Shown: positions 1-64,000 of the stretch, piece after piece
How the letters are laid out: each line of letters opens with the position of its first letter
Numbering within the stretch: the stretch's first letter is position 1
From: a virus
DNA length: 64,000 bases
Direction: 5' to 3' (one strand)
Virus record (IMG/VR): IMGVR_UViG_3300032516_000003
Location: 1,341-65,340 of that record
Notes under the pieces: generated by a model
Seen by the model: only the letters and a program-made list of their open reading frames with translations
Told to the model about the DNA's origin: nothing
Databases searched by the model: none
Translations under genes and position numbers: made by a program

Positions 1-49
1 GTAGCGCTGGATGTGTTTCTTGGTGAGGCGCTCGATGGTCTCCTTGGTG
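1..49 (-). CDS. hypothetical protein, 5' end only (continues left of window)
   Basis: ATG at 47-49 (minus) after GAGAGATGAGG SD-like stretch; reads MKLTKETIERLTKKHIQRY with GC-rich codon 3rd positions; overlaps stop of the upstream HTH gene (ATGA-type coupling). Confidence 0.35.
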
Positions 50-68
50 AGCTTCATGGCCTCATCTC

Positions 69-437
69 TCAGTTGCGCAGCTTGATGCGAGCCCGATTGC
101 CCTCCCGCTCCCACCCCACCACCCCGGCGTCTCGTAGATGTCGTACAGCGATGATGGCTGAGGAGGCAGCGATGTCGAGCGCCCGTGCCAGCTCCCGAAT
201 GCTGCTGGCCGTGCGATCGGCCTTCTTCTTGAGGTGGCGCACGATGTGTTCTTCGTGGGTCCCACTGAGCTCGCGCGAGTGCTGAGCCTTGCCCCGTGGT
301 CGGCGGGCTGAGGGCTGGATCTCGGAGGCTGACGGTTCGACGGCCTTCAGCTCGGAGGTCGGCAATTCCTCGCTGGGCAGCTCCTCCTCCACGCCGGCGG
401 GGTAGTCCTTGAGCCACTTCTCGAAGTCGTAGGTCAT
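69..437 (-). CDS. winged-helix/HTH DNA-binding protein (repressor-like), 122 aa
   Basis: AGGAGG SD 6 nt before ATG 435-437; C-terminal SIRELARALDIAASSAIIAVRHLRDAGVV looks like a MarR/ArsR-type HTH; faces the AT-richer control region 440-830. Confidence 0.7.
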   Translation of the reverse strand: MTYDFEKWLKDYPAGVEEELPSEELPTSELKAVEPSASEIQPSARRPRGKAQHSRELSGTHEEHIVRHLKKKADRTASSIRELARALDIAASSAIIAVRHLRDAGVVGWEREGNRARIKLRN

Positions 438-454
438 GCGTTCCTCCTTGCTCT

Positions 455-464
455 CCTTATACCA
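455..464 (-). promoter_or_regulatory. TGGTATAAGG extended -10-like box
   Basis: minus strand, ~20 nt before HTH-gene ATG. Confidence 0.4.
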
Positions 465-686
465 TCCTCGTCGGCCGGACAAAGACGTCCCAGGAGCTTC
501 CCAGTTGAGGGTCAGTACCTCTCTCCTACAGGGTCGGGTCACTGGCGGCACGGTTGTGTGATCAATTGGATGCAATGGTTCTCTCTTGGTAGAGGTGTAG
601 GTGTGTATGCTAAGTCATTGGAACTACGCCGGGTTTTGCCTAGTGTCAAATTGCCCACATATCAAGGGGTTAAGTGCGTTCAGATC

Positions 687-701
687 ACTATTTGAAATAG
701 T
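687..701. promoter_or_regulatory. palindromic operator-like site ACTATTTgAAATAGT
   Basis: 7-bp inverted repeat with 1-nt centre in the AT-rich divergent control region next to the HTH gene. Confidence 0.4.
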
Positions 702-712
702 AGAGTAGCATT

Positions 713-742
713 CAAGGGATAGCCACCCCCCCAAGGGATAGA
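713..742. repeat. direct repeat CAAGGGATAG x2 (713-722, 733-742)
   Basis: exact 10-mer twice, 10 nt apart. Confidence 0.5.
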
Positions 743-774
743 CCATGACCATTCCCCAGGTTCACATGACAGGC

Positions 775-822
775 CTTAGCAGGCACACACTAGACCTTGA
801 ACCCCCTTAGCAGGCACACACT
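775..822. repeat. direct repeat CCTTAGCAGGCACACACT x2 (775-792, 805-822)
   Basis: exact 18-mer twice, 12-nt spacer, just upstream of promoter 863-891. Confidence 0.6.
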
Positions 823-862
823 GTTCCAACAATGTACTCCGATCCCCTAGGAACAAAGGTGC

Positions 863-891
863 TTGACAGATCGGTAGGAATCGATCATACT
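863..891 (+). promoter_or_regulatory. sigma70-type promoter TTGACA-17-CATACT
   Basis: TTGACA 863-868, 17-nt spacer, CATACT 886-891; shares ATCGATCATA with promoter at 12885. Confidence 0.55.
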
Positions 892-930
892 GAGGTGGTG
901 AACCAGCGACCAGGAGCACTGGAGGCTGTC

Positions 931-1116
931 ATGTGCTGCCCACTCTGTACCGGCGTGCTGCAAGTGTCGATCCCGGCCATCGGGGACCAGGAACCAGTCA
1001 TGAGCTGCCAGGGCTGCAAGGTGGTCCTGACCAGTGACTTCCTGGGCCTGTACATGGACCAGGCTCTTGACCGCGAGCTCATCCACGAGCTCCACCGGGA
1101 GCTGAAGGCCGCCTAG
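931..1116 (+). CDS. small Zn-ribbon protein (CPLC...CQGC), 61 aa
   Basis: GGAGG 5 nt upstream of ATG 931; GC3 becomes high only from this ATG; downstream of TTGACA-17-CATACT promoter. Confidence 0.5.
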   Translation: MCCPLCTGVLQVSIPAIGDQEPVMSCQGCKVVLTSDFLGLYMDQALDRELIHELHRELKAA

Positions 1117-1236
1117 TCTTCCCCCTCCCTGTCCCAGGGCCTGTGGCTCTTCATTGCCTCCATCCCAGTAAGCTATCCCCTGCGAGAGTGTGTCTATTAG
1201 CGACCCCCTGTCATGTGAACCTGGGGTGATATTGGT

Positions 1237-1321
1237 GGGGTAGGATATATACCTACCTTTGATCAACAAGCCCCAGCTACACCTGGTCACACGAACCAGG
1301 GGTAGGAATTATTGGGGTAGG
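1237..1321. promoter_or_regulatory. three GGGGTAGG boxes (1237, 1299, 1314) plus GGTAGG-ATATATA-CCTACC hairpin
   Basis: iteron-like repeats upstream of HNH gene; related GGGTATAGG at 1355. Confidence 0.4.
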
Positions 1322-1394
1322 TGTATGTGCGCTGATCAATTCACCCTCCTTCCAGGGTATAGGTCCTGTACTCTACCTTGAAGGAGGTTAGATC

Positions 1395-2357
1395 ATGCCA
1401 CCTAAACGAGTCCCTGCGGTCGGGGAGCGCTTTGGAGTACTAGAAGTACTGGGGGAAGTTCCGCCGGGACCGGATTGGAAGACCCGCGTGCGAGTTTCCT
1501 GCCATTGCGGTCGCCCGGGGTGCCATCAAGAACGAGTTGTCATGGCCGCATGTCTCTACCGTGGCATGACCACCTCATGTGGAGCCACGGGGAAGGATCT
1601 GGCTGGTCAGCCATTCGGTTTGCTGAAAGTGATCAGCTTTGCCGGAAGGGACGAAAGGAATAGCCTTCTGTGGCTAGTGGAGTGCCGCTGCGGCCGGCAC
1701 AACTGCCGTCATCAGTTCACCGTGAGAGCCAGCCAGCTACTTGGTGCCAAGATCAGATGTTGTGGCGGAAGACGACGTATAACTGATCTAGGACGGACTC
1801 TGAGCCGACACTACAGTGCCTACAAGGGCAGTGCCAAGAAGCGCCGCCTGGAATTCACGCTCTCTCAGGAGGCGTTCGAGCAACTCTGCATTCAGCCCTG
1901 CTACTATTGTGGACTCCTTGATCAGAAGCCCATCTTTACCCAGAAGAAGGGCGACCACACCAGCCGCACAACCGGGCTGAATGGAATTGATAGAGTAGAC
2001 AATACGAGGGGCTACGAGATCACCAATTGTGTACCCTGCTGTGCTACCTGCAACCGCATCAAGTTGGCACTTCCCGAGCAAGCATTCGTCGACCACTGCC
2101 AGAGGGTGGCGACTCACCAGATTGGACAGGGCATGTACACCCAGGAGCAGCTGCGGGAGCTCCAGGCGGCGATCACCCAGAGGCAGGAGGAGGAACATGA
2201 GTTCAACCATGACCCAGTGCATACTCAGGGGACCCCAGAACCAGGTGGACACCCGATGGATCGAATCCCGGCTGGCCCAGAAGGAGAAGCAGCTGGTGGT
2301 CAAGGCTTCCGGCCAGGTGTGGGTGGTAGTGGAGGTGGGAGCGACCTGGCCAACTAA
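1395..2357 (+). CDS. HNH homing-type endonuclease with duplicated N-terminal Cys/His DNA-binding repeats
   Basis: GAAGGAGG SD; C-terminal GLNGIDRVDNTRGYEITNCVPCCATCNRIK HNH motif; two GxxFGxLxVL...CxCG repeats; last ~50 codons have low GC3 and are overlapped by next gene. Confidence 0.8.
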   Translation: MPPKRVPAVGERFGVLEVLGEVPPGPDWKTRVRVSCHCGRPGCHQERVVMAACLYRGMTTSCGATGKDLAGQPFGLLKVISFAGRDERNSLLWLVECRCGRHNCRHQFTVRASQLLGAKIRCCGGRRRITDLGRTLSRHYSAYKGSAKKRRLEFTLSQEAFEQLCIQPCYYCGLLDQKPIFTQKKGDHTSRTTGLNGIDRVDNTRGYEITNCVPCCATCNRIKLALPEQAFVDHCQRVATHQIGQGMYTQEQLRELQAAITQRQEEEHEFNHDPVHTQGTPEPGGHPMDRIPAGPEGEAAGGQGFRPGVGGSGGGSDLAN

Positions 2358-2463
2358 ACGGGTGTTGGACTATGAATGGGACTATGTGACCATGCCGACG
2401 GTCTCGGATGCCCTCACCGGGAAGGATGGGCGGAGAAGGCTCCCGGTGCGGCCTAAAGGGTGA
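2197..2463 (+). CDS. hypothetical protein, 88 aa
   Basis: perfect AGGAGGAGGAAC-ATG start inside the tail of the HNH ORF; GC3-rich in this frame while HNH frame loses GC3 bias. Confidence 0.45.
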   Translation: MSSTMTQCILRGPQNQVDTRWIESRLAQKEKQLVVKASGQVWVVVEVGATWPTKRVLDYEWDYVTMPTVSDALTGKDGRRRLPVRPKG

Positions 2464-2478
2464 AATTGACCCTTTCCC

Positions 2479-2488
2479 CTGGCATAAG
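2479..2488 (+). promoter_or_regulatory. TGGCATAAGG extended -10-like box
   Basis: 46 nt upstream of ATG 2534. Confidence 0.4.
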
Positions 2489-2533
2489 GCTTGTAGAGGT
2501 CGAGATCAACTTTCGCACCTCTAGGAGGCTGAC

Positions 2534-2950
2534 ATGCACGCACATGCTCGTTTCTGCGCATTCGTGAAGGGTGTGGCCATCGTGATTGGCGGTGACGCAT
2601 GCCACACGGTGGAGAGTCTGAAGAAGGCTCTCCGTGGACGCCGGGCCGAGTTAATTGGTCAGGACGTACTCCTGCAGGTCTACGGGGGTCCCGAGGTGGA
2701 CTTCACCGAGATCGCCTCGGTGAAAGTTCTGGTCACCCCGACCAAGATCCAGGTCCTGGACAACAGCTTCGGTGTCAGCCCTATCAAGTGCGGCTGGGCG
2801 TGGTTAGAGTTCGCCCTGAAGGCGGCCGCGGACTTGGAGCTGAAGTCTCGACCCTGGCCGATGACAGAAGCCCCCGTGGCCCCGCGGCCGCAGACGGCTG
2901 CAGAGCAGGTGGCGGGGGACTGGGTCAAGTTCGACAACTACCACCGCTAG
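2534..2950 (+). CDS. hypothetical protein, 138 aa
   Basis: AGGAGG SD, ATG 2534; TGGCATAAGG box 46 nt upstream; two terminator hairpins follow. Confidence 0.65.
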   Translation: MHAHARFCAFVKGVAIVIGGDACHTVESLKKALRGRRAELIGQDVLLQVYGGPEVDFTEIASVKVLVTPTKIQVLDNSFGVSPIKCGWAWLEFALKAAADLELKSRPWPMTEAPVAPRPQTAAEQVAGDWVKFDNYHR

Positions 2951-2954
2951 GAGG

Positions 2955-2972
2955 AGGGCCTTCGGGCCTTTT
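2955..2972 (+). terminator. intrinsic terminator hairpin AGGGCC-TTCG-GGCCTT + TTTT
   Basis: GC stem, tetraloop, T-run after gene 2534-2950. Confidence 0.6.
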
Positions 2973-3003
2973 AGTCCCTACACGTCGCCCAGGGACTATT
3001 TTG
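2973..3003 (+). terminator. second hairpin AGTCCCT-N11-AGGGACT + ATTTT
   Basis: 7-bp stem followed by T-run; tandem with 2955-2972. Confidence 0.5.
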
Positions 3004-3126
3004 GGGTCCTGATATGTCCTCGATCAAATAGATACAATAGTCCATAGCTGTTTACCATGTACGGGCCCCACTGTTCAAGTCATCCACTCAACGAGGGGCG
3101 GAAGCCCTAGTCCCCACCAGATCGAG

Positions 3127-3136
3127 GTATAAGAAG
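3127..3136 (+). promoter_or_regulatory. GGTATAAGAA -10-like box
   Basis: after double terminator, 18 nt before ATG 3154. Confidence 0.4.
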
Positions 3137-3153
3137 CATGAAAGGAGAACACC

Positions 3154-3240
3154 ATGCGTGTGATCTTCCAGAAGGCCCGTCTCATGGTCATCCTCGTTCC
3201 CCAGAACGGCGCCATCCAGGTCGCCTGGTTCAAGGGCTGA
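3154..3240 (+). CDS. small ORF, 28 aa (MRVIFQKARLMVILVPQNGAIQVAWFKG)
   Basis: AAAGGAGAA SD; TGA overlaps ATG of next gene (ctgACATG); below ORF-table size cutoff. Confidence 0.35.
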   Translation: MRVIFQKARLMVILVPQNGAIQVAWFKG

Positions 3241-3241
3241 C

Positions 3242-3457
3242 ATGCCCTGCGTCTACGTGAAGTTCCCACTGACCAACCCGCCGCTGGCCAGGTACTCGGA
3301 CCAGCGGTTCTCCTTCCACTTCCTTCGCGTCCCCTGCGTGGGGGAGATCGTCGACACCCGGGATGCCAAGTGGGTGGTGCACCGGGTGGTGCACCACGCC
3401 GGCGAAGACATCCTCCCGGACGCCACCGCGACCATCTTCGTCCGACTGGAGGAGTAG
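3242..3457 (+). CDS. hypothetical protein, 71 aa
   Basis: translationally coupled to upstream small ORF and directly abuts HD-domain gene. Confidence 0.5.
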   Translation: MPCVYVKFPLTNPPLARYSDQRFSFHFLRVPCVGEIVDTRDAKWVVHRVVHHAGEDILPDATATIFVRLEE

Positions 3458-4081
3458 ATGGCTCACATCGCCGATCTCATCCAAGCCTGCCGGGTCTGCT
3501 GCTGGCCGGCTCTCGTCACCCTGGTCCCCGAGCTCAAGACTCTGGAGGGCCAGTCCCAGCACCGGGGAGCTGGCGTCGATGTGGCTGAGCACACTCGCCT
3601 CATGCTGGTCCAGTGCCCCAAGGAGGATGATGTCCTGCTTCTTGCCTGCTTGCTGCACGACCTGGGGAAGCCCCAGACGGCCGAGCCCAACCGCAAGGGC
3701 GGCTGGCAATTCCCCGACCATGCCGCAGTCGGTGCCGCCATGGTCCAGCCGATTCTGGAGCGCTTCGACGGTGTGGACACTGACCTGAGCATCCGGCTGC
3801 ATGGCCTGGTGTTCGCCCACATGATGCCACATGGGGGCGAGATCTTGGACATGGGGCCGGACACCGAGCGCTTGATCGACCTGGCCGAGCTCGACTCGGG
3901 CTCCTTCCTCAACCGCTCGGTGGGCAAGGTCCGGGAGCGCTTCAATGCGCTGCGGGTCAAGCACCACCTCCCCGAGCGGCCCTTCCCCCCGCCAGAGCCC
4001 ATCTCCAGGGCTCTGGAGGAGTACCAACGAGTCTGCCTGCAGGGCAAGGAGCCGCGCTATGATGGACCTCAAGCGGCCTGA
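3458..4081 (+). CDS. HD-domain metal-dependent phosphohydrolase
   Basis: LLLACLLHDLGKP motif (H...HD...K) typical of HD superfamily; GGAG SD; ATG 3458. Confidence 0.75.
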   Translation: MAHIADLIQACRVCCWPALVTLVPELKTLEGQSQHRGAGVDVAEHTRLMLVQCPKEDDVLLLACLLHDLGKPQTAEPNRKGGWQFPDHAAVGAAMVQPILERFDGVDTDLSIRLHGLVFAHMMPHGGEILDMGPDTERLIDLAELDSGSFLNRSVGKVRERFNALRVKHHLPERPFPPPEPISRALEEYQRVCLQGKEPRYDGPQAA

Positions 4082-4207
4082 GATCGTCTGTCCCCACCGT
4101 GGGGACAGACGCCTTCCCTGGCTCTGGCTGCCCCGCCCCATGAAGTTCCCCCAGAAGCGTCGGCGGAAGATCCGGCTCATCCGGATCCGGCCGATCGTCT
4201 TCAACTA

Positions 4208-4227
4208 GGCCCTCGGGGCCTTTCCTT
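4208..4227 (+). terminator. hairpin GGCCC-TCG-GGGCC + TTTCCTT
   Basis: ends + strand HD-gene operon. Confidence 0.5.
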
Positions 4228-4246
4228 AGGATGCAGGCTAAGGAAA

Positions 4247-4265
4247 GGGGCCGGCTGCCGGCCCC
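4247..4265 (-). terminator. hairpin GGGGCCGG-CTG-CCGGCCCC (T-rich on minus side)
   Basis: ends minus gene 4275-4523; convergent terminator pair. Confidence 0.5.
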
Positions 4266-4274
4266 TTCTGCGGT

Positions 4275-4523
4275 TCACGGCAGTAGTCGGATGTTCCTGA
4301 TGCCGTCTACACACATGCTCCACAACGTCCTGAAGATGATGTAGCCATCGCGAAGGCCGAAGGTAGCCTGCCAGCGACTTCTCCCAGAGACTGCTTTGAC
4401 TGTCACTTCTGCGTTGCATACGTCGATGTAGGCTGAGACATCGGCGGTACGTAGCACCCCGCGGCTATCCTTGTACTGCAATGCGGGCCACTGCTGATCA
4501 CTATGCGGATTCGGGCAAGACAT
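4275..4523 (-). CDS. hypothetical protein, 82 aa
   Basis: AGGAGG SD before ATG 4523 (minus); convergent with HD operon, hairpin terminators 4208-4265 between them. Confidence 0.6.
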   Translation of the reverse strand: MSCPNPHSDQQWPALQYKDSRGVLRTADVSAYIDVCNAEVTVKAVSGRSRWQATFGLRDGYIIFRTLWSMCVDGIRNIRLLP

Positions 4524-4544
4524 GAAGGCACCTCCTGAATGACC

Positions 4545-4554
4545 TTCTTATACC
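4545..4554 (-). promoter_or_regulatory. GGGTATAAGA -10-like box
   Basis: minus strand, 22 nt upstream of ATG 4523. Confidence 0.4.
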
Positions 4555-4576
4555 CCAATAATGATCATTCGATCAG

Positions 4577-4586
4577 GTATAAGTCT
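4577..4586 (+). promoter_or_regulatory. AGGTATAAGT -10-like box
   Basis: 51 nt upstream of ATG 4637; divergent from 4545 box. Confidence 0.4.
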
Positions 4587-4636
4587 AGTAGAACAGAAGT
4601 TTTACTTTCGTCCGAAACGATCAGAAAGGAGGATCG

Positions 4637-5023
4637 ATGCGGTATCAGATCGTAGATGCCCTCTACGGCGTGCACATGAACACCGTGACCCCTCGGCTTG
4701 TCAGCGAACTTCTGGCGGAACACGGTTATGATCTTCGGGATCTGAAGCCCGGGGAGATGATCCCGATCTTCAACAACAGCTGGGAGTGGGGCGGACTCTG
4801 CGATAGCCGTACTCCGCCCCGCTTCAAGGTCGTCGTCAACGAAGACGGCCTGATCTACCTGAAACAGCCGGTCCACGAAGTGCTCGACCAGATCAGCGGG
4901 CCGCTGAAGTTCAGTATCTACATCCACGCCCACATCACCTGTCCAGCGAAGATCCGGGAGCAGCTGGCCAACTCGCTGGCGAAGCAGAGGCTTGCACTAC
5001 AGAACAAAAGGAGGAAAGCATGA
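4637..5023 (+). CDS. hypothetical protein, 128 aa
   Basis: AAAGGAGGA SD; AT-rich promoter region upstream with GGTATAAG box. Confidence 0.7.
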   Translation: MRYQIVDALYGVHMNTVTPRLVSELLAEHGYDLRDLKPGEMIPIFNNSWEWGGLCDSRTPPRFKVVVNEDGLIYLKQPVHEVLDQISGPLKFSIYIHAHITCPAKIREQLANSLAKQRLALQNKRRKA

Positions 5024-5481
5024 ACTGGAAGAAGATCAAAGGCCGGGGCACCGGCAGTCTCTTCAGCCTGCAGGATCGGCTGAAAATGATGCAGGACCGC
5101 ACGAACGGGCGCAATATCCTCGACATAGCAAAGGAGACCGGCTGCTCCCAGTCGACCCTCGTCACCATGACGGTTCTCATGGTGAAGGAGGGCTACCTCA
5201 GAAGGGTCGGCCACAAGAAGTACCGCATGACCGAGAAGGGGAAGGAGGCGCTGGCGGAGCGGCCGCGGCCGAAGATGGAACTGGTGGAGAGGCCGGGCGG
5301 GGTGGAGCTCAAGATCACGCCGGCCTCGCAGATGAAGGTGGAGGAGACTCCATCGGCGGCCATCAACGACAAGATGAAAAGCCTGGAGGAGGAACTCGCC
5401 TACCAGCAGGCCTCACGGCCGTTCCTCCTCAACATGGGGTGGAAAGTCAGGCTGATGATGGAACTGGAGAAGGCCAAGTGA
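5020..5481 (+). CDS. winged-helix DNA-binding protein
   Basis: AAAAGGAGGAAAGC-ATG; ILDIAKETGCSQSTLVTMTVLMVKEGYLRRVGHKKYRMTEKG is MarR/wHTH-like; ATGA coupling to upstream gene. Confidence 0.7.
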   Translation: MNWKKIKGRGTGSLFSLQDRLKMMQDRTNGRNILDIAKETGCSQSTLVTMTVLMVKEGYLRRVGHKKYRMTEKGKEALAERPRPKMELVERPGGVELKITPASQMKVEETPSAAINDKMKSLEEELAYQQASRPFLLNMGWKVRLMMELEKAK

Positions 5482-5711
5482 GGGTGATCCATCGAGGAGG
5501 ACACCCCGCCCAGGTCATCATCACCTCAGGTCCAGATCTGGAATCCGACGTCCGTTCGAACACGCCGGACTACCAGCCCGATCCCTGGGGTGACTACGAC
5601 CAGGAGAAGAACGGCTACACCAACTCGGAGACCCATGAGTTCTCCCCGGGTCCCGATCGCCCCGCTAAGAAACTCCCACCTCGCGGCCCCCGGGGCCGCT
5701 TCACCACCTGA
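5478..5711 (+). CDS. possible small gene (GTG start), 77 aa
   Basis: in-frame GTG overlapping stop of 5020 gene; GC3-rich; no clear SD; terminator hairpin follows at 5759-5776. Confidence 0.3.
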   Translation: MRVIHRGGHPAQVIITSGPDLESDVRSNTPDYQPDPWGDYDQEKNGYTNSETHEFSPGPDRPAKKLPPRGPRGRFTT

Positions 5712-5758
5712 AAGAGATGCTCACTCCTGGGGCATAAGGATCATGACAGGAGATGGTT

Positions 5759-5776
5759 ACCCCTTCGGGGGTTTCC
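5759..5776 (+). terminator. hairpin ACCCC-TTCG-GGGGT + TTCC
   Basis: after gene ending 5711; GGGCATAAGG box lies 25 nt upstream. Confidence 0.5.
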
Positions 5777-5790
5777 GTTAACCCGTAGAC

Positions 5791-6276
5791 CTACTTGAAG
5801 AGAAGACGGGCCGGCAACTGGGTCTGGTGCATCGGCGGCATGGCCTTGTGGACCGGGCGGGCCTTCAAGGCCTTCAGGGCCACCTCGGCGGGCTGGGAAG
5901 CTGGCGGAGGCTCGGGGCGACGCGGCTGCCCGACAGGCCGCGTTCTTGACCTCTCAGCCCGGCGAAGCTCGTCCTCGACCCGATGCCGCAGGCCGATCTC
6001 CAATACCGCGGCCCGTACCTGGTTGAGTGCCTCACCCTGCTCGTTGACCTGCTTGCGCAAGGCTTCGAGGTTGGCCGGTAGTTCCTTGTTGATCGTCTGG
6101 GCCACCTTCTGATACACCGCATCGACCGTCTTCTCGCTGGCCTTCTGCTGCCAGACCCCGAAGACACCTACGATCGCGGCCATGACGATCGGCACCAGGA
6201 GTTTCTCGATGGTCGTCTCCCAGATCTTGATCAGGAGGCCGTATAGGAAGGAGTGCTTCTTGGTCTCATCGCTCAT
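5791..6276 (-). CDS. membrane-anchored coiled-coil protein, 161 aa
   Basis: start MSDETKK at 6276; one TM helix (LLVPIVMAAIVGVFGVW) then heptad-rich helix and Pro-rich C-terminus; longer upstream extension has no SD. Confidence 0.55.
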   Translation of the reverse strand: MSDETKKHSFLYGLLIKIWETTIEKLLVPIVMAAIVGVFGVWQQKASEKTVDAVYQKVAQTINKELPANLEALRKQVNEQGEALNQVRAAVLEIGLRHRVEDELRRAERSRTRPVGQPRRPEPPPASQPAEVALKALKARPVHKAMPPMHQTQLPARLLFK

Positions 6277-6305
6277 GTGACCATAGTACAACAAGCGTAG
6301 GATTC

Positions 6306-6315
6306 TGGCATAAGA
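6306..6315 (+). promoter_or_regulatory. TGGCATAAGA extended -10-like box
   Basis: 28 nt upstream of ATG 6343. Confidence 0.4.
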
Positions 6316-6342
6316 AAGACATTCTACCCAGGAGGTTATCCC

Positions 6343-6654
6343 ATGGCCCTTAGTGGAGATCGCTGCGCCTGGTACCGCTGCACAGGCGAGATCGACGTCA
6401 TCTATGGTGCCTGCTTTGCCAAGAACGGGGAGCGGCTGAACATCCCGCTCTGTGAGCGACACTGGGGCAAGATCGCCGGCCTAGGATCAATCGAGGCGGG
6501 TGAGGTCTTGCAGAAGAGTGTGCCCAACATTCGGATCGACATCGGGAGGACTAATGAAGCCGCTCTACAAGACCACCATCGTCATCTGGTCCGAGTACGA
6601 CCCGACGGAGAAGTACGAGCTCAAGGAGCTCGCCAACGAGGCCGAGCAGGGTGA
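6343..6654 (+). CDS. hypothetical Cys-containing protein
   Basis: CAGGAGG SD; TGGCATAAGA box 28 nt upstream; last ~30 codons lose GC3 and are overlapped by next gene. Confidence 0.5.
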   Translation: MALSGDRCAWYRCTGEIDVIYGACFAKNGERLNIPLCERHWGKIAGLGSIEAGEVLQKSVPNIRIDIGRTNEAALQDHHRHLVRVRPDGEVRAQGARQRGRAG

Positions 6655-6751
6655 CGCCTACTGCAGCAAGATGCGGGCGACCCTGATCGACAAGCCCCAC
6701 GAGGACCCCGACTGGGACAACACCGAATTCTTCGACGACGTGGAGGATTGA
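6554..6751 (+). CDS. hypothetical acidic protein, 65 aa
   Basis: GGGAGG SD, ATG 6554; good GC3. Confidence 0.55.
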   Translation: MKPLYKTTIVIWSEYDPTEKYELKELANEAEQGDAYCSKMRATLIDKPHEDPDWDNTEFFDDVED

Positions 6752-6753
6752 TC

Positions 6754-7011
6754 ATGGCGTGCGCAAGGCTTAGTCACGAAGATCTGAGGGCCCTTCGAAA
6801 GCACGGCCACCCCAATTTCTGGGAGGTGGCCATCTACGGCAAGGCATCGCGCCCAGATTCTGTGACCGTAGAGTGTACCAAGTGTGGGGAGGTGCTGATT
6901 GAATTGGTGAGCTTGGACCTCGAACGGCAGAATCGAGAGCTCCTCCGCTACCTGAGGGAGTCGGGGAAGCGCATGGCCAAGGATTTCTTTCCGGATGCAG
7001 TCAAGCGATGA
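6754..7011 (+). CDS. hypothetical protein (CTKCGE zinc-knuckle like)
   Basis: GGAGGA 6 nt before ATG 6754 (TTG 6748 also possible). Confidence 0.6.
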   Translation: MACARLSHEDLRALRKHGHPNFWEVAIYGKASRPDSVTVECTKCGEVLIELVSLDLERQNRELLRYLRESGKRMAKDFFPDAVKR

Positions 7012-7078
7012 GCCAGACGACGTTCCCCCTGTCCCTGTGGTGCTGCCCTCACTGCCGTAGCGGTCACTGGAGGAGGCC

Positions 7079-7606
7079 ATGAGCGAAAAGAGACTGGTCA
7101 GAATCTACATCGGCGGGCAGGTCAGCCCCGAGACCGCCAGGACGCTGGTGGAGCGCATCAAGGCCATCCACGGGGCCCTGGATGACTACTGGTCCACTCC
7201 GCCCCAGGACGTCGACCAGCTGGTCGCTTACGCAGTCAAGGAGAAGTGGGTCGGACTGAGACATGAAGACTGGCCGCAGGCCTTCGAGGAGCTGGAGGAG
7301 TGGTGCCAGGAGGAGCGCATCCCCTACGACGAGGTCCTGCCGCCCTTCGGGGAGTTCCCAGGGGTCATCGCCTACTACCGCCCTGCCGCCCGAGTGGGAA
7401 CGAGACTGATGCCGCGGCTCAGGGTCAGCCGCAACTGTGACTTCTTCGGCAACCCCATCCTGGAGTGGAGGGAGGTCCGGAAGGTCCTGGAGATGCTGCG
7501 AACGCGCACCTTGGCGCGAGCACGAACCGCGAAGGCTGACTCCATGCTGGAGGAGCTTCTGGGCAAGGATGTCCATGAACTGCCGCCCTTCGAGATGCGG
7601 CCATGA
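7079..7606 (+). CDS. hypothetical protein, 175 aa
   Basis: GGAGGAGG SD; GC3-rich. Confidence 0.7.
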   Translation: MSEKRLVRIYIGGQVSPETARTLVERIKAIHGALDDYWSTPPQDVDQLVAYAVKEKWVGLRHEDWPQAFEELEEWCQEERIPYDEVLPPFGEFPGVIAYYRPAARVGTRLMPRLRVSRNCDFFGNPILEWREVRKVLEMLRTRTLARARTAKADSMLEELLGKDVHELPPFEMRP

Positions 7607-7887
7607 TCAAGAAGCAGATGGTGTGCTTCGATTGTGGGATGAAGATCGAAGCAAGCATCGTGCAGGCCAAGGCGCACGGATGGACGGTGTGGGTGGGAGG
7701 GGCTCGATGCAAGGCCTGCTCAGCGAAGGATGACTCCATCTCCGTCTTCATCTGGGGTGGGCCATGTAAAGGAGGGGGAGATCATAGCTGTGATGGCCCT
7801 GAGTACGAGGAAGCGCTGATGTCTACGGCTACCTGCTCGAAGTGTGGCATGCACCAGATCGACTACGACCTGCTGAGGATGCCGTGA
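7603..7887 (+). CDS. Cys-rich Zn-finger protein (CFDCGM...CKAC...CSKCGM)
   Basis: ATGA overlap with upstream gene. Confidence 0.6.
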   Translation: MIKKQMVCFDCGMKIEASIVQAKAHGWTVWVGGARCKACSAKDDSISVFIWGGPCKGGGDHSCDGPEYEEALMSTATCSKCGMHQIDYDLLRMP

Positions 7888-8057
7888 AGTACCAGGACAG
7901 CGAGTACCGCTGGCATCGGGAGCTCTGGCAGCGATTCCGCCGCGAGGTCCCCGATGACGAGACGGCGGAGAAGGTCTGCGCCATCGCAGTGGAGGAGATC
8001 GAGCGGATAATCGATCGCCATCACTGGAACAGCAACGGCATCAACTGGGACGACTGA
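7884..8057 (+). CDS. hypothetical protein (GTG start), 57 aa
   Basis: GAGGATG SD-like 4 nt before GTG 7884, which overlaps stop TGA of upstream gene. Confidence 0.4.
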   Translation: MKYQDSEYRWHRELWQRFRREVPDDETAEKVCAIAVEEIERIIDRHHWNSNGINWDD

Positions 8058-8065
8058 GGTGACCA

Positions 8066-8440
8066 ATGACCAATGCTGAGTGGTTTGTCTACGACCCGAT
8101 TGATGGCGCATCATTCTACGCGACTGAGGTGGAGGCCCGCGATCGAGCCGAAGCACTACTCGAAGAGGAGCGGGACGATTCGGGGGATGGCTGGAATGAG
8201 CATGTCAACCAGATCTGCTACGGGCGGGTCATGGGTCGAGTTGAGCAGATCAAGTGTGCGCCCGCCCCGGAAGGCAGTGGATTCGACGAGTACTGGGACT
8301 TTGCCCTCAAGACACTGGCTGACCCGGGAGGACAAGCCATGGCGGATGCGAGGGTGCTCGCCCACAGCTACAAGCATGACTCGAACCCGCCACAGGATGT
8401 GGTAGCCCGTGCCTTAGCGTACCCAGTGAGGTCAATCTGA
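8066..8440 (+). CDS. hypothetical acidic protein, 124 aa
   Basis: GAGGTGACCA-ATG. Confidence 0.6.
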   Translation: MTNAEWFVYDPIDGASFYATEVEARDRAEALLEEERDDSGDGWNEHVNQICYGRVMGRVEQIKCAPAPEGSGFDEYWDFALKTLADPGGQAMADARVLAHSYKHDSNPPQDVVARALAYPVRSI

Positions 8441-8455
8441 TTTGTGGAGGAGCGT

Positions 8456-8617
8456 ATGAGCAAGAATGGGATGATACCTGGACAGGAACCGTACACGCAG
8501 GAAGAGCTCCAGCGGCTACACAAGGCTCTGGAGGAGGCCTGTGAGGCAACAGAGTACTTCACTGAGGACGAACTGGAGGAGGCAGCCGATGAGTGTCGAC
8601 TTCCACGTCGAGGGTGA
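8456..8617 (+). CDS. small acidic ORF, 53 aa
   Basis: GTGGAGGAGCGT-ATG; below ORF-table cutoff. Confidence 0.4.
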   Translation: MSKNGMIPGQEPYTQEELQRLHKALEEACEATEYFTEDELEEAADECRLPRRG

Positions 8618-8930
8618 ACACTTCGACCCGGAGGCCCCTCAGAATCACTCGGTCTGGATCAATCTCTGCAACCGCAACGCTGGTGACCTCTTGAACTGGC
8701 TGGAGATTCCACGTGATGGGCTCTATGGTCAGATCAGGGGCACGGAGTTGGCAGCCAAGTGCCGCCGGCGGTTGTGGGACGTGCCACGGAATCACGACCA
8801 GGGACTGGAGACGGTCACCGACGGCCGGGTCACTGACTGCGGCCGCGAAGACGACTACCTGAGGACCCGCACCCGGTGGCTCCTGGCCATGGCTGAGCGG
8901 GCTGGAGAGAGGATGGTCTTGTTTGGCTAG
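8589..8930 (+). CDS. hypothetical protein, 113 aa
   Basis: GGAGGAGG SD before ATG 8589. Confidence 0.6.
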   Translation: MSVDFHVEGEHFDPEAPQNHSVWINLCNRNAGDLLNWLEIPRDGLYGQIRGTELAAKCRRRLWDVPRNHDQGLETVTDGRVTDCGREDDYLRTRTRWLLAMAERAGERMVLFG

Positions 8931-8974
8931 GAGATGGTACTATAGTCTCCATTCCCAACCATGGAGGGGTCCCG

Positions 8975-9298
8975 ATGAAAGTCACCTTGCGGGACAAGCT
9001 CGGCGCTGATCTGGACAAGCTCCGGCTGCAGCTTCCCGCGCAGGAAGAACCCAAACCACTCGTTGGTGTTGTCGTTCCCGATCCTCGCCCCAAGCCATCC
9101 GCAGACCCACTGCACGTTCATCTCAAGCGCGAAGCGAAAGAGCCCCACGACCCGGAACTTCTCCAGCAGATTGATGAGGGTCAACTCGTCGGAGAAATTC
9201 TCGACTGGCTCTTCGCCAAGGGCTACTTCAAGGACAGTGTCATTCGTACCTCCCTGATCGTTGCCCAGCGGGAGTTCTTCAAGGAGCGCGGACGATGA
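8975..9298 (+). CDS. hypothetical protein, 107 aa
   Basis: GGAGGGG SD. Confidence 0.6.
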   Translation: MKVTLRDKLGADLDKLRLQLPAQEEPKPLVGVVVPDPRPKPSADPLHVHLKREAKEPHDPELLQQIDEGQLVGEILDWLFAKGYFKDSVIRTSLIVAQREFFKERGR

Positions 9299-9969
9299 TC
9301 TCCGCCAGGGACTTCTACAAGCCCCTGATCTGGGTCGAGGGCATCATCGGTGCCGGCAAGTCGACCTTCGCTCGCGAGGTAGGAAGCCGCCTGGAGCTCC
9401 GCATTCTGGAAGAGCCGGTGGACTCCAACCCATACCTCAAGGTGTTCTACGAGGACCCAGCCAAGTATGCCTTCGGCATGCAGATCCATCTCCTGCACCG
9501 GCGGTACATCCAGCAGCGCCTGGCCGCGGATGAAGCCACCAGTCTGGGTGGATACAAGGGCGCCATCCTGGACCGCTCACTGTCAGGGGATCGAGTGTTC
9601 GCCAAGCTGCACCACGTGGCTGGCAACATCACCTACCTCGACTGGGTCACCTACGAGATGGCCTACAACTTCATGTGCCGCAGCCTGCTGCCGCCGACGT
9701 TGCTAGTCTTCCTCGATGTCCAGCCGGAGACGGCCTATGCGCGCATGAAGAAGCGTGATCGGACGGTAGAGGCCAAGGTGTCACTCGACTACCTAGTCGC
9801 CCTGCGCCAGGGCTACCAGGAGTTGCTGACCGAGGCTGAGCGCGGGCTGATGCCGTGGGCTCATGCGGTGCGCGTCACGCGTATCGTCTGGGACCCCGAC
9901 ATCATCACCGTCGGACACTGGGACGCTGTCGCTCGGACAGTTCTGGACGCGTGCCGCTTCCTCACTTGA
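9295..9969 (+). CDS. deoxynucleoside kinase (dNK/dGK family)
   Basis: P-loop GIIGAGKST near N-terminus, LDRSLSGDRVF and arginine-rich lid (ARMKKRDRTVE) as in the deoxynucleoside kinase family; ATGA coupled. Confidence 0.8.
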   Translation: MISARDFYKPLIWVEGIIGAGKSTFAREVGSRLELRILEEPVDSNPYLKVFYEDPAKYAFGMQIHLLHRRYIQQRLAADEATSLGGYKGAILDRSLSGDRVFAKLHHVAGNITYLDWVTYEMAYNFMCRSLLPPTLLVFLDVQPETAYARMKKRDRTVEAKVSLDYLVALRQGYQELLTEAERGLMPWAHAVRVTRIVWDPDIITVGHWDAVARTVLDACRFLT

Positions 9970-9970
9970 T

Positions 9971-9980
9971 CCGAGGTATA
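9971..9980 (+). promoter_or_regulatory. AGGTATAAGA -10-like box
   Basis: start of the 134-nt leader of gene 10104. Confidence 0.4.
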
Positions 9981-10103
9981 AGAGATGTAGGATCAAAGGA
10001 GGATAGCCATGAGAAGAGAGCACGCTCCTCGCGCTCTCGCTAGCCACGAAGCTCATCAACCACGTCGGCCAGGCGGTGGTCGATACGCAACTCAAGGTGA
10101 AAC

Positions 10104-10574
10104 ATGCCAAAGAGCAAGGTCAACGAGAAGAAGAAACGGGGTGACGGATCGGTCCAGCTCCTCGCCCGATTCGCGGGGCTGGGGTCCAAGGACTCGGAGG
10201 AGAACACCAAAGATCTGTTCTTCGCGGCGTTGAACAACGTCGGCTTCATGCGACTACTGATGTGGATCATCCGTGACTGGTTCTTCAGGAAGCTGCTGAA
10301 CTCCAGACCAGAGGGCTTCGGGAAGTATCCTACCTTCTGGCAGTTGATCGGGTTGGCGGTCTCGAAGATGTTCAAGCACAACCTGGAGCGAGGGGACAAC
10401 TACAAGAAGATGGAGGTGGCCGACATCCTGGGAAGGAAGCGGCGCGTCGATGCCCAGATCGAGGAAGCAGTCAACAACAACCGGCCCATCGCAGGGCTGG
10501 TGGCCGACTCCTACAACTACGGCTGGATGCTAGTGGAGAAACTGGGGGAAATGCAGCCTCCAGAGTTCGAGTGA
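10104..10574 (+). CDS. hypothetical protein, 156 aa
   Basis: good GC3; first ATG after in-frame stop; 134-nt leader with strong SD and atypical-codon ORF (see findings); terminator 10578-10607 follows. Confidence 0.7.
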   Translation: MPKSKVNEKKKRGDGSVQLLARFAGLGSKDSEENTKDLFFAALNNVGFMRLLMWIIRDWFFRKLLNSRPEGFGKYPTFWQLIGLAVSKMFKHNLERGDNYKKMEVADILGRKRRVDAQIEEAVNNNRPIAGLVADSYNYGWMLVEKLGEMQPPEFE

Positions 10575-10577
10575 TCA

Positions 10578-10607
10578 AGCGAGGCCCACAAGGGCCTCGC
10601 TTTCTTT
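10578..10607 (+). terminator. hairpin AGCGAGGCCC-ACAA-GGGCCTCGCT + TTCTTT
   Basis: 10-bp perfect stem plus T-run after gene 10104-10574. Confidence 0.65.
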
Positions 10608-10631
10608 AGCCCTGACACGGGGAGGCGAAGG

Positions 10632-10892
10632 ATGTTGAATGGCAAGCGGGAGAAGTTGTACAAGGCCTATCTGGAGATCATCCGAGACTGTCGGGTCATG
10701 AACAACCGATCGCAGGCTAAAGTAGCGAGGGCGGCCGGCCTGAGCGGGAAGTACGTCAACATGCTCGAACTCGGCCGCCGCTCGCCGGCATTGGAAAGTC
10801 TGCTGGCACTGTGTTCCGCTGCGGGAGTGGGTAGGGCCACGGCTACCCAGCTGGTGACCGAAGTGCTAGACTCATTCGACTGGGAAGAGTGA
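10632..10892 (+). CDS. XRE-family (Cro/CI-type) HTH regulator
   Basis: GGGAGG SD; RSQAKVARAAGLSGKYVNMLELGRRSP HTH_XRE pattern. Confidence 0.75.
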   Translation: MLNGKREKLYKAYLEIIRDCRVMNNRSQAKVARAAGLSGKYVNMLELGRRSPALESLLALCSAAGVGRATATQLVTEVLDSFDWEE

Positions 10893-11146
10893 TGGAGAAC
10901 CTGTGGAGAGTCGGCTTCATGCCGCGGGCACTGGAACTGGTCACCCTGATGTCGGGGTTGGTCGAGATCCTCGACGTCTACTGGCATGTCGAAGACAGCG
11001 CCCTGATCTTCTTGGTGAAGAGCAAGAGCCACGAGTTGTTCCGTCAGGACTCCTTGCGGGGTACCCCGACCAAGCGGGTGCAGATGTCCAACCAGCCGCT
11101 GTACGTCGACCTAGCTGGTCTCAACGAGACCCGCCAGGTCCAGTAG
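10889..11146 (+). CDS. hypothetical protein, 85 aa
   Basis: ATGA overlap with XRE gene. Confidence 0.55.
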   Translation: MMENLWRVGFMPRALELVTLMSGLVEILDVYWHVEDSALIFLVKSKSHELFRQDSLRGTPTKRVQMSNQPLYVDLAGLNETRQVQ

Positions 11147-12022
11147 CGAATTCGCCGCCCCACGCAGCGGATCTATGTCGGTCTTCTTGATCTCGTCCCA
11201 GTCCAGTGGTTGCTTGTCGATGTAGTTGGTGAGCTCGTCGGCCTTCGACTGCAGACCCTTCGCCGCGGTGATGAGAGCCTGCAGGTTGCGGATGACCACG
11301 ACCGTCGGGGACTGAGTGGTCTTGAGCTTCTTGTCCTTCAACCGTTCCTTGCTCTCCTCCTGAGTCTCTTCCAGCATCACCCGCAGTTCTTCCTGCTGCT
11401 GCTTCTTGGGTAGGCGTGTGAGGCGGTTGGCCTGGTCGATCGTGATGAGTCCACGGTCGAGAGCCCGGCTGGCGGAAGGACACAGGTTCGCCGCCCGCTT
11501 TAGCGTCTCGCGGGCCTTGCTAGGGCTCACGCCTAGTTCCTTCGCCAGTTCCTTCACTGCTGTCTCTCGTGGCAAGGTCGGCCGGCCTGGCGATGGCTTC
11601 GTGCCCGAGCGCTTGTGCCGCTCAGCTTCGTCGGCAGCCTTCTTGGCCGCCTCGGTTTCGAGCAACTCTCCATAGCGCTTGAGACCCCAGCGCAGTTCGC
11701 TTTCCTTGGGGCTGCGGCGGTGCAGGTTCTCGATGATCGACAGGATCTCGGCGGTGCGGTCGTCGACTTGAGCTACCGCACAACGCGCCTCCTTGATCCC
11801 CTCCGCCTTCATGGAGAGGTAGCGCACCCGGCCGGCCAGGAGCTCGTAGGTGCCACTGATCTTGCCCTTCACCTGCCGGACTAGCAGCTGGTGCAGCTGA
11901 CCGAACTTGGCGATGCTGCCACCAAGTTCATCGATGTCTTTCGGGGTGATCTCTCGCTGCCAGTGGACGGGGCTGATATGGATGGCAGCGAGTGGGATGA
12001 TCTTGTCCTTGTACGGTATCAT
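11111..12022 (-). CDS. ParB-like nuclease-domain protein
   Basis: AGGAGG SD before ATG 12022 (MIPYKDK); N-terminal IPLAAIHISPVHWQRE...LGGSIAKFGQLHQLLVRQV...YELLAGRVRYL matches ParB/Srx N-domain, then HTH (TAVKELAKELGVSPSKARETLKRA). Confidence 0.8.
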   Translation of the reverse strand: MIPYKDKIIPLAAIHISPVHWQREITPKDIDELGGSIAKFGQLHQLLVRQVKGKISGTYELLAGRVRYLSMKAEGIKEARCAVAQVDDRTAEILSIIENLHRRSPKESELRWGLKRYGELLETEAAKKAADEAERHKRSGTKPSPGRPTLPRETAVKELAKELGVSPSKARETLKRAANLCPSASRALDRGLITIDQANRLTRLPKKQQQEELRVMLEETQEESKERLKDKKLKTTQSPTVVVIRNLQALITAAKGLQSKADELTNYIDKQPLDWDEIKKTDIDPLRGAANSLLDLAGLVETS

Positions 12023-12053
12023 CAGCGCCTCCTGGGTAAAGGAGTGGGTGGGC

Positions 12054-12092
12054 ACACCCGTAGACATGCCCACCCACTCGCTCTCGGTCTAG
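12054..12092. promoter_or_regulatory. perfect 13-bp inverted repeat GAGTGGGTGGGCA-N12-TGCCCACCCACTC
   Basis: between histone-fold gene stop and ParB-like gene SD; no T-tract on either side. Confidence 0.5.
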
Positions 12093-12286
12093 AAGTCCTC
12101 CAGCCGCACCGTGGCACGGCCGTTGGCCTTGCAGCGTCCGATTGCTTCGTTGACCCTGTCGGCCATCCACTGGTGGATGCCTTCCGCTGTCTCGCCGGCG
12201 AGGCGCAGACCGGCATCGCTGATGAGCTCCTTGAGCGAGGACGTGACGATGAGACGGGGTGCTTCCTTCACTTCCTTCTTGGCCAT
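12089..12286 (-). CDS. histone-fold protein (archaeal/bacterial histone-like), 65 aa
   Basis: AGGAGGAAGCA-ATG; full-length collinear similarity to HMf-type histone fold (LISDAGLRLAGETAEG...NGRATVRLEDF vs IIKDAGAERVSDDAR...GRKTIKAEDIE). Confidence 0.7.
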   Translation of the reverse strand: MAKKEVKEAPRLIVTSSLKELISDAGLRLAGETAEGIHQWMADRVNEAIGRCKANGRATVRLEDF

Positions 12287-12325
12287 TGCTTCCTCCTGGG
12301 TGAACCGGGGACCATCCCCGGAGTC

Positions 12326-12754
12326 TCAGCACTGCTTGTTGACGGCGAACATCACGGATGCGCGAAGGATGTCCTCGCAGACCCGCCGGCGCATGACGTC
12401 CTCGTCCTTGATCGAGGGACGAACCACGTGTACATCGAAACAGGAATACGACTCCTTGTCAACCGCTTGCTTCCAGCGGTAGCTCTGGACGATCCACCCC
12501 TTCACTACCCGCGTCTCCTGCCTGGTCAGTGGTGGCAGATGCGGACCGGGGTCCTCCTTCAGCCACTCCACCATCACATAGATGTCCAGAGGTGATACCC
12601 AGAGTGCCGCCTTGAAGTCCCACTCCCTGTATCGCCAGACCTGGGCGAGCTCTGGTAGGGGGCCGTGGGTAGGGTGTAGTGGGTCTCCGATCGCCTCATC
12701 TGGCCACTCCCCCAGGGGCGGTATGATGATGTCATAGAGTAGCTTGGGCTGCAT
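12326..12754 (-). CDS. hypothetical protein, 142 aa
   Basis: GGGAGG SD before ATG 12754 (MQPKLLYD); first gene of the minus-strand trio. Confidence 0.6.
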   Translation of the reverse strand: MQPKLLYDIIIPPLGEWPDEAIGDPLHPTHGPLPELAQVWRYREWDFKAALWVSPLDIYVMVEWLKEDPGPHLPPLTRQETRVVKGWIVQSYRWKQAVDKESYSCFDVHVVRPSIKDEDVMRRRVCEDILRASVMFAVNKQC

Positions 12755-12884
12755 GTTACCTCCCAACGTCAGTGATGCTCTTATCACACATTCCTGTGGT
12801 GTTTTCTAAGGCCGGGAAATCCCAACGATCCTGTGGCATAAGCCCGGTACGCACTGCTGATCGCTAAATTGTTCACTTTGGGGC

Positions 12885-12913
12885 TTGACAAAGCCGTGGT
12901 GATCGATCATAGT
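12885..12913 (+). promoter_or_regulatory. sigma70-type promoter TTGACA-17-CATAGT
   Basis: upstream of H1-like gene; spacer/-10 GATCGATCATAGT nearly identical to promoter at 863. Confidence 0.55.
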
Positions 12914-12949
12914 GTTTCTGTCAAGGCCGATCAACCCAGGAGGTACGGC

Positions 12950-13456
12950 ATGTACAACACGGACCAGTGGAAGATCATGAAGCAGCTCGCCGGCTCACTC
13001 CCGAAGCGTGAGTCCCTCAAGATCGGGGACATCAAGGACAAGTGCTTCAAGTCTGCCCCCAACGACCGCGTGGTGCGGAACGCCATCCGCAAGCCGGTCG
13101 CCGAGGGCCACGTCGAGATCGCCGATCGTGGCGACTATCGGCTGACGGCGAAGGGCGCCGCCTTCTGCCAGAAGATGGAGAAGGAGGGCTTCAAGCCGGC
13201 GTCAGTGCGTCAGATGGCGAAGCCGTCTCAATCGATCAAGAAGAGTGCCAAGAAGGCCGCCCCGAAGAAGGTGGCCAAGAAGAGTGCCAAGAAGGCCGCC
13301 CCGAAGAAGGTGGCCAAGACCAACGGAGCCAAGGTCGAGTCCAAGCCGACCGAGAAGTCCCAGGCCCCCGAACCCAAGAAGAGCTCGGTCAAGATCCCCC
13401 GCCCCAAGAAGGACGAGTCGGCAGCTGCCGTTCCTCCGTCCACTCTCAGCTTCTAG
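12950..13456 (+). CDS. H1/Hc1-like DNA-binding protein: wHTH-like N-domain plus Lys/Ala/Pro repeat tail
   Basis: CAGGAGG SD, ATG 12950; tail KKSAKKAAPKKVAKKSAKKAAPKKVAK...KKSSVKIPRPKK; downstream of TTGACA-17-CATAGT promoter; terminator hairpin 13483-13513. Confidence 0.75.
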   Translation: MYNTDQWKIMKQLAGSLPKRESLKIGDIKDKCFKSAPNDRVVRNAIRKPVAEGHVEIADRGDYRLTAKGAAFCQKMEKEGFKPASVRQMAKPSQSIKKSAKKAAPKKVAKKSAKKAAPKKVAKTNGAKVESKPTEKSQAPEPKKSSVKIPRPKKDESAAAVPPSTLSF

Positions 13457-13482
13457 CAGCATCCTCCTACTGCTTGATCATC

Positions 13483-13513
13483 AAAGGCCTCACGAGGAGG
13501 CCTTTGGTGTTTC
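13483..13513 (+). terminator. hairpin AAAGGCCTC-N5-GAGGCCTTT + GGTGTTTC
   Basis: after H1-like gene. Confidence 0.55.
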
Positions 13514-13523
13514 AGGAGATCGC

Positions 13524-13727
13524 ATGGCCGACAAACCCGAGAACGAAGAACTCACTCGCTTGGCAGTGCTGATGATAAAGCGGCGTGATCAGATTTTGCT
13601 TCTGGACAAGCTCACCGCCCTAGAGAAACGACTGGACAAGTTGTGCCGCCGGATGAAGGACTGTGAGGAGCTAGTTGCCTGGTCACGGCGGCGTAGGCCG
13701 ATCAAGAAGACGAGGAGGAAGCGATGA
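13524..13727 (+). CDS. hypothetical small basic protein, 67 aa
   Basis: CAGGAGATCGC-ATG. Confidence 0.5.
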   Translation: MADKPENEELTRLAVLMIKRRDQILLLDKLTALEKRLDKLCRRMKDCEELVAWSRRRRPIKKTRRKR

Positions 13728-14179
13728 ACGAGAAGATCGATGTGATCGATGACCAGGAGCGACGCGCTCAGATCCTGCTGTTGGGGGACGCACTCTTTCA
13801 CTTGCTCTCAGAGCGGTTTTCGAGCTACTGTCTGGACAACGAGGGAGAACGCGCCGACCTATCGGTGGCACTCGCCGAGTGGCTGATCGTAGCGGACAAG
13901 ACGACCGAGATCACGCAGCAGATCACACTGCCGCGTGCAAAGAGCAGGGTAGGGTTCAATGTGGTCGATGAGGTGACAGGCAAGAGAATCGTCTACCTGG
14001 AACTCGAACGCGACCGGATGATGACCGATGGCGACTTTCTCCAGCTTCAGAACTTCTTCTGGACCACCATCGGCCTAGCGATCGTTGATCACCCTGAGGT
14101 CATCAGAACGCTGCAGGCCGCCGGCATCAAGGTCACCCGTGGTGGTGACGACGAGGGAGGACAGCTAGCACCCGCCTGA
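13724..14179 (+). CDS. hypothetical protein, 151 aa
   Basis: GGAGGAAG SD, ATGA coupling. Confidence 0.65.
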   Translation: MNEKIDVIDDQERRAQILLLGDALFHLLSERFSSYCLDNEGERADLSVALAEWLIVADKTTEITQQITLPRAKSRVGFNVVDEVTGKRIVYLELERDRMMTDGDFLQLQNFFWTTIGLAIVDHPEVIRTLQAAGIKVTRGGDDEGGQLAPA

Positions 14180-14211
14180 ACGCCGTCGGGCATCTCCGGC
14201 AGGAGGAACGA

Positions 14212-14664
14212 ATGCTGGAGATCACACTTGCAGCACTCCTACTGCTTCACCCAGACCCAGATTCGAACGCGGTACAGCACTACGCCCAGTACATCACGGA
14301 GGGGGGAGAACGGGTCGACATCGACCCGCTACTGGTAGTGGCGCTCATCCATCGGGAAGGCCGATGGAATCCCAAGGCTAAGAGTGGCAAAGGCGACTTC
14401 GGGCTGATGCAGATACGGGCACGGTCCTACAAGCGCTTCCGCAACAACCCCAAGAAGCTCCTTGACCCCCAGGTGAACATCACGGTAGGAATCGAGACTC
14501 TCGCCATGTGGCGAGAGTTCCACCAGAAGAACTGCGGCAAGAAGCGGCACGACTGGTGGGCGCACTATCAACACGGGATGCACGTAGGCAACAATCGATC
14601 AGCGCAGCGTGTCGAGCGACTGTGGCACTGGCTGCGTGAACGAACCAGGAGACATGAGACATGA
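14212..14664 (+). CDS. lytic transglycosylase (SLT domain) with N-terminal hydrophobic segment
   Basis: GGCAGGAGGAACGA-ATG; ALIHREGRWNPKAKSGKGDFGLMQI matches SLT catalytic region (E...S...GLMQ). Confidence 0.8.
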   Translation: MLEITLAALLLLHPDPDSNAVQHYAQYITEGGERVDIDPLLVVALIHREGRWNPKAKSGKGDFGLMQIRARSYKRFRNNPKKLLDPQVNITVGIETLAMWREFHQKNCGKKRHDWWAHYQHGMHVGNNRSAQRVERLWHWLRERTRRHET

Positions 14665-15422
14665 CCTTCCCCATCATCGGCCTCTGCGGTGTAGCAGGTG
14701 TCGGCAAGGACGTAGTGGCTGACTTCTTCGTCGAGAAGGGCTTCGCCAAGGTCGCCTTCAGCGATCCGATGAAGCGCTTCATCCAGTATCTCTTCAACCT
14801 CGATGACGAGCAGCTGTGGGGTCCCTCGAAGACCCGCAACGAGGAGATCACCTTCACTGAAGAGGAGTGGGTTGGCATCACCCAGCGCATGGAGCAGGAG
14901 GCCTGGGACTTCGTCGAGGAGACGCGGATGAAGTGCCAGGTGCCGGCTTTGCTCGGTCTCTGGGACTGGCTCGGGGTCCTCTACCACCAGCAGAAGATTT
15001 CGCCGCGCATCATCCTGCAGACGTTGGGCACCGAGTGGGGACGCACCCTAGATCTGCACGTCTGGACGGACTACCTGCATCGGGTAGTCCGCCCCCAAAT
15101 GGAGATAGGGTACACCTACTCGGCTCAGAAGGGAGTGGAGGAGCGACGGCAAGAGTTTGCCGGCATCATCATCCCAGATCACCGCTTCGCCAATGAGGTC
15201 ATGGCCACTCGTGAAGCCGGCGGCTACATGATTCGCGTACACCGACCTGGCCGGCCGCAAGAGATAACTCTCCCAGGCATCCAGGGGCACGCCAGTGAGA
15301 AGGAGCAGGAGACTCTGGCGGCTGACTTCTTCCACAGCGAACTCTTGATGCCGGAGGGGCTGGATCGAGCACATGCAGTTCTGGAGGACTTTTTCTTCAA
15401 GCGCCCGTGGGGTGTGGGCTAG
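14661..15422 (+). CDS. deoxynucleoside-monophosphate kinase (T4 gp1-like)
   Basis: IIGLCGVAGVGKDVVADFF vs T4 gp1 LIFLSGVKRSGKDTTADFI; IIIPDHRFANEV...MIRVHRPG vs YIVPDTRQDHEM...VIHVVRPG. Confidence 0.8.
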   Translation: MTFPIIGLCGVAGVGKDVVADFFVEKGFAKVAFSDPMKRFIQYLFNLDDEQLWGPSKTRNEEITFTEEEWVGITQRMEQEAWDFVEETRMKCQVPALLGLWDWLGVLYHQQKISPRIILQTLGTEWGRTLDLHVWTDYLHRVVRPQMEIGYTYSAQKGVEERRQEFAGIIIPDHRFANEVMATREAGGYMIRVHRPGRPQEITLPGIQGHASEKEQETLAADFFHSELLMPEGLDRAHAVLEDFFFKRPWGVG

Positions 15423-15428
15423 AGAGAC

Positions 15429-15459
15429 GGGGTGGGCCGGACGACACCGGCCCACCCCA
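15429..15459. terminator. hairpin GGGGTGGGCCGG-N7-CCGGCCCACCCC between convergent genes
   Basis: 12-bp perfect GC stem; weak T-tracts. Confidence 0.5.
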
Positions 15460-15465
15460 CCGAGA

Positions 15466-15870
15466 TCAGACCTTCTCAATCTCGTAGTTCGTGCGGTTCC
15501 CGTCTTTCGTCTCCTTGACCAGGACGGGGATCCCAGTTGGGAACTCCTCCCACATCTTCGCTTCGATCGCGGCGCGGTGTGCCTCGTCGAAGACGTCATC
15601 TCCCCTGTACTTGTGGCTGTGGTCGTTGTCGCGGAAAGGCACCCACAGGTGTGGGCGGCGCCCTTCCACGACTTCGACAATGACGGTGGGTGTCAGGAAA
15701 CCGTGCCGATGGAGCGTACCGTCATGACGTTCCTCGTCGATGGGCGGCAGGTAGCGAGTGTCGTGTCCAGAGACTACGCAGTTGTAGATCTTCACCGGGA
15801 TGGTCGCAGTCGTTTCCTTCTCGGACTTGTCCTTCTTGGTCGTTTCCTTCTTGGTGGTCTTCGTGGTCAT
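15466..15870 (-). CDS. hypothetical protein with Thr/Lys-rich N-terminus, 134 aa
   Basis: GGAGGACAGC-ATG; convergent to dNMP kinase with perfect 12-bp-stem hairpin 15429-15459 between; CGGTATAAGG box upstream. Confidence 0.65.
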   Translation of the reverse strand: MTTKTTKKETTKKDKSEKETTATIPVKIYNCVVSGHDTRYLPPIDEERHDGTLHRHGFLTPTVIVEVVEGRRPHLWVPFRDNDHSHKYRGDDVFDEAHRAAIEAKMWEEFPTGIPVLVKETKDGNRTNYEIEKV

Positions 15871-15912
15871 GCTGTCCTCCGGCTGAAGGCTGATGGTTCA
15901 CTTCGTGTTTAC

Positions 15913-15922
15913 CTTATACCGT
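15913..15922 (-). promoter_or_regulatory. CGGTATAAGG -10-like box
   Basis: minus strand, 43 nt upstream of ATG 15870. Confidence 0.4.
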
Positions 15923-15933
15923 GGGAGGATCAA

Positions 15934-16539
15934 ATGTTGATTGGGATCGATGAGGCCGGCATGGGCACCTTGGCCGGCCCCATGACTGCCGCAGTGGTGG
16001 TCCTGGCCGACGATGCACAGATCAAAGGTGTCCGTGACTCCAAGACCATGAACAACGAGCAGCGGGAGGAAGTCGCGGCCAGGATCATGACCGCAGCGTT
16101 GTTTTACCAGGTCGGTTCTCGGGAAGCTGAGGACATCGACAAGCGGGGGCTCTCCAAGTGCTGGCTGGAGCTGGTCCGCGAGCTGGCCATCGCAGCCAAG
16201 GCAGCCCTGTCCGAGCAGCTGATGGACAAGCCCACGAACGAGAAGATCATCCTAGACGGCAACCGGCTGATCGGGTTACCCTATGTGATACCCGTGGTCA
16301 AGGCCGATGCCACGCATCTCGCCGTCTCCGCCGCGTCGATCCTCGCCAAGTACAAGCAAGTGTGCGCAATGATCGACGCCCATAGGCTCTATCCAGCCTA
16401 CGGCTTCTTAGAACATCACGGCTACTGTACGATCAACCACAAGACCAAACTGAGGGAGCGGGGACCATGTCCAATCCATCGCAGGAGCTTCCGACCGGTG
16501 AGGGACCTTACTCGGTCTTCTGGTTCCGGACGCGGCTAG
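15934..16539 (+). CDS. rnhB: ribonuclease HII
   Basis: GTGGGAGGATCAA-ATG; IGIDEAGMGTLAGPMTAAVVVL, DSKTM, ASILAKY and C-terminal HRRSFRPV are RNase HII hallmarks. Confidence 0.9.
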   Translation: MLIGIDEAGMGTLAGPMTAAVVVLADDAQIKGVRDSKTMNNEQREEVAARIMTAALFYQVGSREAEDIDKRGLSKCWLELVRELAIAAKAALSEQLMDKPTNEKIILDGNRLIGLPYVIPVVKADATHLAVSAASILAKYKQVCAMIDAHRLYPAYGFLEHHGYCTINHKTKLRERGPCPIHRRSFRPVRDLTRSSGSGRG

Positions 16540-16718
16540 GGACGTTGTACACCATGCCGGACATGTTGCCACAGCATGTCGACGAGGCCCACCGGCAGCT
16601 GGACCTGCCGGTGACCAACATCACGTTGCGCAACATCAGTGATGTGGCTATGGTAGTACCGCGGCGGATCATCAAATCCGCCGGCGCCAATGATCGGTGC
16701 TTCTGGGAAGCCCCATGA
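16467..16718 (+). CDS. hypothetical protein, 83 aa
   Basis: GGGAGCGGGGACC-ATG; overlaps 3' end of rnhB. Confidence 0.5.
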   Translation: MSNPSQELPTGEGPYSVFWFRTRLGTLYTMPDMLPQHVDEAHRQLDLPVTNITLRNISDVAMVVPRRIIKSAGANDRCFWEAP

Positions 16719-17215
16719 TCTGCATCAATTGCGGCTGTGTGATCGGGCAGCAGTTCCTCTTCCAGGGCGTGGTGGTCTGTGGCGACTGCTACAAGATCGC
16801 CAGCCACTACCTGCAGCGGACCAAGACCGAGCTGCAGATGCTGGTCCAGACCTACATGGAGATGCTGCGCGTGGCGCTCATCAAGGGTCAGCTCCGGCCG
16901 CCGCGACTACCGGCCGGGGAGCTACCGCGGCGACAGTTCACCAAGGCATTCCAACAACTGTTGGAGGAGATCACCGATGCGGACCGAGCCAAGAAAACCA
17001 CGAATGGCGACGGCACAGTGCAGGGCCTGCGGAGCGAAGCGGAGGATACCCGACGTGAACTTCGAGCTGGGCACCATGCTGAAGCCGTACTCAGGGGGCG
17101 GGAACTACGGCCACTGCCTGAAGTGCAAGCGGGCCGGGACACTGATGATCATCGAGACTCCGCCACAGCCGGAGCCGACGCTGCCGACGGGATGGACCAA
17201 ATACCCAGGAGGTGA
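16715..17215 (+). CDS. Zn-ribbon protein (CINCGC...CGDC); C-terminus uncertain
   Basis: ATGA coupling; coding-like GC3 only to ~16990, remainder overlapped by next gene. Confidence 0.45.
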   Translation: MICINCGCVIGQQFLFQGVVVCGDCYKIASHYLQRTKTELQMLVQTYMEMLRVALIKGQLRPPRLPAGELPRRQFTKAFQQLLEEITDADRAKKTTNGDGTVQGLRSEAEDTRRELRAGHHAEAVLRGRELRPLPEVQAGRDTDDHRDSATAGADAADGMDQIPRR

Positions 17216-17222
17216 GACGTGA
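16977..17222 (+). CDS. Zn-ribbon protein (CRACGAK...CLKCKRAG), 81 aa
   Basis: GGAGGAG SD before ATG 16977. Confidence 0.5.
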   Translation: MRTEPRKPRMATAQCRACGAKRRIPDVNFELGTMLKPYSGGGNYGHCLKCKRAGTLMIIETPPQPEPTLPTGWTKYPGGET

Positions 17223-17674
17223 GTGCTTTCGAGATCTGGCTGGGCGAGCGGAAGATTGCGACTCCTACACAATACAGTTGGAACCAACCCTTCGTCCCAG
17301 GGTCGGCGCCGAGCGAGTGGCACGTGTGGCCGGGGATGAAGAGCATCGGCCTGTTCTACTTCCGGCGCCTGACCCTAGAGCCGCCGGTACTCTTTGAGCA
17401 TCTGTCCGGGGTGGGTCTGGCGGCCTTCCTGGACCATTGTGACTTCAAAGTCATCGGCGACGGACGCACCACCATCCACGAGGACCTACGCTACATTCAC
17501 GGGCGCAGTGAGGCCATGAAGGGCAATCCCCAGGTCAGCGCCGTGGTGCTGGCCAAGATAGAACCGGCGGAGGACTTCAATGAGCTCAAGTTCCGGACCC
17601 AGATCCCCAACATCTACCGCGAACTGCTGGCCCAGATGACTGGGGCTCCGACGGTCCCCGAACAGAAGACTTGA
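17219..17674 (+). CDS. hypothetical protein (GTG start), 151 aa
   Basis: GGAGGTGAGAC-GTG. Confidence 0.6.
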   Translation: MSAFEIWLGERKIATPTQYSWNQPFVPGSAPSEWHVWPGMKSIGLFYFRRLTLEPPVLFEHLSGVGLAAFLDHCDFKVIGDGRTTIHEDLRYIHGRSEAMKGNPQVSAVVLAKIEPAEDFNELKFRTQIPNIYRELLAQMTGAPTVPEQKT

Positions 17675-17699
17675 CAGGGACAGACACTGTCTGTATGAC
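17671..17699 (+). promoter_or_regulatory. promoter-like TTGACA-17-TATGAC with embedded palindrome ACAGACAcTGTCTGT (17680-17694)
   Basis: perfect 7-1-7 palindrome fills the spacer and overlaps -10: operator-in-promoter architecture. Confidence 0.45.
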
Positions 17700-17711
17700 T
17701 GATGGAGAGGC

Positions 17712-17996
17712 ATGAACTTGGCAGATTCGAAAGAGACGATCGCAGAGGCTGTCCTCCCCCCGAGGAAGCCTTTTCTTAGCCAAGATCAGCTTGATGAGCT
17801 CTGGAACGAGCGAGGCCTGAAGTACCGGGTCGACGAGTTCCATGTGGTGCTGCTGGAGCGAGGTCTGGGCGTTCACGTCGACCGGCCGATCTTCCGCAGC
17901 ACTTTCTACAGCATCCTGAAGCTGTTCCTCGTCGAAGGAGAGGCGAAGCGGGACCCCCGCTACATGCCCATCCCCCGCTTCCCTCGTGTCCAATGA
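17712..17996 (+). CDS. hypothetical protein, 94 aa
   Basis: GGAGAGGC-ATG; preceded by TTGACA-17-TATGAC promoter containing a 7-1-7 palindrome. Confidence 0.6.
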   Translation: MNLADSKETIAEAVLPPRKPFLSQDQLDELWNERGLKYRVDEFHVVLLERGLGVHVDRPIFRSTFYSILKLFLVEGEAKRDPRYMPIPRFPRVQ

Positions 17997-19108
17997 GCAA
18001 GGACGACAAGAACACGGTCAGCTTCAACAAGACGCCTGAGGAGGTCTTGCGGGCGCGGAAGAGCCAACAGGAACTGACCTCGGAGCAGAAGGCCTACCAG
18101 GAGCGCATGGCCAGCCTCAAGCAAGCTCGCCAGCCTCTGGGTGGTGCTCCGCCCGTACAGATCCCACCACTGGATGCCGAGCCCATGGAGCACTTCAAGG
18201 GCACCATGCAGGACCAGGCAGCAGCCCTGCGGGACCCCACCAATCCCCTCAGCCCCCTCTACGAGCCGCAGCTGGCCATGATGGGCCATCCCCTGGCACC
18301 TCTACCGCCCGAAGCTGCCCAGCAGCCAGGATTCCGCCCTGGTGTCGGCTCGATGTACGCCCACAACCAACCCGCCATCCCCCGAGTGCCGGCCAAGACC
18401 ATGGTGCCACCCAAGCCGGGTGAGCCCTACCGGCCGAGCCTGAGTCGCGAAACCGAAGAGAGCTTGCGGGCTCTGGCCGAGTTCCAGAGCAAGGCGCAGC
18501 ATACCCAGGAGGCTTCTGTGGACGAGACCAAGAAAGACGAGAAGAAGATCGACGAAGAGGCCTCCAAGCTGGAGAAGGCGGCCAAGGAAGGCGCTCCGGA
18601 GAAGGACTTCCTCAACGAGCTGAAGGGCCTGCTCGACAACCCCCAACAGTGGAACGCGCTCAACAACCCGGCCCGCCGCAAGGAGATCGAGGCTCGCTGC
18701 CGGCCGATGGACATCACGGACATCATCCTGCATGGTGAGGTCCGGCAAGAGGTGCCAATCCGCACCGGTCCCAAGCCTCTGGTCATCATCTATCGCTCAG
18801 TTTCAGTCGACGAAGACCTGGCGGTCAAGCGCATGATGTTCGGTGAGACCGGTGGCGATCGCTATCTGATCGACAAGTTCTCCCTCATGCAGCTGACTCT
18901 GGGCATCGTCTCGATCAACGGGGAGTCGCTGCCCACGCACCTCACCGAGGATCGGAAGTTCGACGAGAAGAAGTTCGACAACAAGTACCAGAAGCTACTG
19001 CGCTTCCCGATCCAGTTCATCGCGGATTTGGGGATACAGTATCAGTGGTTTGACGAGAGAGTCCGTGATCTCTTCGTCGGAACGACGGAGGCCGTAAAAA
19101 ATTCCTAG
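17993..19108 (+). CDS. hypothetical protein with Pro/Gln-rich middle region, 371 aa
   Basis: ATGA coupling; GC3-rich throughout. Confidence 0.7.
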   Translation: MSKDDKNTVSFNKTPEEVLRARKSQQELTSEQKAYQERMASLKQARQPLGGAPPVQIPPLDAEPMEHFKGTMQDQAAALRDPTNPLSPLYEPQLAMMGHPLAPLPPEAAQQPGFRPGVGSMYAHNQPAIPRVPAKTMVPPKPGEPYRPSLSRETEESLRALAEFQSKAQHTQEASVDETKKDEKKIDEEASKLEKAAKEGAPEKDFLNELKGLLDNPQQWNALNNPARRKEIEARCRPMDITDIILHGEVRQEVPIRTGPKPLVIIYRSVSVDEDLAVKRMMFGETGGDRYLIDKFSLMQLTLGIVSINGESLPTHLTEDRKFDEKKFDNKYQKLLRFPIQFIADLGIQYQWFDERVRDLFVGTTEAVKNS

Positions 19109-19140
19109 AGACTCCTCTGGGGTGGGCGCGAGCGAATCTC

Positions 19141-19500
19141 ATGTACGACATGATGAGCGAGCCCCCAAAGCCAGGCACTCCGTTGGAGTCTCTGATGCTT
19201 CTTGTCTGGCGGATGCGACAGGACATCGAGGTCCAGAAGACCAAGGCGATCGTCCAGGCCATTGTGGCGTCTGCATCGGAAGGGGAGGACGCGAACAAGA
19301 TGCTGATGACGGCCTGGGACCAGTACCTGGACGAGGTCTTCCCGTTCAAGCGTGGTCACCGGGTGAAGGCCGATCAGCTGGCGATCGAGTACCTCAAGCG
19401 GGAGGTGGCCCGCGGTCCGCTGCACGTCGTCCCCCTGCAGCCCCTGACCAAGGCCAAGAGTCGCCTGCGTGCCAGGAGCAAGAAGGTGCAGAATGAGTAG
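19141..19500 (+). CDS. hypothetical protein, 119 aa
   Basis: ORF with good GC3. Confidence 0.6.
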   Translation: MYDMMSEPPKPGTPLESLMLLVWRMRQDIEVQKTKAIVQAIVASASEGEDANKMLMTAWDQYLDEVFPFKRGHRVKADQLAIEYLKREVARGPLHVVPLQPLTKAKSRLRARSKKVQNE

Positions 19501-19882
19501 CGGCGTTCGGTTGTGCCCAAGCTGCGGCTCAGGAAAGATCACGGAGATCTCGACGGGCTCCTTGCAGCTCGACCCGGACGTGGAATGCACTAGCTGCGGC
19601 TGGAAGGGCCAGGGCCACGAGTTGATGTCTGCTCTCCAACCCCGGCAGCAGGAGATCGATCCTCAGCTACACATCGCCGAAGAAATCTCGCGGACCTATC
19701 TCCAGCTGCTAGCCAAAGAGGCAGGCAAGCCCATTGGCTTGGCAATGGTGAGTGCGGGAGTCATCGGCGTCAAGGACACCAGCAACCTGGGCCGCCTGAT
19801 CCGCGCTGCCTGCATGGGAGCCCACCGGGCCACTCTGGAAGAGATCGACAAGATTCAGGAGGAGCTGCACCATGGAGTCTGA
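19493..19882 (+). CDS. Zn-ribbon protein (CPSCGSG...CTSCGWKG), 129 aa
   Basis: AGAAGGTG SD, ATG 19493 overlapping upstream stop. Confidence 0.6.
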   Translation: MSSGVRLCPSCGSGKITEISTGSLQLDPDVECTSCGWKGQGHELMSALQPRQQEIDPQLHIAEEISRTYLQLLAKEAGKPIGLAMVSAGVIGVKDTSNLGRLIRAACMGAHRATLEEIDKIQEELHHGV

Positions 19883-20174
19883 AAACAACCCCTTCGCCGT
19901 CCAGCGACCTGAGCAGCATGCGGTGGGCGCAGCCAACGAGGTCTACTGCTGGATGCCGAACAGCGGTGACCGGGAATGCAACGCCACCTGCGTGGCCTAC
20001 GATCCCTCGCATGCTACCGAGGGCAAGTCCTGTGAGGTGTTGAACCATCTCGCGGCCATCATTGACGTCATGTCGCGGCGCACTGGACTGATGAAGAAGC
20101 TGGCTGTCGACCAACAGATCGATCGCGTGAAAGAAGCGATTGAGAAGATCCCGCAACCTCCGGAGGTGAAGTGA
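19872..20174 (+). CDS. hypothetical protein, 100 aa
   Basis: overlapping start, GC3-rich. Confidence 0.6.
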   Translation: MESENNPFAVQRPEQHAVGAANEVYCWMPNSGDRECNATCVAYDPSHATEGKSCEVLNHLAAIIDVMSRRTGLMKKLAVDQQIDRVKEAIEKIPQPPEVK

Positions 20175-20722
20175 TGCAAATCCTCAACGTCGGACAGGTC
20201 TGCGACCTGGAACACGGCGGCTTCACCAACCAGATGAGCGTGCGGCTGCGGGATGGTCGCGTGGTGATCATTACCACGGATGAGGACACGGTGGCGCAGC
20301 TGCTGAATGCCGCGGCCGCTGAGATGAGGAACATACCAACCAGTCCGGCAACCACGGAAGTCTCAGAACTCCCGCCCGACGTCCCAGCTGGTGACGTCTT
20401 CGGTGGCGATCTCCCAGATCCTGGGGAAGCGCTTGATCCCCCAGTGCCGCCAGCGACAGGTTCGCTGGATGTCAGGCCTGAACCCGAGTACCCGCGAGAC
20501 AAGCTTGGGAAGCCAATCATGCGTGATGTCGATGGACGCGGAGCGCTGGGGAAGGGCCACCCCAACAAGAAGGGACGAGTCGGCCTCTACCGCACCGTGC
20601 CGTCGGTGCCCACACGTACAGTGCCCATGGACGAGGCTGGCAACCCCATCGTGCCCGCAGAGCATCGGGTGGAGAATCAGGTTGCTGCCGAACTACCCGA
20701 TGAGGATGGCGAGTCGATCTGA
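20171..20722 (+). CDS. hypothetical protein, 183 aa
   Basis: ATGA coupling. Confidence 0.65.
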   Translation: MMQILNVGQVCDLEHGGFTNQMSVRLRDGRVVIITTDEDTVAQLLNAAAAEMRNIPTSPATTEVSELPPDVPAGDVFGGDLPDPGEALDPPVPPATGSLDVRPEPEYPRDKLGKPIMRDVDGRGALGKGHPNKKGRVGLYRTVPSVPTRTVPMDEAGNPIVPAEHRVENQVAAELPDEDGESI

Positions 20723-21402
20723 TGTGGTACTACGCCTGCGCCAGCTGTGGCACGTTCATCCGCGTCACCGGTGACGTTGAAGAACATCAGAAGCTGCTCA
20801 TCATCCACCCCATGTGGGAGCATGGCAGGAAGTGCTTCAACGAGGGATGTAGCGGACTGATCGTGGGCCCGATCGACACCAGCGTCCCGGCAATTCGCAA
20901 TGATATCGAGAACTTTAAGAAGGGGTGCCAACGCTTCCTCGATCTCGATCCCCAGCAATTGTTCCGGGCCCTCTGCGGCGGTGGCACGCCGGAAGAGGTG
21001 GAGGTCCGCGTGGAAGTAGTCCGGGCCTTTCTCCTTAGCTCCAAGATCATCAAGGTGATCGCGCATGAGATGATGGGTGATCACCGAGTCATCATGGATC
21101 GACTGTACCTCGATAATGGCACGATCCTCCACTTCGCGGGAACCGGCGCTGGTGCGCTGATCTACAAGGTGACCAAGGATGTCCAAGCAAGTAGTGGAAT
21201 GGGAGTACAACCGGAGGCCGGGGACGGAGTTGTACGACGGCCACCTGAGTGTGCTGACACCGTCAGCGCGGGAGAAGCGCGGCAAGGTGTACGAGGAGTT
21301 CTTCGGCGTCAGGATGGAGTGGATGCTGGAATCACTGCACGGCTTCCTCCAGACCTGGCCGGAGACGATGGTCCACGTGACCCGGAGACAGAAGGCGAGT
21401 GA
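20722..21402 (+). CDS. hypothetical protein with N-terminal Zn-ribbon (CASCGT...C..C); C-terminus uncertain
   Basis: GC3 bias lost after ~21180 where next gene starts. Confidence 0.55.
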   Translation: MWYYACASCGTFIRVTGDVEEHQKLLIIHPMWEHGRKCFNEGCSGLIVGPIDTSVPAIRNDIENFKKGCQRFLDLDPQQLFRALCGGGTPEEVEVRVEVVRAFLLSSKIIKVIAHEMMGDHRVIMDRLYLDNGTILHFAGTGAGALIYKVTKDVQASSGMGVQPEAGDGVVRRPPECADTVSAGEARQGVRGVLRRQDGVDAGITARLPPDLAGDDGPRDPETEGE

Positions 21403-21541
21403 TTTCCACAAGGAGCGCACGGCAACCACCACGTTGCCGTCGGAGTTAGTAGACCTGCTCCGGGAGCATCCCGTCAAGGCCTACGAGCACTTCAAGCCCA
21501 TAGTGGTACGATCGGAGGAAGACGATGCCAGTCAGGGGTAA
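21179..21541 (+). CDS. hypothetical protein, 120 aa
   Basis: AAGGTGACCAAGG-ATG. Confidence 0.55.
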   Translation: MSKQVVEWEYNRRPGTELYDGHLSVLTPSAREKRGKVYEEFFGVRMEWMLESLHGFLQTWPETMVHVTRRQKASDFHKERTATTTLPSELVDLLREHPVKAYEHFKPIVVRSEEDDASQG

Positions 21542-21827
21542 CAAGATCGAGCGCAGTGATGACATCAAGACCGTGGAGCATCTGATGCCACTGGAATTCT
21601 ACGTGGCCATCGGTGTCGTGGATGGCAACGGCATCAAGCGGAACCGGGTCGTCTTCCGCGCCAAGGGCACCAAGAACTTCTTCTTTGCCTTCCCCGAGGG
21701 CACCGAGGAGGCGATGAAGGGCCCGGCGCCATGGCTCCAGGAGCTACTGGAGAAGGAGATTGGGGATCACGCGGCCGACCTGCCGGTGGAGAAGGCAAGC
21801 GACATCCCGGTGGGCAGCCCACTCTAG
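21525..21827 (+). CDS. hypothetical protein, 100 aa
   Basis: GGAGGAAGACG-ATG. Confidence 0.6.
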   Translation: MPVRGNKIERSDDIKTVEHLMPLEFYVAIGVVDGNGIKRNRVVFRAKGTKNFFFAFPEGTEEAMKGPAPWLQELLEKEIGDHAADLPVEKASDIPVGSPL

Positions 21828-21836
21828 GAGGGTTCG

Positions 21837-22166
21837 ATGCGAGTCCTGAACGACTGGATCCACATCAAGCTGGACCCGGACGAGCAGATGGCGGGCAGCC
21901 TCTACAAGCCGCAGGGAGCCTACGACCACATCCTGCGTACTGCTGAGGTGCTGCAGGTGGGACCGGGGAAGCGGTGCAAGGACATCGACCAGCGTGAGCC
22001 CATGGGCCTGGAGCCTGGTGATGGTGTGGTGTTCATCCGCTTCGTGGCGGACAGCACTCGGACGGCTCAGAGCATCCAGGCGACGATCGGCAAGGATGAG
22101 GCGCTCATCCGTGTGGGCGATGTCATGCTGGTCTACGATCGGAAGGACCCACCGAGGTTCGGATGA
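21837..22166 (+). CDS. GroES-like co-chaperonin (Cpn10 fold)
   Basis: AGGAGGGTTCG-ATG; size 109 aa and pattern RVLND.I.IKLD...LYKP.....TAEVLQVGPG...GDGVVF....EALIRVGDVMLV parallels GroES RPLHDRVIV...GEVLAVG.G...GD.V.F...E.LI..E.DILAIV. Confidence 0.6.
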   Translation: MRVLNDWIHIKLDPDEQMAGSLYKPQGAYDHILRTAEVLQVGPGKRCKDIDQREPMGLEPGDGVVFIRFVADSTRTAQSIQATIGKDEALIRVGDVMLVYDRKDPPRFG

Positions 22167-22429
22167 AGCTCGCTATCGTCACCGACTTTGGCCAGACCCT
22201 AGAGCTGCGGTGGATGTGGCTCCCGGTGTTCATCAGCCAGAACTATGGTCTGATGACCGAGCTCAGAACTGCTTGGAAGAAGCAATACCCGGGCGGCATG
22301 CCGATGGAAACGCAGGAGCAGGCCGAGCGCGTAGCTCACCTGTTCGTCATAGGCTGGCTTCAGGAGAAACTCAAGATCGATGGGCTCGACAAGTACCTGC
22401 AGGCCATCGAGCACGTTAAGGAGACCTGA
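22163..22429 (+). CDS. hypothetical protein, 88 aa
   Basis: ATGA coupling. Confidence 0.6.
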   Translation: MKLAIVTDFGQTLELRWMWLPVFISQNYGLMTELRTAWKKQYPGGMPMETQEQAERVAHLFVIGWLQEKLKIDGLDKYLQAIEHVKET

Positions 22430-22430
22430 G

Positions 22431-23516
22431 ATGTTGTACACCAAGGCTCAGGCGAAGGAATTCTTCGGCGCGCTGCGAGAGTGCTCGGAGGAAGTGCTCA
22501 AGTACTACAAGCTCCCCACCGATCCGGGTTTCAAGACGCGGTCGTGGAAGGAGGGGCACGCCCAGGGGATCACCTTCCACTTCACTGCCGGCGTGACCTG
22601 GAAGGAGAGCGCCAACTGGCTGAACGGGTCCAGCAACAAGGGCAGTTCCTGTCACTTCATGGTCCTCGACCGGCGCATCGGCGAGGTGGACGCCATCGTC
22701 TCCAAGTACCCGGTGCTCGACGTGCTGCCGGTACTCGTGCTGCAGCTGGCCGACCTCAATCGGGGCACCTGGCATGCCGGCTGGGTCAACGGGATGAACC
22801 TCGGCATCGAGAACCGCAACGCGGGCCTCGTGAAGCAGGTCGGCGACCACTGGTGCTGGTGGCCCAACAACTGGACCGAGAAGTTCCCAGCTGAGGGCCT
22901 GGGCAAGACCCCGGTCAACATCGAGGGCCAGTGGTGGGAGCCGTTCACCTACGGCCAGGTGGCCGCCAACGTCATCCTTGGCCAGATGTTCTACTGCCTC
23001 TACGAAGGCGACATGGACGAGCGGTGGATGCTGCCCCACAGCGCTTCCGCGAAGACCAAGATGGACACCGGCAAGGCCTTCCCGCTGCAGCAGGTCCGGG
23101 CCGCGATCATCAACCAGACGCTGCTCCAGGACTTGGACTGGCTCCAGAACTACAAGGCCGATCCGATGTACATGGACGACTACGAGATGGAGCAGGACTG
23201 CGGCTTCCTCCAGCAGCTGGCCATCATGGAGGGAGACCTGTCGGAAGAGGCAGACCAGTGTCCGGCCCTGGACGCAGCAGATCTGTCATTGCTGGTCACC
23301 CCGGGGCCCTGGCAGCAGGAACTCGATGCCATCCGCCGGGCCCTGGCCAAGCTCTGGTACGTGGTCAGCGGCTCCGGCGAAGAGCTCGACGAGGACACCA
23401 GGCAGGCCATCAAAACCTTCCAGTACTCCCAGGACCTCACGGTGGACGGCATCCCCGGCGACAAGACGCAGGCGGCCCTCATGAAGCGCTTGAAGGACTT
23501 CCACTTGGAGACATAG
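22431..23516 (+). CDS. endolysin: N-acetylmuramoyl-L-alanine amidase (PGRP/Amidase_2) plus C-terminal peptidoglycan-binding domain
   Basis: GGAGACC SD; HFTAG...SCHF.V...W.W.W.AG..N..S.GIE amidase_2 pattern; C-terminal TRQAIKTFQYSQDLTVDGIPGDKTQAAL = PG_binding_1. Confidence 0.85.
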   Translation: MLYTKAQAKEFFGALRECSEEVLKYYKLPTDPGFKTRSWKEGHAQGITFHFTAGVTWKESANWLNGSSNKGSSCHFMVLDRRIGEVDAIVSKYPVLDVLPVLVLQLADLNRGTWHAGWVNGMNLGIENRNAGLVKQVGDHWCWWPNNWTEKFPAEGLGKTPVNIEGQWWEPFTYGQVAANVILGQMFYCLYEGDMDERWMLPHSASAKTKMDTGKAFPLQQVRAAIINQTLLQDLDWLQNYKADPMYMDDYEMEQDCGFLQQLAIMEGDLSEEADQCPALDAADLSLLVTPGPWQQELDAIRRALAKLWYVVSGSGEELDEDTRQAIKTFQYSQDLTVDGIPGDKTQAALMKRLKDFHLET

Positions 23517-23517
23517 C

Positions 23518-24096
23518 ATGAGCCGCCTCGATCGCCTCATCGAAGCTGAGCGCGCCCTGGTCCCGCGGAGCCGGTACGTGGACAAGAGCAAGAGTTGGTT
23601 CATGCGCTTCTTGAACTTGTTCGTGCGCTGGTTCAACCCGAGATTCATGACTGACTTCACCACCACACTCGGCGCCAAGAGCTTCTTCCCGCCGGCCCTG
23701 CTCGATCCCCGGGTGGTAGACGATCAGGCAGTGATGGTCGAGTGCCACGAGTTCATCCACAAGTGGGACTTCTGGCAGCATGAACTGACGTTCGTGGTCA
23801 AGTACCTGTTCAGCCGGAAATTCCGCCGTGACGCTGAGCTGCGCGGCTACACCATGACCATGTACTGGTACTGGCTGCGCTTCGGCACGCAGGTCGATCC
23901 AGAGACCTTCGTCAAGCATTTCACCAGCTCGGAGTACCTGTACATGGAGCGTGACCCCTACTACGTACGGGACGAGCTCTCTGCCAGACAGCAGTTGTTC
24001 ATCCAGTACGAGGATCAGTTCTTGCTCCAGCCAGGCTCCGAGCCATATCGGCTGGTCAAGAGCTTCCTCAAGATCGAGGGAATCCTTCATGCCTAG
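23518..24096 (+). CDS. hypothetical protein, 192 aa
   Basis: GGAGACA SD, abuts endolysin. Confidence 0.65.
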   Translation: MSRLDRLIEAERALVPRSRYVDKSKSWFMRFLNLFVRWFNPRFMTDFTTTLGAKSFFPPALLDPRVVDDQAVMVECHEFIHKWDFWQHELTFVVKYLFSRKFRRDAELRGYTMTMYWYWLRFGTQVDPETFVKHFTSSEYLYMERDPYYVRDELSARQQLFIQYEDQFLLQPGSEPYRLVKSFLKIEGILHA

Positions 24097-24265
24097 GAGG
24101 TCTGGAGGGACGCGGATCAATATCCGCCTCAATGCTCAGCTGGTCGAGTGGGCCAAGTCGTATGCCAAGCGGCGCGGCACAGACCTCACCAAGCTGATTC
24201 GCGAGTACTTCATCGCGCTCAAAGCCCATGACGAGCGCCAGGAAGCAGAAGCGGAGCAGATCTGA
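24089..24265 (+). CDS. ribbon-helix-helix (CopG/antitoxin-like) protein, 58 aa
   Basis: GAGGGAA SD; RINIRLNAQLVEWAKSYAKRRGTDLTKLIREYF is a typical RHH beta-strand plus two helices. Confidence 0.6.
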   Translation: MPRRSGGTRINIRLNAQLVEWAKSYAKRRGTDLTKLIREYFIALKAHDERQEAEAEQI

Positions 24266-24828
24266 TGGCAGGCATCGGACAGAAGATGGGTGGCAAGATC
24301 ACGCGCATCAGTGTGGCCTGCCCCGACGACATCGACGGCATCGTCGATCGCATTCGGCAGATCATCCTAATAGGTCAAGTCCAGACCATCACGCTCAAGA
24401 ACGGTGAGCCGATCGTCTACGAGCGTCTGGTCCAGCCCGGTGAGGAGATCAAGCCACAGGAGAGCACCGAGGGCTTCGCCGAGCTCACCCCCTTCGAAGT
24501 GGTACGCAACGTACCCATGGAGGAGTTCCGGATCGAGGAGTATGTCACCACGAAGCCGGCGCCACACCAGACCTTGGTCTGGTCCTTCATTCACCTGCAT
24601 CTGCAGGACTGGATTGTCACCCACATCCTGCTGGGGCAGGAGACCAACTTCTGGAAGTGGCTGGGGATGCCTCGGCGGGGACGGGGTCTGCAGACCACCC
24701 ACTTCCTCAACGCCCGAGTTGAAGAGGATAAGCAGGTCCCCGAGAACATCTACATCCTGTGTGGCGCCCGCACACGGCACGCCACGATCGCGGAGATCGG
24801 ATGCTCCCTGAAATGCTCGGCGGGGTAG
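24265..24828 (+). CDS. hypothetical protein, 187 aa (coupled to RHH gene)
   Basis: ATGA coupling. Confidence 0.6.
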   Translation: MAGIGQKMGGKITRISVACPDDIDGIVDRIRQIILIGQVQTITLKNGEPIVYERLVQPGEEIKPQESTEGFAELTPFEVVRNVPMEEFRIEEYVTTKPAPHQTLVWSFIHLHLQDWIVTHILLGQETNFWKWLGMPRRGRGLQTTHFLNARVEEDKQVPENIYILCGARTRHATIAEIGCSLKCSAG

Positions 24829-24953
24829 ATCGCCATCCGCGTGAGGGAAGGAGCAGATGTATGGGATCTGTCCCGGATGTACGGACTCTCCGTGATCACG
24901 ATCAGGCAGATAGCAAGAGGACAGCGAAGGCAAGGCATCGGATGAGGAGACCC

Positions 24954-25448
24954 ATGCGGAAGTTGACCGACAAGGTGGTTGAGGCGGGCATTATTCCCGA
25001 GAACGCGCTCAAGCTGATGAAGATGTGGGGCGTTCATGAGGAGCTGCCCGACTTCGTGCACAAGAAGGACATGACCTACGAGCAGCTGCTGCGGATGGTC
25101 GAGGAGATCGCCGCCCTGCTGGAGGAGAAGTCCGAAGTCCCGGAGATCAAGGAGACCGAGCTGGATCTGGAGCGGGTCTTCAAGGCAGATTCCGAGATGC
25201 TGCCGATCAGCGTCTTCATCGGTGACCGCTACGTGGACATCTACATGCTGGTGGCCCAGGACCGGGTGGGACGCTTCATCTTCGATCGGACCTACACCAA
25301 GCGGGCTGGCAACGTCGCCGTCCCGGGTACCAGGATCAAGAAGGAGAACGTGGTGTACGAGATCTTCGAGGTGGAGACTCGCTACAAGGCCGATGAACCC
25401 ACGTTCGATGTGTGCACGGTCAGGGAGGTGCCAAATGCCACGGTGTGA
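24954..25448 (+). CDS. hypothetical protein, 164 aa
   Basis: GAGGAGACCC-ATG at 24954; alternative start 24860 has lower GC3. Confidence 0.6.
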   Translation: MRKLTDKVVEAGIIPENALKLMKMWGVHEELPDFVHKKDMTYEQLLRMVEEIAALLEEKSEVPEIKETELDLERVFKADSEMLPISVFIGDRYVDIYMLVAQDRVGRFIFDRTYTKRAGNVAVPGTRIKKENVVYEIFEVETRYKADEPTFDVCTVREVPNATV

Positions 25449-25761
25449 GAAGTGTGAGAAGAGCGTTCCCAGCTTCGAACTGAAGTACGTCCGCGCCGAG
25501 GAGGGCAAGACCACACTGGCCTGCCAGACCTGCCGGACACCGACCGAGGTGATCTCCGGGAAGCACGAGACCGACCAGCAGCTCGCGGCGATCTCGCTGC
25601 ACCAGTACGAGACGGCGGAGGGGAAGAAGGACTACCGCGTCCGGGCCGAGATGACCCACGGTGGCCTGAACGTCGACTACCAGTTCACCTTCAACGAGGC
25701 GCGGGAGTTCTTCAAGGGCATCAAGGACAAGAAGAAGACCGCCGAGCTCAAGGCGGTGTAG
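25435..25761 (+). CDS. Zn-ribbon protein (CEKCEK...CQTCRT), 108 aa
   Basis: GGAGGTGCCAA-ATG. Confidence 0.6.
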   Translation: MPRCEKCEKSVPSFELKYVRAEEGKTTLACQTCRTPTEVISGKHETDQQLAAISLHQYETAEGKKDYRVRAEMTHGGLNVDYQFTFNEAREFFKGIKDKKKTAELKAV

Positions 25762-25763
25762 TC

Positions 25764-26138
25764 GTGGCCATCAAGAAATTCTCGAAGGAGTATCTCAGCG
25801 CTCTCAAGAGCCCGCATTTCAAGCGGGTCTGTGTGGGGGTCTTCGAGCGCGCCAACGGCATCTGCGAACGGTGCCACAAGCGTCCGGCAACAGACCCACA
25901 CCACAAGCACTACAACACGCTCGGACGTGAACGTCCGGAAGATCTTCTCGCCGTGTGCCGCCCCTGTCATGACATCCTGACGCGGGAAATGGAAGATGAG
26001 CGGGAGGAGCGCTATCAGAACGCACGCGTCGAGGGATGGGCAACCAAGAAGTACGGCCCAGACTGGTCGAGCTATCGCGACCCAGTCGAGGTCGAACAGG
26101 AGTTCGAGGCCTGGCTAGAACGGCGTGGAGAGTACTGA
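25764..26138 (+). CDS. small HNH-type nuclease
   Basis: GTG start; CERCHKRPATDPHHKHY...LLAVCRPCHDIL = CxxC...HH...CxxCH HNH motif. Confidence 0.7.
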   Translation: MAIKKFSKEYLSALKSPHFKRVCVGVFERANGICERCHKRPATDPHHKHYNTLGRERPEDLLAVCRPCHDILTREMEDEREERYQNARVEGWATKKYGPDWSSYRDPVEVEQEFEAWLERRGEY

Positions 26139-26542
26139 TGAGTTTCCTGGTGTGTGGGATCTACGAGGAGCGGCCGGATGTCTGCAAGAAGTACCCGGAA
26201 CGGGGATCGTACCAGCCGCAGGGCTGCACCTTCTACTTCACGGAAGAAGGGCGGAAAGGCGACTGCGATCCCCACTGCCAGGCAGCTTGCTGCATGCTAC
26301 CCCGAGCTGATGGACTCCCGGGAGGGGCTCCGCTACCTGAGATCGCCGGTGGACGACCCTGCAAGTACCTCATCACCGCCGACCAGCACCCCGCCATCTC
26401 CGGCAAGCGGAATGAAGCCGGACGACTCGATGACGGGACAGCTGGTCCCGGCCTTGGAGGCCATACGGAAGAAGATCAAGGAGGGTCTAATCCTGTCGAA
26501 CGCGTCCTTGCCGATCGAGGACCTGTCCATCCAGGTAGCTAA
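26138..26542 (+). CDS. Cys-cluster protein (CxxxxxxxxC...CDPHCQAACC; YkgJ/UPF0153-like)
   Basis: GGAGAG SD, ATGA coupling; coding-like GC3 only to ~26415. Confidence 0.55.
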   Translation: MSFLVCGIYEERPDVCKKYPERGSYQPQGCTFYFTEEGRKGDCDPHCQAACCMLPRADGLPGGAPLPEIAGGRPCKYLITADQHPAISGKRNEAGRLDDGTAGPGLGGHTEEDQGGSNPVERVLADRGPVHPGS

Positions 26543-27200
26543 GATCCTCAGGAACTGGGCCTTGCTGTACGGCCCAGAAGAAGCCGCCCGCATGGGCGAG
26601 GAGATGTTCACGAAGCACAAGATCAAGGTGACGGACTTACGGGGCGTACCGGGGATCAGTCGCTTGGTGCTGGTACCTACAGGAGAGAATGTGAATGCTC
26701 AAGGAAAAGGAAGCGATGGTGGAGAATTCGGTGAAGGCGATCAACGCCTTCTGTCGGGTGATGGAACTGCACACGAAGAACATCGCCCAGGGCGGGCCGT
26801 CGATCCTGACCAAGGGCACGCCGATGTGCCGGGCGGTGGATGCGGCCCAGGAGGGGCTGGCGAGGGAGGTCGAGTTCTTGTCCTTCCTCCGCGCGGGCAA
26901 CAAAGGGAAGGTCTCTCCCGAAGGCTGATCTCCCTGGAACTGACGGAGCACCGGAAGGACCTGACCGCCTTCGTGACCGCCTATGACTGCGTGCATCGCC
27001 GCGTCCAGGAGGTCAAGGACCATGGCCGGCTGATGAAGCTGGTGGACTGGTCCGGGACGGCGGCAGTCATGGGTGCGTTGGAGTTGTCGATCCACTCGAT
27101 CGAGCGGGTGGTGGAGGAGCTGGAGAACATACTCCTCCGCATCGATGGTGGGGCGATCCCGAACCTAGACGAGGATGACCATGGTCAAGATCGTACTTGA
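26412..27200 (+). CDS. frame-0 ORF with two coding-like segments (26412-26690, 26922-27200) separated by a low-GC3 Gly-rich stretch
   Basis: no stop in frame for 789 nt; middle 230 nt is coding-like only in the +1 frame (gene 26695-26928); one gene with an overprinted internal gene, or two compensating indels. Confidence 0.3.
   Translation: MKPDDSMTGQLVPALEAIRKKIKEGLILSNASLPIEDLSIQVAKILRNWALLYGPEEAARMGEEMFTKHKIKVTDLRGVPGISRLVLVPTGENVNAQGKGSDGGEFGEGDQRLLSGDGTAHEEHRPGRAVDPDQGHADVPGGGCGPGGAGEGGRVLVLPPRGQQREGLSRRLISLELTEHRKDLTAFVTAYDCVHRRVQEVKDHGRLMKLVDWSGTAAVMGALELSIHSIERVVEELENILLRIDGGAIPNLDEDDHGQDRT
26695..26928 (+). CDS. hypothetical protein, 77 aa, embedded in +1 frame of 26412-27200
   Basis: ACAGGAGAGAATGTGA-ATG; in-frame TGA immediately upstream; very high GC3. 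Confidence 0.55.
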   Translation: MLKEKEAMVENSVKAINAFCRVMELHTKNIAQGGPSILTKGTPMCRAVDAAQEGLAREVEFLSFLRAGNKGKVSPEG

Positions 27201-27657
27201 GGAACGCCTGTCCCAGGCGCTCAATGCCACCCGGGTGGTCGAGGTGGTGCGTTCCTCACAAGAGGACGGCTCCATCAAGTTGCTCTTCCGCGTGACGCAG
27301 AAGCGCGTCTGGCTGGCCATCCTGGAGTACGCCCTGGCGCGGGCCTCGACCTGGTCAGCACATATCTGCCAGCAGTACTTCATGCGTAACGGCAAGCTGG
27401 TCTACGGTTGGAACTTCATCCTCCGGCCGGCCGAAGGCGTGAATCTCGATGAGGCGGTGTCCGATGCCGGGCAGCTGCTGGTGCAGGCGGCCAGGACCGC
27501 GCCGCAGGTGATGGCCAAGACCGACGCCGACAGCTTCCCATTGGTGGGCTACAGCCCGCGCCGGACGGCCAAGCTGGTCTTCGACCCGCGTATGCCGGGA
27601 CCAGACAGGGGCGGGCCCAGTCACAAGGGCGCCTATCCCATTACCAGCAAGGGCTAG
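27181..27657 (+). CDS. hypothetical protein, 159 aa
   Basis: GAGGATG SD-like before second ATG. Confidence 0.6.
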   Translation: MVKIVLEERLSQALNATRVVEVVRSSQEDGSIKLLFRVTQKRVWLAILEYALARASTWSAHICQQYFMRNGKLVYGWNFILRPAEGVNLDEAVSDAGQLLVQAARTAPQVMAKTDADSFPLVGYSPRRTAKLVFDPRMPGPDRGGPSHKGAYPITSKG

Positions 27658-27658
27658 C

Positions 27659-28018
27659 ATGCTGCTGGTCCGGACCTACACGGCGCCGTCTCCGATTCAC
27701 GGCACTGGCCTGTTCGCAGCCGAACCCATTCCGGAAGGGACCGCCATCTGGGAGTTCACCCCAGGGCTAGATCAGTTGCTGTACCACCAGCCCGAGGGTG
27801 AGACGAAGGACTGGTCTTGGCGGGAAGAGGACTGCTGGGTGGTCCCCCAGGATGATGCCCGCTTCATCAACCACTCTCTCACCCCCAGTGGGAAAAGTGG
27901 TGGCAGTCGTCATGGAATCGACCGTGCTGCGCGGGACATCCTGCCTGGGGAAGAGATCACGCTGGACTACGCTACTTTCGATCTGGACTACCCAGAGTAC
28001 GAGCAGGCATTGAGGTAA
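27659..28018 (+). CDS. SET-domain protein (putative protein-lysine methyltransferase)
   Basis: SPIHGTGLFA..IPEGTAIWEF...ARFINHSLTPSGK....AARDILPGEEITLDY follows SET-domain landmarks (GxG, NHS, post-SET ExxY) as in minimal viral/bacterial SETs. Confidence 0.8.
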   Translation: MLLVRTYTAPSPIHGTGLFAAEPIPEGTAIWEFTPGLDQLLYHQPEGETKDWSWREEDCWVVPQDDARFINHSLTPSGKSGGSRHGIDRAARDILPGEEITLDYATFDLDYPEYEQALR

Positions 28019-28020
28019 TC

Positions 28021-28677
28021 ATGGGCGAGTTCTTCGGTCCTGAGGCCAGTCAAGAGCTGCAGAAGCGCATCGAGGAGAAGGGCGCCACCGAGCTGACCCC
28101 GGCTGAAGCTGTAGTGGTCAAGCAACAGCAGGAGGCGCTCGACAAGTTCTTCGCCCAGCGCATCCAGGCCACCTACAAGATCGAGGTCGAGTTTGGCAAG
28201 GGCCGCTCCACCTGGAAGCACTTCCCGGGCACGCTGTCACTCTACCTGAGCGGCACCAAGCTCCACGGTGGTGGGGACGAGAAGCTCTACCTCTGCCCCC
28301 GCGATGACTGTACTGGTGTAATCTTCCCGGGCGAGCGGCTGGGTGCCCAGGTCCACTGCCGCAAGTGCCAGATGATGTGGCCGGAGACCCAGCTGGTCGG
28401 TGAGATCTTCTACCGGCTCTCGCCCAACGATTGGTCTGTCGTGATCCACCGCTTCTTTGTCCGGCTGGACCACAATGCCGACATCTACCTCAAGTACCAC
28501 CCGACCGACATCCGCTACCAGACGGCCATGGAGCTCGCCCGGAAGCGCGGTGGCGAGGCGGTGAACAAGGCCCGGAACAACCGCGGCTTGCACATCTACC
28601 CCTTGAAGAACATCATCAAGGACACCAGCACCGGGGCCGATCTTCTGAAGCGGATCGAGGGCTTCATCAAGTCTTAG
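28021..28677 (+). CDS. hypothetical protein with Cys4 cluster (CPRDDC...CRKC), 218 aa
   Basis: GAGGTAATC-ATG. Confidence 0.65.
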   Translation: MGEFFGPEASQELQKRIEEKGATELTPAEAVVVKQQQEALDKFFAQRIQATYKIEVEFGKGRSTWKHFPGTLSLYLSGTKLHGGGDEKLYLCPRDDCTGVIFPGERLGAQVHCRKCQMMWPETQLVGEIFYRLSPNDWSVVIHRFFVRLDHNADIYLKYHPTDIRYQTAMELARKRGGEAVNKARNNRGLHIYPLKNIIKDTSTGADLLKRIEGFIKS

Positions 28678-28686
28678 GAGAGCACC

Positions 28687-28980
28687 GTGGCCGAGATCGT
28701 TTCCAAGCCAACCACGGACGGGTACCGCAACAACTACGTTCGCACGTTCACCAGAGTACGGGTCGACAGCTTCGATGGCATCTACATCTTCATCGCTAAA
28801 TGTGGCGACCAAGAGCTACTCAGGGAGCGGTTCTCTGGTAAGGAACTCACAGCATCGGCGGAGAACCTGAACGATCTCCTGGAGCGTTTCTGGGGCCACA
28901 TCCCTGGGTTGACGCCTGAGGAGGGCAAGGCGCTCATGATCGAGGCCGTCGAGGACATCAAGTGCCGGTATGTAGGTTAA
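28687..28980 (+). CDS. hypothetical protein (GTG start), 97 aa
   Basis: AGGAGAGCACC-GTG. Confidence 0.6.
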   Translation: MAEIVSKPTTDGYRNNYVRTFTRVRVDSFDGIYIFIAKCGDQELLRERFSGKELTASAENLNDLLERFWGHIPGLTPEEGKALMIEAVEDIKCRYVG

Positions 28981-29136
28981 GAATGCACAGCGCCGTCGGC
29001 ACATTCTGTACCGTCCACCCGCTGCGGCCCCGGTGGCGGGGATTTCAACCCTGCACCTCCTCCGACGAGGATCCCTTCGTGCGGCGGCCGTCGTGGCGAT
29101 CTTGTTGATCCACACCGGGAGCTGAGATCTTATACC

Positions 29137-29562
29137 ATGAGCAAGGCCAAGTTTCAGAGCGTCATGGAGCAACGCAACAACCTTCTCAACCTCCAGGCGG
29201 TGTGGACCGAGATCAAGGAGTACCTTGGCAAGTTCATGAACACGGATGCAACGCCGGCGAAACACGGCATTCGCACCAAGACGGCGGAGTTGGTGGTGCC
29301 CCAGGACATCATCAGCAACGTGATCAGCCACATCGAGGTCGAGTACCTCGGCAGTATCCAACAGCAGTTGGACACCATCGACAGGAGCGACGTCCATGTC
29401 CAAGAAGACCAGGGGAGTGAAGAACAAGGTGCCCGGAAGGCCACCCGTCAAGGCCGATCCCCACAAGCAGAAGGCCACCCTCGCCCAGTTCGCCACCCTC
29501 GCCCAAGAGGCGCAGCAGGCACACCAGCAGCTGGCGCAAAAGGCCAACCGGGCGATCGCTGA
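29137..29562 (+). CDS. hypothetical protein; C-terminus uncertain
   Basis: GC3 bias ends ~29395 where next gene starts. Confidence 0.5.
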   Translation: MSKAKFQSVMEQRNNLLNLQAVWTEIKEYLGKFMNTDATPAKHGIRTKTAELVVPQDIISNVISHIEVEYLGSIQQQLDTIDRSDVHVQEDQGSEEQGARKATRQGRSPQAEGHPRPVRHPRPRGAAGTPAAGAKGQPGDR

Positions 29563-29986
29563 GCTGTGGAAGAACCAGCAGGAGATCTTGCAGGGTCTGA
29601 GCGCGGCCGAGTTCAACCTTCGCACTCACCAGAAGGTGATGAACGCCATCTCGTTGGAGCTGGACTCGCTCAGCAAGAGAATGCCGATGCCTGTCGGGAT
29701 GGCCATCGACGCGGCTCCCTCCTTCCTGGTCAAGAAGGAATTTACTGTGGACGGACAGGCCAGTCTCAAGGTCGATTGGACCTTCTACCACAGGCAAGTG
29801 GAAGAAGAACTCAAGGCCATGCGTGAGGCGGAGAAGGCCGCGGCGAAGGAAGCGGCCGCAGTGGCAGAGAAGGCCAAGGACGAGGCCCCAGCTCCAGAGG
29901 CGCCCCCTGCCCCCGAATCTGGTACAGTAGGGGTTAAGGAAGACGGAGGCTCCGGGATTCCGGATGGGGCCACCGTCTTCGGCTAG
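29396..29986 (+). CDS. coiled-coil, Ala/Glu/Lys-rich protein, 196 aa
   Basis: GACAGGAGCGACGTCC-ATG. Confidence 0.6.
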   Translation: MSKKTRGVKNKVPGRPPVKADPHKQKATLAQFATLAQEAQQAHQQLAQKANRAIAELWKNQQEILQGLSAAEFNLRTHQKVMNAISLELDSLSKRMPMPVGMAIDAAPSFLVKKEFTVDGQASLKVDWTFYHRQVEEELKAMREAEKAAAKEAAAVAEKAKDEAPAPEAPPAPESGTVGVKEDGGSGIPDGATVFG

Positions 29987-29995
29987 GAGTCAACG

Positions 29996-30184
29996 ATGTC
30001 AGTGATCACGACGAAGAATCGGCCGAAGAGGCAGGTGGTTGTGAAGGATGCTGGCCATCCGGCAGCCTTCAACAAGATCCGCTGTCCCAAGTGCAGCCTG
30101 GGCTACGCCGTGAAGAGCATGACCGAGCCCGACAAGTTCACCTGTGAGCGTTGTCACACCACCTTCACGGTCGGCAAGCTCTAG
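29996..30184 (+). CDS. Zn-ribbon protein (CPKC...CERC), 62 aa
   Basis: AGGAGTCAACG-ATG; last + strand gene before the inverted island. Confidence 0.55.
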   Translation: MSVITTKNRPKRQVVVKDAGHPAAFNKIRCPKCSLGYAVKSMTEPDKFTCERCHTTFTVGKL

Positions 30185-31251
30185 GCCTGCGCCACCTCAG
30201 CCGGATCTTCCTCCGGACGAGGATTGAGGTCAGTCACTTCCTCCGACCCTAGTCGCTTCGCGCGCTTCCCCCGATTGATGTGATTGAGCATGAGCTGATA
30301 CAGCAGCTCACGGGCCTTGCCAGAGGCGCTGGACAGGTTCCGCACCTCGGGGTCGGACACCGGGAAGGACTGGATCTTGCGGACGATGTTCTTGTCGACG
30401 TGAAGCCGGGAGCCGTGCCAGAAGATCTGGTGACGGGAGAAGATGGTGGCCAGGCAGGAGAGGAAGGACAGCCGCAGGTAGGTTGCCCCCTCACGGAAGG
30501 TGATGACCTTGATACCCCAGCAGTCGTCGATGATCTCGAAGAACGTCCTGAGATTGTCACGGAAAACGAGCCGGCCGATCTTGGTCATGATAGTCTGGAG
30601 CCCGCCGCTGAGTTCCGTAATCGTCACGCTGCGGCCAGGACCGAGATGCGAGTGCAGGATGCCCCCGACCCGCATGAGGGAGAGGGCGCTGATGAGGTGG
30701 TCACGGGTGGCGCGCTGGGCCCAGCACACCCGGTTGTGCATGATGAAGGTCTTGTCGTGGCAGAGTCCGTAGAGCAGCTCAATCACCGGCATCGTCGTCC
30801 GCATGTTGCGGATCAGGATGTTCGGGCTCAGCTTGCTTCGATCGGCGTTCAGTGTCCGGAATCGATCTCGTTCCCACGCCTCCGTGGTACTGAAGTGGAC
30901 GGTAGCCCCGAGCTTGGGTGAAGCACCCGGCTTGGTCTTCATGAGGTGGCGAGCCGCACTGACCCGCTGGAGCCCGTCGATGATGAAGACCGGGTCCTGC
31001 AGGTAGAACGCGTCGCCCTTCTCCAGATAGGACTGTCCGCGCATGCCCAGGTCAATGTCGGGCACGGAAGAGCCGGCGTCGAATGCCTTGGCCAGCTTGC
31101 TGATGGTCGTCAGTGGCATCACTTCCCGCTGGTACTCGGCGATCTTCAGTACCGCCAACGAACCGGGGTCGAGGACACCACGCAGGATGATCTCCATGTC
31201 GGGGGTTTCATCCAGCGCGGCATGGATCAGTTTCACGCTTTCTCGGGTCAT
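30181..31251 (-). CDS. ParB/Srx-superfamily nuclease-like protein (DUF262/DndB-like, DGxxR motif)
   Basis: AGAGGAAGACC-ATG at 31251; N-terminal IAEYQRE... and FIIDGLQRVSAARHL resemble DUF262/DGQHR motifs (YQR... / DGQQR). Confidence 0.6.
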   Translation of the reverse strand: MTRESVKLIHAALDETPDMEIILRGVLDPGSLAVLKIAEYQREVMPLTTISKLAKAFDAGSSVPDIDLGMRGQSYLEKGDAFYLQDPVFIIDGLQRVSAARHLMKTKPGASPKLGATVHFSTTEAWERDRFRTLNADRSKLSPNILIRNMRTTMPVIELLYGLCHDKTFIMHNRVCWAQRATRDHLISALSLMRVGGILHSHLGPGRSVTITELSGGLQTIMTKIGRLVFRDNLRTFFEIIDDCWGIKVITFREGATYLRLSFLSCLATIFSRHQIFWHGSRLHVDKNIVRKIQSFPVSDPEVRNLSSASGKARELLYQLMLNHINRGKRAKRLGSEEVTDLNPRPEEDPAEVAQA

Positions 31252-31302
31252 GGTCTTCCTCTTTGGTGTGCTCATAATGAGCTTTGAGGTTGACGGGTTG
31301 GA

Positions 31303-31593
31303 CTACCATTCTGGATCAACGATTACGTCGTGCCAATCGATGATGTCCCAGTTCAGCCAGCGGGTGGTGAGGAGTTTGCCCTTCAAGGCCTCGTCCTTCT
31401 TCCACTCCGCGTGCTTCTCTTCGGTGGTCTGTCCACCACAGAGAGTGATCTCTCCCATGATGGTGAGGACTCCATCGCTGCGGAAGGAGTCTTCCTTGTC
31501 GATGCCGTAGTCGGAGAAGACGTTGAGGATCTTGTCCTCCTCACCTTCTTCGACCGGCTTGATCTCAATCTCCACTCGGTAGAAGCGGCTCAT
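31303..31593 (-). CDS. hypothetical acidic protein, 96 aa
   Basis: minus-strand ORF, GC3-rich, weak SD. Confidence 0.5.
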   Translation of the reverse strand: MSRFYRVEIEIKPVEEGEEDKILNVFSDYGIDKEDSFRSDGVLTIMGEITLCGGQTTEEKHAEWKKDEALKGKLLTTRWLNWDIIDWHDVIVDPEW

Positions 31594-31865
31594 GGCTGGC
31601 TCCGTGTGTCGCCTGTGAGGATCCACTTGCAGTACCAGCAGAGAGTGCGAGGGTCTTGTAGACCCAGCCGGTATCCGCAATTCTCACAGCGTGTTGGCTC
31701 GATGAGGTGCTCAGGCAGGGGGAGCTCGCTGAAGATCCTCGGCGTTACGCGCCGATGGACTCCGCAATCTGTGGTGACCTCGCCGATGATCTTCTCTCCC
31801 GGCTTGCGCCAGGGAGGGTTGTCGTCGGGGCTCACGGCTGCTCCAGCAGCAGTTGGCTCAGACAT
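31590..31865 (-). CDS. Zn-ribbon protein (CENCG...CWYCKW), 91 aa
   Basis: ATG 31865; ATGA-type overlap with 31303 gene. Confidence 0.5.
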   Translation of the reverse strand: MSEPTAAGAAVSPDDNPPWRKPGEKIIGEVTTDCGVHRRVTPRIFSELPLPEHLIEPTRCENCGYRLGLQDPRTLCWYCKWILTGDTRSQP

Positions 31866-32362
31866 GCGAGCTGCCACTCGCGCTCGATGTGGTAGTCGGC
31901 GGAGGCGGCGGCGGCGGCGGCGGAGGCGGCGGCGGAGTAGGCGGAGTAGGCGGAGGCGGCGGCGGAGGAGGCGGCGAAGGCGGAGGAGGCGGCGGCGGAG
32001 GAGGCGGCGGAGGAGGCGGCGGCGGAGGAGGCGGCGAAGGCGGAGGCGGAGGCGATGTCCAACTCATTCGGCGACACTGACCCAGGCCACTCCAGTGCCC
32101 GCCGAGTGAGTCGTAGGCATGCCTGCACCCGCCGGTCACGGTTGAGATGCCGCACCCGCTCCGCGACGACCAGCGCGTACCACCGCTGCGCGTCGAGGGG
32201 CAGCACAGTGACCAGCCACCACACGTCGATCTCGTCGAGTGCCGCGAGCAGTGACAGGTTCTCTACCGTCGGCTCGAAGCCCTTGGGAAACCGCCGACAG
32301 ACCGTGAGCACCTGTGGCTGGCAAGCATGGTGCGCGCACAACAACTCCTTCGTGATCTTCAT
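31832..32362 (-). CDS. hypothetical protein with N-terminal Cys/His-containing domain and Ala/Ser low-complexity tract encoded by (GGC/GGA)n
   Basis: CAGGAGGCTCTG-ATG at 32362; in-frame with 53-triplet repeat 31897-32055. Confidence 0.5.
   Translation of the reverse strand: MKITKELLCAHHACQPQVLTVCRRFPKGFEPTVENLSLLAALDEIDVWWLVTVLPLDAQRWYALVVAERVRHLNRDRRVQACLRLTRRALEWPGSVSPNELDIASASAFAASSAAASSAASSAAASSAFAASSAAASAYSAYSAAASAAAAAASADYHIEREWQLACLSQLLLEQP
31897..32055. repeat. (GGC/GGA)n trinucleotide tract, ~53 triplets
   Basis: GGCGGAGGCGGCGGC... in-frame on minus strand as Ala/Ser run. Confidence 0.8.
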
Positions 32363-32589
32363 CAGAGCCTCCTGGCGAGCCAGCGCTCCACCGCGCGCTG
32401 CGCCGGTGCTAGATGTACGTAGAGGCGCTCCCACGTCTCGGTGCCGTGCCAGGCATACGCTCGCCGGCCCTGGACGTGGGCGGCGACCATGCCGCCGTGG
32501 CCATCGCCGCCGACCATGAGGTCGGGGCCGTCCCAGTGCCATTCCAGCGTGAGCGCAGGGGAAGAGGGTCCTGTCTTGGCTTTTTTCAT
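32362..32589 (-). CDS. hypothetical protein, 75 aa
   Basis: GAAGGGAGGCGCGCG-ATG; stop overlaps next start. Confidence 0.5.
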   Translation of the reverse strand: MKKAKTGPSSPALTLEWHWDGPDLMVGGDGHGGMVAAHVQGRRAYAWHGTETWERLYVHLAPAQRAVERWLARRL

Positions 32590-32837
32590 CGCGCGCCTCC
32601 CTTCATGTGGCGCCGGGCGGCGAGCATGGCATCTTCGGCCTCAGTCGCAGGCGCGAAGCACTTCACCGTGAGGTAGAGCGTCCCGCACAACGCCTTGCGG
32701 TCGGCGATGGCGACGAGCGCATGGCGCAGCGCCCGTGCCAGCCGATCTTCCGCCTGGTCGGCATCGGCGCCGACGTTGTTCTCGGCGATCTCTACCAGTC
32801 GGTTGCGGATCTCACGCTCGGCTTCGTCGTCGGTCAT
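32586..32837 (-). CDS. hypothetical acidic protein, 83 aa
   Basis: TGCGGGAGGCGCGCG-ATG (same 14-nt initiation block as neighbour). Confidence 0.55.
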   Translation of the reverse strand: MTDDEAEREIRNRLVEIAENNVGADADQAEDRLARALRHALVAIADRKALCGTLYLTVKCFAPATEAEDAMLAARRHMKGGAR

Positions 32838-33085
32838 CGCGCGCCTCCCGCAGGGGGATTGAGCAAAGCGGCCGGCAGGTCGTCGAGCGTGTCGAGTAGC
32901 TCGCGCATATCGGCCCACGAAAGTACGAGGCCGGCGCACGGATCCACGAGCTTCCTCCCGCTATATTCGCCCATGAGCACCTCTGCTTCGCGACGCAGAA
33001 TGCTGATGTCCAGCGAGGTCACGCGCACGAGAATGTCCCCATGTTCGGTGTGACAGATCGTGCGCTCGTCGCCTGGGTTCAGCAT
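32834..33085 (-). CDS. hypothetical protein, 83 aa
   Basis: ATGA coupling; weak SD. Confidence 0.5.
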   Translation of the reverse strand: MLNPGDERTICHTEHGDILVRVTSLDISILRREAEVLMGEYSGRKLVDPCAGLVLSWADMRELLDTLDDLPAALLNPPAGGAR

Positions 33086-33270
33086 GATCTACCGCCCGCG
33101 GGGGGATCGAGGGCCAGTCGCAAATCCTTGACAAACCGCTTCATCACCCCCCAGTCACTCGGCGGTGTCACCGTGGCCCAGTAGACCAGCAGGTGTCTCA
33201 CCCGCTGCTCGCGCTCACGTAGTTCGTCGATCTCGCGGCGCAGTAGTCGCATGGCCTTTGGCTCGCTCAT
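33079..33270 (-). CDS. hypothetical protein, 63 aa
   Basis: ATGA coupling to upstream tiny gene. Confidence 0.5.
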
Positions 33271-33371
33271 GGCTTCACGGGCTCGTAGGTCGCCTCGAAG
33301 ATGTCTGGCTTGCAGGGGTAGCGCTCGCCCTTGACGCCGGTGATGATCCAGTCGCCGGGGATGCACGTCAT
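33267..33371 (-). CDS. tiny protein [34 protein letters not shown], 34 aa
   Basis: GGGAGGGAGAAGG SD; coupled on both sides. Confidence 0.45.
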
Positions 33372-33487
33372 CGTGCCTTCTCCCTCCCCTTGAGTTCCCT
33401 CTCCCTTTTGGTGAGGGCGCTCTCCAGGCCAGGAAGGTAGTTCTTCTTGATCCAATTCTCGTGCCGACGCTCGCGTGCTGCGTTCAT
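33368..33487 (-). CDS. tiny basic protein, 39 aa
   Basis: GTCAGGAGGCTAAGTTC-ATG. Confidence 0.4.
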
Positions 33488-33625
33488 GAACTTAGCCTCC
33501 TGACGTTGATGCCGTTGTGGTGGAGCATAGCGAGACAAGCCAAACAGCACTGGAACTCCGGATCTCTCTTCCGGTTCCCCTTGTAGCGGCCAGTTGACTT
33601 GCCTCGACAAACGGGGAACTGAACT

Positions 33626-34963
33626 TCACAGTTCTTCGTCGACGCATTCTTGGCAGAGCTTGTCGTCTCGCTGTCGCTGGTAGCGCGGGAAGTCGAGCGA
33701 GTTGGTCTTGTCACCTTGGCTCTTGTAGAACCGCGAATCATACTTCACCTCCACACAGATCGGGTACTTCTGGGTTGCGAGTCGTTCCCGCTCTTCGTCG
33801 GTGAAGCCAGAGCAGTCGGCGATATAGGTCTCTTCTCCTTTCTTGTTGAGCTGGTAGAGACTGAGCGTGCCGACCTTGCCCATGTTCTTGCCGGTCCCCC
33901 AGGTCCCCAGCGGCCGCTCTTTGGTGCCCGCGTCCGGATCCCAGTAGGCGCGGAAGTCATCGGTCTGGGCCCGCTTCATCTTGAAGGCACAGGCCGGTCG
34001 ATGGGCCTTGCCGTCGAACGAGTAGCTGTAGTCGCCGATGACCGCCGACGCCTGGTAGCAGACCCAGCCTTCGTAGTTCTCGTTCTCGGCCAGCTCCATG
34101 GCCTCCTTCACCGAGCCCTCGAAGAGCTCCAGGGTGTAGAGGAGGCGGCCCTTGGCTCGATCATCGCGGTAGTCGATGAACTTGTCCCCGAGCGTATTAT
34201 CGATCAGGTGCGCGAGCTCCAGGCAGGTGTGATCGGCCTCCAGGTGCAGGGACTTCCAGAAGGGGATGCGGTAGAGGTAGAATTTCATCCACCCCCGCTC
34301 CTTCTGCCGGTCGGTGGACTTCTGGGGCAGCTTGCAACGCATGATCTCCGAGCACTTGCCGAGGTCGCGCTTGGTGTTACCATCGCCCATGAAGGCCTCG
34401 AACATCAGGATGGTGCAGAACGGGATCTTGAGCTCCTTGATGGCCTTGACCAGATGTGGGAAGTGGTCGGACATGATGTCCATTCGCCGACTGTACAGCA
34501 CGACCTTCCCGTCAGCCTGGACCTGGGCGATCACTGTCATGCCATTCACCTTGCGCGTGAACAGCAGGTCATCCTTCGCTTCCAGAGCCGCGATGTAGTC
34601 CCCGTTGACCTTGTTCCGCGGCTTGGAGAAGCAGAGCTTCTTGGGTAGCCTCTCACCCCAGTCGATCGTCGTCTGAATGGCGCCGCCGACCAGCGGCTGA
34701 CCATCCAGGCCAACCTCGACGTAGCCTTCCTCGGTCTTCTTGCGGATGTCCCGATCCAGGTTGAACTGGGCGTTCGCGTAGGAGTCGACGTAGGCCTTGG
34801 TGTCCTCCTTGCCCTTGGGGCCGGGACGATCTTTCGTCCGGCCATGCTCCTTCCGCTTGCCGTCGACTACCGCGCCCCAGACGGTGCAAACGAAGTCGTC
34901 TTCGAGCCAGGTCTGCCAGAACCGCTCGGCGGAACGACCTTGTCTCTGCCGGAATTCTCTCAT
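33626..34963 (-). CDS. ATP-dependent polynucleotide ligase-like nucleotidyltransferase (Rnl2-like KxNG motif I)
   Basis: GGAGGGAG SD; motif I RKVNGMTV (KxNG as in Rnl2-type RNA ligases, vs KxDG in DNA ligases), motif IV-like EGWVCY, motif V AFKMKR. Confidence 0.7.
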   Translation of the reverse strand: MREFRQRQGRSAERFWQTWLEDDFVCTVWGAVVDGKRKEHGRTKDRPGPKGKEDTKAYVDSYANAQFNLDRDIRKKTEEGYVEVGLDGQPLVGGAIQTTIDWGERLPKKLCFSKPRNKVNGDYIAALEAKDDLLFTRKVNGMTVIAQVQADGKVVLYSRRMDIMSDHFPHLVKAIKELKIPFCTILMFEAFMGDGNTKRDLGKCSEIMRCKLPQKSTDRQKERGWMKFYLYRIPFWKSLHLEADHTCLELAHLIDNTLGDKFIDYRDDRAKGRLLYTLELFEGSVKEAMELAENENYEGWVCYQASAVIGDYSYSFDGKAHRPACAFKMKRAQTDDFRAYWDPDAGTKERPLGTWGTGKNMGKVGTLSLYQLNKKGEETYIADCSGFTDEERERLATQKYPICVEVKYDSRFYKSQGDKTNSLDFPRYQRQRDDKLCQECVDEEL

Positions 34964-35217
34964 GACTCCCTCCGAGTAAGTAGTTGTTCAAGGGCGCGCT
35001 CGATCTTTTGCAGGTCCTTTAGCGACTGCTTGCCGAGCTCCACCGGTCGGGCAGATACGATCCACGCCGTCAACTGCTCATCCCAATCCCCCGCCATCAT
35101 ATTCTCTGGCCAGTTCGCAGGATTCTGGTTCCGCTGTTGGGTCCAATACAGCCTGAACTTCTCGATTTCCATGTGGGCGAGTCTCACGTACTCATCCAAG
35201 GTCAATTGTTTGGCCAT
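34960..35217 (-). CDS. hypothetical protein, 85 aa; first gene of inverted operon
   Basis: CAGGAGGATATCCC-ATG; TGGTATAAGA box 24 nt upstream (minus strand). Confidence 0.6.
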   Translation of the reverse strand: MAKQLTLDEYVRLAHMEIEKFRLYWTQQRNQNPANWPENMMAGDWDEQLTAWIVSARPVELGKQSLKDLQKIERALEQLLTRRES

Positions 35218-35240
35218 GGGATATCCTCCTGAAAGCGAAG

Positions 35241-35250
35241 GTCTTATACC
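35241..35250 (-). promoter_or_regulatory. TGGTATAAGA extended -10-like box
   Basis: minus strand, 24 nt upstream of first gene of inverted operon. Confidence 0.45.
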
Positions 35251-35274
35251 AGCATTCTGTGCTACCATGCGGCC

Positions 35275-35484
35275 ATGATCGCCAAGACTGTGGAAGTCCA
35301 ACTAGACACCTTCGATCCTGACATCCTCACCAAGCCCAAGGAGCAGATCAGCGTCGCGATGGATGCGGAGATCAGGCAGTTCAACCAGACCATGCTGCGA
35401 GCGGGGTTGCAGATGCTAAGCGCCTACGAGCGCACGATCTTGAAGACGTATCTCGCCTATAAGTTGGGCATCCAGCTAAAGTAG
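35275..35484 (+). CDS. hypothetical protein, 69 aa
   Basis: GC3-rich ORF; weak SD. Confidence 0.45.
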   Translation: MIAKTVEVQLDTFDPDILTKPKEQISVAMDAEIRQFNQTMLRAGLQMLSAYERTILKTYLAYKLGIQLK

Positions 35485-35622
35485 GTTCCCGCTGGCCATC
35501 GCCGGTTCTATCTCGCCTCGCTCGTGGCGGGCGGCCTCACCGGCTGCGGTCACCATGCACCTGGTGCGCTCTCCAGGCACATCGCCTTATGCCACCGACC
35601 GTGTGCCGTCTTGCAGGCGATG

Positions 35623-35631
35623 GTAGTATAA
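35623..35631 (+). promoter_or_regulatory. AGTATAAGA -10-like box
   Basis: 24 nt upstream of tape-measure-like gene ATG. Confidence 0.4.
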
Positions 35632-35654
35632 GAGCAATGCGTTAGGAGCCGAGC

Positions 35655-38600
35655 ATGCCCATCTCCTCACACCAAATTGGGGGTCTCATCGGTGGCCAGC
35701 AGGCCATGTTCGGGAATTTCCATTCCTACGCTCAGCAGATCAGTCCCTATGGCCAGCAGGGTCCTGTTGGCTACTCCAACCCCATGGCTGGCATGGGCGA
35801 GATGATGCAGCCTCCGCCAGCACCGCACGCCGAACTGCAACGGATGGGTGAGCAGTTCGGCACCGGCGCGGTGGGGATGATGGGCCACATCCCGGGCGCG
35901 ATGGGGATGATGGGGGTGGCCGGCGGCATCGGTGGCTTGATGGGCAGCCGAGCCCTAGGCGCGGTAGGTGGTGCGGCTTCGATGCTAGATCCCTTCTCCG
36001 CCGGAATTGGCGGCTTCGCGCGGGGCATCGGCTGGCAGAGTGGCGCCGGCATCGGGGCGAATCTAGGCCGATTGGGATCGATGGGTATCGGTGGTATTGC
36101 CCGCGCCGGCGTGGCTGGCCTAGGTGGAGCAGCGCTCGCGGCAGCCCCGGCGATGTTGGCCACGGAGGCCATTCGGTACGGGGCCGGCCAGATGGTCCAG
36201 GGTGCTCAGTACCAGAACCAGGTTGGCAACGTCCTCCAGAACCAGTTTCGCTTCCTCAGCCCCGGCGGTGGCACCGGCGGCTACGGCTTCAGCGGCCAGG
36301 AGCGCAAGGGCATCTCCGACATGATGCGGGAGATGGGTCACAAGGAGATGATGTCCACTCCCAGCGAGATGCTGCGATTGCTGCAGCAGGGCGCCGGGAT
36401 GGGGATGTTCAAGGCTGTCTCTGACGCCAAGGAGTTCAAGAAGAAGTTCCAGGAGATGGTGGGCACGGTCAAGGAAGTGGCCAAGGTGATGAACACGAGC
36501 CTGGAGGGGGCGATGCCCTTCCTGGCCCAGGCGCGACAGCAGGGCTTCTGGACGCCGCAGGACATCCTACGCAACGCCACCATGGCCCGCTCGACGGCCG
36601 CCGCCACCGGGATGTCAGTGGCACAAGTGCAGGGCATGATGGGTCAGGGAGCCCAGATGGCGCGTGCTGTGGGCGCTCAAGGGCGGGCAGGTGCCAGGGG
36701 CATGGCTCGGTCTTTGGAAACAGCTGCGGCCATGGTCGGCGGTCCAGGCAGGGCCGGTATGCTTTCCGAAGAGCAAGTCGGGGAGCTCACCGGGGGAATG
36801 CAAGGACCCGAAGCCGTTGCTGCTCTTGCTCAGAACATGCAGGAGGCCTCAACCCGCTTCGCACGGAGCAACGTGGCCCGCTGGACCATAGCAGCCCTTG
36901 GGAGGGACAAGTTTAGCCAACTTGATCCCGCCAAAGTACGAGCTCTCTCCGAGGGGAGGATCTCGATCGGTCAGATAGGCGGCGGGGCACGCGGCAACAT
37001 CGGTCGTCAAGGCGCTGCCAACTTCGTGATGAACGAGGAGCGTCTTCGTGGGCAACTGATTGAGATGGGTCCCCAGGCACAGATGGGCTTTGCCGCTGGT
37101 CTCGTCGGTGAGCGCTTGTACAGTGAGAAGCCGATGGACCAGTACGTCGTGCGCCGCATGTTGAAGCGTTTCGGTATTGCGCAGACCAGCCAAGAAGCCG
37201 ATGCCAAGGCTAAGATCATGCGCGACCTTCCGCGGATGATGCAGGAGATGAAAGTACGCAGCACGCTGGAGATGGATCAGACGGAACGAAACCAAGAGGA
37301 TCAACTCAGTCGCTCGTGGGATGGTGTCAAGCGCCAGATGGGCAAGTGGTGGGATGCCAACGTGAAGGAGCCGCTGCAGAAGGCTGGCGCCGATATGGCT
37401 CATTCGGCCAGTGAGTGGTTCGAGCGGGCCTCGGACCGGATGTTTGGTCGGGTGCAGAAACGCCATCAGATCGGGGCTGTCTCCCAGATGGGTGGGCGGG
37501 CCATGAGCGAATACGCTCTGACCGGCAACACCCGGCAGATGGAGATCGCATTCGGTGAACGTGGAAGTGCAAAGATAGGTGGTGGAGCTGGAGCTCTGGG
37601 CCTGACAGGCTTTGATGCAGGCATGGGGAACGCGTTTGGTGGCCAGGGAGTTCTGCGCGGTGCGCAGAATCTGTACTCCGGCGCCATGGGGATGGGGTTC
37701 AACAAGACCAACGCCAACATCGAGTGGCTGGCCAGAATGGGTGTGAAGGAAGGGGCGGTTGGGACGGAGGCGGAACGCCAGGCGTTGCTCAAGCAGGGTG
37801 GGTATCTAAGCGGCCGTACCAGCGGCGGTCCTGGAGTTGGTGCCTACCGTGTGATGGCCGAGGCTGATGTGAAGAAGGCGGTCAGCGGCTATCAGGCGGC
37901 AGTTGGTGGAGACATCACCGAGGAGCGGGCCAAGGGATTGGGCTATGACTCTGCCAAGGAGGCCAAGGTCGCCCTAGAGAAGGGCAAGCGGATCATGGGT
38001 GATCCATCCTTGGGCTTGAAGATGCAGCGCATTGCCCGGGAGACCGGCAAGTCCGGTCGCGAGCTGCTGGAGGAATACACTCGTCGTGCCCAGAAGGGTG
38101 AGTTCGGCGAAGACGCGAAGTCCTTCCTCGGTCAAGGTGACCGAGCTGAGCAAGTCCATCGTCTCCATGCCGCCATGGACCAAAAGACACGGGAGGGCTA
38201 TGGCGGCGGTGATCTGCGCGGCGAAGCCCCCAGTCAGATCGATCCTTTCCGTATGACGGAGAAGCAGCTGGCTGAGCACACGGAGAAGCAGGAAGCTCGC
38301 CTGGCCGAAGCTGCTGGTGGGGAGGGCGGAGGGCCCATGAAATGGGTCCGTCGTGGCGTAGAGGCGCTCGACAAGGCAGCAGCCTTCGCTGGCGGTCCTC
38401 TGGCAGATCTCGCTTCCTCCATGGGCCTCACGACCACAGGCTTGGCCAAGAAGCTCATGCCCAAGGCGGTGACGCAGGAGTCGGTGGGCAAGCTGCGCGA
38501 GAAGGGTGGTCCGATGATGGACGAGGCCATCCGGACTCTCGCCAATGACAAAGCTACCCCAGAGGAGAAAACGAAGGCCCGGCAGTTCTTGAAGGACTTC

Positions 38601-39557
38601 AGATCGGAAAACAAGGATCTGCCGGATGACCAAGCGCGGGCACTGGAGGTCATGGGCGGCGAAGGTGGCAATCGGCAGGAGGCCGACGCTGCGATGAAGG
38701 GCATCGCTGGCGCCATCGGCACACGTGATCAACAAGCTGTCGCAGCACTGGTCGGTCGCCGCGTCAATCGTATGAAGCAGAACATGGGCGAGCAGTACGA
38801 TCAGGCCATGGCCCTGACCACGGCTGTTGGTGCTGAGGCTTCGGGTCTCACCGGCATCGGCAAGGAGGTTGAGGGTCTGGTGAAGGGTGCTGGCACGGAA
38901 GATCCGTACAAGACCCAGGACCGGCTTTCCAAGATCGCAGCTGCAGCCTCGAAGATGGATCCCAAGCAGCTGGCTGAGTTCAAGGAGAAGTTCGCTGGGG
39001 TGCCCGGGGCGGAGATGATCAGTGAGGCCTTGGAAGGTGGCACTCAGGCCAAGGAGACCAGCAAGGCGTTGGTGACTGGCGGCAAGGGTGGCATGGGCCG
39101 CGCCTACCAGTTGGTGCAGGAACTTACCGGCAGGAAGCTGACGACGGCGCAGTACAGAGCGTTGCAGAAGGGCGACAAGAAGGCAGCCGAAGCCCTGCTG
39201 AGCGGTGTTGAGGGTGGCCGCAAAGAGATGGCCGAGAAGCTCTTCGGCGCCATCGGTTCGCAGGACGAAGCAGCGGCGACGGACGTCCAGTCCCGGATGG
39301 CCGGCGAGCGGGCCGGCGGGGCCCTCACCGGGGTCAAGCGGCGGACGCCGGAAGAGGTTGCGGAGGACATCGCCAAGAAGGCCAAGGGTGGGGAGATGTT
39401 TGGCCGCCTAGGCAGCGGCGAGGGAATGCACCAGCAGATGCTCATCACCAACCGGCTGCTGGGGGATATCGCGGCGAAGGTTGGCAAAGAAGGCAACACA
39501 GGTGCCCCAGCCGAGAAGCCCGTGGGTGGAGCACAGAAGAAAACAGAAGTGAGGTAG
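35655..39557 (+). CDS. tape-measure-like protein (1300 aa, Gly/Ala/Met/Gln-rich, helical repeats)
   Basis: TTAGGAGCCGAGC-ATG; size, low complexity and position ahead of Dit-/Tal-sized genes. Confidence 0.6.
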   Translation: MPISSHQIGGLIGGQQAMFGNFHSYAQQISPYGQQGPVGYSNPMAGMGEMMQPPPAPHAELQRMGEQFGTGAVGMMGHIPGAMGMMGVAGGIGGLMGSRALGAVGGAASMLDPFSAGIGGFARGIGWQSGAGIGANLGRLGSMGIGGIARAGVAGLGGAALAAAPAMLATEAIRYGAGQMVQGAQYQNQVGNVLQNQFRFLSPGGGTGGYGFSGQERKGISDMMREMGHKEMMSTPSEMLRLLQQGAGMGMFKAVSDAKEFKKKFQEMVGTVKEVAKVMNTSLEGAMPFLAQARQQGFWTPQDILRNATMARSTAAATGMSVAQVQGMMGQGAQMARAVGAQGRAGARGMARSLETAAAMVGGPGRAGMLSEEQVGELTGGMQGPEAVAALAQNMQEASTRFARSNVARWTIAALGRDKFSQLDPAKVRALSEGRISIGQIGGGARGNIGRQGAANFVMNEERLRGQLIEMGPQAQMGFAAGLVGERLYSEKPMDQYVVRRMLKRFGIAQTSQEADAKAKIMRDLPRMMQEMKVRSTLEMDQTERNQEDQLSRSWDGVKRQMGKWWDANVKEPLQKAGADMAHSASEWFERASDRMFGRVQKRHQIGAVSQMGGRAMSEYALTGNTRQMEIAFGERGSAKIGGGAGALGLTGFDAGMGNAFGGQGVLRGAQNLYSGAMGMGFNKTNANIEWLARMGVKEGAVGTEAERQALLKQGGYLSGRTSGGPGVGAYRVMAEADVKKAVSGYQAAVGGDITEERAKGLGYDSAKEAKVALEKGKRIMGDPSLGLKMQRIARETGKSGRELLEEYTRRAQKGEFGEDAKSFLGQGDRAEQVHRLHAAMDQKTREGYGGGDLRGEAPSQIDPFRMTEKQLAEHTEKQEARLAEAAGGEGGGPMKWVRRGVEALDKAAAFAGGPLADLASSMGLTTTGLAKKLMPKAVTQESVGKLREKGGPMMDEAIRTLANDKATPEEKTKARQFLKDFRSENKDLPDDQARALEVMGGEGGNRQEADAAMKGIAGAIGTRDQQAVAALVGRRVNRMKQNMGEQYDQAMALTTAVGAEASGLTGIGKEVEGLVKGAGTEDPYKTQDRLSKIAAAASKMDPKQLAEFKEKFAGVPGAEMISEALEGGTQAKETSKALVTGGKGGMGRAYQLVQELTGRKLTTAQYRALQKGDKKAAEALLSGVEGGRKEMAEKLFGAIGSQDEAAATDVQSRMAGERAGGALTGVKRRTPEEVAEDIAKKAKGGEMFGRLGSGEGMHQQMLITNRLLGDIAAKVGKEGNTGAPAEKPVGGAQKKTEVR

Positions 39558-39560
39558 CTG

Positions 39561-39773
39561 ATGGCATGTCGACAAGAGGTGAGCAAGCGGTACATGGTGG
39601 CCAACGGCCGCGTGGTCACCGTCTACGTCCGCAACGGCATCGTGCCGGAAGATCCTCTGATCAGTGGAGCCCGGTGCAAGGCCTTGTCGGTGCGTACCGG
39701 TGAGGTCAACGACGCCAAGCGGGTGTCGCGCACGATCAAGGACTACCTGATCAAGACTAACATCTCCATCTAG
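39561..39773 (+). CDS. hypothetical small protein, 70 aa
   Basis: ORF directly after TMP-like gene. Confidence 0.5.
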   Translation: MACRQEVSKRYMVANGRVVTVYVRNGIVPEDPLISGARCKALSVRTGEVNDAKRVSRTIKDYLIKTNISI

Positions 39774-39781
39774 GAGCTGAC

Positions 39782-41005
39782 ATGGCCGATCCGGTGTTCG
39801 TGGAGTTGCAGACCGACGCCTTTGCCGAGAACTTCGATCGGTTCAAGTTCAGGCCGGCCAACGGCGGCGTGCGGCGGCCGGTTCGTGGCTTCGAGATCAA
39901 GGAAGACACCTACGGGATGATCAAGGTCATCCGTGCCGACGGGACCATGATCCCCCTGACCGATGCCGCCGGCCCACTCTCACCCTCTTCTGGCAGCGAG
40001 ACCGGTGCCGGCTCGGGTGTACCCCAGCAGGGAGCGACAAAGCCGCGTACTGGAGCCACCTACAACTACTCCAACTTCATCATCCAGAGCGTCGTGGAGA
40101 GCCGGCAGGAGAAGGCCCAGGTCCTGGAGACCTTCGGTGACACCTTCGTGTTCTTCTTCGGTGAGCGGCCGCGCATCCTGCAGGTCAGTGGCATCCTGAT
40201 GAACACTCTGGACTTCAACTGGCGTACGGAGTTCTGGTACAACTACGAGAACACCCTCCGCGGCACCAAGCTCGTCGAGCAGAACGCCCGCATCTACCTC
40301 TTCTACGACGATCTGGTCGTGGAGGGGTACATGCTGGGCGCCAATGCTCAAGACCTGGCGGAGAACCCGTACCACATCCCGTTCAGCTTCCAGCTCTTTG
40401 TCACCAATCACCAGTACCTCGGCAACATTGGCCAGGAGGACTATCCGATCACTCACGCGGTCAACCTCAAGCCGCTGCTCACGGCGACGGAGGTCATGGA
40501 AGCCAAGAACATCCTCAAGTCGCTGGGCATCCAGACGCAGAAGACCGACACGCTGGTGGGCTCGTTGCTCGACTCATTCCGCTCCATGAGTTCTGGTGGA
40601 CTCACCGTCAAGGCCCCATTGATTGAAGGCGTCAGTTTGAGCCTCCAGTCGGCGGCCACGATGTTCTTAGACGTGGCCAAGACCTTCTTCGGCATGTTGA
40701 TCCCTTCTCGCCTGATGCCGTACCGCACCAAGCTGCGCGACAATCGGGATGAGTTCATGAACAACTACGAGTGGGGCTACATCTCCGATGATCGGGTGAC
40801 CAAGGCCATCCTTGATCAGCAATTCGCCAGCATGTTCGCGGTGGGAGGAGCCATCGTGGCTGATCTGGTAGGCGTCGGCATCAATGCGCTCGTGCCAGGA
40901 GTAGGTTGCCCGTTGCTGGAGGCCACGCATGGCCTATTCGCCACGAGTTCACCGATGCCGGTATACAACACCTTCGCGATCCGGACGACTGGATACGGAC
41001 AATGA
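39782..41005 (+). CDS. distal-tail (Dit)-like structural protein, 407 aa
   Basis: TAGGAGCTGAC-ATG; position after TMP. Confidence 0.6.
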   Translation: MADPVFVELQTDAFAENFDRFKFRPANGGVRRPVRGFEIKEDTYGMIKVIRADGTMIPLTDAAGPLSPSSGSETGAGSGVPQQGATKPRTGATYNYSNFIIQSVVESRQEKAQVLETFGDTFVFFFGERPRILQVSGILMNTLDFNWRTEFWYNYENTLRGTKLVEQNARIYLFYDDLVVEGYMLGANAQDLAENPYHIPFSFQLFVTNHQYLGNIGQEDYPITHAVNLKPLLTATEVMEAKNILKSLGIQTQKTDTLVGSLLDSFRSMSSGGLTVKAPLIEGVSLSLQSAATMFLDVAKTFFGMLIPSRLMPYRTKLRDNRDEFMNNYEWGYISDDRVTKAILDQQFASMFAVGGAIVADLVGVGINALVPGVGCPLLEATHGLFATSSPMPVYNTFAIRTTGYGQ

Positions 41006-44000
41006 CCGGCGGCCACTCTCTTGGTCTTCGCTGCTTCCTGGAGGGCATTGAGATCCCGGTCATCGGGGCCAACGTCACTGTCGTTGCCAATGCGCCGGTA
41101 GCTGCCCAGATCCAGGTGATCGGCACCGACCGGTTGCTGACCATCATGCCGCGTACGGTCGTTCACCTGTTCTTCTACGACTACGTCGATGCCGCCAACC
41201 CGCTCAGCCAGGAGGACATCAACAACGCCGGCCTCGACCCAGCTGATCAAGAGCTGTCCAAGTACCGGCTGCTCTTCATGGGCGAGGTGCAGGGCATTGG
41301 CTTCCAGAAGAATTCAGCGGAGCGGGCCGCCATCTTGAACTGCGTCGACTTCTCCAACTACTGGGACACCACCTACCAGTACAACTTCGGTGGCCAGCTC
41401 TTCGGTGGCCAGCAGCAAGCAGCCTTCATCGGGGCCAACGCCAACCTCTTCACAAGCCCTCTGGGTCATGGTGTCGGCACCTTCGCCGCGCTACTGCAAG
41501 GCAAGTCGGCCAACTTCCCCAAGATGAAGGGTCTGCTCGCCGGCGTCGTGCGGTGCCTCGAAGCAATCGGTGGCTGCTACTACGGCAAGGACACCTTCAA
41601 GGGTGCCAACGACTTCACTTCCCTGGCCGAGCTGCGGCTGAAGATCTTGCAGCAGATCACGGCCGCGGAGTTGGATGACAGCACCGCCAAGCTGTTCGCG
41701 CGCAAGGCCTTCAACATGTGGATGAACCAGCAGATGCAGGGGCTGGGCAAGCTGGTGACCTTCCGGGGTGTGGTGCAGATCCTCGACCAGTTCATCTTCC
41801 ATGAGATCTACCCCAATCCCTGCGCCCGCTACATTCCCGAGCAGCAGGTGCAGCAGCAGCAGGCCTACTACGCGGACGCCGCCACCGATCCACGCTTCCG
41901 CAGCATCTATGATGCTTACCGCAAGCTGATCAAGCTACTCAAGTCGGCGAAGAGCAACCTCAGCCCCATCGCCATCACCGAGAAAGAGATCAAGGCCGCG
42001 GCCTCTGATCTATCTCAGGCCGGAAGAGTGCTGGATTCACTCATCGCCAATGAGGCCTCGCGCTTTACCAGTGGCATCGGCGCGCAGATGCTTTCCGTGA
42101 ACCCGGAGGTGGAGCTGGCGCGAACCTGGAAGGTGCTGGGGGGCAGTTCGCATATCAATCCGGTGGATGTGTCTACTGCACTTGACGTGATGGCTCGTAG
42201 GGCAGCCTTGGGCTACATCGACACGGCGTTGAAAAACCTGCAGAGTGCGGTCACTGGCAAGGCGATCAAGAAGCAGAAGATGGTCACCACCACGCAGCGT
42301 AGTCGGGTCAATAACCAGATCTTGCGGCCTGACATCTGGTTCGTACCTCCGCCGCGCTGCAACGTCCTCTTCCCCGAGATGTACGAGAGCTTCCAATGGC
42401 AGCGCAACTTCCTGCGGGAGGTCTCTCGCATGGAGCTGCAGACTACGCATGAGATTCTTGGGGATGATGCGCTCTTCAACGGCCGCTACTACGCTCCTGA
42501 CGTCGCTGACATGCGGAAGGGGGTGAAGCTCTCCTCCCGAAACTTCTCCAGGCTGACCATGGAGCACGAGCTCTACACAGGGATCATCCCCATGTACGAG
42601 AAGCTGAGCGAGGCCAACCTATTCGCCATGGGCAGCAAGCAGGTGAACGTCGGGGGCGCCAAGGTCGGCTACGCCCAGCGGGCCGTCAACTTCATGTACT
42701 TCAAGCACCGCTTCGCCTCGCGGCAGATGGGAGCCAGTGGCCGCTTCAATCCGTGGTTCGTGGCTGGGTTCCCGGGGCTCTTGATTGACAAGCCGATGGA
42801 CGCGGTGAACCTGGCGATCTCCGGCCTACCGGTGGAAGACGCCCTGAAGGTGCTCGACTTCCAGCCGGACGACCCGTCGGAGATCACCAGAGCGGTGCTG
42901 CTGCAGAAGCTGGTGCCGATGCAGTACATGGGCATGTGTGCACAGCTGACACACAATCTCAGCCAGCAGGGTGGCCGCACGGAGTATGCCTTCACTCAGG
43001 CGCGAGTCCATCGTGAGGATGCCGAGTTCTTGGGCGTGGACAAGGCCACGGTCAACAAGAAGGTGGGTACTGGCTCGCGGACCTATGTGGTCAGTGCCGC
43101 GGTCACCAAGCCGCCAACCAAGGGGATGCTCGGCAGATATGGCGGTCCGCTCTCTTCAGTGAAGGATGTATCTTCCTCGTACAAGGGCCGCTACCTTACT
43201 GGCTTGCGGGACACGCGCAAGTTCCTTGGCACTGGCTCCAGCAGTGCCATCGCGCAGGAGTATTACCCAATCGATGGCGCGAAGGTGAAAGCCTACGAAG
43301 TCAAGGAGAGCTTCGACCGGCGAGCCAGAGTGAAGATCAATAAGCCCATCGAGGACGCCATCCGGCCACCCTGGATCTGGGACGGCTGGACCAACCTGAA
43401 GATCGGCGACACGTACCTGCAGTTCTTCGGCACCAACGCAATCACCGACATCGAGGGCTTCACTGCCACCGGCACGGCCGCAATCAATGCCATCGGCTCG
43501 GGCCTGGCCGAAGACTACGGCATGGTGATCGAGTCGTCTCAAGGAGTGGCCCAGGGCAGCGGCGTCAATCCCATGACTGCGCCTCAGACCCCACTCACAC
43601 CATTCTCGGGGGCGGCTCCCAACTACGGCCCACCTACGGCTGGACTGGGAGCACCATCGACGCCGAACCAACGGCCCCCGTCCACCAGTCTCTCGGCCTA
43701 CGACCAGAAGATCTCCGCGGCCACAATCCTCGCCATCGAGAAGGAACGGACGATCGAGAACGCGGTGGACTATCTGGTGCGGCTGTACAGTTACCTCAAG
43801 GCCAACAGCCTGGACGTGGGCCAGTTCCTACGCAACTACTCCTGGCGCCCAGTGGCGACGTTGGTGGACATCCTGGGCTCTTCCAAGTTCACCATCAGGC
43901 CAGATCCAGCCGATCCCGACAAGTTCGTCACCAGCGGACAAGAGGGCTTCCACAGCCGGGCCTTCAGTGATGAAGCCAACCTCTTCGGGCTAGTAGATCC

Positions 44001-44187
44001 GCAGGTGGGCAACATTCTGGGACTCAAGCGACCACCAAGCGGCATGAATCTGATAGGTCGCTACCTCATGTCTATGACAGATCCACACTATTCGGCGGTG
44101 GCGAAACTCGATGTTCGAGGTGCCCGACGCAAGGTGGTGCGGGAGTACGTGAACGAACTCACCAATTCCCGAGGCTTGCTGGGATAG
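41002..44187 (+). CDS. large tail/baseplate protein (Tal-like), 1061 aa
   Basis: ATGA coupling to Dit-like gene; size and position. Confidence 0.65.
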   Translation: MTGGHSLGLRCFLEGIEIPVIGANVTVVANAPVAAQIQVIGTDRLLTIMPRTVVHLFFYDYVDAANPLSQEDINNAGLDPADQELSKYRLLFMGEVQGIGFQKNSAERAAILNCVDFSNYWDTTYQYNFGGQLFGGQQQAAFIGANANLFTSPLGHGVGTFAALLQGKSANFPKMKGLLAGVVRCLEAIGGCYYGKDTFKGANDFTSLAELRLKILQQITAAELDDSTAKLFARKAFNMWMNQQMQGLGKLVTFRGVVQILDQFIFHEIYPNPCARYIPEQQVQQQQAYYADAATDPRFRSIYDAYRKLIKLLKSAKSNLSPIAITEKEIKAAASDLSQAGRVLDSLIANEASRFTSGIGAQMLSVNPEVELARTWKVLGGSSHINPVDVSTALDVMARRAALGYIDTALKNLQSAVTGKAIKKQKMVTTTQRSRVNNQILRPDIWFVPPPRCNVLFPEMYESFQWQRNFLREVSRMELQTTHEILGDDALFNGRYYAPDVADMRKGVKLSSRNFSRLTMEHELYTGIIPMYEKLSEANLFAMGSKQVNVGGAKVGYAQRAVNFMYFKHRFASRQMGASGRFNPWFVAGFPGLLIDKPMDAVNLAISGLPVEDALKVLDFQPDDPSEITRAVLLQKLVPMQYMGMCAQLTHNLSQQGGRTEYAFTQARVHREDAEFLGVDKATVNKKVGTGSRTYVVSAAVTKPPTKGMLGRYGGPLSSVKDVSSSYKGRYLTGLRDTRKFLGTGSSSAIAQEYYPIDGAKVKAYEVKESFDRRARVKINKPIEDAIRPPWIWDGWTNLKIGDTYLQFFGTNAITDIEGFTATGTAAINAIGSGLAEDYGMVIESSQGVAQGSGVNPMTAPQTPLTPFSGAAPNYGPPTAGLGAPSTPNQRPPSTSLSAYDQKISAATILAIEKERTIENAVDYLVRLYSYLKANSLDVGQFLRNYSWRPVATLVDILGSSKFTIRPDPADPDKFVTSGQEGFHSRAFSDEANLFGLVDPQVGNILGLKRPPSGMNLIGRYLMSMTDPHYSAVAKLDVRGARRKVVREYVNELTNSRGLLG

Positions 44188-44211
44188 CCCATGAGGGGGT
44201 ATAACAGGAGC

Positions 44212-44505
44212 ATGGATCAGTGGCTGCCGTCCTTCGTGGATGAGCTGGAGAAGATTGCTGTCAGTCGCCACTTGTCCACTTATGGGCCGCAGTCTCGCAA
44301 GGGTCGGCGTCCCATCCGCGTCAAGAGAATGATCGAGAAGGACACTGCCTTCTGGAACAACCGTGCCAAGGCCAAGCTGGAGAAGGCCGAGACGCGGGAT
44401 GATGACCAGGCCAAGTACTACGAGCACGAAGGCTACCGGCAGTACACCAGCACGCCGGAATCTGGTGACGACGGCAGCCAGCGCTACTTCGCCAGCGGCG
44501 CCTAA
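44212..44505 (+). CDS. hypothetical protein, 97 aa (SFVDELEKI N-terminus)
   Basis: ACAGGAGC-ATG. Confidence 0.55.
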   Translation: MDQWLPSFVDELEKIAVSRHLSTYGPQSRKGRRPIRVKRMIEKDTAFWNNRAKAKLEKAETRDDDQAKYYEHEGYRQYTSTPESGDDGSQRYFASGA

Positions 44506-44514
44506 GGAGTGGCC

Positions 44515-45108
44515 ATGTACCAGTCGTTCTTCGACGAGTTGCAGAAGATCTCCGCGGCTACTGAGCCCAAGAAAGAGGAACCGGGCACGGGAACCATGCG
44601 TGGGGCGGTGGCGGCTCGTCCCTGGGTGACTTCGGCGGCCAAGGGTGCACTACCTACGGCCAGCCTGGCGGCGCTCCTGCCGGTGAACCCCAAGATTCGG
44701 CCAGGGGCGGAGACGGCAGAGATCATGGCCGCGCAGGTGAAGGCCATGAAGCGGAAGTCCAAGGTGATCGCCGGCGCAGCTGCTCTGGGCACTGCCGCTG
44801 GGTTGGCCGACAAGTACATGAAGGACTGGGCAGCCAAACATCCACGCGCCAAGGTCACCAAGAAGTTCGAAGGTCAGCTGCAGCGAGAGAAGGGACAGTT
44901 CAAGACCGGCGCCATGGCGGGCGATCTCCGGCGGAAGGGACTGGGTGGCGTGACCGAGCCCCCTTTTCCGACTGAGGACAGCAAGCAGGTAGCCGAGGGC
45001 CAGCTCAACAGCTCTCAGCAGCAGGCCAGCTTCGCGACGCATACACTGCCCCGCCACCTGGTGCGGCCAGGGCCCTCAATCAATCAGACTGCTGCGCTCC
45101 CGAGGTAG
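44515..45108 (+). CDS. hypothetical protein, 197 aa (SFFDELQKI N-terminus)
   Basis: AAGGAGTGGCC-ATG. Confidence 0.6.
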   Translation: MYQSFFDELQKISAATEPKKEEPGTGTMRGAVAARPWVTSAAKGALPTASLAALLPVNPKIRPGAETAEIMAAQVKAMKRKSKVIAGAAALGTAAGLADKYMKDWAAKHPRAKVTKKFEGQLQREKGQFKTGAMAGDLRRKGLGGVTEPPFPTEDSKQVAEGQLNSSQQQASFATHTLPRHLVRPGPSINQTAALPR

Positions 45109-45110
45109 GC

Positions 45111-45881
45111 ATGAACCCGGTGACGGAGTTCTTGGGCCTGCAGGAGGGAGCCGAGAAGCAAGCGGCCACTGACCTGAAGGGCAAGCAGGTCCGGGAGCTG
45201 GAACTGTGGCACACCTGGCAGCAGGGTGGCAAGCAGCCTGACCATCTCCGCCCGCTGATCCAGTCGCTGCGTCCCTTCATCAAGAGCCAGGCTGACCTAT
45301 GGGCCACCCGCAACCGCGACATCCCGCCGGCGGCCATCCGCGCCGAGTTCATGAATCAGGCAGTGGCGGCCCTGGAGACCTACGATCCATCCAGAGCCGC
45401 GCTCAACACCCACATCGGCCACCGGCTCAAGAAGGCCCAGCGCTTCGTCACCTCGTACCAGAACCCAGCCCGCATCCCCGAGAACCGCATCTACCGGGTT
45501 CGTGACCTACAGGATGCCACCACGCATCTGGATCAACAGTTCGGCCGGCCACCCACGCAGCTGGAGATTGCTGATCATCTCAAGTGGTCTCCACGGCAGG
45601 TGGACCTGCTGCAGCGGGAGATCCGCAAGGCGCGGCCAACTAGTCAGTTCAGTTCGGACCCCTTCAAGACCACGCCCTCTCGCCACCAGGAGGTCTTGCG
45701 ACTGTTGCCCTACGAGCTCAGTTCCGATGAGCGCGCGGTCTTCGAGCACCTGTACGGCATCGGCGGCAAGCCGAAGCTGGAGCCGGGACAGATCGCGCAG
45801 ACGTTGAACATGAGCGCTCCCAAGGTCTCGCGGCTGAAGAAGTCCATCGCCGAAAAATACTCCCGTTACGCAGGCGTGTGA
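45111..45881 (+). CDS. sigma-70-family sigma factor (regions 2-4 like)
   Basis: GAGGTAGGC-ATG; C-terminal LSSDERAVFEHLYGIGGKPKLEPGQIAQTLNMSAPKVSRLKKSIAEKY fits region 4.2 HTH; central QLEIADHLKWSPRQVDLL fits region 3. Confidence 0.7.
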   Translation: MNPVTEFLGLQEGAEKQAATDLKGKQVRELELWHTWQQGGKQPDHLRPLIQSLRPFIKSQADLWATRNRDIPPAAIRAEFMNQAVAALETYDPSRAALNTHIGHRLKKAQRFVTSYQNPARIPENRIYRVRDLQDATTHLDQQFGRPPTQLEIADHLKWSPRQVDLLQREIRKARPTSQFSSDPFKTTPSRHQEVLRLLPYELSSDERAVFEHLYGIGGKPKLEPGQIAQTLNMSAPKVSRLKKSIAEKYSRYAGV

Positions 45882-46402
45882 TGATTGAAGAGTGGCGCAG
45901 CATAACAGATCACCACAACTACGAGGTCAGTAGTCTGGGTAGGATTCGTCGAGTAGGTCGAGCGAGATCAGCGCGTGTAGGCAGGATCCTTGCAGGAGGC
46001 GTGACTTGGAATGGCTACCGCTTCTTCACCGCCAGTTGCCACTGCGAACGAACTAACGTGTACGTGCACATAGCCGTGGCTCAAGCGTTCTTGGGCCCCC
46101 GACCCTCTGGCAGAGTGGTTAACCACAAGAATGGGGTCAAACTTGACTGTAGAGTAGCCAACTTGGAGTACATCACACAGAGCGAAAACATCAAACACGC
46201 TCTAGCGTTGGGGACACATCCGCGTGGCTCAGCCCGAACTCAAGCCAAACTTCACGAAAATGACGTGCTGCTGGCCTGGGAGTTGAAGAGCGACGGATGG
46301 GGACCTACCAAGATAGGACGAGCTCTCGGAGTCACCCAATCGATTATTTCTGACATATTCCGTGGCAAGCGTTGGATGCACGTCCAATACACGGGGGGCT
46401 GA
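45878..46402 (+). CDS. HNH homing endonuclease (NUMOD4-like N-term, HNH, C-terminal HTH)
   Basis: EEWRSITDHHNYEVSSLGRIRR; HIAVAQAF...NHKNGVKLDCRVANLEYITQSEN; C-terminal LLAWELKSDGWGPTKIGRALGVTQSIISDIFRGKRW. Confidence 0.85.
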   Translation: MMIEEWRSITDHHNYEVSSLGRIRRVGRARSARVGRILAGGVTWNGYRFFTASCHCERTNVYVHIAVAQAFLGPRPSGRVVNHKNGVKLDCRVANLEYITQSENIKHALALGTHPRGSARTQAKLHENDVLLAWELKSDGWGPTKIGRALGVTQSIISDIFRGKRWMHVQYTGG

Positions 46403-46403
46403 G

Positions 46404-46628
46404 ATGGCGACGAACCAAATCCAAGCTGACCGTGACAAGCGCCTCGACAACCTGAAGAAGGCCACGGACAAGTGGGCCCAGGACGAGACGGACCGCCTCA
46501 ACTACGAGAAGGACTTCCTCAAGTCAGTGCTCAAGGGCCGCACTGGCGCCGGTCGGCTGGCCACCCAGAATGTCGTGGACACCTGGGGCATCGTGGTGGA
46601 CGCCATCAAGAACTTCCTGGAGGGCTAG
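46404..46628 (+). CDS. hypothetical protein, 74 aa
   Basis: ATG right after HNH stop. Confidence 0.5.
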   Translation: MATNQIQADRDKRLDNLKKATDKWAQDETDRLNYEKDFLKSVLKGRTGAGRLATQNVVDTWGIVVDAIKNFLEG

Positions 46629-46631
46629 ACC

Positions 46632-48203
46632 GTGGCTGTCACCTCCAGACGTCTACTGGCTGCAGGGGGCTGGATCTATGTCTACGACATCCAGGGTCGG
46701 AACGGAGTAGTCGTCAGTGCCCAGACCTACCAAGATACCGGCAACAACGTCCTCCAAGCCTGCACAGCCTCTGGCAACGACTTGCGGGTGTACCTGCGGG
46801 CCAGTTATCCCCTGGTGAACGTCCATGGCGTGGCCGGCACTCTTACACGCGCCCCTGACTCTGGGTTCTATACCGGCTACGTCGATATCACGCTGACTGC
46901 CGCCGGAAACATCATCGCCAAGGTCACCACTCCCGACAGCACCGAAGGCCCGCATGACACTGTCATTGTCGCCGTGGAGATCGCCCCGGCGATCCTCACC
47001 CTGAGTTTCATTGGCGGCTACCCGGGATCGCAGACCGAGCTCAAGGCGGGAGATGCCTTTCAGATCCATGGCACCACTGATCGTCCTTGCGTAGGCGTCG
47101 AGATTCTCGACTTCGAGGCATGCCAACACGCAGTGCTGACTTTCGCCTCGACCACATCGTTCACCGTGGCCGGGGTGATCGCCGACCGTGGCACCGCCGC
47201 CGTAGCACGACCAGCACGATTGCGCGCCCGCAACGCTGCAGGAGCCTACGGAGCAACCCGCGACACCAACTCTGGTGGCGGCTCCGTCGACGGCACCGAC
47301 GTAGTGAAATGCAACAACCTGCATCCGACCGTAATATTCGGAACGATCACCTACCCGACTGGCCAGACGGCACTCAAGAACTCCGAGTCGGCCTCTGTCG
47401 TCGTCGTGACGGCCAACTTGGATACGATTCTCTACGACAGCCCCAACAGTCAGTTGGCGATCACCGACCCTACGGCCATCGGGTCGCCCAAGATCGTGAC
47501 CCGCATCGCCGGGAACTACAATGTCGCCACGAACAACCTGCGAGCAGAGGCAGTCCGGTCGGCGAACAATGCCCATACCATCGCACAGACGGTGGTCCGC
47601 ATCGCGCACATAGCGGCCGTCATCGTGGTGACGGAACCTTATGCACGCCTGCGGGCCGGCAACCCCAACGGAGACTACACCTGCTCGATCTCCAGTGATC
47701 AGGAGCTCCCAGTAGCTCCGTCGCTACTCTCGTCGGCCAGCCCCAACTCGGGCGTGCTGCAGGGTGCAGGTTGGGTAGGTGGCCTGCTGCTCTATACCAG
47801 GGTCATGCGCGTAACGCCTACGGACGTCTCTGGCACCTATGGTTGGCGCGATCTGTCGGCGACCAATCGGGCGGGGATCGTCACTACCTCCATCACCGGA
47901 GATGCGAACTACGTCATCGGGGGCTTCACCGCTCGCAGTGTGACATTCCCTGCGTTCAGCCAGACTACTCTCCTAGGAGTTGCCGTCATCGACTATGCGA
48001 AGTTGAGGGCTGGCATCTTCACGGCGACCAATCAGCCGTCGATCAAGAATCCAACGCTAGGCAACCACGACGATCTGCTGAACACGTACACCATCGAAGC
48101 GCTGGGGGTGAACCCGACGACGATCTTTTGGAACGATGTCGCTGCGGCTAACTCGAACAGCAGCGGCACCGCACAGCTGCTCGACATCGAGGAGCTAGTC
48201 TGA
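46632..48203 (+). CDS. beta-rich structural (tail/fibre-associated) protein, 523 aa
   Basis: Thr/Ser/Gly/Val-rich composition in structural block. Confidence 0.65.
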   Translation: MAVTSRRLLAAGGWIYVYDIQGRNGVVVSAQTYQDTGNNVLQACTASGNDLRVYLRASYPLVNVHGVAGTLTRAPDSGFYTGYVDITLTAAGNIIAKVTTPDSTEGPHDTVIVAVEIAPAILTLSFIGGYPGSQTELKAGDAFQIHGTTDRPCVGVEILDFEACQHAVLTFASTTSFTVAGVIADRGTAAVARPARLRARNAAGAYGATRDTNSGGGSVDGTDVVKCNNLHPTVIFGTITYPTGQTALKNSESASVVVVTANLDTILYDSPNSQLAITDPTAIGSPKIVTRIAGNYNVATNNLRAEAVRSANNAHTIAQTVVRIAHIAAVIVVTEPYARLRAGNPNGDYTCSISSDQELPVAPSLLSSASPNSGVLQGAGWVGGLLLYTRVMRVTPTDVSGTYGWRDLSATNRAGIVTTSITGDANYVIGGFTARSVTFPAFSQTTLLGVAVIDYAKLRAGIFTATNQPSIKNPTLGNHDDLLNTYTIEALGVNPTTIFWNDVAAANSNSSGTAQLLDIEELV

Positions 48204-48214
48204 TGTCGCTCTTC

Positions 48215-48880
48215 TCACTCAACGTGAGCCCAAGACCGTCGGTGAATGATCGACAGGATCACCTGCTTCGAGACACGGTACTGCTTGGCCAGTTTGAGAG
48301 AGCTGAGTTCTCCGATGGCGTAGGTGCTGCGGATAGTCCGCACGTTGTTCTCAGTGAGTTTGGAACGAGGATTGTTCTCTCCCTGAAGAGCCTCGGGATG
48401 TTCTTGGTAATGTTGGCGCAGACTATCGCGACGCTGCTTTTCGGACTTCTCTGTGTGTGCAGCGTACCAGGCTTCTCCTCGGCAAGTGTTCTCCGGATGA
48501 GTGTATCGGCCATTGTTCTTGCCTGTGCGTTTGTGTCCACCTCCACGACTTTTGGCATCGCGGTCGGCGTTATTATCAGCCGCAGTTCCAGAGAACAAAT
48601 GATCCGGCCGTATGCACTTGGGATTGTCGCATGTGTGGCAGCAGTGCAGTCCTGGTTGCTTTCCGTATTCCAAGAAGTACGAGACTCTATGAACCAAGTA
48701 CGACTTGAGGAAGCTCGTCCGACCCAGACAAGTCCAGCCGTACCCGTCTCTCGTGAGTCTTCCCTGCCACTCCCAACATTCGCCACTCGGGCCAAGCCCT
48801 GGTTCCTTGCTTACAAAGCCCCAAAAGGCGTCAACTTGGAGTCGGCTGAGTGGAGGTATTTCTCGAACGCCGTCTGGCAT
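48215..48880 (-). CDS. HNH homing endonuclease, antisense to the structural operon
   Basis: CAGGAGAAAATGCA-ATG at 48880; GYGWTCLGRTSFLKSYLVHRVSYFLEYG...HCCHTCDNPKCIRPDHL; C-terminal HTH. Confidence 0.8.
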   Translation of the reverse strand: MPDGVREIPPLSRLQVDAFWGFVSKEPGLGPSGECWEWQGRLTRDGYGWTCLGRTSFLKSYLVHRVSYFLEYGKQPGLHCCHTCDNPKCIRPDHLFSGTAADNNADRDAKSRGGGHKRTGKNNGRYTHPENTCRGEAWYAAHTEKSEKQRRDSLRQHYQEHPEALQGENNPRSKLTENNVRTIRSTYAIGELSSLKLAKQYRVSKQVILSIIHRRSWAHVE

Positions 48881-48930
48881 TGCATTTTCTCCTGTCCCCG
48901 ACTGTATAGCACGGCAGGAAGGGGATAACA

Positions 48931-49446
48931 ATGCCTACCAGTTTTGAATTTTTCGTCAATACTGAGCTGCCGCAGCGTGCGGTCATGCTCACCGCCTACA
49001 ACACGGGCGGGTACACAGGCGACCCTCGCTCGGCGACGCTGGACAAGATCAAGTACGCGCCAAAGGGTACTTGGTTCATCGATGAAGCTACTGGTGACCT
49101 GTGGCAGAAGCTCATTCAGATTAACCCAGCCGCTTGGGTCCAGCGATCAACGCTATCAGCACTGACCGAAGCAACCCATCATGTCCTTGACGATCAAGTC
49201 CACAACTTGGCTGAAACTTACGTCAAGGAGATCACCCGGACTATCGAGGGAGTCACAGAAGTCCTGTGTCGTACTACCGGGTCAATTCCTATCCGTCGGA
49301 CATTGCTCACGCGAGCCACGGGGGTGCTGACCCAGGTTGAGCGCATACAGTATAATGCTGCTGGTGCTGAGGTCCATCGGATGACAGGCGTCATCACACG
49401 GGCAGCCGGTAAGATCAGTTCGATAGCCTGGACCTACTCAGGGTGA
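48931..49446 (+). CDS. hypothetical structural protein, 171 aa
   Basis: GGAAGGGGATAACA-ATG. Confidence 0.65.
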   Translation: MPTSFEFFVNTELPQRAVMLTAYNTGGYTGDPRSATLDKIKYAPKGTWFIDEATGDLWQKLIQINPAAWVQRSTLSALTEATHHVLDDQVHNLAETYVKEITRTIEGVTEVLCRTTGSIPIRRTLLTRATGVLTQVERIQYNAAGAEVHRMTGVITRAAGKISSIAWTYSG

Positions 49447-49480
49447 GGAAAGACCTCCAGCCTAGAAAGCGACGGACACT

Positions 49481-50404
49481 ATGGCATGGGTAACGTTCAC
49501 TTGTTCTGGGACTCTGTTCCAGCAGACTTTGGCGGATCGCGCCGTGACCAACGGCTGGGTAAGGAGTGAGGCCGGGTACGACTGGATCAAGCCAGCTGCC
49601 TCCACCAACGTCGCCCTGGCGAGGATCACGCAGCTCGGCGCCATCCGCATCTACACCGAAGTCAGTGCCACCGGCTATCTCTACACCATCCTCGAACCCT
49701 CCGTCCGAGAGTCCTACGATCTCGGGACGCATACGGGGATCGGCCTTGGCTGGACTGGCTGGGGCAACCCCATCTATTGGGCTGGCCGGTCGGAGAACGA
49801 CTTGGCACGGGATTACACCTTCGAGGGTTGGATCGATTCCAACTGCATCTTCGGAAACGTGAAACCCGACGCGTCGATCACAGCAGCCACCACGTTCCCG
49901 ATCTTCTTCTGCGTCACCAAGGGATTCGACGGCGTGAACCGTCTGGTGGGGCTGGACATGCTCCCCTCCGGGGCGGCGTATCGCTGCAACGCCCGGCTCA
50001 TCTACGCCACGGACGCGCTCAACTACTGGAAGGCGGTGCAATCCGGCGGGCTCGGAGTCTGGGGGTTCGACAGCAAGGCTCGCTTGTCGAAGCTCTACGC
50101 CTTCCGTGGTGGGGTGCTCGTGGCGGACGCGATCAACCCAGCAGCCATCATCGCCAGCTTCGAGGATCCGGTGACGGGAATACCCTACGTCCTGTGCAGT
50201 CAGAACCAGGGTGTCGAGGTCTACAACGACGAGTGCGTCCTGACCATCGGTGTCACGGACTACTACTACCGGTGCCTCTACCCCACGCTGACGCCTCCGC
50301 ACACGGTGATGATGACCAGCAAGTTCTCCAACTTCAACTCTGCCGTGGCTCCTTCTCGCATCGTCACGGACAAGATACTGACCTACTGGGTCAGGAGGGC
50401 ATGA
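49481..50404 (+). CDS. hypothetical structural protein, 307 aa
   Basis: long GC3-rich ORF, weak SD. Confidence 0.65.
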   Translation: MAWVTFTCSGTLFQQTLADRAVTNGWVRSEAGYDWIKPAASTNVALARITQLGAIRIYTEVSATGYLYTILEPSVRESYDLGTHTGIGLGWTGWGNPIYWAGRSENDLARDYTFEGWIDSNCIFGNVKPDASITAATTFPIFFCVTKGFDGVNRLVGLDMLPSGAAYRCNARLIYATDALNYWKAVQSGGLGVWGFDSKARLSKLYAFRGGVLVADAINPAAIIASFEDPVTGIPYVLCSQNQGVEVYNDECVLTIGVTDYYYRCLYPTLTPPHTVMMTSKFSNFNSAVAPSRIVTDKILTYWVRRA

Positions 50405-50574
50405 TGACAAACTGCAACAAGTGCGCGAAGGAGCTCGCCGAGAAAGAAGTGGCGGCCTACTACGACTTCCCGCCAGGGACGAAGCAGCACCTCTGTCAGG
50501 AGTGCTACGATCAGTACCGGGTCGCCTGCGCTGAGCAAGGAGCGGCAACCGAGGACGCGGAGTGGGTTGGTTAG
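50401..50574 (+). CDS. Zn-ribbon protein (CNKC...CQEC), 57 aa
   Basis: AGGAGGGC-ATG, ATGA coupling. Confidence 0.5.
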   Translation: MMTNCNKCAKELAEKEVAAYYDFPPGTKQHLCQECYDQYRVACAEQGAATEDAEWVG

Positions 50575-53039
50575 ATCCAGCGTGGGGCTATCGGAAGGCC
50601 CACTACGTCGGACCGGCAGCCGGAGCCGGCACGGACTACCAAGTGCGCGTGGTGGCGCACTTCGGTGCCGGGGCCGACGGTGGTGAGGACGTCTACCTCG
50701 ACAGCAAGGGCAAGACGGACTTTGGCGACCTGCGCTTCACGGACAACACCGGTGTCACCCCGCTGAGCTACTGGATCGAAAAGAAGATCGATAGTGACTA
50801 CGCCATCGTCTGGGTCAAGATCAGCGACGACCTGAGCGTGTACGACAAGCGCATCTACGTCTACTACGGGAACGCGGGCGCAGCTTCGGCCGCCGACGGT
50901 GATGGCACCTTCATCTTCTTCGACGACTTCGAGACCGATCTCGCCAAGTGGAGTGCCGTCGGCCAGTTGGAGGGACCGTGGTCCGAGTGTACTTTTCAGC
51001 ATCACATCGCCCGTACCGCAGACGGAACGATCCACGTAATCACCAATTCGGTCTTCAACACCGGCTCCGGCAACTCCTACATCAAGCATTCCCTGAGCCG
51101 GGACGGCGGGGCGACCTGGGCTACCATCAACGTGGCCACGACTACTCCCGGCGTGCTCGATCTACCGTCCATGGTAACCGACGCCGGCGACAACTTGCAC
51201 ATGGCCCGAGGGTACTTCGCCGGGGGAAACAACGGGCGCATCTATTACCGGAAGGCTCTGGTCGACAAGACCAACCCGAGCCTGTGGGTGTGGAACTGGC
51301 AAACCGAGAAGACGGTCGCGGCGATCACCAACGGCGGACCGCCAGACATCGCGGTGGACACGAACGGATACATTCACGTCGTCTACGAGCGAAACCTCAC
51401 AACCAAAGGTCAATGGGCGCGGTCGATTGACGGAGGTACGACTTGGACGCTGGAGGACTTCTCTACGATTCCCGGCCTTGGCACTAGCCAGGGCTACATC
51501 ACCGCCAGCATCGACAAGGACAGCCAGAACAACCTGTACCTCGGGCTCGGTCCGTTTCTCGGCTCTGAGCGGCATCCCAAGTTCTACGTCGAGAAGATCA
51601 GCTACTTGGGCGGCACGTCTTGGTCGCAAGGGGCAGTCGTGCCGGTCACCGCTGACGACGCGACCTTCGGGCAGTTGGTCGTTCTCCCCGACGACCGCAT
51701 CTTCGTCCTCTACGGCATCGACACGTCTCCGTCCATTGTCTGCCGGAAGTCGACGAACCCGCGCGATGAAACGGTGTGGGACGCAGAGGTCTTGGTCGCG
51801 AACGGGACGGCGGCGGTCAACCGCGACTTCACGTTTGCCTACACCGACTCAAGCAACTTCAAGGTGGTCTACCTCACGGACCAGTGGCACAGCGACCTGG
51901 ACTTGGTCCTGACCGCGTCATCCGATGGTGGAGCTACCTGGGGAGCCGCAACTCAACTCACGGATTACGCGGTTCCCAAGCGAGGTCCCAACTCGTTGCG
52001 GCAGACCGTCGGCGGCAACATCTTGTTGATCTACCGGGAGTACGCCACCTGGGAGCAGAAGTACGGAAGCATCTTGTTCCTGACGGATGCGCCGGCCTTG
52101 GTGCAGATTTACGGGTCGTCGCCGACGCTCTCGGCGGACCACGCCTACTCTGGGAACCGGAGCGTGAAGTTCCTCCCCGCCGTAGCGACGACTCTTCAGA
52201 AGATCGGCGGTCCAACGTCCAACCACGCAGTTCACGTCCATCTGTACGATCAGGTGTCTCCCTCGACGGAGTACACGGTCTTCTCCTTCGACGCGGGGGA
52301 AGCCGAGGTGTCGTACCTCGGCATAGTCACCGACGGCGCCAACTACGAGTACATGCTTGGTGGAGCAACCTACGACAGCGGAGTCGTGCGGACAGTGGGG
52401 TGGCACGAGTTCGTGGCCCGAATGTCGCCGGGCCTCAAGGAGTTCCTCATCGACGGCAATCTCATGCCCGTCACTGGAGCAGGGAACTACGGTGCAATCA
52501 TCATCCTCATCGGTGCGGCAACCAGCGCGGTGAACTCGTACTGGGACACGGTGTTCGAGACAAAGTTCGTCAGCCCCGAACCCGCCCACGGCCTCTGGGG
52601 AGCGGAGGAGGCGAGTCCCGGAGGTACGATATACGTCGCTGAAGACGTGGTCCCGACCTTCGCATCGGGAGCGCACCTCACTGAAGAGACAGTGTTTACC
52701 CTGCCAGAGCAGGCGCACCTTGTGGAAGAGATTGTCGCCGTCCTGTCGACGCAACGGCTACGTCTCGCTGAAGATCTGCTGCTAGAGCTTCTGCTTTCCC
52801 CCTTTCACACTCCGGCCTTCCTGGCGGAGGAGATCGTGTTTGCCCTGTCGACGCAACGGTTACGTCTCGCTGAAGATCTGCTGCTAGAGCTTCTGCTTTC
52901 CCCACACACCCCTGCTTTCCTCGTGGAGGATGTGGTACTAGCACTGCTGGCGCAGAGGCGATTCAAGGTCGTGCACGAGTTTGGGGCGGAGGGTGGCGTC
53001 GGTGGCATCTCCCGCAGTAGAATCGGGGCGAGATCGTAG
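50562..53039 (+). CDS. tail-associated BNR/sialidase-like glycosidase (N-terminal DUF2341-like domain, >=3 S-x-D-G-G-x-T-W repeats, C-terminal tandem repeat)
   Basis: GTG start with GAGGA SD; SRDGGATWA, SIDGGTTWT, SSDGGATWG BNR motifs; 103-bp tandem duplication 52730-52935. Confidence 0.7.
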   Translation: MGWLDPAWGYRKAHYVGPAAGAGTDYQVRVVAHFGAGADGGEDVYLDSKGKTDFGDLRFTDNTGVTPLSYWIEKKIDSDYAIVWVKISDDLSVYDKRIYVYYGNAGAASAADGDGTFIFFDDFETDLAKWSAVGQLEGPWSECTFQHHIARTADGTIHVITNSVFNTGSGNSYIKHSLSRDGGATWATINVATTTPGVLDLPSMVTDAGDNLHMARGYFAGGNNGRIYYRKALVDKTNPSLWVWNWQTEKTVAAITNGGPPDIAVDTNGYIHVVYERNLTTKGQWARSIDGGTTWTLEDFSTIPGLGTSQGYITASIDKDSQNNLYLGLGPFLGSERHPKFYVEKISYLGGTSWSQGAVVPVTADDATFGQLVVLPDDRIFVLYGIDTSPSIVCRKSTNPRDETVWDAEVLVANGTAAVNRDFTFAYTDSSNFKVVYLTDQWHSDLDLVLTASSDGGATWGAATQLTDYAVPKRGPNSLRQTVGGNILLIYREYATWEQKYGSILFLTDAPALVQIYGSSPTLSADHAYSGNRSVKFLPAVATTLQKIGGPTSNHAVHVHLYDQVSPSTEYTVFSFDAGEAEVSYLGIVTDGANYEYMLGGATYDSGVVRTVGWHEFVARMSPGLKEFLIDGNLMPVTGAGNYGAIIILIGAATSAVNSYWDTVFETKFVSPEPAHGLWGAEEASPGGTIYVAEDVVPTFASGAHLTEETVFTLPEQAHLVEEIVAVLSTQRLRLAEDLLLELLLSPFHTPAFLAEEIVFALSTQRLRLAEDLLLELLLSPHTPAFLVEDVVLALLAQRRFKVVHEFGAEGGVGGISRSRIGARS
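52730..52935 (+). repeat. ~103-bp tandem duplication inside BNR-protein gene
   Basis: CTGTCGACGCAACGG(C/T)TACGTCTCGCTGAAGATCTGCTGCTAGAGCTTCTGCTTTCCCC twice. Confidence 0.75.
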
Positions 53040-53040
53040 C

Positions 53041-53439
53041 ATGGATGCAAGGCAACTAGGTTCCACGGTACACCCCGTCGTCTGGCTGATGGTGGACGCG
53101 ACTGATCATGTAGTACCCAAGCTCGGACTCACACCTACCGTCGTCATCTCCAAGGATGGCGCTCCGTTCGCGGCTCCCGTGGGCACCGTAGTGGAGATCG
53201 GCAACGGCTGGTACAAACTTGCGGGTGCCGCAGCAGATCGCAGTGCCCTAGGGGAGTTGATCATTCATGCCGAAGCGGTGGGGGCTGACCCAGCCGACGT
53301 ACGTGTCACGATTGTCGAGTTCGATCCGTTCGTCGATGTCTCGGCCATCAAAGCCAAGACGGACAATCTCCCGGCTGATCCAGCAAGTGAGGGGACTGTC
53401 AACGGAGTAGCGGACCTAGTAGTTGCATTTGGCCCCTAA
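53041..53439 (+). CDS. hypothetical protein, 132 aa
   Basis: ATG immediately after upstream stop. Confidence 0.6.
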   Translation: MDARQLGSTVHPVVWLMVDATDHVVPKLGLTPTVVISKDGAPFAAPVGTVVEIGNGWYKLAGAAADRSALGELIIHAEAVGADPADVRVTIVEFDPFVDVSAIKAKTDNLPADPASEGTVNGVADLVVAFGP

Positions 53440-53493
53440 TGGCAGCATTGAACAGGCTGCTAGCCTAACCCAGGAAGAAGTGAGAGGGCTCTC

Positions 53494-53757
53494 ATGAGCA
53501 ATGACCAGACCCCGCCTGACGGACATGAGTTGTTCCCCGAGGCCGGGATCGAGCTCATCGGTAGCCTCTCGCTAGATGAGAAACTCGATAAGATCATCGT
53601 GCTGTTGGAGAAGAGCGAACGGGATCGACAGGAGATGAAGGTGCGCCTGGAGCAAGTCGAACACAACCTGGACATGCTCCGGGCTGCCTACCAGCAGCAT
53701 GGCCTTCGCCTTGGTGAACTGTTCGCCCGCCTCGACGACCTCTGGAAGCATGTCTGA
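53494..53757 (+). CDS. coiled-coil protein, 87 aa
   Basis: GAGAGGG SD. Confidence 0.55.
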   Translation: MSNDQTPPDGHELFPEAGIELIGSLSLDEKLDKIIVLLEKSERDRQEMKVRLEQVEHNLDMLRAAYQQHGLRLGELFARLDDLWKHV

Positions 53758-53815
53758 CGGTAGCGTTGAACGGGCCCGCTAACCGGGTGTAGAGTCTAGG
53801 AGAAGGAGTAGCGGA

Positions 53816-55543
53816 ATGCCAATCCCTGTCGCTCAAGCGGGCCCTACTCAGGCGTGGCTGGCCTCCTCGTTGCCGAAGACCGTCACCCTCGCTGGTGGCG
53901 CTACCAACCCGCCAATCCTCAGTTGGGAATGGACGATGCTGTCCGTACCCCCGGGCTCGACGGCCAACGTGGGGGTCAATGGCAATTTCACCGACGGGGT
54001 CGCCACCGTCCAGAACCCCAGTTTCATCTGCGACGTCGTTGGCGGCTATGTCCTGCAGCTGCGCGCTCGGAACTCCTTCGGCTGGAGTCTACCCAACAAG
54101 GACTTGGACGGCGGTCAGACGATCATCTACATCGAGACGGCCCGCTTCCAGCTGCGACTGCCTGGCTACAAGGAGTACCGCTACGACGCGGCTCTCAACA
54201 CCGACCTCCTGACGTTGGAGAGCGCGATCATCACCGATCACGGCCTGCTCGACGTCACCTCGCTCACACACGACGACCATGGGCAGTATGCACTCCTCGC
54301 AGGTCGTGCCGGTGGGCAGACACTCATTGGTGGCACTGGCACCACTGACAAGCTGATCCTCCAGGCGACGAACAACGTCGCCGCGGCCAGTGGCTCCAAC
54401 GTAGTGCTTCGGGTGGGTTCGAGTGGGTCGCTAATCGACGCCCTCACTGTGGCCTACGATGGCAGCATCACCGTGACCGGCACCGTGAGTGGCGTCACGC
54501 CTACTGACCCAGCGCATCTCACCACCAAGCTCTACGTCGACGGGCTCATCACTGGCTTGAACTGGAAGGCCATGGTACGCCTGGCCTCCACCGTCGCCGG
54601 TGGCAACGTCACGCTGAATGGGGACCAGGCCATCGACGGCTTCACCACGACCGAGCTGGACCGCGTCCTCCTCAAGAACCAGACCAGCCCCATCGAGAAC
54701 GGCATCTGGATTGCGCACACTGGCGCCGCCTGGACCCGCGCTGCTGACATGCCGGCCGGCAGTCATGCCAGTACGGTTACGGTCTTCGTCGACATCGGCA
54801 CGCTCAACGAGGATGTCTCCTGGTTCTGTCTGACCGACAAGCCCAACGACATCGTTGGCACCCACGCGCTGTCTTTCCAGGTCTTCTCCAACACCCTCTC
54901 GATGCACAACGCCCTCACCGGCCTCGATGGCGGCACGAGCGGGCAGTACTACCACCTGACGTCCGCGCAGCACACTGCGTTGACCAACACGTTCACGGTC
55001 GGCATGGGTGGCACCGGCACCTCTACACAGTTCACAGAGGGCTCGGTAGTCTTCGCGGGAGCCTCTGGTGTCTACAGTCAGAACAATGCCAAGCTGACTT
55101 GGGACAACGCCAATTTCCGGCTGAGCATCACCGGAGACCTCACGGTCACCGGAGCTCTCGGCCTCTACTCCTACACCGCCGGAGAGACTCTGGCCCAGTA
55201 TGACGTCGTCTACGCCTACTGTGAAGCGGGCACCTCGGGCCGACTCAAGAAGGCCACGAACGCGGCCGAGAGTACCTCTCGGGTCGTGGGAGTAGTCGTC
55301 ACTGGCAACACCGCCGGCAACGCGGCCACCATCGTCATGGCGGGGGTCTACAAGATGACCTTCACCGGCACCACGCCCGCCATCACGCACTTCGGCCAGC
55401 CGGTGTACCTGAGCGCGACGGCAGGGGCGGTGACCCTGACGGCGCCGGGAGCCGGCACAGTCCTGTTGCGGGTGGGCTACCTAGTGGGCATCGGCGCCCA
55501 GGCCGAGGTCAGCATCCACATCGGCGACGAGTTCCAGCAGTGA
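53816..55543 (+). CDS. tail fibre protein, 575 aa
   Basis: TAGGAGAAGGAGTAGCGGA-ATG; Thr/Gly/Ala-rich beta composition. Confidence 0.7.
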   Translation: MPIPVAQAGPTQAWLASSLPKTVTLAGGATNPPILSWEWTMLSVPPGSTANVGVNGNFTDGVATVQNPSFICDVVGGYVLQLRARNSFGWSLPNKDLDGGQTIIYIETARFQLRLPGYKEYRYDAALNTDLLTLESAIITDHGLLDVTSLTHDDHGQYALLAGRAGGQTLIGGTGTTDKLILQATNNVAAASGSNVVLRVGSSGSLIDALTVAYDGSITVTGTVSGVTPTDPAHLTTKLYVDGLITGLNWKAMVRLASTVAGGNVTLNGDQAIDGFTTTELDRVLLKNQTSPIENGIWIAHTGAAWTRAADMPAGSHASTVTVFVDIGTLNEDVSWFCLTDKPNDIVGTHALSFQVFSNTLSMHNALTGLDGGTSGQYYHLTSAQHTALTNTFTVGMGGTGTSTQFTEGSVVFAGASGVYSQNNAKLTWDNANFRLSITGDLTVTGALGLYSYTAGETLAQYDVVYAYCEAGTSGRLKKATNAAESTSRVVGVVVTGNTAGNAATIVMAGVYKMTFTGTTPAITHFGQPVYLSATAGAVTLTAPGAGTVLLRVGYLVGIGAQAEVSIHIGDEFQQ

Positions 55544-55552
55544 GGAGACAAG

Positions 55553-55969
55553 ATGTCCCAATACGACAGCCTCGTCATCAAGTCCGGCATCCCGACCGTC
55601 ATCGGGACCGACACCTTGCGTGCTGATCGCGGAGCACCTGCGGGACTGACGACGACTGGGCTGGCTTCAGGAGATGCCTGCCAGATCTCCGGGGCGCTCA
55701 CCCTTCAGAAGGCGGTGAACACCAGCACGAGTCCGATCATCGGCATCTACGATGGGGTGTCAGGCTCGGTGGTGCGAGAGGGTGTAGTCGTCGCCACGTT
55801 CTCGGATAGCTGTCCTGCTGCCGGCAGTGCCGTCTACCTGTCCTCCACGGCGGGGCAACTCACGGGAACCAAGCCAACCACCGACTACTTGCATGAAGTA
55901 GGGGTAGTGATCGACGCCTCGACGTGCAAGGTGTTACTGCAACCGAAGCCAGTGATCATGCTGTCGTAG
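55553..55969 (+). CDS. hypothetical protein, 138 aa; paralog of N-terminal domain of next gene
   Basis: shares QYDxLVIKSG...DTDTLRAD...AGLTTTGL.GDACQ.SG.LTL.KA..TS.P.IG.YD.V.GSVVREGVV with 55978 gene. Confidence 0.65.
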   Translation: MSQYDSLVIKSGIPTVIGTDTLRADRGAPAGLTTTGLASGDACQISGALTLQKAVNTSTSPIIGIYDGVSGSVVREGVVVATFSDSCPAAGSAVYLSSTAGQLTGTKPTTDYLHEVGVVIDASTCKVLLQPKPVIMLS

Positions 55970-55977
55970 AGGAACGT

Positions 55978-57468
55978 ATGGCGAACCAGTATGACCCACT
56001 CGTCATCAAGTCCGGCCTCGCGGGAGTCCTCGACACCGACACGCTCCGCGCCGACCTGATCGCCCATGCCGGCCTGACGACCACGGGCCTGACTGCGGGT
56101 GATGCTTGTCAGGTCTCGGGGAATCTAACCCTTGGTAAGGCCGCCAAGACCTCACGCCCTCTTATCTTCGGCGTCTACGATGAGGTGACGGGTTCGGTGG
56201 TGCGCGAAGGGGTAGTCGCGGCTGGCTTCATCTCCGGCCTAACGATCGCCGCTGGCGATACGGCGTACCTCTCAGACACTGCTGGCAAACTGACGAACGT
56301 AAAACCAACACTGGGTGCCGCAATCAAAGCGGGCGTCGTCGTCGATGCCTCGATCTACGGCAGCCCCGACTACTTCTGCAAGCTCTTGCTACAACCAGAG
56401 TGGCCGGTAGGCTTAGCCGTACCAGGCCAGGTCATCGTAGTAGGTGGTGGGTCCTCTGATCCAGGAACGGGAGCTACCGAAGTATACAACGAGGACACCG
56501 CTCAGTGGTCGTTGTTGGGACAGCTGCACACCCCTAGGATCAACCCCAACATAGTGATCTTACCTGATAGACGTATATTGGCCATTGGGGGTAGAAACAC
56601 CGGTGATGCTGCCTTGAGTACGACGGAGATCCTGGTCGGAAGCTATTGGACCACCATCTCCCCCCTCAACACCGCCCGCAAGTCTGCCTGCTGCTGTGTA
56701 CTGGCGGATGGTCGTGTGCTCATTACTGGTGGTCTTACTGGGACCAGTACATGGGTTTACACATCAGAAGTGTGGGATCCAAGTACCGAACTGTGGAGCT
56801 ATGTCGCGTCATCTGATCGACGAGTCTGTCAGACAGAGGCGGTGTTACTGAACAACGGCAAGGTACTAGTTTCAGGTGGTTTCTATTCTACCACCTACCA
56901 CTGGGACGCTAGAATCTACGACCCTGCTGATGATTCGTGGATAGCCTCCACGAATGATATGTCCAGGCAGCGGGCCTTCTTTCCGTCAATCATTCTCTCG
57001 GATGGCAGGGTCTTACTGGCCGGAGGATATTATCTTAGTGGGGGCACCTACACTCCTGCGTGTGATACTTACGATCCCGCAACCAACTCGTTCACCGCCA
57101 CGGGGAACCTACCAGAAGGTCGAGCACAATCGGCACTGGTGGTGCTGGCAGATGGACAGGTCTTCTGGGCTGGTGGTTATGTTGGCGGAGGCTTCAGCAG
57201 AGCAAGCGCAGCTATCTGGAATCCTAGTACAGGACTCTGGACGGCTACTGGTAGTATGACCCGTACCCGTTCCGGGTTCAATCTTGAGAATCGACTGGCA
57301 GCCTTTAGACTTAGTAACGGTAATGTGCTAATACCGAATAATCTAAACGGTGTTTCTAGTTACTCTGCGTATGACATCTTCAATGGCAGTACTTGCAGTT
57401 CACCCGGAGGTAGCCTTGTAAGTAGGCAGAGTCGCCCCGCGGCAGGTGTGTGGTTTCCTCCAGCGTGA
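55978..57468 (+). CDS. Kelch-repeat beta-propeller protein (receptor-binding candidate), 496 aa
   Basis: GTAGAGGAACGT-ATG; repeated DGRVLITGG / NGKVLVSGG / DGRVLLAGG / DGQVFWAGG blades. Confidence 0.75.
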   Translation: MANQYDPLVIKSGLAGVLDTDTLRADLIAHAGLTTTGLTAGDACQVSGNLTLGKAAKTSRPLIFGVYDEVTGSVVREGVVAAGFISGLTIAAGDTAYLSDTAGKLTNVKPTLGAAIKAGVVVDASIYGSPDYFCKLLLQPEWPVGLAVPGQVIVVGGGSSDPGTGATEVYNEDTAQWSLLGQLHTPRINPNIVILPDRRILAIGGRNTGDAALSTTEILVGSYWTTISPLNTARKSACCCVLADGRVLITGGLTGTSTWVYTSEVWDPSTELWSYVASSDRRVCQTEAVLLNNGKVLVSGGFYSTTYHWDARIYDPADDSWIASTNDMSRQRAFFPSIILSDGRVLLAGGYYLSGGTYTPACDTYDPATNSFTATGNLPEGRAQSALVVLADGQVFWAGGYVGGGFSRASAAIWNPSTGLWTATGSMTRTRSGFNLENRLAAFRLSNGNVLIPNNLNGVSSYSAYDIFNGSTCSSPGGSLVSRQSRPAAGVWFPPA

Positions 57469-57483
57469 GATCGAGGTGAAGAG

Positions 57484-60120
57484 ATGGCGTCCGCATACCC
57501 AGTCTACTCTCCCGCTTCGGCCCCTGGCCTGGCGCGGTTCCTCGACGCCGACACCTGCAAGGTCGGCATCCTCCAGGTGACCTCATTTACCTTGGGCTCG
57601 GTGATCTTCGCAGGAGCCAGTGGACTGCTGGCCCAGGACAACTCCAACCTGTTCTGGGATGCGACCAACAAGCGGCTGGGGATCGGTGCTGCAGCGGCCC
57701 CGAGTGCTACGCTGCATGTCGTCCAACCGGTGATCACCACCGGCTCTCCCACTATTCTCTGGTTCACAGGTGGGGCACACACGACATTGACGGTCATAGA
57801 AGTCACCGACATCTATTTCAACCTCGCACGTACGGTGACATTCACCACCGGAGGCGGCACCATAGCCGCACAACGAGCGGTCTACATCAACGCCCCAACC
57901 TATGCGGCTGGTGCAGCAACGACGCTCACCTATGCCGCCACCATGGCGATTATCGGAGCACCCGTCAAGGGCTCCAATGTCACCCTCACAGCTACGCACG
58001 GACTCTACATCGGAGCAGGAGCCGTCAGCACGGCAACAGCAAGCTATGGCCTCACAGTCAATGCCCAGACCGGGGCAACCGCCAACTATGCAGCCCAGTT
58101 CGTGGGGGGCAACGTCGGCATCGGCATCGCGGCGCCGACGGCAAACCTCCACGTGGCTCAGACAGTCACGGCGACGGGGGCGCTCAAGGGTATCGTCTAT
58201 GTCGGAGCGGTTAACACCAACCAGACCCTCTCCACAGAGATCCCCTCCGTCACCATCACGACGGCAGGCCGCCAATGGGCGACCGGGGCGTTGTCATGGC
58301 AACGGGAGATCCTGATCTCTGAGCCCACTTACTCATTCGTCGGGGCCAGCGTGATCGCGGACGCAGTGACGGTGATGCTCGGTGGCGCTCCGATCGCCCA
58401 CACCAACGCCACCTTGACGCGCTCGCATGCCATTTACATCGGCGCGACGGATGTCACCAACGCCGGGGCCTGCGGCACGAGCTATGCTTTGACTGTCAAC
58501 GCCATGACCGGCGCGACCGCGAACTACTGCGCCCAGTTCATCGGGGGCAACGTCGGCATCAACGATGCCGCGCCCACCTACGTGCTCTCCATCGGCAAGA
58601 GCGCCTCGTACTCCGAACTCCTGGTCGGCGACGCCATCGAGACCACGGTAGCGGATGGAACAGTGCGCCTCACCTGGGGCAACACCGCTGGTAATGTCAC
58701 GCTCAAGATGGGCCAGTCTTCAACAGCCGACCTGATCGTCGCGTGGAACTACAACGCGACGCCAGCTAACGCCTACGCCGAGATCACGACCCATTCCACT
58801 TCAGCGTGTCCGTTGGCTCTGCAAACCTTCACGGGCGGCAAGGTCGGCATCGGCATAACAGCACCGTTGAGTACGCTACATGTTCAACAGACCGCAGCAG
58901 CTACGGGCGCGTTGAAGGGTTTCATCTACACAGGTGCGGTTAACACCAACCAGACCCTTTCCACAGAGATTCCGGCGGTCACCATCACCACGGCGGGGCG
59001 GCAGTGGGCCACTGGGGCACTCACTACGCAGCGAGAAGTGCTGATCACTCAGCCTACCTACTCCTTCGTGGGTGCCAGCACGATCACAGATGCCGCGACC
59101 CTAGGTATCGACGGGGCACCGATCCTCTCTACCAATGCCACCATCACCCGTGCCCACGCGCTCCTCATCCAGGCGGGTGCAGTAGGAGCAGTAGCTGCCA
59201 GTTACGGTCTGACAGTCAACGCTCAGACGGGCGGCACGGCCAACTACTGCGCTCAGTTCATCGGGGGCAACGTCGGCATCGGCACCGCCAGCCCTACCGC
59301 CGCTCTGCACCTCAAGGCCGGCACCACGGCTGCCAGCACCGCGCCGCTGAAGCTCACCTCCGGGGACCTGATGACCGCACCGGAGGCGGGAGCCATCGAG
59401 TTCCTCACCGACACCTTCTACGGGACGATCACCACCGGGGTGGCCCGCAAGGCGTTCGCCTTTGCCGCCGATGTGGTGCCCACCAGCCGGACCATCACGG
59501 CGGGCACTGGGCTCTCGGGGGGTGGAGATCTGACCGCCAACCGCACCCTCTCGGTGGACCAGAGCTTCGCGCCGACCTGGACGGGGAAGCACACCTTCGC
59601 CAACGACATCGACTTCGGGTCGGGAGCGAATCGGGTACTCAAGATCGCCGACAATGATAGCCTGCGCAGCTTAACCGTGAAGACCGGAGACGAGGTCACT
59701 CCCAGCACGGGATCTGGCGATTTCCTCCTGGACGTCGGAGCTGCTGCCGCTTCTGCAGGGAAATTGAAGCTTGGTGCTACCAACGCCGCCGAAGTCTGGC
59801 TCGTAGCTTCGGGCAAGAAACTCGGCTTCTTCGGTACCACTGCCGCGGTACAGGCTTCGGCCTATACCCAAACCTACACGACGGCAGACAAGACGCAAGC
59901 GAACTTGACCTCCGCCACGCTCACGGACAGCTCTGGCGGATCTCCGGGGACCACCCTGGCGGCGATCACCGGCGGTGGCATCGCGTGTGAGAACGCCACC
60001 AAGGATGCCGTCGCTTCTCTAGCAGCGCAGGTCAATGCGTTGCGGGTTGACCTGGAGGACGTGAAGCAGATCACCAACTCGCTCATTGATGACTTGCAAG
60101 CTTACGGACTTGCGCAGTAG
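57484..60120 (+). CDS. long tail fibre with three internal ~270-aa repeats, 878 aa
   Basis: repeated ANYAAQFVGGNVGIGIAAPTANLHVAQT...NTNQTLSTEIPSVTITTAGRQWATGAL blocks. Confidence 0.75.
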   Translation: MASAYPVYSPASAPGLARFLDADTCKVGILQVTSFTLGSVIFAGASGLLAQDNSNLFWDATNKRLGIGAAAAPSATLHVVQPVITTGSPTILWFTGGAHTTLTVIEVTDIYFNLARTVTFTTGGGTIAAQRAVYINAPTYAAGAATTLTYAATMAIIGAPVKGSNVTLTATHGLYIGAGAVSTATASYGLTVNAQTGATANYAAQFVGGNVGIGIAAPTANLHVAQTVTATGALKGIVYVGAVNTNQTLSTEIPSVTITTAGRQWATGALSWQREILISEPTYSFVGASVIADAVTVMLGGAPIAHTNATLTRSHAIYIGATDVTNAGACGTSYALTVNAMTGATANYCAQFIGGNVGINDAAPTYVLSIGKSASYSELLVGDAIETTVADGTVRLTWGNTAGNVTLKMGQSSTADLIVAWNYNATPANAYAEITTHSTSACPLALQTFTGGKVGIGITAPLSTLHVQQTAAATGALKGFIYTGAVNTNQTLSTEIPAVTITTAGRQWATGALTTQREVLITQPTYSFVGASTITDAATLGIDGAPILSTNATITRAHALLIQAGAVGAVAASYGLTVNAQTGGTANYCAQFIGGNVGIGTASPTAALHLKAGTTAASTAPLKLTSGDLMTAPEAGAIEFLTDTFYGTITTGVARKAFAFAADVVPTSRTITAGTGLSGGGDLTANRTLSVDQSFAPTWTGKHTFANDIDFGSGANRVLKIADNDSLRSLTVKTGDEVTPSTGSGDFLLDVGAAAASAGKLKLGATNAAEVWLVASGKKLGFFGTTAAVQASAYTQTYTTADKTQANLTSATLTDSSGGSPGTTLAAITGGGIACENATKDAVASLAAQVNALRVDLEDVKQITNSLIDDLQAYGLAQ

Positions 60121-60183
60121 TATGCCGTTGTGGGCCGGTTCGCTAAGTGGCTGAAACAGAACCCTAACAAGAGAGGTAAGCGA

Positions 60184-60555
60184 ATGCCGATCAAGTACAT
60201 CGCCATCCCAGATCCGATCACCCTGGTGGAGCCGACGACCAAGGAGCCGCTGAAGGACGAGAAGGGCGAGACCAAGCCAGTCGCCTTCTCCGACTTCATC
60301 GGCAAGCAGCTCTTCAACCCGATGTGGGCCGAGAACTACAAGAACATCAAGAGCGCCAAGGCCATCGACAAGGCGTTCTCCAACGGCAGCGGGGTTGCCC
60401 AGCTCGCCGAGGAGGACTGGAAGAAGCTGAAGGATCTGGTCGAGAACCCCAAGAGTGGCTACGGCTACCACGCCGCTGTCATGCCCCAGCTCCTCCCCTT
60501 CCTCGAAGCCATCGTAGAAGCCAAGGACGCCCCGCCCGAAGAGAAGAAGGACTGA
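60184..60555 (+). CDS. hypothetical protein, 123 aa
   Basis: AGAGGTAAGCGA-ATG. Confidence 0.55.
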   Translation: MPIKYIAIPDPITLVEPTTKEPLKDEKGETKPVAFSDFIGKQLFNPMWAENYKNIKSAKAIDKAFSNGSGVAQLAEEDWKKLKDLVENPKSGYGYHAAVMPQLLPFLEAIVEAKDAPPEEKKD

Positions 60556-60562
60556 TCGTCGC

Positions 60563-61201
60563 GTGTCTGGCTTCGGTACCCAGTTCGGTGTTGGATGGTA
60601 CGGCCTGGAGTTGGATGAAGGCCTTCTGATCTTTCCAGGCCTGATGACGGGAGTGACGCTCATGCCCAAGACCCAGTTCCAGTCGACTGAGAAGCTCCGC
60701 GTCCGCCTGCCACCGTTCCTCAACAAGAACGACTGGTCCTACATCATGGGTACCGACCAGGCGACCATCTCCGTGAAGTGCCCCGACAACGCCGTGCTGA
60801 CGTCGGGCTCTGGGGGCGTGCCAGCCGCCTCCTACGACAGCGACATGAAGATGTGGTCACTCGATCTCGACGTGAGCTACTACACGGCGCACCACGCCTC
60901 CGCGACCAACGAGTGGAAGGTCTACGCCATCAGTGATGACGCCAGCTACGTGCCCCAGTGGGCTTCCTACTTCTGGGGTGACTACGTCGATGACATCACG
61001 GCGGTGAAGACGCTGGTGACCGCGATGGGAGGCGACGTCGCGATCTTGAAGAAGATCGCCACTGGTCGGTGGCGCGTCACCTCCGGGAACCAGTTCATCA
61101 TCTACGATACGGACGGCTCTACGGTCCTGTATCGCTTCAACTTGAAGGACCTCATGGGCCTGCCGACCAGCGACAACATCTACGAGCGCGTTCCGGTGTA
61201 G
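60563..61201 (+). CDS. hypothetical protein (GTG start), 212 aa
   Basis: GC3-rich ORF. Confidence 0.6.
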   Translation: MSGFGTQFGVGWYGLELDEGLLIFPGLMTGVTLMPKTQFQSTEKLRVRLPPFLNKNDWSYIMGTDQATISVKCPDNAVLTSGSGGVPAASYDSDMKMWSLDLDVSYYTAHHASATNEWKVYAISDDASYVPQWASYFWGDYVDDITAVKTLVTAMGGDVAILKKIATGRWRVTSGNQFIIYDTDGSTVLYRFNLKDLMGLPTSDNIYERVPV

Positions 61202-61291
61202 CCACGGCAGCGCCTGTCGGGGTACACTCGTAGAAGGAGGTCTTCGTGCACCAGGCACGGAGCCATGGAGCCCAGTGCATAAGGGCTATTG

Positions 61292-61567
61292 ATGGACCCC
61301 GCTACCATCAAACTTCTAGTGCAGTTGGGGACTTACGGCCCACTTGGAATCATGGCCGCACTAGGTTTCCTACTCTTTCTCTTCGAGCGCCGCAAGAACG
61401 AGAAGCTCACGGAGAAGTTGCTGGAAGTCAGTCTGGCGAGCATCCAAGCAGCATCGGAGCACAGCAAAGCCTATGCGCCGCTGGAGCGGGTGTTCGACCG
61501 TGCGATCGACGTGCTTGCTGATCAGAGGTCTTTTTTGGAGAGGGGACATGAAAACTCCAAAGGCTGA
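61292..61567 (+). CDS. small membrane protein with one TM helix (holin-like candidate), 91 aa
   Basis: GPLGIMAALGFLLFLF hydrophobic helix then charged helical C-terminus. Confidence 0.5.
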   Translation: MDPATIKLLVQLGTYGPLGIMAALGFLLFLFERRKNEKLTEKLLEVSLASIQAASEHSKAYAPLERVFDRAIDVLADQRSFLERGHENSKG

Positions 61568-61907
61568 TCCCAGCTCCATCGGCAACATCCTCCTCCGCAT
61601 GAAGCTGGTCACCCGGGACCAGCTCGACGCCATCACCGAGGAACAGCACCACATGCGAGAAGATCACATGATGGGCAACCTCATGGTGGTGAAGGGCTGG
61701 ATCACGAGGGAGCAGCTGGAGCTCGCCCTGGCGGCGCAGAAGGGGATGCGGACTGGTGGGCGCAACGGACAGGCTCTGGCAGTAGCCGAGCTCTGCCTGG
61801 CGCACTCCAAGTCTAGTACAGAACATCGGGCCCGAGTACTGGAGAAGGGCGCCGTCGTCGAACAGACTTTCATGAGCATGCGCCTCGCTGGTACTCGTCG
61901 GGCCTAG
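61548..61907 (+). CDS. hypothetical protein, 119 aa
   Basis: GGAGAGGGGAC-ATG. Confidence 0.55.
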   Translation: MKTPKADPSSIGNILLRMKLVTRDQLDAITEEQHHMREDHMMGNLMVVKGWITREQLELALAAQKGMRTGGRNGQALAVAELCLAHSKSSTEHRARVLEKGAVVEQTFMSMRLAGTRRA

Positions 61908-61951
61908 CCAAAGCCTCGGGAAGCTAGTAGGATCGCTGATAAGGCCTGGCC

Positions 61952-62491
61952 ATGTCAGCGGTCTACAGCGTCGGGGACATCGTTCCTCTGGCTCTTCTGC
62001 TGGAGGATGGCAACGAGACTCAGTATCCCCAGGCCGAGGTCTACGCGGCCGGTGGCACGTCCCCGCTGGCGACGCTTGACCTAGTGCACAAGGCCCGGGG
62101 CCGGTACGAGGCCAACTACACGCTCACTGCCGCCGGCGTGCGCACGGTTGTCTTCATCACCTACGCGGACACGGCTCATACGGTCGAGAACATTACCTAC
62201 TCACGCGAGCAGGAGCAGCTCATCATCACGCAGTATGGCATTGATGATCTCGCACTTCAGCTCATACGGGTGTTGGGCCTGGTCCACGAGAACGCCTTCA
62301 TCGACAACACCGTACACGATACCCTCGACCAGCTGGTGGCCGCCCGGGTACGGGTCTTCGACTCCAAGGAACACTGTGAAGCCGCCACCGATGGTGGCTA
62401 CGAAACCTTGGGTCTTGTTGCCACCTACGAGATCGCTACCACGTACGAGTCCCAGGGCCGCATGGGCACCTACCGGATGAAGAAGGTGTGA
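61952..62491 (+). CDS. hypothetical protein, 179 aa
   Basis: GC3-rich ORF. Confidence 0.6.
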   Translation: MSAVYSVGDIVPLALLLEDGNETQYPQAEVYAAGGTSPLATLDLVHKARGRYEANYTLTAAGVRTVVFITYADTAHTVENITYSREQEQLIITQYGIDDLALQLIRVLGLVHENAFIDNTVHDTLDQLVAARVRVFDSKEHCEAATDGGYETLGLVATYEIATTYESQGRMGTYRMKKV

Positions 62492-62492
62492 C

Positions 62493-62795
62493 ATGGCCAC
62501 TGGTGTCGCCATCGCCACTCGCGGCATGATCAATTACTTCTACTACCAGGAAGAGCATTTGGTCAGCCTCGACAAGCCGCAATTCCGCCAAGCGGTCGAG
62601 GTGCGGCCCAAGATCCGCTACGCCGGGACGCCACCGGTCGGCGCTATCACCGCACCCCACATCACAGCCACGCTGGAGCTGAAGCCGGAATCCATCGGGG
62701 TCACGGCTCCAGCGCCGCCCGCTGACGACATGAAGCCGGTCCCGGTCGTGGCGATCAACTTGCGGCCGGTCATCAAGAAAATCGAGGAAGAGTGA
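62493..62795 (+). CDS. hypothetical protein, 100 aa
   Basis: AGAAGGTGTGAC-ATG. Confidence 0.55.
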   Translation: MATGVAIATRGMINYFYYQEEHLVSLDKPQFRQAVEVRPKIRYAGTPPVGAITAPHITATLELKPESIGVTAPAPPADDMKPVPVVAINLRPVIKKIEEE

Positions 62796-63739
62796 TGGCC
62801 GTCATCAAGATCAAGCTCTTCGTCCCGGAGATTGCCAACGTCCTCACGCTGTTCAACAAGATCCAGGTGCAGCGGTCCGAGGCGGGCACCCCCTACACGG
62901 ATGCCAAGTTCATCACCGCCGACACGGCCGCCAAGCCCGAGCTGCAGGGCACCACCGAGGGTCCATTCACCATCCAGGGGCAGTCGCTCAAGCTCAAGGT
63001 GGACGGGGGAGCCGAACAGAATATCACTTTCGTGTCTGCCAACCCGGCGGTCATCAGTCGCATCGTCGATGAGATCAACACGGACCTCACGGGCGTAACC
63101 GCCTCTTCGGTCGGAGGCAAGCTGAAGCTACAAGGTGACCTGGCAGGGACCTTCGGCATCCTGGAGCTCACGGGAGGCACGGCGCTTACGACCCTGGGCT
63201 TCACGACCGGCCAGAAGGACAATGGTGAAGATGCCCACATCTCGCTGCAGTCGGGCGTGGACTCGTACGAGTACGACGATGGCAGCGGCGCGGCGAGCTA
63301 CTGGTACCGCACCCGCTTCTACCATACGACCTCAGGGGTCTACAGCTCCTGGTCGGACTGGATGCAGGGGTCGACTGGCGGCGCCATCACGGCCAGCTTG
63401 CTCACGGTGGGGAAGATCAAGCTGGCCAACATCGATGGCACAGCCATGGTCAACTGTCGGGTCACGATCGTCAACGTCTTCAATCCGCTCTCGGCCGGAG
63501 GCTACTTCCTGGCTGGGGCTAGCAAGAGCTTCCTGACAGACGGCATGGGTCAGGGCGAGATCACGCTGGTGAAGGGTTCCATGGTGGATGTCATTCTCGA
63601 AGGCACCTCTGTGACTCGCCGGATCGTGGTACCATCCTCAGGCACGGAGTTCGATCTGATGGATGCCACACTGGTGCAGGATGACCCGTTCAACATCCAG
63701 GTGCCGGACCTGCCAGCGGCCGCGCGAAGGAGTCTGTGA
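62795..63739 (+). CDS. hypothetical structural protein, 314 aa
   Basis: GAGGAAGAGTG-ATG, ATGA coupling. Confidence 0.65.
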   Translation: MAVIKIKLFVPEIANVLTLFNKIQVQRSEAGTPYTDAKFITADTAAKPELQGTTEGPFTIQGQSLKLKVDGGAEQNITFVSANPAVISRIVDEINTDLTGVTASSVGGKLKLQGDLAGTFGILELTGGTALTTLGFTTGQKDNGEDAHISLQSGVDSYEYDDGSGAASYWYRTRFYHTTSGVYSSWSDWMQGSTGGAITASLLTVGKIKLANIDGTAMVNCRVTIVNVFNPLSAGGYFLAGASKSFLTDGMGQGEITLVKGSMVDVILEGTSVTRRIVVPSSGTEFDLMDATLVQDDPFNIQVPDLPAAARRSL

Positions 63740-64000
63740 TGCTTCCGGTCTACTCCTTCTTCGACGAGTTGCAGAAGATCGCCTTCGGTCCGACCGAGAT
63801 GCGGAAGGTCCTTTCGCTGAGCGCCAAGAAGGCCCTCAAGATGCCGGCGGGCCAGCTGCCAGTGGGTTCGGTGGCCTTCCCGAAGTCGATCGTTCCGGCG
63901 CAGCGTGGCGCGGTTCAGACAGCTCTCAGTGCGGGGCAGATTTCCCCTGAACAAGCCTCGTCCTTCCTGCAGGTAGCCCGACACGGTGAGGGCAAGATGG
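63739..64000 (+). CDS. hypothetical protein, 3' end cut by window (SFFDELQKI N-terminus, third paralog)
   Basis: ATGA coupling; carries 24-nt exact repeat of 44528-44551. Confidence 0.55.
   Translation, partial: MLPVYSFFDELQKIAFGPTEMRKVLSLSAKKALKMPAGQLPVGSVAFPKSIVPAQRGAVQTALSAGQISPEQASSFLQVARHGEGKM

Follow-up and report, generated by a model that had tools for sequence, protein, structure and literature searches.

Nucleotide kinases of a novel, uncultured phage suggest a T5-like toolkit for ordinary dNTP supply

When a phage encodes a relative of the T4 dNMP kinase gp1 together with a deoxynucleoside kinase and an HD phosphohydrolase, does it merely supply itself with dNTPs or does it build a modified base into its DNA? 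The question is raised by a 64,000-nt stretch of viral DNA (hereafter, the window), for which a preliminary description had proposed a T4 gp1-like dNMP kinase, a dNK-family kinase, and an HD hydrolase, and had taken them to mean that the phage remodels its dNTP pools or uses a modified base. All three assignments were confirmed, positions included, each by a Pfam match:

3458..4081, plus strand: free-standing HD/HDIG phosphohydrolase, CCA-adding-enzyme type (207 aa; PF01966, E 5.1e-8)
9295..9969, plus strand: deoxynucleoside kinase of the dNK family (224 aa; PF01712, E 4.1e-38)
14661..15422, plus strand: dNMP kinase of the T4 gp1/T5 Dnk family (253 aa; PF21448, phrog_139, fold)

The same gene calls are recorded on a 193,704-bp ENA contig. 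The sequence viewed here, ~100 kb, amounts to 52% of this 193.7-kb genome, with ~51.3 to 144.9 kb of the record (48%, ~94 kb) lying outside this coverage. The window is best explained as part of the genome (~193.7 kb) of a novel, uncultured, contractile-tailed phage that possibly infects one of the Myxococcota. As for the question above, we favor, with a probability of roughly 70%, a T5-like toolkit for ordinary dNTP supply.

The 14661-15422 product matches the Pfam family DNMK (PF21448, E 3.4e-8, 33.8 bits with a cutoff of 27.1) as well as phrog_139, "deoxynucleoside monophosphate kinase" (E 3.7e-35). Its single-sequence match to T4 gp1 is weak (phmmer, E 0.012), aligning query residues 5-61 to gp1 3-60 and 168-201 to gp1 170-203; these are the very segments, P-loop and C-terminal core, that the preliminary description had aligned by eye. 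When a profile of 37 homologues was searched against the whole PDB, the sole match was T4 gp1 (1DEK, E 3.5e-9, residues 2-204), and 1DEK was also the top Foldseek match of an AlphaFold (AF2) model with a pLDDT of 92.1 (E 6.7e-9, TM 0.66-0.69), leading the next match by about five orders of magnitude. In hhalign, the comparison with T4 gp1 yielded 97.1% (E 6.6e-11) and that with T5 Dnk 98.1% (E 9.9e-14). Judged by sequence, the kinase is thus equally distant from T4 gp1 and T5 Dnk, or slightly nearer the latter. With T4 gp1 (1DEK/1DEL) it shares the fold, the P-loop, and the PD-x-R core at 24% identity; with T5 Dnk (T5.043) it shares PF21448 and the motifs GLxGxAGSGKDxVA, ISPRxxLQxxGTExGR, and DxRFxNE at about 27-28% identity, while the central helical insert differs. 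Invariant with both enzymes are the P-loop residues G15-K16-D17, the S114/R116/Q120/G123/T124 block, and D173-x-R175...E179. The catalytic motifs of the predicted kinases are intact; the substrate ranges of the enzymes are inferred.

The kinase had been considered telling on the premise that phages with unmodified DNA rarely carry one, which proved wrong. T5, whose DNA is canonical, has Dnk in this family, and tblastn recovered Dnk relatives from 1,131 deposited phage records, with T5-like phages and siphoviruses of 43-50 kb among them. T4 gp1 relatives occur in 1,551 such records, and the kinase family as a whole in well over 2,000 deposited phage genomes. Relatives of the window's own kinase reside on at least 522 IMG/VR contigs, many of them 30-60 kb in length, and a large protein database holds 335 homologues. 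T5 Dnk is reported to phosphorylate dAMP, dGMP, dCMP, and dTMP (with Mikoulinskaia 2003 cited as the source), and according to a 2024 preprint such kinases are distributed broadly among phage families and accept canonical dNMPs as substrates.

T4 gp1, according to database annotation, acts on hm-dCMP, dTMP, and dGMP and excludes dCMP and dAMP. In a T4-like pathway, a TS homologue encoded outside the window would produce hm-dCMP, hm-dUMP, or 5-hydroxy-dCMP, which host kinases refuse, such that a dedicated dNMP kinase would be required. The kinase is a true homologue of gp1; the RB69 and DLP3 dNMP kinases, too, partner TS homologues, both being needed for 5-hydroxy-dC in DNA, and a comparable gene would have 48% of the genome in which to reside. 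Nonetheless, we regard this pathway as very unlikely, given a kinase at least as close to the enzyme of a canonical-DNA phage. Moreover, a TS-family gene lies within 10 kb of a kinase relative at only 1 of 80 IMG/VR loci, and that gene is 52% identical to E. coli ThyA. As to the modification genes which the preliminary description had expected elsewhere in the genome, precomputed Pfam annotation of the ~100 kb viewed (52%) contains no hit for TS, ThyX, dUTPase, glycosyl- or methyltransferases, nor for TGT/DpdA, QueCDE, a deazaguanine gene, PurZ, MazG, or dCTPase, and a ThyA probe found nothing. Likewise, these ~100 kb hold no evidence of the T4 hm-dC pathway with its gp42 hydroxymethylase, gp56 dCTPase, and glucosyltransferases.

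The dNMP kinase gene is flanked by two recognizable neighbors:

14212..14664, plus strand: SLT lytic transglycosylase (PF01464, E 3.9e-14)
15934..16539, plus strand: RNase HII (201 aa in the gene call of the ENA contig; PF01351, E 5.7e-30)

The end of the SLT gene and the start of the kinase gene share 4 nt, ATGA, and the PF01351 match corresponds to residues 190-375 of a longer ORF, 15373-16539. This gene order (SLT, kinase, a minus-strand ORF, RNase HII) is retained in a relative with 56% identity in the kinase, and distant relatives have the kinase within a replication module with DnaB, primase, PolA, RecA, and RusA. The T5 neighborhood differs in that spanins and a protease take the place of SLT and RNase HII. 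Most genes in the ~100 kb viewed are without a Pfam hit, and a novel modifying enzyme could hide among them.

The dNK-family kinase finds its best PDB match in the deoxynucleoside kinase 8PUU (E 1.9e-31, residues 8-183), an entry to which a paper about Giardia deoxyadenosine kinase refers, followed by the deoxyguanosine kinase entries 2JAQ/2JAS. In common with these and other non-TK1 deoxynucleoside kinases such as Drosophila dNK, it possesses PF01712, a P-loop (GIIGAGKST), a DRS motif (ILDRSLSGD), and an Arg-rich lid (RMKKRDRTVE); it differs from them in being phage-encoded and in its C-terminal ~40 residues, which are unmatched. Between the two kinases lie:

10632..10892, plus strand: small HTH protein (PF01381 HTH_3, from precomputed Pfam on ENA contig positions 6011-6271)
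11111..12073, minus strand: ParB-like protein (phrog_4715, E 1e-26; ParB_N in precomputed Pfam; TIGR00180, E 5e-13)

The ParB-like protein is unrelated to nucleotide metabolism, and the small HTH gene is another unrelated gene. Indeed, the two kinase genes and the HD gene are scattered among ~25 unrelated ORFs and show no linkage in other phages, so they do not represent a conserved module.

The HD protein had been included in the proposed nucleotide pathway, a role that its relatives argue against. Its match to the HDIG domain TIGR00277 is barely over the cutoff; its best NCBIfam match is to positions 239-347 of an actinobacterial CCA tRNA nucleotidyltransferase, and its best PDB matches by both sequence and fold are the Aquifex A-adding enzyme entries 3WFO/3WFP. 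Class II CCA- and A-adding tRNA nucleotidyltransferases, the repair domain of E. coli Cca among them, thus provide the best sequence, profile, and fold matches; in contrast to these enzymes, the phage protein stands alone, without the nucleotidyltransferase head. Only one close homologue was found among 1.84 billion representatives. The next matches fall within residues ~220-330 of ~450-aa proteins with a PolyA_pol head domain, which was present in 6 of the 10 nearest database relatives tested. The metal ligands (H45, H67-D68, H88, H121, D146) are conserved, and the HDIG motif reads LLHDLGKP. E. coli Cca possesses 2',3'-cyclic phosphodiesterase and phosphatase activity. The phage protein looks like a tRNA-repair enzyme and probably falls outside the nucleotide-pool set; a 29-tRNA array is located nearby. 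Assignment to the dNTPase, DatZ, or YfbR type was rejected, the relatives being HD domains of CCA-adding tRNA nucleotidyltransferases.

Two further candidate pool enzymes are encoded 3-8 kb beyond the window, both families within 4.6 kb:

outside the window: dCMP-deaminase-family gene (PF00383, E 1.5e-19)
outside the window: 5'(3')-deoxyribonucleotidase (PF06941, E 1.8e-31)

A dCMP deaminase normally feeds thymidylate synthase. The pair could also be read in terms of dU-DNA, with the deaminase serving as a dCTP deaminase that leads to dUTP, the PF06941 protein as a dTMP phosphatase, the gp1-like kinase acting on dUMP, and U replacing T. PBS1 makes dU-DNA with such a pair, Dcd and Dtm (Adv Sci 2025, PMC12697855), and the same two families adjoin each other here, albeit as a family-level likeness only. 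In addition, human dCMP deaminase 2W4L is the closest match of the deaminase here, as it is for the deaminase of a dU-DNA Roseophage; the tail sheath is nearest to those of jumbo phages; and the above-described lack of TS, ThyX, and dUTPase hits would fit, although the TS absence covers only the viewed half of the genome. However, both families are common in phages. Deaminase homologues were found in 1,462 records, with "dCMP deaminase" as the annotation of every match listed, and mycobacteriophages, Rhodococcus phages, and many Escherichia phages are among the matches listed; large phages, SPbeta/phi3T-like ones among them, also carry PF06941 homologues.

Restriction-site counts, although an indirect line of evidence, also argue against dU-DNA. 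CTCGAG is absent from the window (27 sites expected from a Markov model, 34.4 +/- 6.1 from shuffles) and from 99.7 kb (43.5 expected), Leu-Glu is never encoded as CTC-GAG (0 versus 20.8 expected), and AAGCTT occurs 7 times instead of 18.8. The dU-DNA phage tested, phiR1-37, shows no depletion (AAGCTT, 40 versus 41 expected; GAATTC, 25 versus 26.6). Summed over T-containing palindromic hexamers, the observed/expected ratio is 0.83 for our phage, 0.81 for T5, and 0.97 for phiR1-37; for all palindromic hexamers it is 0.85, 0.81, and 0.97, respectively, the T4 control also being mildly depleted (0.91). dU-DNA has been reported to be fully resistant at two-T sites such as HindIII and partly so at one-T sites. 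Because CTCGAG is completely purged, the data suggest that the DNA of this phage is restrictable, and we consider replacement of T by U highly improbable. A complete CTCGAG purge would not be selected in a T4-like pathway either, if all C were protectively replaced.

The nucleotidase might instead act in counter-defense, destroying, possibly together with the HD hydrolase, the nucleotides that host immunity uses as substrates or signals while the kinases restore the attacked dNTP pools; for example, dAMP depletion would stop a Kongming-type system from turning the phage kinase product into dITP. Kongming responds to dNMP kinases of phages and is blocked by the 5'-deoxynucleotidase Dmp of T5; genes for Dmp and for these kinases are found together. 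Our phage, too, combines a dNMP kinase with a 5'(3')-deoxyribonucleotidase, but the PF06941 protein is not homologous to T5 Dmp, showing no detectable similarity (BLASTP E 0.74), and Dmp itself has no Pfam hit. As the explanation for these genes, counter-defense seems unlikely; it is compatible with dNTP supply and would add to it without excluding it.

Ordinary dNTP supply is consistent with a T5-like layout that comprises the dNMP kinase, a predicted 5'-deoxynucleotidase activity, the tRNA array, and HNH endonucleases, which this phage also encodes. In the order of steps that we infer, the dNK-family kinase would convert deoxynucleosides to dNMPs, and the gp1/Dnk-family kinase would convert dNMPs, derived from salvage or host-DNA breakdown, to dNDPs, leaving the last step to host nucleoside-diphosphate kinase. 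The dCMP-deaminase-family enzyme and the PF06941 nucleotidase would balance pyrimidine pools, and the latter may also blunt nucleotide-sensing defenses. The HD protein would represent the phosphohydrolase domain known from CCA-adding enzymes, encoded here on its own, and its probable role is to repair or trim the 3' ends of tRNA or RNA in support of the phage's large tRNA set. Thus, the proposal of remodeled dNTP pools stands insofar as enzymes acting on dNMP and dNTP pools are encoded, and the case for a modified base is weak with a kinase equally near T5 Dnk. Since the two kinases are as in T5, a phage with normal DNA, and the HD gene resembles tRNA repair, nothing in these genes shows chemically modified phage DNA, and the virion DNA most likely consists of canonical nucleotides.

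Three genes named in the preliminary description were recovered at the same positions and with the same family assignments, all on the + strand:

3458-4081, + strand: HD-superfamily protein (generic PF01966), with all metal ligands conserved
9295-9969, + strand: deoxynucleoside kinase of the dNK family (PF01712, E 4e-38)
14661-15422, + strand: dNMP kinase of the T4 gp1 / T5 Dnk family, 253 aa (PF21448, phrog_139)

The 14661-15422 product matched the Pfam DNMK model PF21448 over model positions 2-200 of 232 (33.8 bits, cutoff 27.1, E 3.4e-8), and it also matched phrog_139, "deoxynucleoside monophosphate kinase" (E 3.7e-35). Its resemblance to T4 gp1, seen by eye in two stretches, came back in a single-sequence phmmer search as a weak alignment of the same two stretches (E 0.012). 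The resemblance became solid with a profile built from 37 homologues, for which 1DEK was the sole PDB match (E 3.5e-9), and with an AlphaFold (AF2) model (pLDDT 92.1), for which Foldseek placed 1DEK first (E 6.7e-9, TM 0.66/0.69; runner-up E 1e-3). As modelled, the protein has the gp1 fold, in which a P-loop core of the NMP-kinase type carries a helical insert specific to gp1. Residues G15-K16-D17, R59, S114/R116/Q120/G123/T124, D173-x-R175 and E179 are invariant in the kinase, T5 Dnk, T4 gp1 and three relatives. A lytic transglycosylase (SLT) gene is translationally coupled to the kinase gene and an RNase HII gene follows it, an arrangement that recurs in a relative at 56% kinase identity; around the kinase genes of more distant relatives, the neighbors include DnaB, primase, PolA, RecA and RusA. 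Homologues number in the hundreds in a large protein database, and the longer ones (300-352 aa), checked for fusion partners, carried none that was informative.

This kinase had been taken as a hint of a modified base on the premise that such an enzyme is rare among phages whose DNA is unmodified. The premise is wrong, because PF21448 also includes T5 Dnk and the family is widely distributed. T5, whose DNA is unmodified, has tblastn relatives of its Dnk in 1,131 phage records, 43-50 kb siphoviruses among them; relatives of T4 gp1 occur in 1,551 phage records, and a relative of the kinase described here is encoded on at least 522 IMG/VR contigs, many of only 30-60 kb. Profile comparison of the kinase clade gave a probability of 98.1% (E 9.9e-14) with T5 Dnk and 97.1% (E 6.6e-11) with T4 gp1, and MAFFT identities were 27% and 24%, respectively. 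The motifs LQTLGTEWGR and PDHRFANE are likewise nearer to those of T5 (LQLVGTELGR, TDVRFPNE) than to those of T4 (MQALGTDL, PDTRQDHE). Judged by these alignments, the kinase bears no specific likeness to T4. All four canonical dNMPs are described as substrates of T5 Dnk (Mikoulinskaia 2003), and TS-like modifying enzymes are served by dNMP kinases in T4, RB69 and DLP3. The kinase gene is compatible with DNA modification and is no indicator of it.

For a view of the wider genome, we made use of a 193,704-bp ENA metagenome contig (ERZ27248201, k141_3956766) on which proteins of the window recur with identical sequence. It is 99.99-100% identical to the window apart from a short tandem duplication at ~13,280 that makes the contig 39 nt longer there. 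By coordinate arithmetic, its ends overlap by ~578 nt inside the window (~33,141-33,718); since the contig ends meet there, we infer a circular or terminally redundant assembly, with the window spanning the junction. The GC content of the window is 57-64%. A 13-kb megablast query had no match among 50,697 deposited phage genomes, and an exact 52-mer had none in IMG/VR; the phage is without a close sequenced relative. Among the structural genes we noted the following feature:

46632-48203: tail sheath, with GTG as the sole possible start; nearest to sheaths of phiKZ-like jumbo phages (~34% identity)

Its nearest relatives are found in jumbo Pseudomonas phages such as Noxifer, PhiPA3 and PA1C. 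Two giant ORFs near the sheath, 35655-39557 (1300 aa) and 40906-44187 (~1061-1093 aa), had no Pfam or PHROG match. Beside the tail genes, the 256-aa product of 45111-45881 matches Sigma70_r3 weakly in precomputed Pfam and may be a phage sigma-like factor, and the structural gene block also contains a 496-aa Kelch-repeat beta-propeller protein (~55978-57468). Elsewhere in the window we noted a 445-aa protein with a weak match to ATP-dependent DNA ligases (33626-34963, - strand); just beyond the window end, a 683-aa protein joins a LigD-type 3'-phosphoesterase at its N-terminus to a ligase adenylation/OB region (12374-14425 of the contig locus L010). A 119-aa protein at 27659-28018 has a SET domain (PF00856) in precomputed Pfam and no match in NCBIfam; SET-domain methyltransferases are uncommon in phages. 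The 320-aa ORF at 1395-2357, uncalled on the ENA contig, matches endonuclease VII / HNH PHROGs (E 1.4e-16) and is possibly a homing endonuclease, or else a copy in decay; an HNH_3 gene lies upstream of the window, at 6851-7462 of the contig locus L095.

Adding flanks of ~17.6 kb to the left and ~18 kb to the right of the window revealed two further candidates for nucleotide metabolism, both to the left:

L095 8091-8639, 3.1-3.6 kb before the window start: dCMP-deaminase family protein (PF00383, E 1.5e-19)
L095 12667-13305, 7.7-8.3 kb before the window start: 5'(3')-deoxyribonucleotidase (PF06941, E 1.8e-31)

HAE and PCxxC motifs are present in the deaminase, whose closest match is human dCMP deaminase 2W4L. 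The PF06941 protein was also compared with T5 Dmp, and homology between the two was rejected. The two genes lie either side of one for an 860-aa vault-like (major vault protein-like) shell protein with Vault repeats and MVP_shoulder (L095 10001-12583, ~5.0-7.6 kb before the window), which is unusual in a phage. This protein has thousands of homologues, and the nearest, 57-59% identical, are in Kofleriaceae (Myxococcota) MAGs, a hint that the host may be a member of Myxococcota.

The dNK assignment is firm at the level of family: the protein scored 131.6 bits against PF01712 (cutoff 27) and matched PDB 8PUU (E 1.9e-31), and its translation has the P-loop, the DRS motif and the Arg-rich lid all intact. 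Together, the predicted deaminase, nucleotidase, nucleoside kinase and nucleotide kinase amount to a fuller nucleotide toolkit than the window by itself had suggested.

The HD protein, counted in the preliminary description among the signs of remodeled dNTP pools or a modified base, turned out to resemble something else. Its best match in the PDB, by sequence as well as by fold, is the HD-containing body of the Aquifex A-adding enzyme, and in NCBIfam it matches best the models for CCA tRNA nucleotidyltransferases and for the HDIG domain. Relatives align to it at residues ~220-330 of ~450-aa proteins, 6 of 10 of which, when tested, carried a PolyA_pol head domain; one close homologue was found among 1.84 billion representatives. 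SAMHD1/Dgt dNTPases, DatZ and YfbR/PF12917 were all missing from its matches (a phmmer search of the PDB to E<=1, a profile search to E<=0.01 and the Foldseek top 50). A DatZ-like or YfbR-like role was rejected, the best matches all being HD domains of CCA-adding enzymes. A tRNA array of 29 genes in 5.6 kb lies ~11.8-17.4 kb before the window start (L095 16817-22434), with small HNH-like ORFs interspersed, and reaches the edge of the fetched DNA; a tRNA search within the window found none. For the HD protein, repair or maturation of tRNA or RNA 3' ends would be a better guess than a function in dNTP pools.

Nor do the kinase, dNK and HD genes form a module. Between them lie gaps of 5.2 and 4.7 kb and ~25 ORFs, among which are one for an HTH protein and a block on the minus strand that contains a ParB-like gene. 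For a count of co-occurrence we used 80 IMG/VR loci (1.19 Mb), each covering +/-10 kb around a relative of the kinase. Homologues of the phage's dNK, HD protein, deaminase and nucleotidase were found in 0 of these 80 kinase loci, and ThyA was present in one.

We then asked the wider genome for modification genes, as the preliminary description had proposed, using precomputed Pfam matches for every called gene in ~100 kb of the 193.7 kb (52%). In this portion, where most genes are unannotatable, there was no Pfam match to TS, ThyX, dUTPase, MazG, or glycosyl- or methyltransferases, and none to TGT/DpdA, QueC/D/E or an adenylosuccinate-synthetase-like PurZ. The T4-type set of a TS-homologous dCMP hydroxymethylase, dCTPase and DNA glucosyltransferases was likewise without a Pfam match in the ~100 kb (52%). 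A ThyA probe had no match in the viewed part of the phage genome; the probe works, because in one IMG/VR locus it picked up a ThyA of 52% identity. PHROGs and Pfam gave almost no match for ~45 other ORFs of the window, which therefore neither support nor exclude modification enzymes.

The deaminase and the PF06941 nucleotidase bear on another pathway: dU-DNA phages are reported to combine a dCTP deaminase of the dCMP-deaminase family with a thymidine-nucleotide hydrolase, the latter from PF06941, PF12917 or HAM1, and from PF06941 in PBS1 (2025, PMC12697855). Dcd and Dtm of PBS1 come from the same two families as the deaminase and nucleotidase seen here, so that PBS1-type dU-DNA would find its predicted family pair (PF00383 and PF06941) in this phage, a correspondence at the family level only. 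No TS or dUTPase had a Pfam match in the 52% of the genome viewed. However, deaminase homologues occur in 1,462 records, the family being common in phages, and PF06941 is found in SPbeta/phi3T-like and other large phages. Restriction sites, which in dU-DNA are reportedly fully resistant where they hold two Ts, as in HindIII, and only partially so with one T, speak indirectly against dU-DNA as well: T-containing sites are depleted in this phage, unlike in the dU-DNA phage phiR1-37. All told, we consider PBS1-type dU-DNA highly improbable.

The depletion is most extreme for the XhoI-type site CTCGAG, which is absent from the window against 27.1 expected under a maximal-order Markov model (34.4 +/- 6.1 by dinucleotide shuffles of the window); none of the 4,096 hexamers is more strongly depleted. 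It is also absent from all 99.7 kb viewed (43.5 expected) and from 11.4 kb of a close relative; a distant relative, by contrast, has 18 copies in 20.8 kb. Codon choice reflects the purge: Leu-Glu is written CTC-GAG in 0 of 84 instances (20.8 expected), with CTG-GAG in excess (49 vs 28). Palindromes make up 8 of the 12 most depleted hexamers, and AAGCTT (HindIII, two Ts; 7 vs 18.8 expected), ATGCAT and AACGTT are depleted as well. For T-containing palindromic hexamers, observed/expected ratios were 0.83 in the phage, 0.81 in T5 and 0.97 in phiR1-37; for all palindromic hexamers they were 0.85, 0.81 and 0.97, respectively, with T4, a control that is not wholly clean, at 0.91. The host of phiR1-37 carries homologues of EcoRI and HindIII, and yet these sites stand at expectation in that phage (25 vs 26.6 and 40 vs 41).

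Read from site counts, the absence of CTCGAG implies that the lineage of the host has a restriction system specific for this site. The site pattern as a whole would fit phage DNA that is legible to type II enzymes of the host, and it argues, indirectly, against a blanket protective base replacement. The restriction sensitivity that the preliminary description had wished to see examined was approached here by a sequence proxy, whose outcome is indirect and fits restrictable DNA. The check has in this way given a cheap, sequence-only proxy, in which the complete purge of one hexamer shows up among synonymous codons.

Taken together, the preliminary reading held up in part, in that a remodeled nucleotide supply is supported and a modified base is not: the phage encodes enzymes of dNTP pools, and no modification gene was matched in ~100 kb. 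The kinase, deaminase and PF06941 enzyme could in principle make up a pathway from T to U or, with a TS-like enzyme, from T to a 5-substituted pyrimidine, which we regard as quite unlikely; base replacement of any sort in the phage DNA also seems unlikely to us. Were it nevertheless present, base-replaced DNA would gain a new lineage and host group, that is, a ~193-kb phage of 60% GC whose host may belong to Myxococcota, and dU-DNA in particular would back the bioinformatic signature proposed in 2025.

We favor a T5-like supply of ordinary dNTPs in a large, fast-replicating phage. Family membership, motifs, gene context and distribution are what the data establish; substrates, flux and DNA composition are read from them. 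In such a supply line, the dNK would convert deoxynucleosides to dNMPs, the gp1/Dnk kinase would take dNMPs to dNDPs, and host Ndk would complete the path to dNTPs, while the deaminase and nucleotidase would tune pyrimidine pools. By analogy with T5 Dmp, which acts against Kongming, the nucleotidase or deaminase might possibly also blunt nucleotide-based defenses. As it stands, the result matters little beyond giving each of three well-known enzyme families a divergent member from a novel, uncultured phage. For the kinase family, it counsels caution: a gp1-like dNMP kinase does not mark phage DNA as modified, given how common the family is where that DNA is canonical.

Follow-up and report, generated by a model that had tools for sequence, protein, structure and literature searches.

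A minimal SET-domain protein encoded by a large myovirus: a candidate lysine methyltransferase without co-inherited histone-like partners

Does a tailed phage encode a protein-lysine methyltransferase of its own and, if so, is the enzyme dedicated to the phage's own histone-like proteins? This question is raised by a small open reading frame in a 64,000-nucleotide stretch of viral DNA (positions 1,341 to 65,340 of IMG/VR record IMGVR_UViG_3300032516_000003; hereafter the window). The original prediction, made from the letters alone, was that this frame encodes a minimal SET-domain protein forming a writer-plus-substrate pair with an H1-like protein and a histone fold of the same genome. The gene and the motifs discussed below are as follows.

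27659..28018, plus strand: SET-domain protein gene, 119 aa, ATG start; candidate SAM-dependent protein-lysine methyltransferase
27689..27718, plus strand: GxG SAM-binding motif of SET-N, SPIHGTGLFA (aa 11–20)
27812..27820, plus strand: W52-S53-W54, a variant of the lysine-channel motif (Y-G-Y in the family, Y-x-F in vSET and MLL1)
27857..27877, plus strand: NHS pseudoknot/SAM-binding motif, ARFINHS (aa 67–73)
27947..27970, plus strand: SET-C motif, GEEITLDY (aa 97–104), with putative catalytic tyrosine Y104

The predicted 119-amino-acid translation proved exact, with the three SET motifs in the order claimed, and the proposed profile search returned Pfam PF00856 with a score of 44.9 bits, well above its gathering cutoff of 22.4 (E 1.7e-11). 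The alignment spans profile positions 1–104 of 105 and covers amino acids 15–104, the sole Pfam domain of the protein; there are no pre- or post-SET domains, and the predicted minimal size holds, 119 aa being the length of vSET. The SET domain of MLL1 was matched in the PDB by the protein alone (phmmer, E 3e-6) and by a 64-sequence family profile (E 4.6e-27). The AlphaFold2 model has a pLDDT of 95.5 and, when compared with PDB chains using Foldseek, gave 326 matches with E <= 1e-3, the 50 listed all being SET domains; these included chlorovirus vSET (3kma; TM 0.71/0.80, the latter normalised to vSET). The predicted structure superposes on both MLL1 SET and vSET and is consistent with a SET beta-fold with a C-terminal pseudoknot. 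Searches of PHROGs, NCBIfam and PADLOC with the SET protein and its neighbours gave nothing informative. We conclude that 27659–28018 encodes a genuine minimal SET domain. The protein is strongly acidic, with a pI of 4.48 and a net charge of -12 (family median pI 5.08).

Conservation across 64 homologs showed the residues expected for SAM binding and catalysis to be in place. In SPIHGTGLFA, S11, I13 and G15 are invariant and H14, G17, F19 and A20 are at least 90% conserved, G17 being kept in 63 of the 64 family members; the counterparts are SPIHGRGLF in MLL1 and SPLGGYGVFA in vSET. N71 and H72 of the pseudoknot are conserved in 63/64 homologs, with ARFINHS itself present in MLL1 and AIFNHS in vSET. 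In the SET-C motif E99 is invariant and G97, E98, T101 and Y104 are at least 90% conserved (Y104 in 63/64); MLL1 has GEELTYDY and vSET GEEITISY, and the position of the Phe/Tyr switch is occupied by Leu102 in the phage protein. Loss of the catalytic residues had been named as grounds for refutation; in the alignment G15, G17, N71, H72, E98, E99 and Y104 are all retained. The description of PGEEITLDY (aa 96–104) as post-SET-like was mistaken, as this is the 'ELxF/YDY' catalytic motif of SET-C and a Cys-rich post-SET is absent.

The protein was compared with two characterised enzymes. The chlorovirus H3K27 methyltransferase vSET (PBCV-1 A612L; PDB 1N3J/3KMA) is likewise virus-encoded, SET-only and 119 aa long, lacks a post-SET Cys cluster, has the same catalytic Tyr register and carries an aliphatic residue at the F/Y switch (I in vSET, L in the phage SET). 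However, with only 22% identity the two are not orthologous, vSET was not retrieved by phmmer with the phage SET against the PDB at E <= 1, Tyr50 of vSET corresponds to W52, and vSET targets eukaryotic histone H3 in the algal nucleus whereas the host of the phage is a bacterium. Of all solved structures, MLL1/KMT2A (PDB 2W5Y, 7U5V) matches the phage SET best in sequence, at 30% identity, and shares SPIHGxGLF, ARFINHS and GEExTxDY with it; its post-SET zinc cluster, its need for the WRAD complex and its Tyr at the switch are not features of the phage SET.

The closest full-length homologs are bacterial, at 45–54% identity, and belong to a family with at least 463 matches in GTDB species genomes from many phyla. 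Stand-alone SETs from Calidithermus sp. (P0010) and Pyrinomonadaceae (P0022), both 45–49% identical to the phage protein, and P0002 (54%) are also SET-only and acidic, and share with it the N-terminus MLLVRT..SPIHGxGLFA followed by ..DDARFINHS and ..GEEITxDY. They differ in having PN rather than PS after NHS, a SET-I region about 10 aa longer, Y-G-Y in place of W-S-W and a chromosomal rather than a phage location. The genomic settings of the homologs (CHAT/caspase, NIPSNAP, GNAT and fatty-acid genes) comprise four contexts, all different, and when neighbours were clustered without bias at 158 loci, no gene family recurred beyond synteny internal to a lineage. One locus, L183, has a best-segment identity of 63% and was considered as a donor; it was rejected as a frameshifted, ordinary chromosomal copy.

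The phage origin of the window was confirmed by a tail sheath gene (phrog_15433, E 1e-93) together with tail fibre, ligase and endolysin-like genes, and the phage is a large myovirus, with the same SET gene also found on a contig of 193.7 kb. A megablast search of 24 kb of the window against GenBank phages gave no match. A phiKZ-like, nucleus-forming phage context was considered and rejected: the tail sheath alone is similar (approximately 34%), and no RNAP or other hallmark was matched by the large ORFs. The SET gene lies in a slot bordered by two conserved genes.

27175..27657, plus strand: upstream gene up160 (160 aa, conserved), left border of the insertion slot
28021..28677, plus strand: downstream gene dn218 (218 aa, CxxC zinc-ribbon-like, conserved), right border of the insertion slot

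The stop codon of up160 ends 1 nt before the SET start, 2 nt separate SET from dn218, and the Shine-Dalgarno sequence of dn218 (GAGG) falls within the SET ORF, at its 3' end; neither a promoter nor a terminator of its own was found for the SET gene at these junctions. Its composition (GC3 0.717, CAI 0.64) differs from that of the abutting genes (GC3 0.857/0.872, CAI 0.75/0.81). Relatives were gathered from IMG/VR via a 371-aa anchor gene and surveyed within ±10 kb of the anchor genes, the span to which absence of SET applies. In approximately 19 syntenic relatives (L092–L097, L100–L115) the up160–dn218 junction is free of SET, with the up160 homolog directly adjoining the dn218 homolog in L092–L095, L097, L100, L103, L104, L107–L110 and L112–L115, and none of the relatives' contigs is among the 80 SET-bearing IMG/VR contigs listed. 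Homologs of dn218, 39–60% identical, occur on six IMG/VR contigs of 70–197 kb. On this comparison of gene orders SET is a lone single-gene insertion, a sporadic accessory gene of the window phage. Strain comparison gave no selection signal, the three assemblies of this phage being 99.99% identical. The flanking genes (160, 218 and 97 aa) matched no Pfam or PHROG family except for a weak IBR/zinc-ribbon hint, and were rejected as partners of SET because they are not adjacent to SETs elsewhere.

The reading we favour, and consider fairly probable, is that of a captured stand-alone SET, predicted to be an active lysine methyltransferase and carried as an accessory gene uncoupled from the phage's histone-like proteins. 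The gene would have been drawn from the large family of SET-only proteins of approximately 125–135 aa that is scattered across free-living bacteria, and captured by a myovirus of approximately 190 kb as a single-gene cassette, precisely between two conserved phage genes, up160 and dn218, with which it would be co-transcribed. The protein is most likely an active SAM-dependent protein-lysine methyltransferase. The analysis establishes its fold, motifs, family membership, insertion and lack of co-inheritance; its activity, product state, substrate class and timing are inferred. By extrapolation from the family, SAM would be held by GxG (G15/G17) and by N71-H72 of the pseudoknot, and Y104, W52 and L102 would form the walls of the channel for the target lysine. 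With L102, which is not aromatic, at the Phe/Tyr switch and W in place of Y, a roomy channel would be favoured, and with it multiple methylation and/or altered specificity. A basic, Lys-rich substrate is probable for so acidic an enzyme (pI 4.5), this class being suggested by its charge and by analogy. Relatives do without SET, and no conserved partner was seen in any setting; we therefore read it as an accessory 'host-takeover/fitness' gene whose product would work in trans, its target being some abundant basic protein in the infected cell, most likely a host nucleoid or ribosome-type protein, with the phage's own H1-like protein as a possible opportunistic target.

Two plausible substrates are encoded by the phage itself.

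12950..13456, plus strand: H1-like protein (168 aa, pI 10.3, 34 Lys), winged helix with a disordered Lys/Ala/Pro tail
12089..12286, minus strand: histone-fold protein, 65 aa, bacterial, of the alpha3 face-to-face type

The genome that carries SET thus also encodes a putative Lys-rich, H1-like DNA-binding protein. This had been described as an Hc1-like protein with a Lys/Ala tail; a Lys-rich protein with a winged helix and a Lys/Ala/Pro tail was confirmed, but the window copy has no match to Hc1, HC2, linker histones or anything else in Pfam. Among 21 homologs HC2 was matched by four and Mrr_N by one, and an alignment of all 21 shows a conserved xTLSF motif at the C-terminus; the label 'H1-like' derives from the architecture and the HC2 matches in four homologs. 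The AlphaFold2 model predicts a wHTH at amino acids 1–80 (pLDDT approximately 87) and a tail with pLDDT below 55, and Foldseek matches are to MarR/PadR/AspA wHTH folds. The predicted histone fold was also borne out, although on the minus strand: by phmmer against the PDB its best match is HLp (9QT0, E 2.6e-5), a DNA-wrapping tetrameric histone from Leptospira perolatii, followed by HBb (8cmp/8fvx, E 0.04). The histone is present in the window phage and in L089 and L090 only; in L099 and L109 it is missing and ParB and p153 directly adjoin. Scans of IMG/VR with the histone alignment and with the single ParB sequence gave no matches. What is more unusual in the window is the conserved module of ParB, alpha3-histone and H1-like protein.

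Were SET a dedicated chromatin writer, it would methylate the H1-like protein and/or the 65-aa histone and thereby tune the packaging or reading of phage DNA. All three genes are found within one genome, an acidic enzyme faces a tail rich in Lys, Ala and Pro, and homologs of the H1-like protein match HC2. There is also precedent for prokaryotic SETs acting on endogenous chromatin proteins, as cpnSET of Chlamydia pneumoniae methylates Hc1 and Go1-SET of Methanosarcina mazei methylates MC1-alpha (PMC3980110). In those systems (cpnSET with Hc1/Hc2, Go1-SET with MC1-alpha), as here, a SET and Lys-rich DNA-binding proteins share one genome; for the putative pair of the phage no co-inheritance was found, and the winged-helix domain of the H1-like protein is not shown for Hc1/Hc2. 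Against such a role, SET lies 14–15 kb from the H1-like and histone genes, in a separate transcription unit, and all syntenic relatives examined lack it while the H1-like gene stays in L100, L109, L098 and L099. The histone is likewise missing from these four relatives, itself a sporadic gene. Within 10 kb of SET at 80 further viral loci neither a histone nor an H1-like homolog was found, and these loci share no other gene with the window save for one unrelated match. In Caudoviricetes, according to a published IMG/VR survey, histones and chromatin-modifier domains are not significantly associated. The proposed writer-substrate pair therefore finds no support in the approximately 19 syntenic relatives without SET, in the 80 viral loci, in bacterial neighbourhoods or in the Caudoviricetes survey, and we regard a dedicated writer as unlikely.

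A narrower version, in which a captured bacterial SET was recently added to a pre-existing phage chromatin module and methylates the H1-like protein and/or the histone in this lineage only, is slightly less likely again. If true, the phage chromosome would be subject, within its bacterial host, to a writer-substrate circuit of a minimal 'epigenetic' kind.

One point against an active SET lies in the lysine channel. W52-S53-W54 falls within the shortened and diverged SET-I region (aa ~39–64), where nearly every position from 39 to 64 differs from the family majority. The second lysine-channel tyrosine (Y50 of vSET) is replaced by W52, which aligns with that residue and with the Tyr of 'YMF' in MLL1. 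At this column the 64 family sequences include Tyr in 44, Phe in nine, Trp in four and His in two, and at column 54 Tyr is found in 47 of 64 and Trp in two. The substitution of W52 and W54 for family tyrosines could lower or alter activity, and would be in keeping with a catalytically altered or inactive SET fold, serving as a binding module or decoy (for SAM or a lysine peptide) or using a non-lysine or non-protein acceptor. However, the SAM-binding residues are all kept along with catalytic Tyr104, the model is confident through the SET-I region (pLDDT 94–97), and the occurrence of Phe and Trp at position 52 in the family indicates that the hydroxyl is not obligatory. Trp at this position is a minority variant that by itself does not disqualify the protein from the SET methyltransferases, and we consider an altered or inactive fold improbable.

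Sporadic single-gene accessory insertions are a pattern typical of anti-defence genes, and the position of SET amid small uncharacterised genes is circumstantially in line with counter-defence by lysine masking, whereby methylation of phage or host defence proteins would block ubiquitin-like conjugation, acetylation or proteolytic tagging; this is very improbable given that there is no PADLOC match, no defence or anti-defence neighbour and no sequence feature that specifically indicates it, and we know of no anti-defence family that is a SET.

The claim that a writer-plus-substrate pair in a phage would be new was overstated as far as the SET is concerned, since many phage SETs exist and carry that annotation already. 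Relatives of the window SET are encoded by at least 117 IMG/VR stretches, and annotated examples include ORF62 of Stenotrophomonas phage vB_SmaM_Ps15, the 636-kb phage LR756504.1 and three UniProt entries from 'uncultured Caudovirales phage' (A0A6J5L8Y2, A0A6J5P3I3 and A0A6J5PTS6). These are likewise SET-domain genes in tailed-phage genomes, but are only 20–42% identical to the window SET and lie in other genomic contexts; a tblastn search of GenBank phages with the window SET and a bacterial homolog matched LR756504.1 only. As a genomic observation the gene is ordinary: phage metagenomes often contain SETs, and the present copy is sporadic and lacks a conserved partner. No biochemically characterised phage SET enzyme was found in the literature searched and, to our knowledge, protein-lysine methylation is not an established mechanism of phage takeover, unlike ADP-ribosylation or phosphorylation. 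For the question of lysine methylation by phages, the window SET is a clean candidate, being tiny, confidently folded as predicted and intact in its catalytic residues, with two plausible basic substrates in the same genome. That phage SET genes can be maintained is indicated by a second true myovirus lineage, which retains SET in conserved synteny at 15–23 loci.

The sequence quoted for the 119-amino-acid protein is the exact translation of a window ORF, and the protein is a SET domain, a match that goes beyond chance resemblance of motifs.

27659-28018, +, SET-domain protein gene (ATG start, 119 amino acids, from ORF translation)

The Pfam SET profile (PF00856), proposed as a check in the original prediction, matched over nearly its entire length (44.9 bits, E 1.7e-11; gathering score 22.4). 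The best PDB sequence matches were the SET domains of MLL1/KMT2A (phmmer, E 3e-6), and MLL1/KMT2A SET structures were recovered again with a 64-homologue profile (E 4.6e-27). An AlphaFold2 model built on the 64-homologue alignment had a mean pLDDT of 95.5, and its top Foldseek matches in the PDB were SET domains only: MLL1, the chlorovirus minimal SET protein vSET (3KMA; TM 0.71 by query, 0.80 by target), EZH2, SET7/9 and SETD8.

Residues that are invariant or nearly so in the 64-sequence family are all kept in the phage protein: S11, I13, G15 and G17 (the GxG motif), N71 and H72 (in the NHS motif), G97, E98, E99, T101 and Y104. vSET has only 22% identity to the phage protein; when aligned (using a vSET sequence identical to PDB 1N3J), Y104 is in register with vSET Y105 and the NHS motifs also align. 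The catalytic Tyr, Asn and His, whose loss would have weighed against the original prediction, are present as Y104, N71 and H72, but the channel-Tyr position is occupied by W52. In alignments W52 corresponds to vSET Y50 and the Tyr of the MLL1 'YMF'; the phage protein has W52-S-W54 where the family has Y-G-Y, and column 52 of the 64 members contains Y (44), F (9) or W (4). The SET-I segment (amino acids ~39–64) is ~10 residues shorter than in bacterial homologues, and nearly all of its positions depart from the family majority. The SET-I region shapes substrate recognition in known SET proteins. Leu102, two residues ahead of the catalytic Tyr, occupies what we take from DIM-5 and MLL1 to be the Phe/Tyr-switch position (C, I, V or L in the family; Ile in vSET) and by analogy may give a permissive channel. 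The motif previously labelled 'post-SET-like' is the SET-C catalytic motif; a Cys-rich post-SET is absent, and in the model a short helix (amino acids 111–118) follows the catalytic Tyr.

A homology search returned 67 proteins, including one identical fragment and one 120-amino-acid protein with 54% identity on a 1.5-kb contig; the remainder are SET-only proteins of ~125–135 amino acids with 35–49% identity. On long bacterial contigs the neighbours are ordinary and mutually unrelated (CHAT/caspase genes; NIPSNAP; a GNAT acetyltransferase; fatty-acid beta-oxidation genes). Across GTDB, with each species represented by a single genome, a scan gave at least 463 confirmed relatives, those listed including Acidobacteriota, Verrucomicrobiota, Alpha-, Beta- and Gammaproteobacteria, Bdellovibrionales, Gemmatimonadota, Chloroflexia, Cyanobacteria, CPR lineages and one archaeon. 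Given the SET-only homologues, their unrelated contexts and the number of GTDB relatives, the phage protein belongs, as judged from sequence, to an uncharacterised and very widespread bacterial family of small, stand-alone SET proteins rather than to the relatives of vSET. In one alphaproteobacterial MAG chromosome (L183:3001-3382) the SET gene is frameshifted, with its N- and C-terminal halves in different frames; this is either a pseudogene or an assembly error.

Using the downstream 218-amino-acid gene and then a conserved 371-amino-acid gene as anchors, ~19 loci syntenic with the window were found on related IMG/VR phage contigs of 120–197 kb.

27175-27657, +, upstream flanking gene (160 amino acids)
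28021-28677, +, downstream flanking gene (218 amino acids)

At L092, L093, L094/95, L097, L100, L103/104, L107-L110 and L112-L115, homologues of these two genes lie end to end or share a few bases, and searching these loci with a SET profile gave no match even when thresholds were relaxed to E <= 1 to 10. A gap of 2 nt separates the pair in the closest relative. In the window, SET starts 1 nt past the upstream stop and ends 2 nt before the downstream start, with the GAGG ribosome-binding site of the 218-amino-acid gene inside the last SET codons, and no promoter-like or terminator-like sites were found flanking it. For GC3 (0.717) and codon adaptation (0.64), SET stays inside the genome's range and falls below the abutting genes (0.857/0.872 and 0.75/0.81 respectively). 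Together, the abutting flanks of SET-less relatives, the minimal gaps, the lack of its own promoter or terminator and the lower GC3 and codon adaptation are the hallmarks of a cassette of one gene, captured recently and probably co-transcribed with its neighbours.

The original prediction cast the SET protein as a writer with two substrates encoded by the same phage.

12089-12286, -, 65-amino-acid alpha3 'face-to-face'-type bacterial histone (from PDB matches)
12950-13456, +, H1-like protein, winged helix plus Lys/Ala/Pro tail (homologues P0072-P0091)
13237-13319, perfect 39-bp tandem repeat, 2.1 copies, encoding KKSAKKAAPKKVA units in the H1-like tail
9295-16539, module syntenic with related contig L089/L090: dNK, ParB_N, histone, 153-amino-acid gene, H1-like, 151-amino-acid gene, SLT transglycosylase, dNMP kinase, RNase HII

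The histone fold was borne out, on the minus strand, by matches to Leptospira perolatii HLp (PDB 9QT0, E 2.6e-5), an alpha3 histone of the 'face-to-face' kind whose tetramers wrap DNA (PMC12701072), and to Bdellovibrio HBb (E 0.04). The window histone retains the R/D clamp as R56/D63. The histone gene lies immediately upstream of ParB_N and was found only in the window phage and, at 68% identity, in L089/L090; relatives L099 and L109 lack it, and there ParB and the 153-amino-acid gene (p153) adjoin.

The description of the second substrate as an Hc1-like protein with a Lys/Ala tail held in part: the Lys-rich tail is real, but the window copy matched no histone family in Pfam. Its conserved N-terminal domain (~90 amino acids) is a predicted winged helix (pLDDT ~87) resembling MarR/PadR/AspA folds (Foldseek), the disordered tail is rich in Lys, Ala and Pro, and 4 of 21 homologues matched Pfam HC2; on these grounds the architecture is analogous to H1/Hc2. 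One of the Foldseek matches is AspA, which binds the centromere of pNOB8, and a ParB gene is nearby, so the protein may act in partition or in organising DNA. The C-terminus carries a conserved xTLSF motif, at the extreme end (A/S)(T/Q)L(S/T)F in most homologues, which looks like a short docking peptide, perhaps of clamp-binding type. An otherwise near-identical 193.7-kb ENA contig encodes a 155-amino-acid version (P0072) with one repeat unit fewer, reflecting either copy-number variation or assembly collapse. L089/L090 keeps the whole module (RNase HII - dNMP kinase - SLT - H1-like - p142 - histone - ParB), which in a large phage places genes for nucleotide metabolism beside genes for DNA organisation.

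A dedicated phage-chromatin writer has precedent in prokaryotic targets, as cpnSET methylates Hc1 and Go1-SET methylates MC1-alpha (PMC3980110); however, L100 and L109, closer relatives without SET, retain the H1-like gene, and we consider such a writer rather unlikely. The H1-like gene is also present in L098 and L099, where the available sequence ends short of the SET slot. Within ±10 kb of 80 viral SET loci there were no histone or H1-like homologues, nor, one unrelated match aside, did these loci have any other gene in common with the window. Clustering the genes around 158 SET genes, viral and bacterial, gave no universal partner, only lineage-internal synteny. An IMG/VR survey found histone-methylation-type domains in Caudoviricetes, but a significant histone/chromatin-protein correlation only in Megaviricetes and not in Caudoviricetes (preprint 10.1101/2024.12.06.627149). 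With no co-inheritance, no linked substrate gene, no universal partner and the survey result, the comparative data speak against a co-evolved pair and the writer-plus-substrate framing is not supported; the SET protein could still happen to methylate these proteins without co-evolution.

The SET protein is probably an active KMT, which would bind SAM and methylate the epsilon-amine of a target lysine lying in a groove that the SET-I region and the C-terminal segment form. Leu at the switch and Trp in place of the channel Tyr lead us to expect a product beyond mono-methylation and a specificity unlike that of its bacterial cousins. An altered or inactive SET fold, considered alongside the substituted W52 and the retained Y104, N71 and H72, is quite improbable. 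With a pI of 4.5 (family median 5.1) and a net charge of -12, the protein is strongly acidic, which would favour a basic substrate. Since the family is scattered and has no dedicated partner, and relatives do without the phage copy, its most likely role is that of an accessory takeover or fitness factor that would modify some abundant, basic protein in the infected cell, with the phage's own H1-like tail a plausible, non-dedicated target. This uncoupled accessory gene is our best explanation and, taken in full, a reasonably probable one; lysine masking as counter-defence is a very distant alternative.

SET genes in phages are not in themselves new: a phage SET is on record in Stenotrophomonas phage Ps15 (ORF62; PMC9025141), several UniProt entries named 'SET domain containing protein [uncultured Caudovirales phage]' structurally match our model, and SET relatives occur in at least 117 IMG/VR stretches; a 636-kb uncultured phage also has a SET gene. 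As a genomic finding the SET gene is thus ordinary. A literature search found no paper on the biochemical characterisation of any phage SET, and the gene is a good experimental handle. The IMG/VR relatives include a separate, bona fide myovirus lineage of low GC (15–23 loci, a subset of L042-L082) that keeps SET in conserved synteny close to genes for a tail sheath (phrog_23, E 6e-55), an 83-amino-acid Arc-like repressor and a 954-amino-acid protein resembling helicase/primase; it would be a better system for asking what phage SET proteins do.

L069:4869-8090, low-GC lineage example
L082:7621-7872, low-GC lineage example
L042:10363-13227, low-GC lineage example

The window (60.7% GC, no tRNAs in its 64 kb) encodes a tail sheath (phrog_15433, E 1e-93), a tail-fibre-like protein, DNA ligase, a PG-binding/amidase protein, dNK, dNMP kinase, RNase HII, SLT and ParB_N. 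The identical SET gene is present on the 193.7-kb ENA metagenome contig and a Logan contig, both 99.99% identical to the window.

46632-48203, +, tail sheath (closest cultured relatives phiKZ/PhiPA3-like jumbo phages, ~34% identity)
35655-44187, +, ORFs of 1300 and 1093 amino acids without Pfam or PHROG match

No nucleotide relatives were found among GenBank phages, tblastn of the 1300-amino-acid ORF against these gave no match, and nothing in the window apart from the tail sheath links it to the phiKZ-like phages. From its gene content, the lack of GenBank nucleotide relatives and the single phiKZ-like gene, the source phage is a large myovirus, uncultured, from a little-known lineage, which (IMG/VR relatives of 120–197 kb) appears essentially uncharacterised. 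A small HNH endonuclease gene (25764-26138, +; PHROG HNH families, E down to 4e-9), 1.5 kb upstream of SET, could be a mobile element belonging to this variable region. Among the tail-region genes, a Kelch-repeat beta-propeller protein (55924-57468, +) and a DUF2341/BNR-like protein (50562-53039, +) may be receptor-binding or glycan-binding virion components.

Follow-up and report, generated by a model that had tools for sequence, protein, structure and literature searches.

Phage genomes contain hyperplastic regions, morons and mosaics produced by exchange at gene boundaries, as in the plasticity regions of T4-type phages and the mosaicism of lambdoid phages and mycobacteriophages. The block of minus-strand genes described here, found in a window (the whole stretch of DNA that was analysed) of 64,000 nucleotides from an uncultured, myovirus-type phage of approximately 193 kb, shares many of these properties. 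Small genes with no assigned function occupy a fixed place between conserved modules, their content differs among close relatives, their composition is atypical, and phages that are otherwise unrelated carry identical cassettes, with breakpoints at gene boundaries. However, whereas autonomous morons carry their own promoter and terminator, these cassettes are translationally coupled links behind a core ligase, and, unlike in classic mosaicism, two of the joints coincide with a 15-16-nt linker, combining a ribosome-binding site (RBS) with ATGA, that recurs in a donor-type phage. The block is probably (at about 70%) a coupled operon comprising a conserved DNA ligase anchor, a hyperplastic and swappable cargo, and an orphan ParB-like gene, g12.

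Two of the products have described counterparts. ATP-dependent DNA ligases of the WGR+NT+OB_2 class are found in delta-proteobacteria and Planctomycetia (Williamson & Leiros 2020, PMC7470946), and no biochemical characterisation of this class was found in the literature. Orphan proteins with the ParB-CTPase fold, encoded on mobile elements, bind ATP, GTP or CTP (Kaljevic et al. 2025, PMC12704722). In phages, ParB-fold proteins can serve as activators of enzymes that modify DNA, among them thymine dioxygenases (PMC13229309).

Structure of the minus-strand block

The original prediction of a coupled, inverted operon of twelve genes was borne out, with twelve consecutive open reading frames running from 35217 to 30181; its coordinates were likewise correct, but not the size range of its "seven ORFs of 34-83 aa", as g11 encodes 96 aa. 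The features are as follows.

35242-35251, minus strand: promoter-like -10 box TGGTATAAGA, 24 nt upstream of the g1 ATG (35217) and followed by the RBS AGGAGGA
35217-34960, minus strand: g1, 85 aa; function, weak phrog_12101 match only
34963-33626, minus strand: g2, 445 aa; WGR-nucleotidyltransferase-OB ATP-dependent DNA ligase
33488-33625, minus strand: 138-nt gap between ligase and cargo; start of the variable region
33487-33368, minus strand: g3, 39 aa, basic; upstream RBS AGGAGG
33371-33267, minus strand: g4, 34 aa; what remains of an 85-aa PGDYG-like gene after loss of its 5' part
33270-33079, minus strand: g5, 63 aa; part of the g5-g7 cassette block (32586-33270)
33085-32834, minus strand: g6, 83 aa; part of the same cassette block
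32837-32586, minus strand: g7, 83 aa; part of the same cassette block
32834-32849, minus strand: linker copy 1, at the g6/g7 junction; GGGAGGCGCGCGATGA on the coding strand
32586-32601, minus strand: linker copy 2, at the g7/g8 junction; the breakpoint with a 55-kb phage lies immediately after
32589-32362, minus strand: g8, 75 aa; no assigned function
32362-31832, minus strand: g9, 176 aa; Imm5_like-related, with an Ala/Ser repeat
31835-31590, minus strand: g10, 81 aa, GTG start; zinc-ribbon-like (CxxC...CxxC)
31593-31303, minus strand: g11, 96 aa; no assigned function, conserved with g12 in the lineage
31251-30181, minus strand: g12, 356 aa (364 aa from an alternative ATG at 31275); orphan protein with the ParB/Srx fold, DUF262-like and putatively NTP-binding; its C-terminal domain is helical
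29996-30184, plus strand: convergent 62-aa zinc-ribbon gene; conserved right-hand boundary of the block

A codon model was trained on the long genes of the window, and under it every called frame of the block outscored all five of its alternatives. In-frame GC3 of the block's genes ranges from 0.70 to 0.91 (genome, 0.76), and ten of the products tested recur unchanged as called genes in public assemblies made independently, among them contigs of 193,704 and 193,340 bp. An identical g3 is called on three contigs, while an 81-aa gene is called at the position matching g10, which has weak Zn_ribbon matches, on an ENA contig. Hence these twelve reading frames are not products of chance. They overlap at 9 of their 11 junctions, through ATGA (six), GTGA (one), a 7-nt ATGCTGA (one) or a 1-nt TGATG (one); only the ligase and g3 (138 nt), and g11 and g12 (51 nt), are separated by gaps. 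No internal terminator was found on the minus strand of the block, and the 138-nt gap contained neither a terminator nor an Rfam family, with an RNA fold z of -0.57. The block is probably transcribed as one polycistronic unit.

The operon had been proposed to lie behind a particular box, and a clade-conserved, promoter-like GGTATAAGA box is indeed present upstream of g1. Eight sites in the window fit the motif with no more than one mismatch, where 0.84 would be expected, and seven of these are followed, 13-30 nt downstream, by an RBS plus ATG. In four related phages (L002, L115, L116 and L118), the box lies ahead of the ligase block as well. Judged from sequence, the box would act as a clade-specific promoter from which the operon is read. 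At the opposite end, the expected convergence on the plus-strand gene takes the form of a 4-nt overlap with the g12 stop, an arrangement identical in relatives, and homologues of this 62-aa gene adjoin the block in L001, L002, L003, L116 and L118.

A conserved ligase and a foreign cargo

Comparison with related phages showed that the middle of the block varies, as the original prediction of an accessory island anticipated, but that the ligase does not fit this description. The block contains one gene in L001/L115, two in L118, seven in L002 and L003, and twelve in the window. The ligase, and no other gene, is found here in every one of these phages, always flanked by homologues of a 1300-aa gene and of the 62-aa zinc-ribbon gene, and with or without g12; it is therefore the core anchor of the block. 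A 36%-identical homologue of g1 lies upstream of the ligase in L002, and is not present in L001. Only three members of the clade (the phage in the window, L002 and L003) carry g11 and g12, both with genome-typical codon use; g11 is 72% identical in L002 and 52% in L003, and is absent from all other g12-family loci. Genes g3-g10 are missing from every relative compared, and are specific to this phage.

The conserved g2 product had been credited with Rnl2-type motifs, an assignment rejected on the evidence of its motifs, profile, structure and WGR domain, which identify it as an ATP-dependent DNA ligase. Its order of an N-terminal WGR domain, an adenylation domain and an OB domain with motif VI is that of the bacterial ligases surveyed previously (PMC7470946), from which it differs in being phage-encoded, and in its motif I reading KVNG, with Asn replacing the usual Asp of KxDG in this sub-clade. 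The predicted enzyme would most likely close nicks in the phage's DNA as it is replicated or repaired. RNase HII and nucleotide kinases are among the other products of this phage.

The cargo behind this anchor is foreign and recent. The GC content of g5-g10 is 0.62-0.70, against 0.61 for the genome, and their codon scores are low; within g5-g7, GC spans 0.63-0.675, and the genes scoring low are g5 and g6. The g5-g7 block shares 685 bp at 98.5% nucleotide identity with L127/L129, an unrelated, integrase-bearing phage of 55 kb, and g9 shares 542 bp at 92% identity with the same phage, which has a GC content of 0.66-0.67 and carries DUF5131, N6_N4_Mtase and Phage_integrase genes beside the cassettes. 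The breakpoints (33270, 32586, 32362 and 31830) are all gene junctions: the g5-g7 block ends exactly at g4/g5 and g7/g8, the similarity of g9 breaks off at both of its junctions, and g8 stands where the 55-kb phage has genes of 169 and 84 aa. Moreover, the 193,704-bp ENA contig departs from the window exactly at the g4/g5 stop/start overlap, with coupling retained via TTGA. The remnant g4, whose PF14083 match (E = 1.6e-5) falls just below the cutoff, agrees in all of its 34 residues with the C-terminal end of an 85-aa product whose gene is intact in L130, with DNA identity starting at window position 33380. These comparisons are safe for the long contigs (the window and its 193-kb counterparts, and the 55-kb phage in two independent assemblies), whereas the further cassette combinations on short contigs (L130-L134) are possible chimeric assemblies across the shared 685-bp block.

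Recombination with co-occurring phages would add, remove and replace small cargo genes, with joints placed on translational-coupling junctions (RBS plus ATGA), such that incoming cassettes would already be coupled to the operon's translation. The two linker copies form a perfect 16-nt direct repeat flanking g7, and a 15-nt core, GGAGGCGC[G/T]CGATGA, recurs in the 55-kb phage at four gene junctions in a row. Two breakpoints coincide with this shared linker, which would supply microhomology at some joints, although it may recur only for what it encodes, a good RBS with a coupled start and a protein end of Gly-Gly-Ala-Arg.

The predicted Ala/Ser tract corresponds to a 158-bp tandem repeat in g9 (31897-32054, identified by TRF), and alleles of 156 aa exist, without 20 repeat residues. 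The protein matches phrog_18326 at 9e-5, and resembles Imm5-like proteins through P0259 and P0260, which carry Imm5_like (PF21805) and have the same architecture of an MKITKxxL..AC start, a helical middle, an Ala-rich repeat and an LxxLL end. The link is transitive, and g9 itself falls below the threshold of the model and has no toxin gene nearby.

The orphan ParB-fold protein

The N-terminal domain of g12 has the ParB/sulfiredoxin fold, with a DG[L/Q]QR motif distantly like that of DUF262. The earlier description of a DUF262/DGQHR-like, nuclease-like protein hence stands for the superfamily and for the distant DUF262 likeness, but the DGQHR and DndB models do not match, and there is no nuclease domain. 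Similarly, g12 shares the fold, and YQR and DGxQR motifs, with DndB and the DUF262/GmrSD_N proteins (GmrSD, BrxU and SspE), but lacks a DUF1524/HNH nuclease domain, and genes of its family are solo, outside dnd, ssp or BREX clusters. No curated profile matched g12 itself, whereas weak PF03235 matches occur in 33 of 58 relatives. Its unannotated family (356 clusters at E<=1e-30, about 50% identity) is sharply delimited, and stands apart from mainstream DUF262, since its profile finds no more than 527 proteins among 1.84 billion. Most members come from Patescibacteria (CPR) genomes (52 of 69 genome hits fall in named CPR lineages, many on 0.3-1.3 Mb contigs amid housekeeping genes) and some from phages, the phage clade nesting among genome-derived sequences in a neighbour-joining tree. 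The closest cellular homologues lie in genomes of 42-46% GC, whereas g12 is fully adapted to a phage of 61% GC, which argues against recent capture from a host, and yields no host link.

The ParB-fold proteins of mobile elements (PMC12704722, PMC13229309) offer the closest parallel, as g12 is likewise a phage ParB fold with no ParA or parS context and with conserved pocket-type residues, although it does not match PF02195, the model used in those surveys, and, unlike the activators, has no adjoining dioxygenase or methyltransferase. A separate, canonical ParB_N+HTH protein is encoded at 11111-12022 of the window. From its fold and motif order, g12 is a putative NTP binder, and its conserved, nucleotide-pocket-type motif set predicts most likely an NTP-dependent DNA-binding switch or regulator, rather than a nuclease.

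Alternative functions for the block

Small, variable early phage genes are often anti-defence genes, and the block could be a dedicated counter-defence or nucleic acid repair island, in which the ParB protein and the ligase cooperate while the tiny proteins inhibit host defences. The variable middle of foreign composition, the similarity of g9 to putative immunity proteins, and the distant kinship of g12 with the sensor domain (DUF262) found in type IV restriction enzymes are all consistent with this. Yet the proposed pairing of a nuclease-like with a ligase-like protein is not supported as a conserved functional pair: one has no nuclease domain, the other is a DNA ligase kept whether or not g12 is present, and in about 100 other g12-family loci no ligase adjoins the gene (tblastn), nor is any other neighbour conserved. 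A PADLOC scan of ten products (g1, g2 and g5-g12) matched no known defence family, the Imm5_like link does not reach threshold, and no named functional family emerged beyond weak hits among the products scanned in Pfam, PHROGs or NCBIfam. With the PADLOC result empty, counter-defence remains speculation, and such an island is unlikely.

A conserved replication and repair module of all twelve genes is very improbable indeed. It would accommodate the fixed ligase, the RNase HII, dNMP kinases and ParB_N protein in the same genome half, and the genome-typical codon use of g11 and g12, but is largely refuted by L001, L116 and L118, as only the ligase is common to all relatives, g11 and g12 extend no further than L002 and L003, g3-g10 occur in no relative, and g5-g7 and g9 are found in an unrelated temperate phage. 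It is also quite doubtful that g12, as a phage copy of a Patescibacteria-type orphan ParB/DUF262 NTPase regulating or targeting a DNA transaction, is the functional centre, with the rest incidental. It might switch transcription at the early/late boundary, activate an enzyme that modifies DNA, as the ParB partner of 5mYOX does, or interfere in a dominant-negative manner with restriction enzymes of the DUF262 type. Its discrete and strongly conserved family, the CPR hits amid housekeeping genes, the nested phage clade, and the precedents of phage activators and nucleotide-binding orphans all favour this, but no modification enzyme adjoins g12 in the window, the family loci reveal no partner, and the GC of the nearest cellular homologues is far from that to which g12 is fitted.

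The preferred reading is of a ligase-anchored operon with exchangeable cargo, which may play a role in phage-host conflict, and could still form a coherent functional set, for instance in anti-defence. A counter-defence system is not demonstrated; rather, the block represents a clear but fairly ordinary example of the mosaicism of phage genomes.

Organisation and setting of the operon

The block is best described as a ligase-anchored operon with a hyperplastic tail of cargo genes, fed by junction-precise recombination and closed by an orphan gene of the ParB fold. The original prediction of twelve consecutive minus-strand genes is borne out, these running from 35217 to 30181 (g1 to g12), with nine of the eleven junctions being stop/start overlaps (six ATGA, one GTGA, one of 7 nt and one of 1 nt). 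The two non-overlapping junctions are a 138-nt gap 3' of the ligase gene (g2) and a 51-nt gap 5' of g12, the last gene, which itself overlaps by 4 nt a convergent gene encoding a 62-aa zinc-ribbon protein (29996-30184). All twelve called frames scored above every alternative frame in the codon model, with in-frame GC3 of 0.70-0.91, and each of the ten products looked up has also been called, in exactly this form, in independent assemblies. Hence the coordinates, coupling, codon model and independent gene calls together confirm the operon as an observation. A scan for minus-strand terminators within the block found none, the counts being equal to chance, and the 138-nt gap after the ligase showed no RNA structure (fold z = -0.57).

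The named box GGTATAAGA, proposed as the operon's upstream element, is present, enriched in the window, and kept before the ligase block in four related phages that range from 42 to 61% GC. Near-exact copies of the TGGTATAAGA motif number eight in the window, where 0.84 would be expected, and seven of the eight lie 13-30 nt upstream of a ribosome-binding site and ATG, one fronting the divergent 1300-aa gene.

Promoter-like box and sites of GGTATAAG(A)
35242-35251, minus strand: promoter-like box TGGTATAAGA, ahead of the operon
Window, plus strand: sites at 3125, 6306, 9974 and 35624
Window, minus strand: sites at 455, 4546 and 35242
Related phage loci: L002:7389; L115:8956; L118:7726 and 8956; L116:2942 and 4826

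An atypical copy (29128-29137, minus strand) overlaps the ATG of the plus-strand ORF starting at 29137. From these sequence patterns we infer that the box acts as a promoter, and that the operon is read as a single transcript. No sigma-70 -35 partner is evident for the box and, since the tail sheath of this phage is phiKZ-like, GGTATAAG(A) might by analogy be read by a phage-encoded RNA polymerase. A conserved 69-aa gene on the plus strand (35275-35484; 80% identity in the related locus L002 and 49% in L001) starts 57 bp from the start of g1 on the opposite strand, so that the control region between these divergent units must be very short and common to both.

The wider genome is around 61% GC across the window, with no DNA-level match among GenBank phages, and megablast of the block likewise found none. 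The left half carries nucleotide-metabolism and early-type genes, with products that include an HNH endonuclease, dNK/thymidylate-kinase-like and dNMP kinases, an HD protein, RNase HII, an SLT domain protein, an amidase-type lysin and a canonical ParB_N+HTH protein; a putative lysine methyltransferase, a 119-aa SET-domain protein (PF00856), is also encoded in the early region at about 27659-28018 (plus strand). The right half carries virion genes, among them the tail sheath (46632-48203, plus strand), which has 34% identity to those of phiKZ-like jumbo Pseudomonas phages (Noxifer, PhiPA3, PA1C), no other cultured relatives of it having been found; the adjoining 1093-aa protein (40906-44187) had no GenBank phage match. 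No Rfam families were found in the whole window, and a tRNA scan found none. Public contigs of 193,704 and 193,340 bp carry identical gene products, which puts the genome size at about 193 kb. On the longer of these, from ENA, gene coordinates become offset by 39 bp relative to the window somewhere in the stretch from about 12 to 14.2 kb, implying an in-frame-sized indel between two otherwise near-identical genomes.

Variable cargo at a fixed position

Comparison with related phages, one of the checks proposed for an accessory island, found its position to be conserved and its content not. Five related phage loci share the same frame, flanked on one side by an opposite-strand homologue of the 1300-aa gene and on the other by homologues of the 62-aa zinc-ribbon gene and of the 141-, 196- and 218-aa genes. 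Between these flanks the number of genes varies from 1 to 12 across the window and its relatives.

Block content in related phage loci
L001/L115: ligase alone
L118: 366-aa gene and ligase
L116: several other genes and ligase
L002: seven genes (70, 68, ligase, 59, 97, 73 and 355 aa)
L003: seven genes

The ligase is the only block gene universal among the relatives; L002 carries a weak homologue of g1, both L002 and L003 carry homologues of g11 and g12, and none was found in the relatives for g3-g10, the cargo. Within the flank itself, two plus-strand ORFs (29137-29562 and 29396-29986) overlap by 167 nt in different frames, and each is conserved in five related phages; public assemblies do not call the upstream one, of 141 aa, and the overlap may represent a missed gene or a recoding site.

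In composition, g5-g10 are atypical, with a GC of 0.62-0.70. Codon scores are low in g5, g6, g8 and g10 (about 0 to 0.13) and intermediate in g7 and g9, and the ligase, g11 and g12 resemble the rest of the genome.

The exact g6 protein is found on 11 contigs. A 55-kb contig of 66-67% GC, assembled independently by ENA and JGI, belongs to a phage that is in other respects not related to the window and encodes DUF5131, two N6_N4 methyltransferases and a phage integrase. Its DNA matches 33270-32586 (g5, g6 and g7) with a nucleotide identity of 98.5%, and 32362-31830 (g9) with one of 92%. Identity is confined to these genes, with all four ends of the two shared blocks falling on gene junctions; between them the 55-kb phage has genes of 169 and 84 aa, and the window has g8. 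Just upstream of the shared cassettes, this phage encodes proteins rich in GTATAGD heptad repeats (DUF4774/DUF7666; L129:3-284 and L127:4037-4777 on its contigs, and L130:787-1575 on a short contig).

From g5 onward, the ENA 193.7-kb contig has 99.99% identity to the window; it departs from it precisely at the g4|g5 overlap, where it has a different 88-aa gene coupled via TTGA. On this contig (L113:1-449, aligned to window position 33269) the 88-aa gene and an ORF running off the contig start replace g4 and g3; its other end stops inside g4, which suggests an assembly bubble at a g4|g5 hot spot. On the 2.8-kb contig L130 identity extends to 33380, and a complete 85-aa gene on this contig ends in the 34 residues of g4. 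This makes g4 what is left of a PGDYG-like gene after truncation at the 5' end; its match to PGDYG (PF14083; E 1.6e-5) scores 25.6 bits against a cutoff of 27 and covers only profile positions 7-36 of 102.

At some of the joints is a short linker. A perfect 16-nt direct repeat flanks g7, and its 15-nt core, GGAGGCGC[G/T]CGATGA, codes for Gly-Gly-Ala-Arg-stop while also holding the ribosome-binding site and ATG of the next gene. In the 55-kb phage, four gene junctions in a row carry the core, and the linker is immediately followed by the g7|g8 breakpoint. The cargo is best described, on its sequence, as apparently being exchanged at present with co-occurring phages, through recombination precise to the gene junction. 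As the joints coincide with translational-coupling junctions, new genes arrive already wired into the existing operon. Further cassette combinations appear on the short contigs L131-L133, which may be chimeric across the shared block; L130-L134 were accordingly not accepted as evidence that further variants of the 193-kb phage exist, being possible chimeras across the shared 685-bp sequence. Overall, both hallmarks of a hyperplastic or accessory cassette region were found, a fixed position with variable content and horizontal exchange.

The Ala/Ser repeat of g9 (31897-32054) is length-polymorphic, with 156-aa alleles (proteins P0254 and P0255) in other assemblies lacking 20 residues (60 bp), although repeat collapse in short-read assembly could produce such short alleles. 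The protein shares its start, architecture and Ala-rich repeat with proteins matching PF21805 (Imm5_like); g9 itself has no direct match to this family, and P0259 and P0260, which are remote homologues of g9, match it at 6e-7 to 8e-7. The product of g10 is zinc-ribbon-like, with a CxxC...CxxC pattern. Profile libraries gave no informative match for g1, g3, g5-g8 or g11, and a PADLOC scan of ten products, g1, g2 and g5-g12, gave none at E<=0.1. An HsdS-like protein that clustered with g5 (P0247) was rejected as a relative, being an unrelated clustering artefact.

The anchoring ligase and the closing ParB-fold gene

The block had been read as pairing a ligase-like enzyme with Rnl2-type motifs and a nuclease-like protein of the ParB superfamily, a partnership that the evidence contradicts. 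About 140 homologues of g2 were found, many with PF01068 and some named WGR-domain proteins by JGI. Across 22 relatives, K138 and G141 of motif I are invariant (K-V-N-G in the sub-clade of g2, and K-R-D-G in distant relatives), as are E189, E298-G299-W-V301 and K328/K330 of motifs III, IV and V in the ligase alignment, D434-K435 of motif VI (RxDK) in the OB domain, and W29-G30 in an N-terminal domain with the WGR fold. Domain matches among these 22 comprised PF01068 (19), PF04679 (17), PF14743 (9) and WGR (5). A search with the family profile finds the DNA ligases of archaea and human, at E 1.8e-20 over both catalytic domains, giving g2 an overall similarity to solved DNA ligases. From the motif alignment, domain profiles and this match, g2 is assigned as a WGR-NTase-OB ATP-dependent DNA ligase, the same domain architecture as that already catalogued in delta-proteobacteria and Planctomycetia (PMC7470946). 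The Rnl2-type motifs claimed for it do not hold: an RNA ligase of that type would join its adenylyltransferase to an Rnl2-specific C-terminal domain without OB or motif VI, both of which g2 possesses. A tblastn search with the ligase gave only one weak match, and an NCBIfam scan of nine operon products and the L130 85-aa protein gave only weak ligase matches.

Close homologues of g12 number several hundred, at about 50% identity, and all of them lack Pfam domains and informative names; g12 itself has no match in Pfam, PHROGs, NCBIfam or PADLOC; its family profile had none in the PDB, nor did tblastn find g12 in GenBank phages. Of 1.84 billion representatives, the profile retrieves only 527 proteins, 356 of them at E<=1e-30 (266-422 aa among the best 150 listed); the family is discrete. 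Its invariant residues include YQRE, R71-G72 (of a GMRG motif), the DG[L/Q]QR motif, N135 and R148-N149, the third of these being a DGQQR-type motif, D92-G93-[L/Q/Y]-Q95-R96, in which D, G, Q and R are invariant. The N-terminal domain has a ParB/sulfiredoxin fold. To PF03235 (DUF262/GmrSD_N), g12 has no match at E<=1 and 33 of 58 relatives match weakly (best E 2.9e-4). A DndB/DGQHR identity was rejected, as PF14072 matched only three of the 58 (E about 0.03), NCBIfam gave nothing, and no dnd genes were seen among the family's neighbours; so too was a canonical ParB identity, with no PF02195 match in g12 or its relatives. A second ParB-superfamily gene (11111-12022, minus strand) does encode a canonical ParB_N domain (7e-11) and HTH in 303 aa, and stands at the head of a short minus-strand block, which also has genes of 65 and 142 aa and lies inside the plus-strand early region, with no ParA seen nearby. 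Nothing supports a nuclease: the C-terminal half of g12 is all-helical, with no nuclease profile or fold match, and lacks the DUF1524/HNH domain of GmrSD-type proteins.

Neither does g12 travel with a partner. Neighbour clustering at 94 loci and Pfam scans of 118 flanking proteins found none conserved, and no ligase or g11 homologue was present at these loci, and a two-gene module of g12 with either was rejected. In species-representative genomes, 52 of 69 matches are named Patescibacteria/CPR and 10 are unclassified; several of the matches are on contigs of 0.3-1.3 Mb, and the neighbours in these genomes are housekeeping genes such as those for SecA, aminoacyl-tRNA synthetases, MurJ and GroEL. 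On 39 viral contigs the neighbours are varied, with PD-(D/E)XK in five and MT-A70 in two. In a neighbour-joining tree, the window's g12 clade nests among genome-derived sequences. The CPR bias of g12 does not extend to the host of the phage, about which no conclusion is drawn because the nearest cellular homologues are in genomes of 42-46% GC, and g12 is fully adapted to a phage of 61% GC.

g12 is an orphan ParB/DUF262-like protein and, by analogy with surveyed ParB-fold proteins (PMC12704722) and phage ParB activators (PMC13229309), probably acts as an NTP-binding, DNA-associated switch. A bolder proposal, which we consider unlikely, is that it founds an undescribed, sharply bounded family of orphan ParB/DUF262-fold NTP switches, a solo chromosomal gene in many CPR lineages captured repeatedly by phages, in which, lacking a nuclease, it could mimic DUF262-type restriction sensors or partner them in a dominant-negative way, or could control a phage DNA transaction as an NTP-gated clamp on DNA.

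Implications for phage mosaicism and annotation

A counter-defence role for the cargo is possible, though speculative. The combination of a ligase, a nuclease-like protein and tiny ORFs is insufficient to call a counter-defence island, a caution that applies to annotation more generally. The WGR-fused DNA ligases, a class uncharacterised so far, merit biochemical study, as does the g12 family, which is conserved, unannotated and abundant in small CPR bacterial genomes; were the switch-family proposal true, it would represent a new functional class within the ParB fold. The g12 family and the linker-associated exchange are the most interesting loose ends of the locus. Near-identical cassettes occur both in this large phage, with its phiKZ-like sheath, and in a temperate 55-kb phage that is unrelated to it and comes from related environmental samples. 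Hence phage mosaicism is visible here at base-pair resolution, while in progress.
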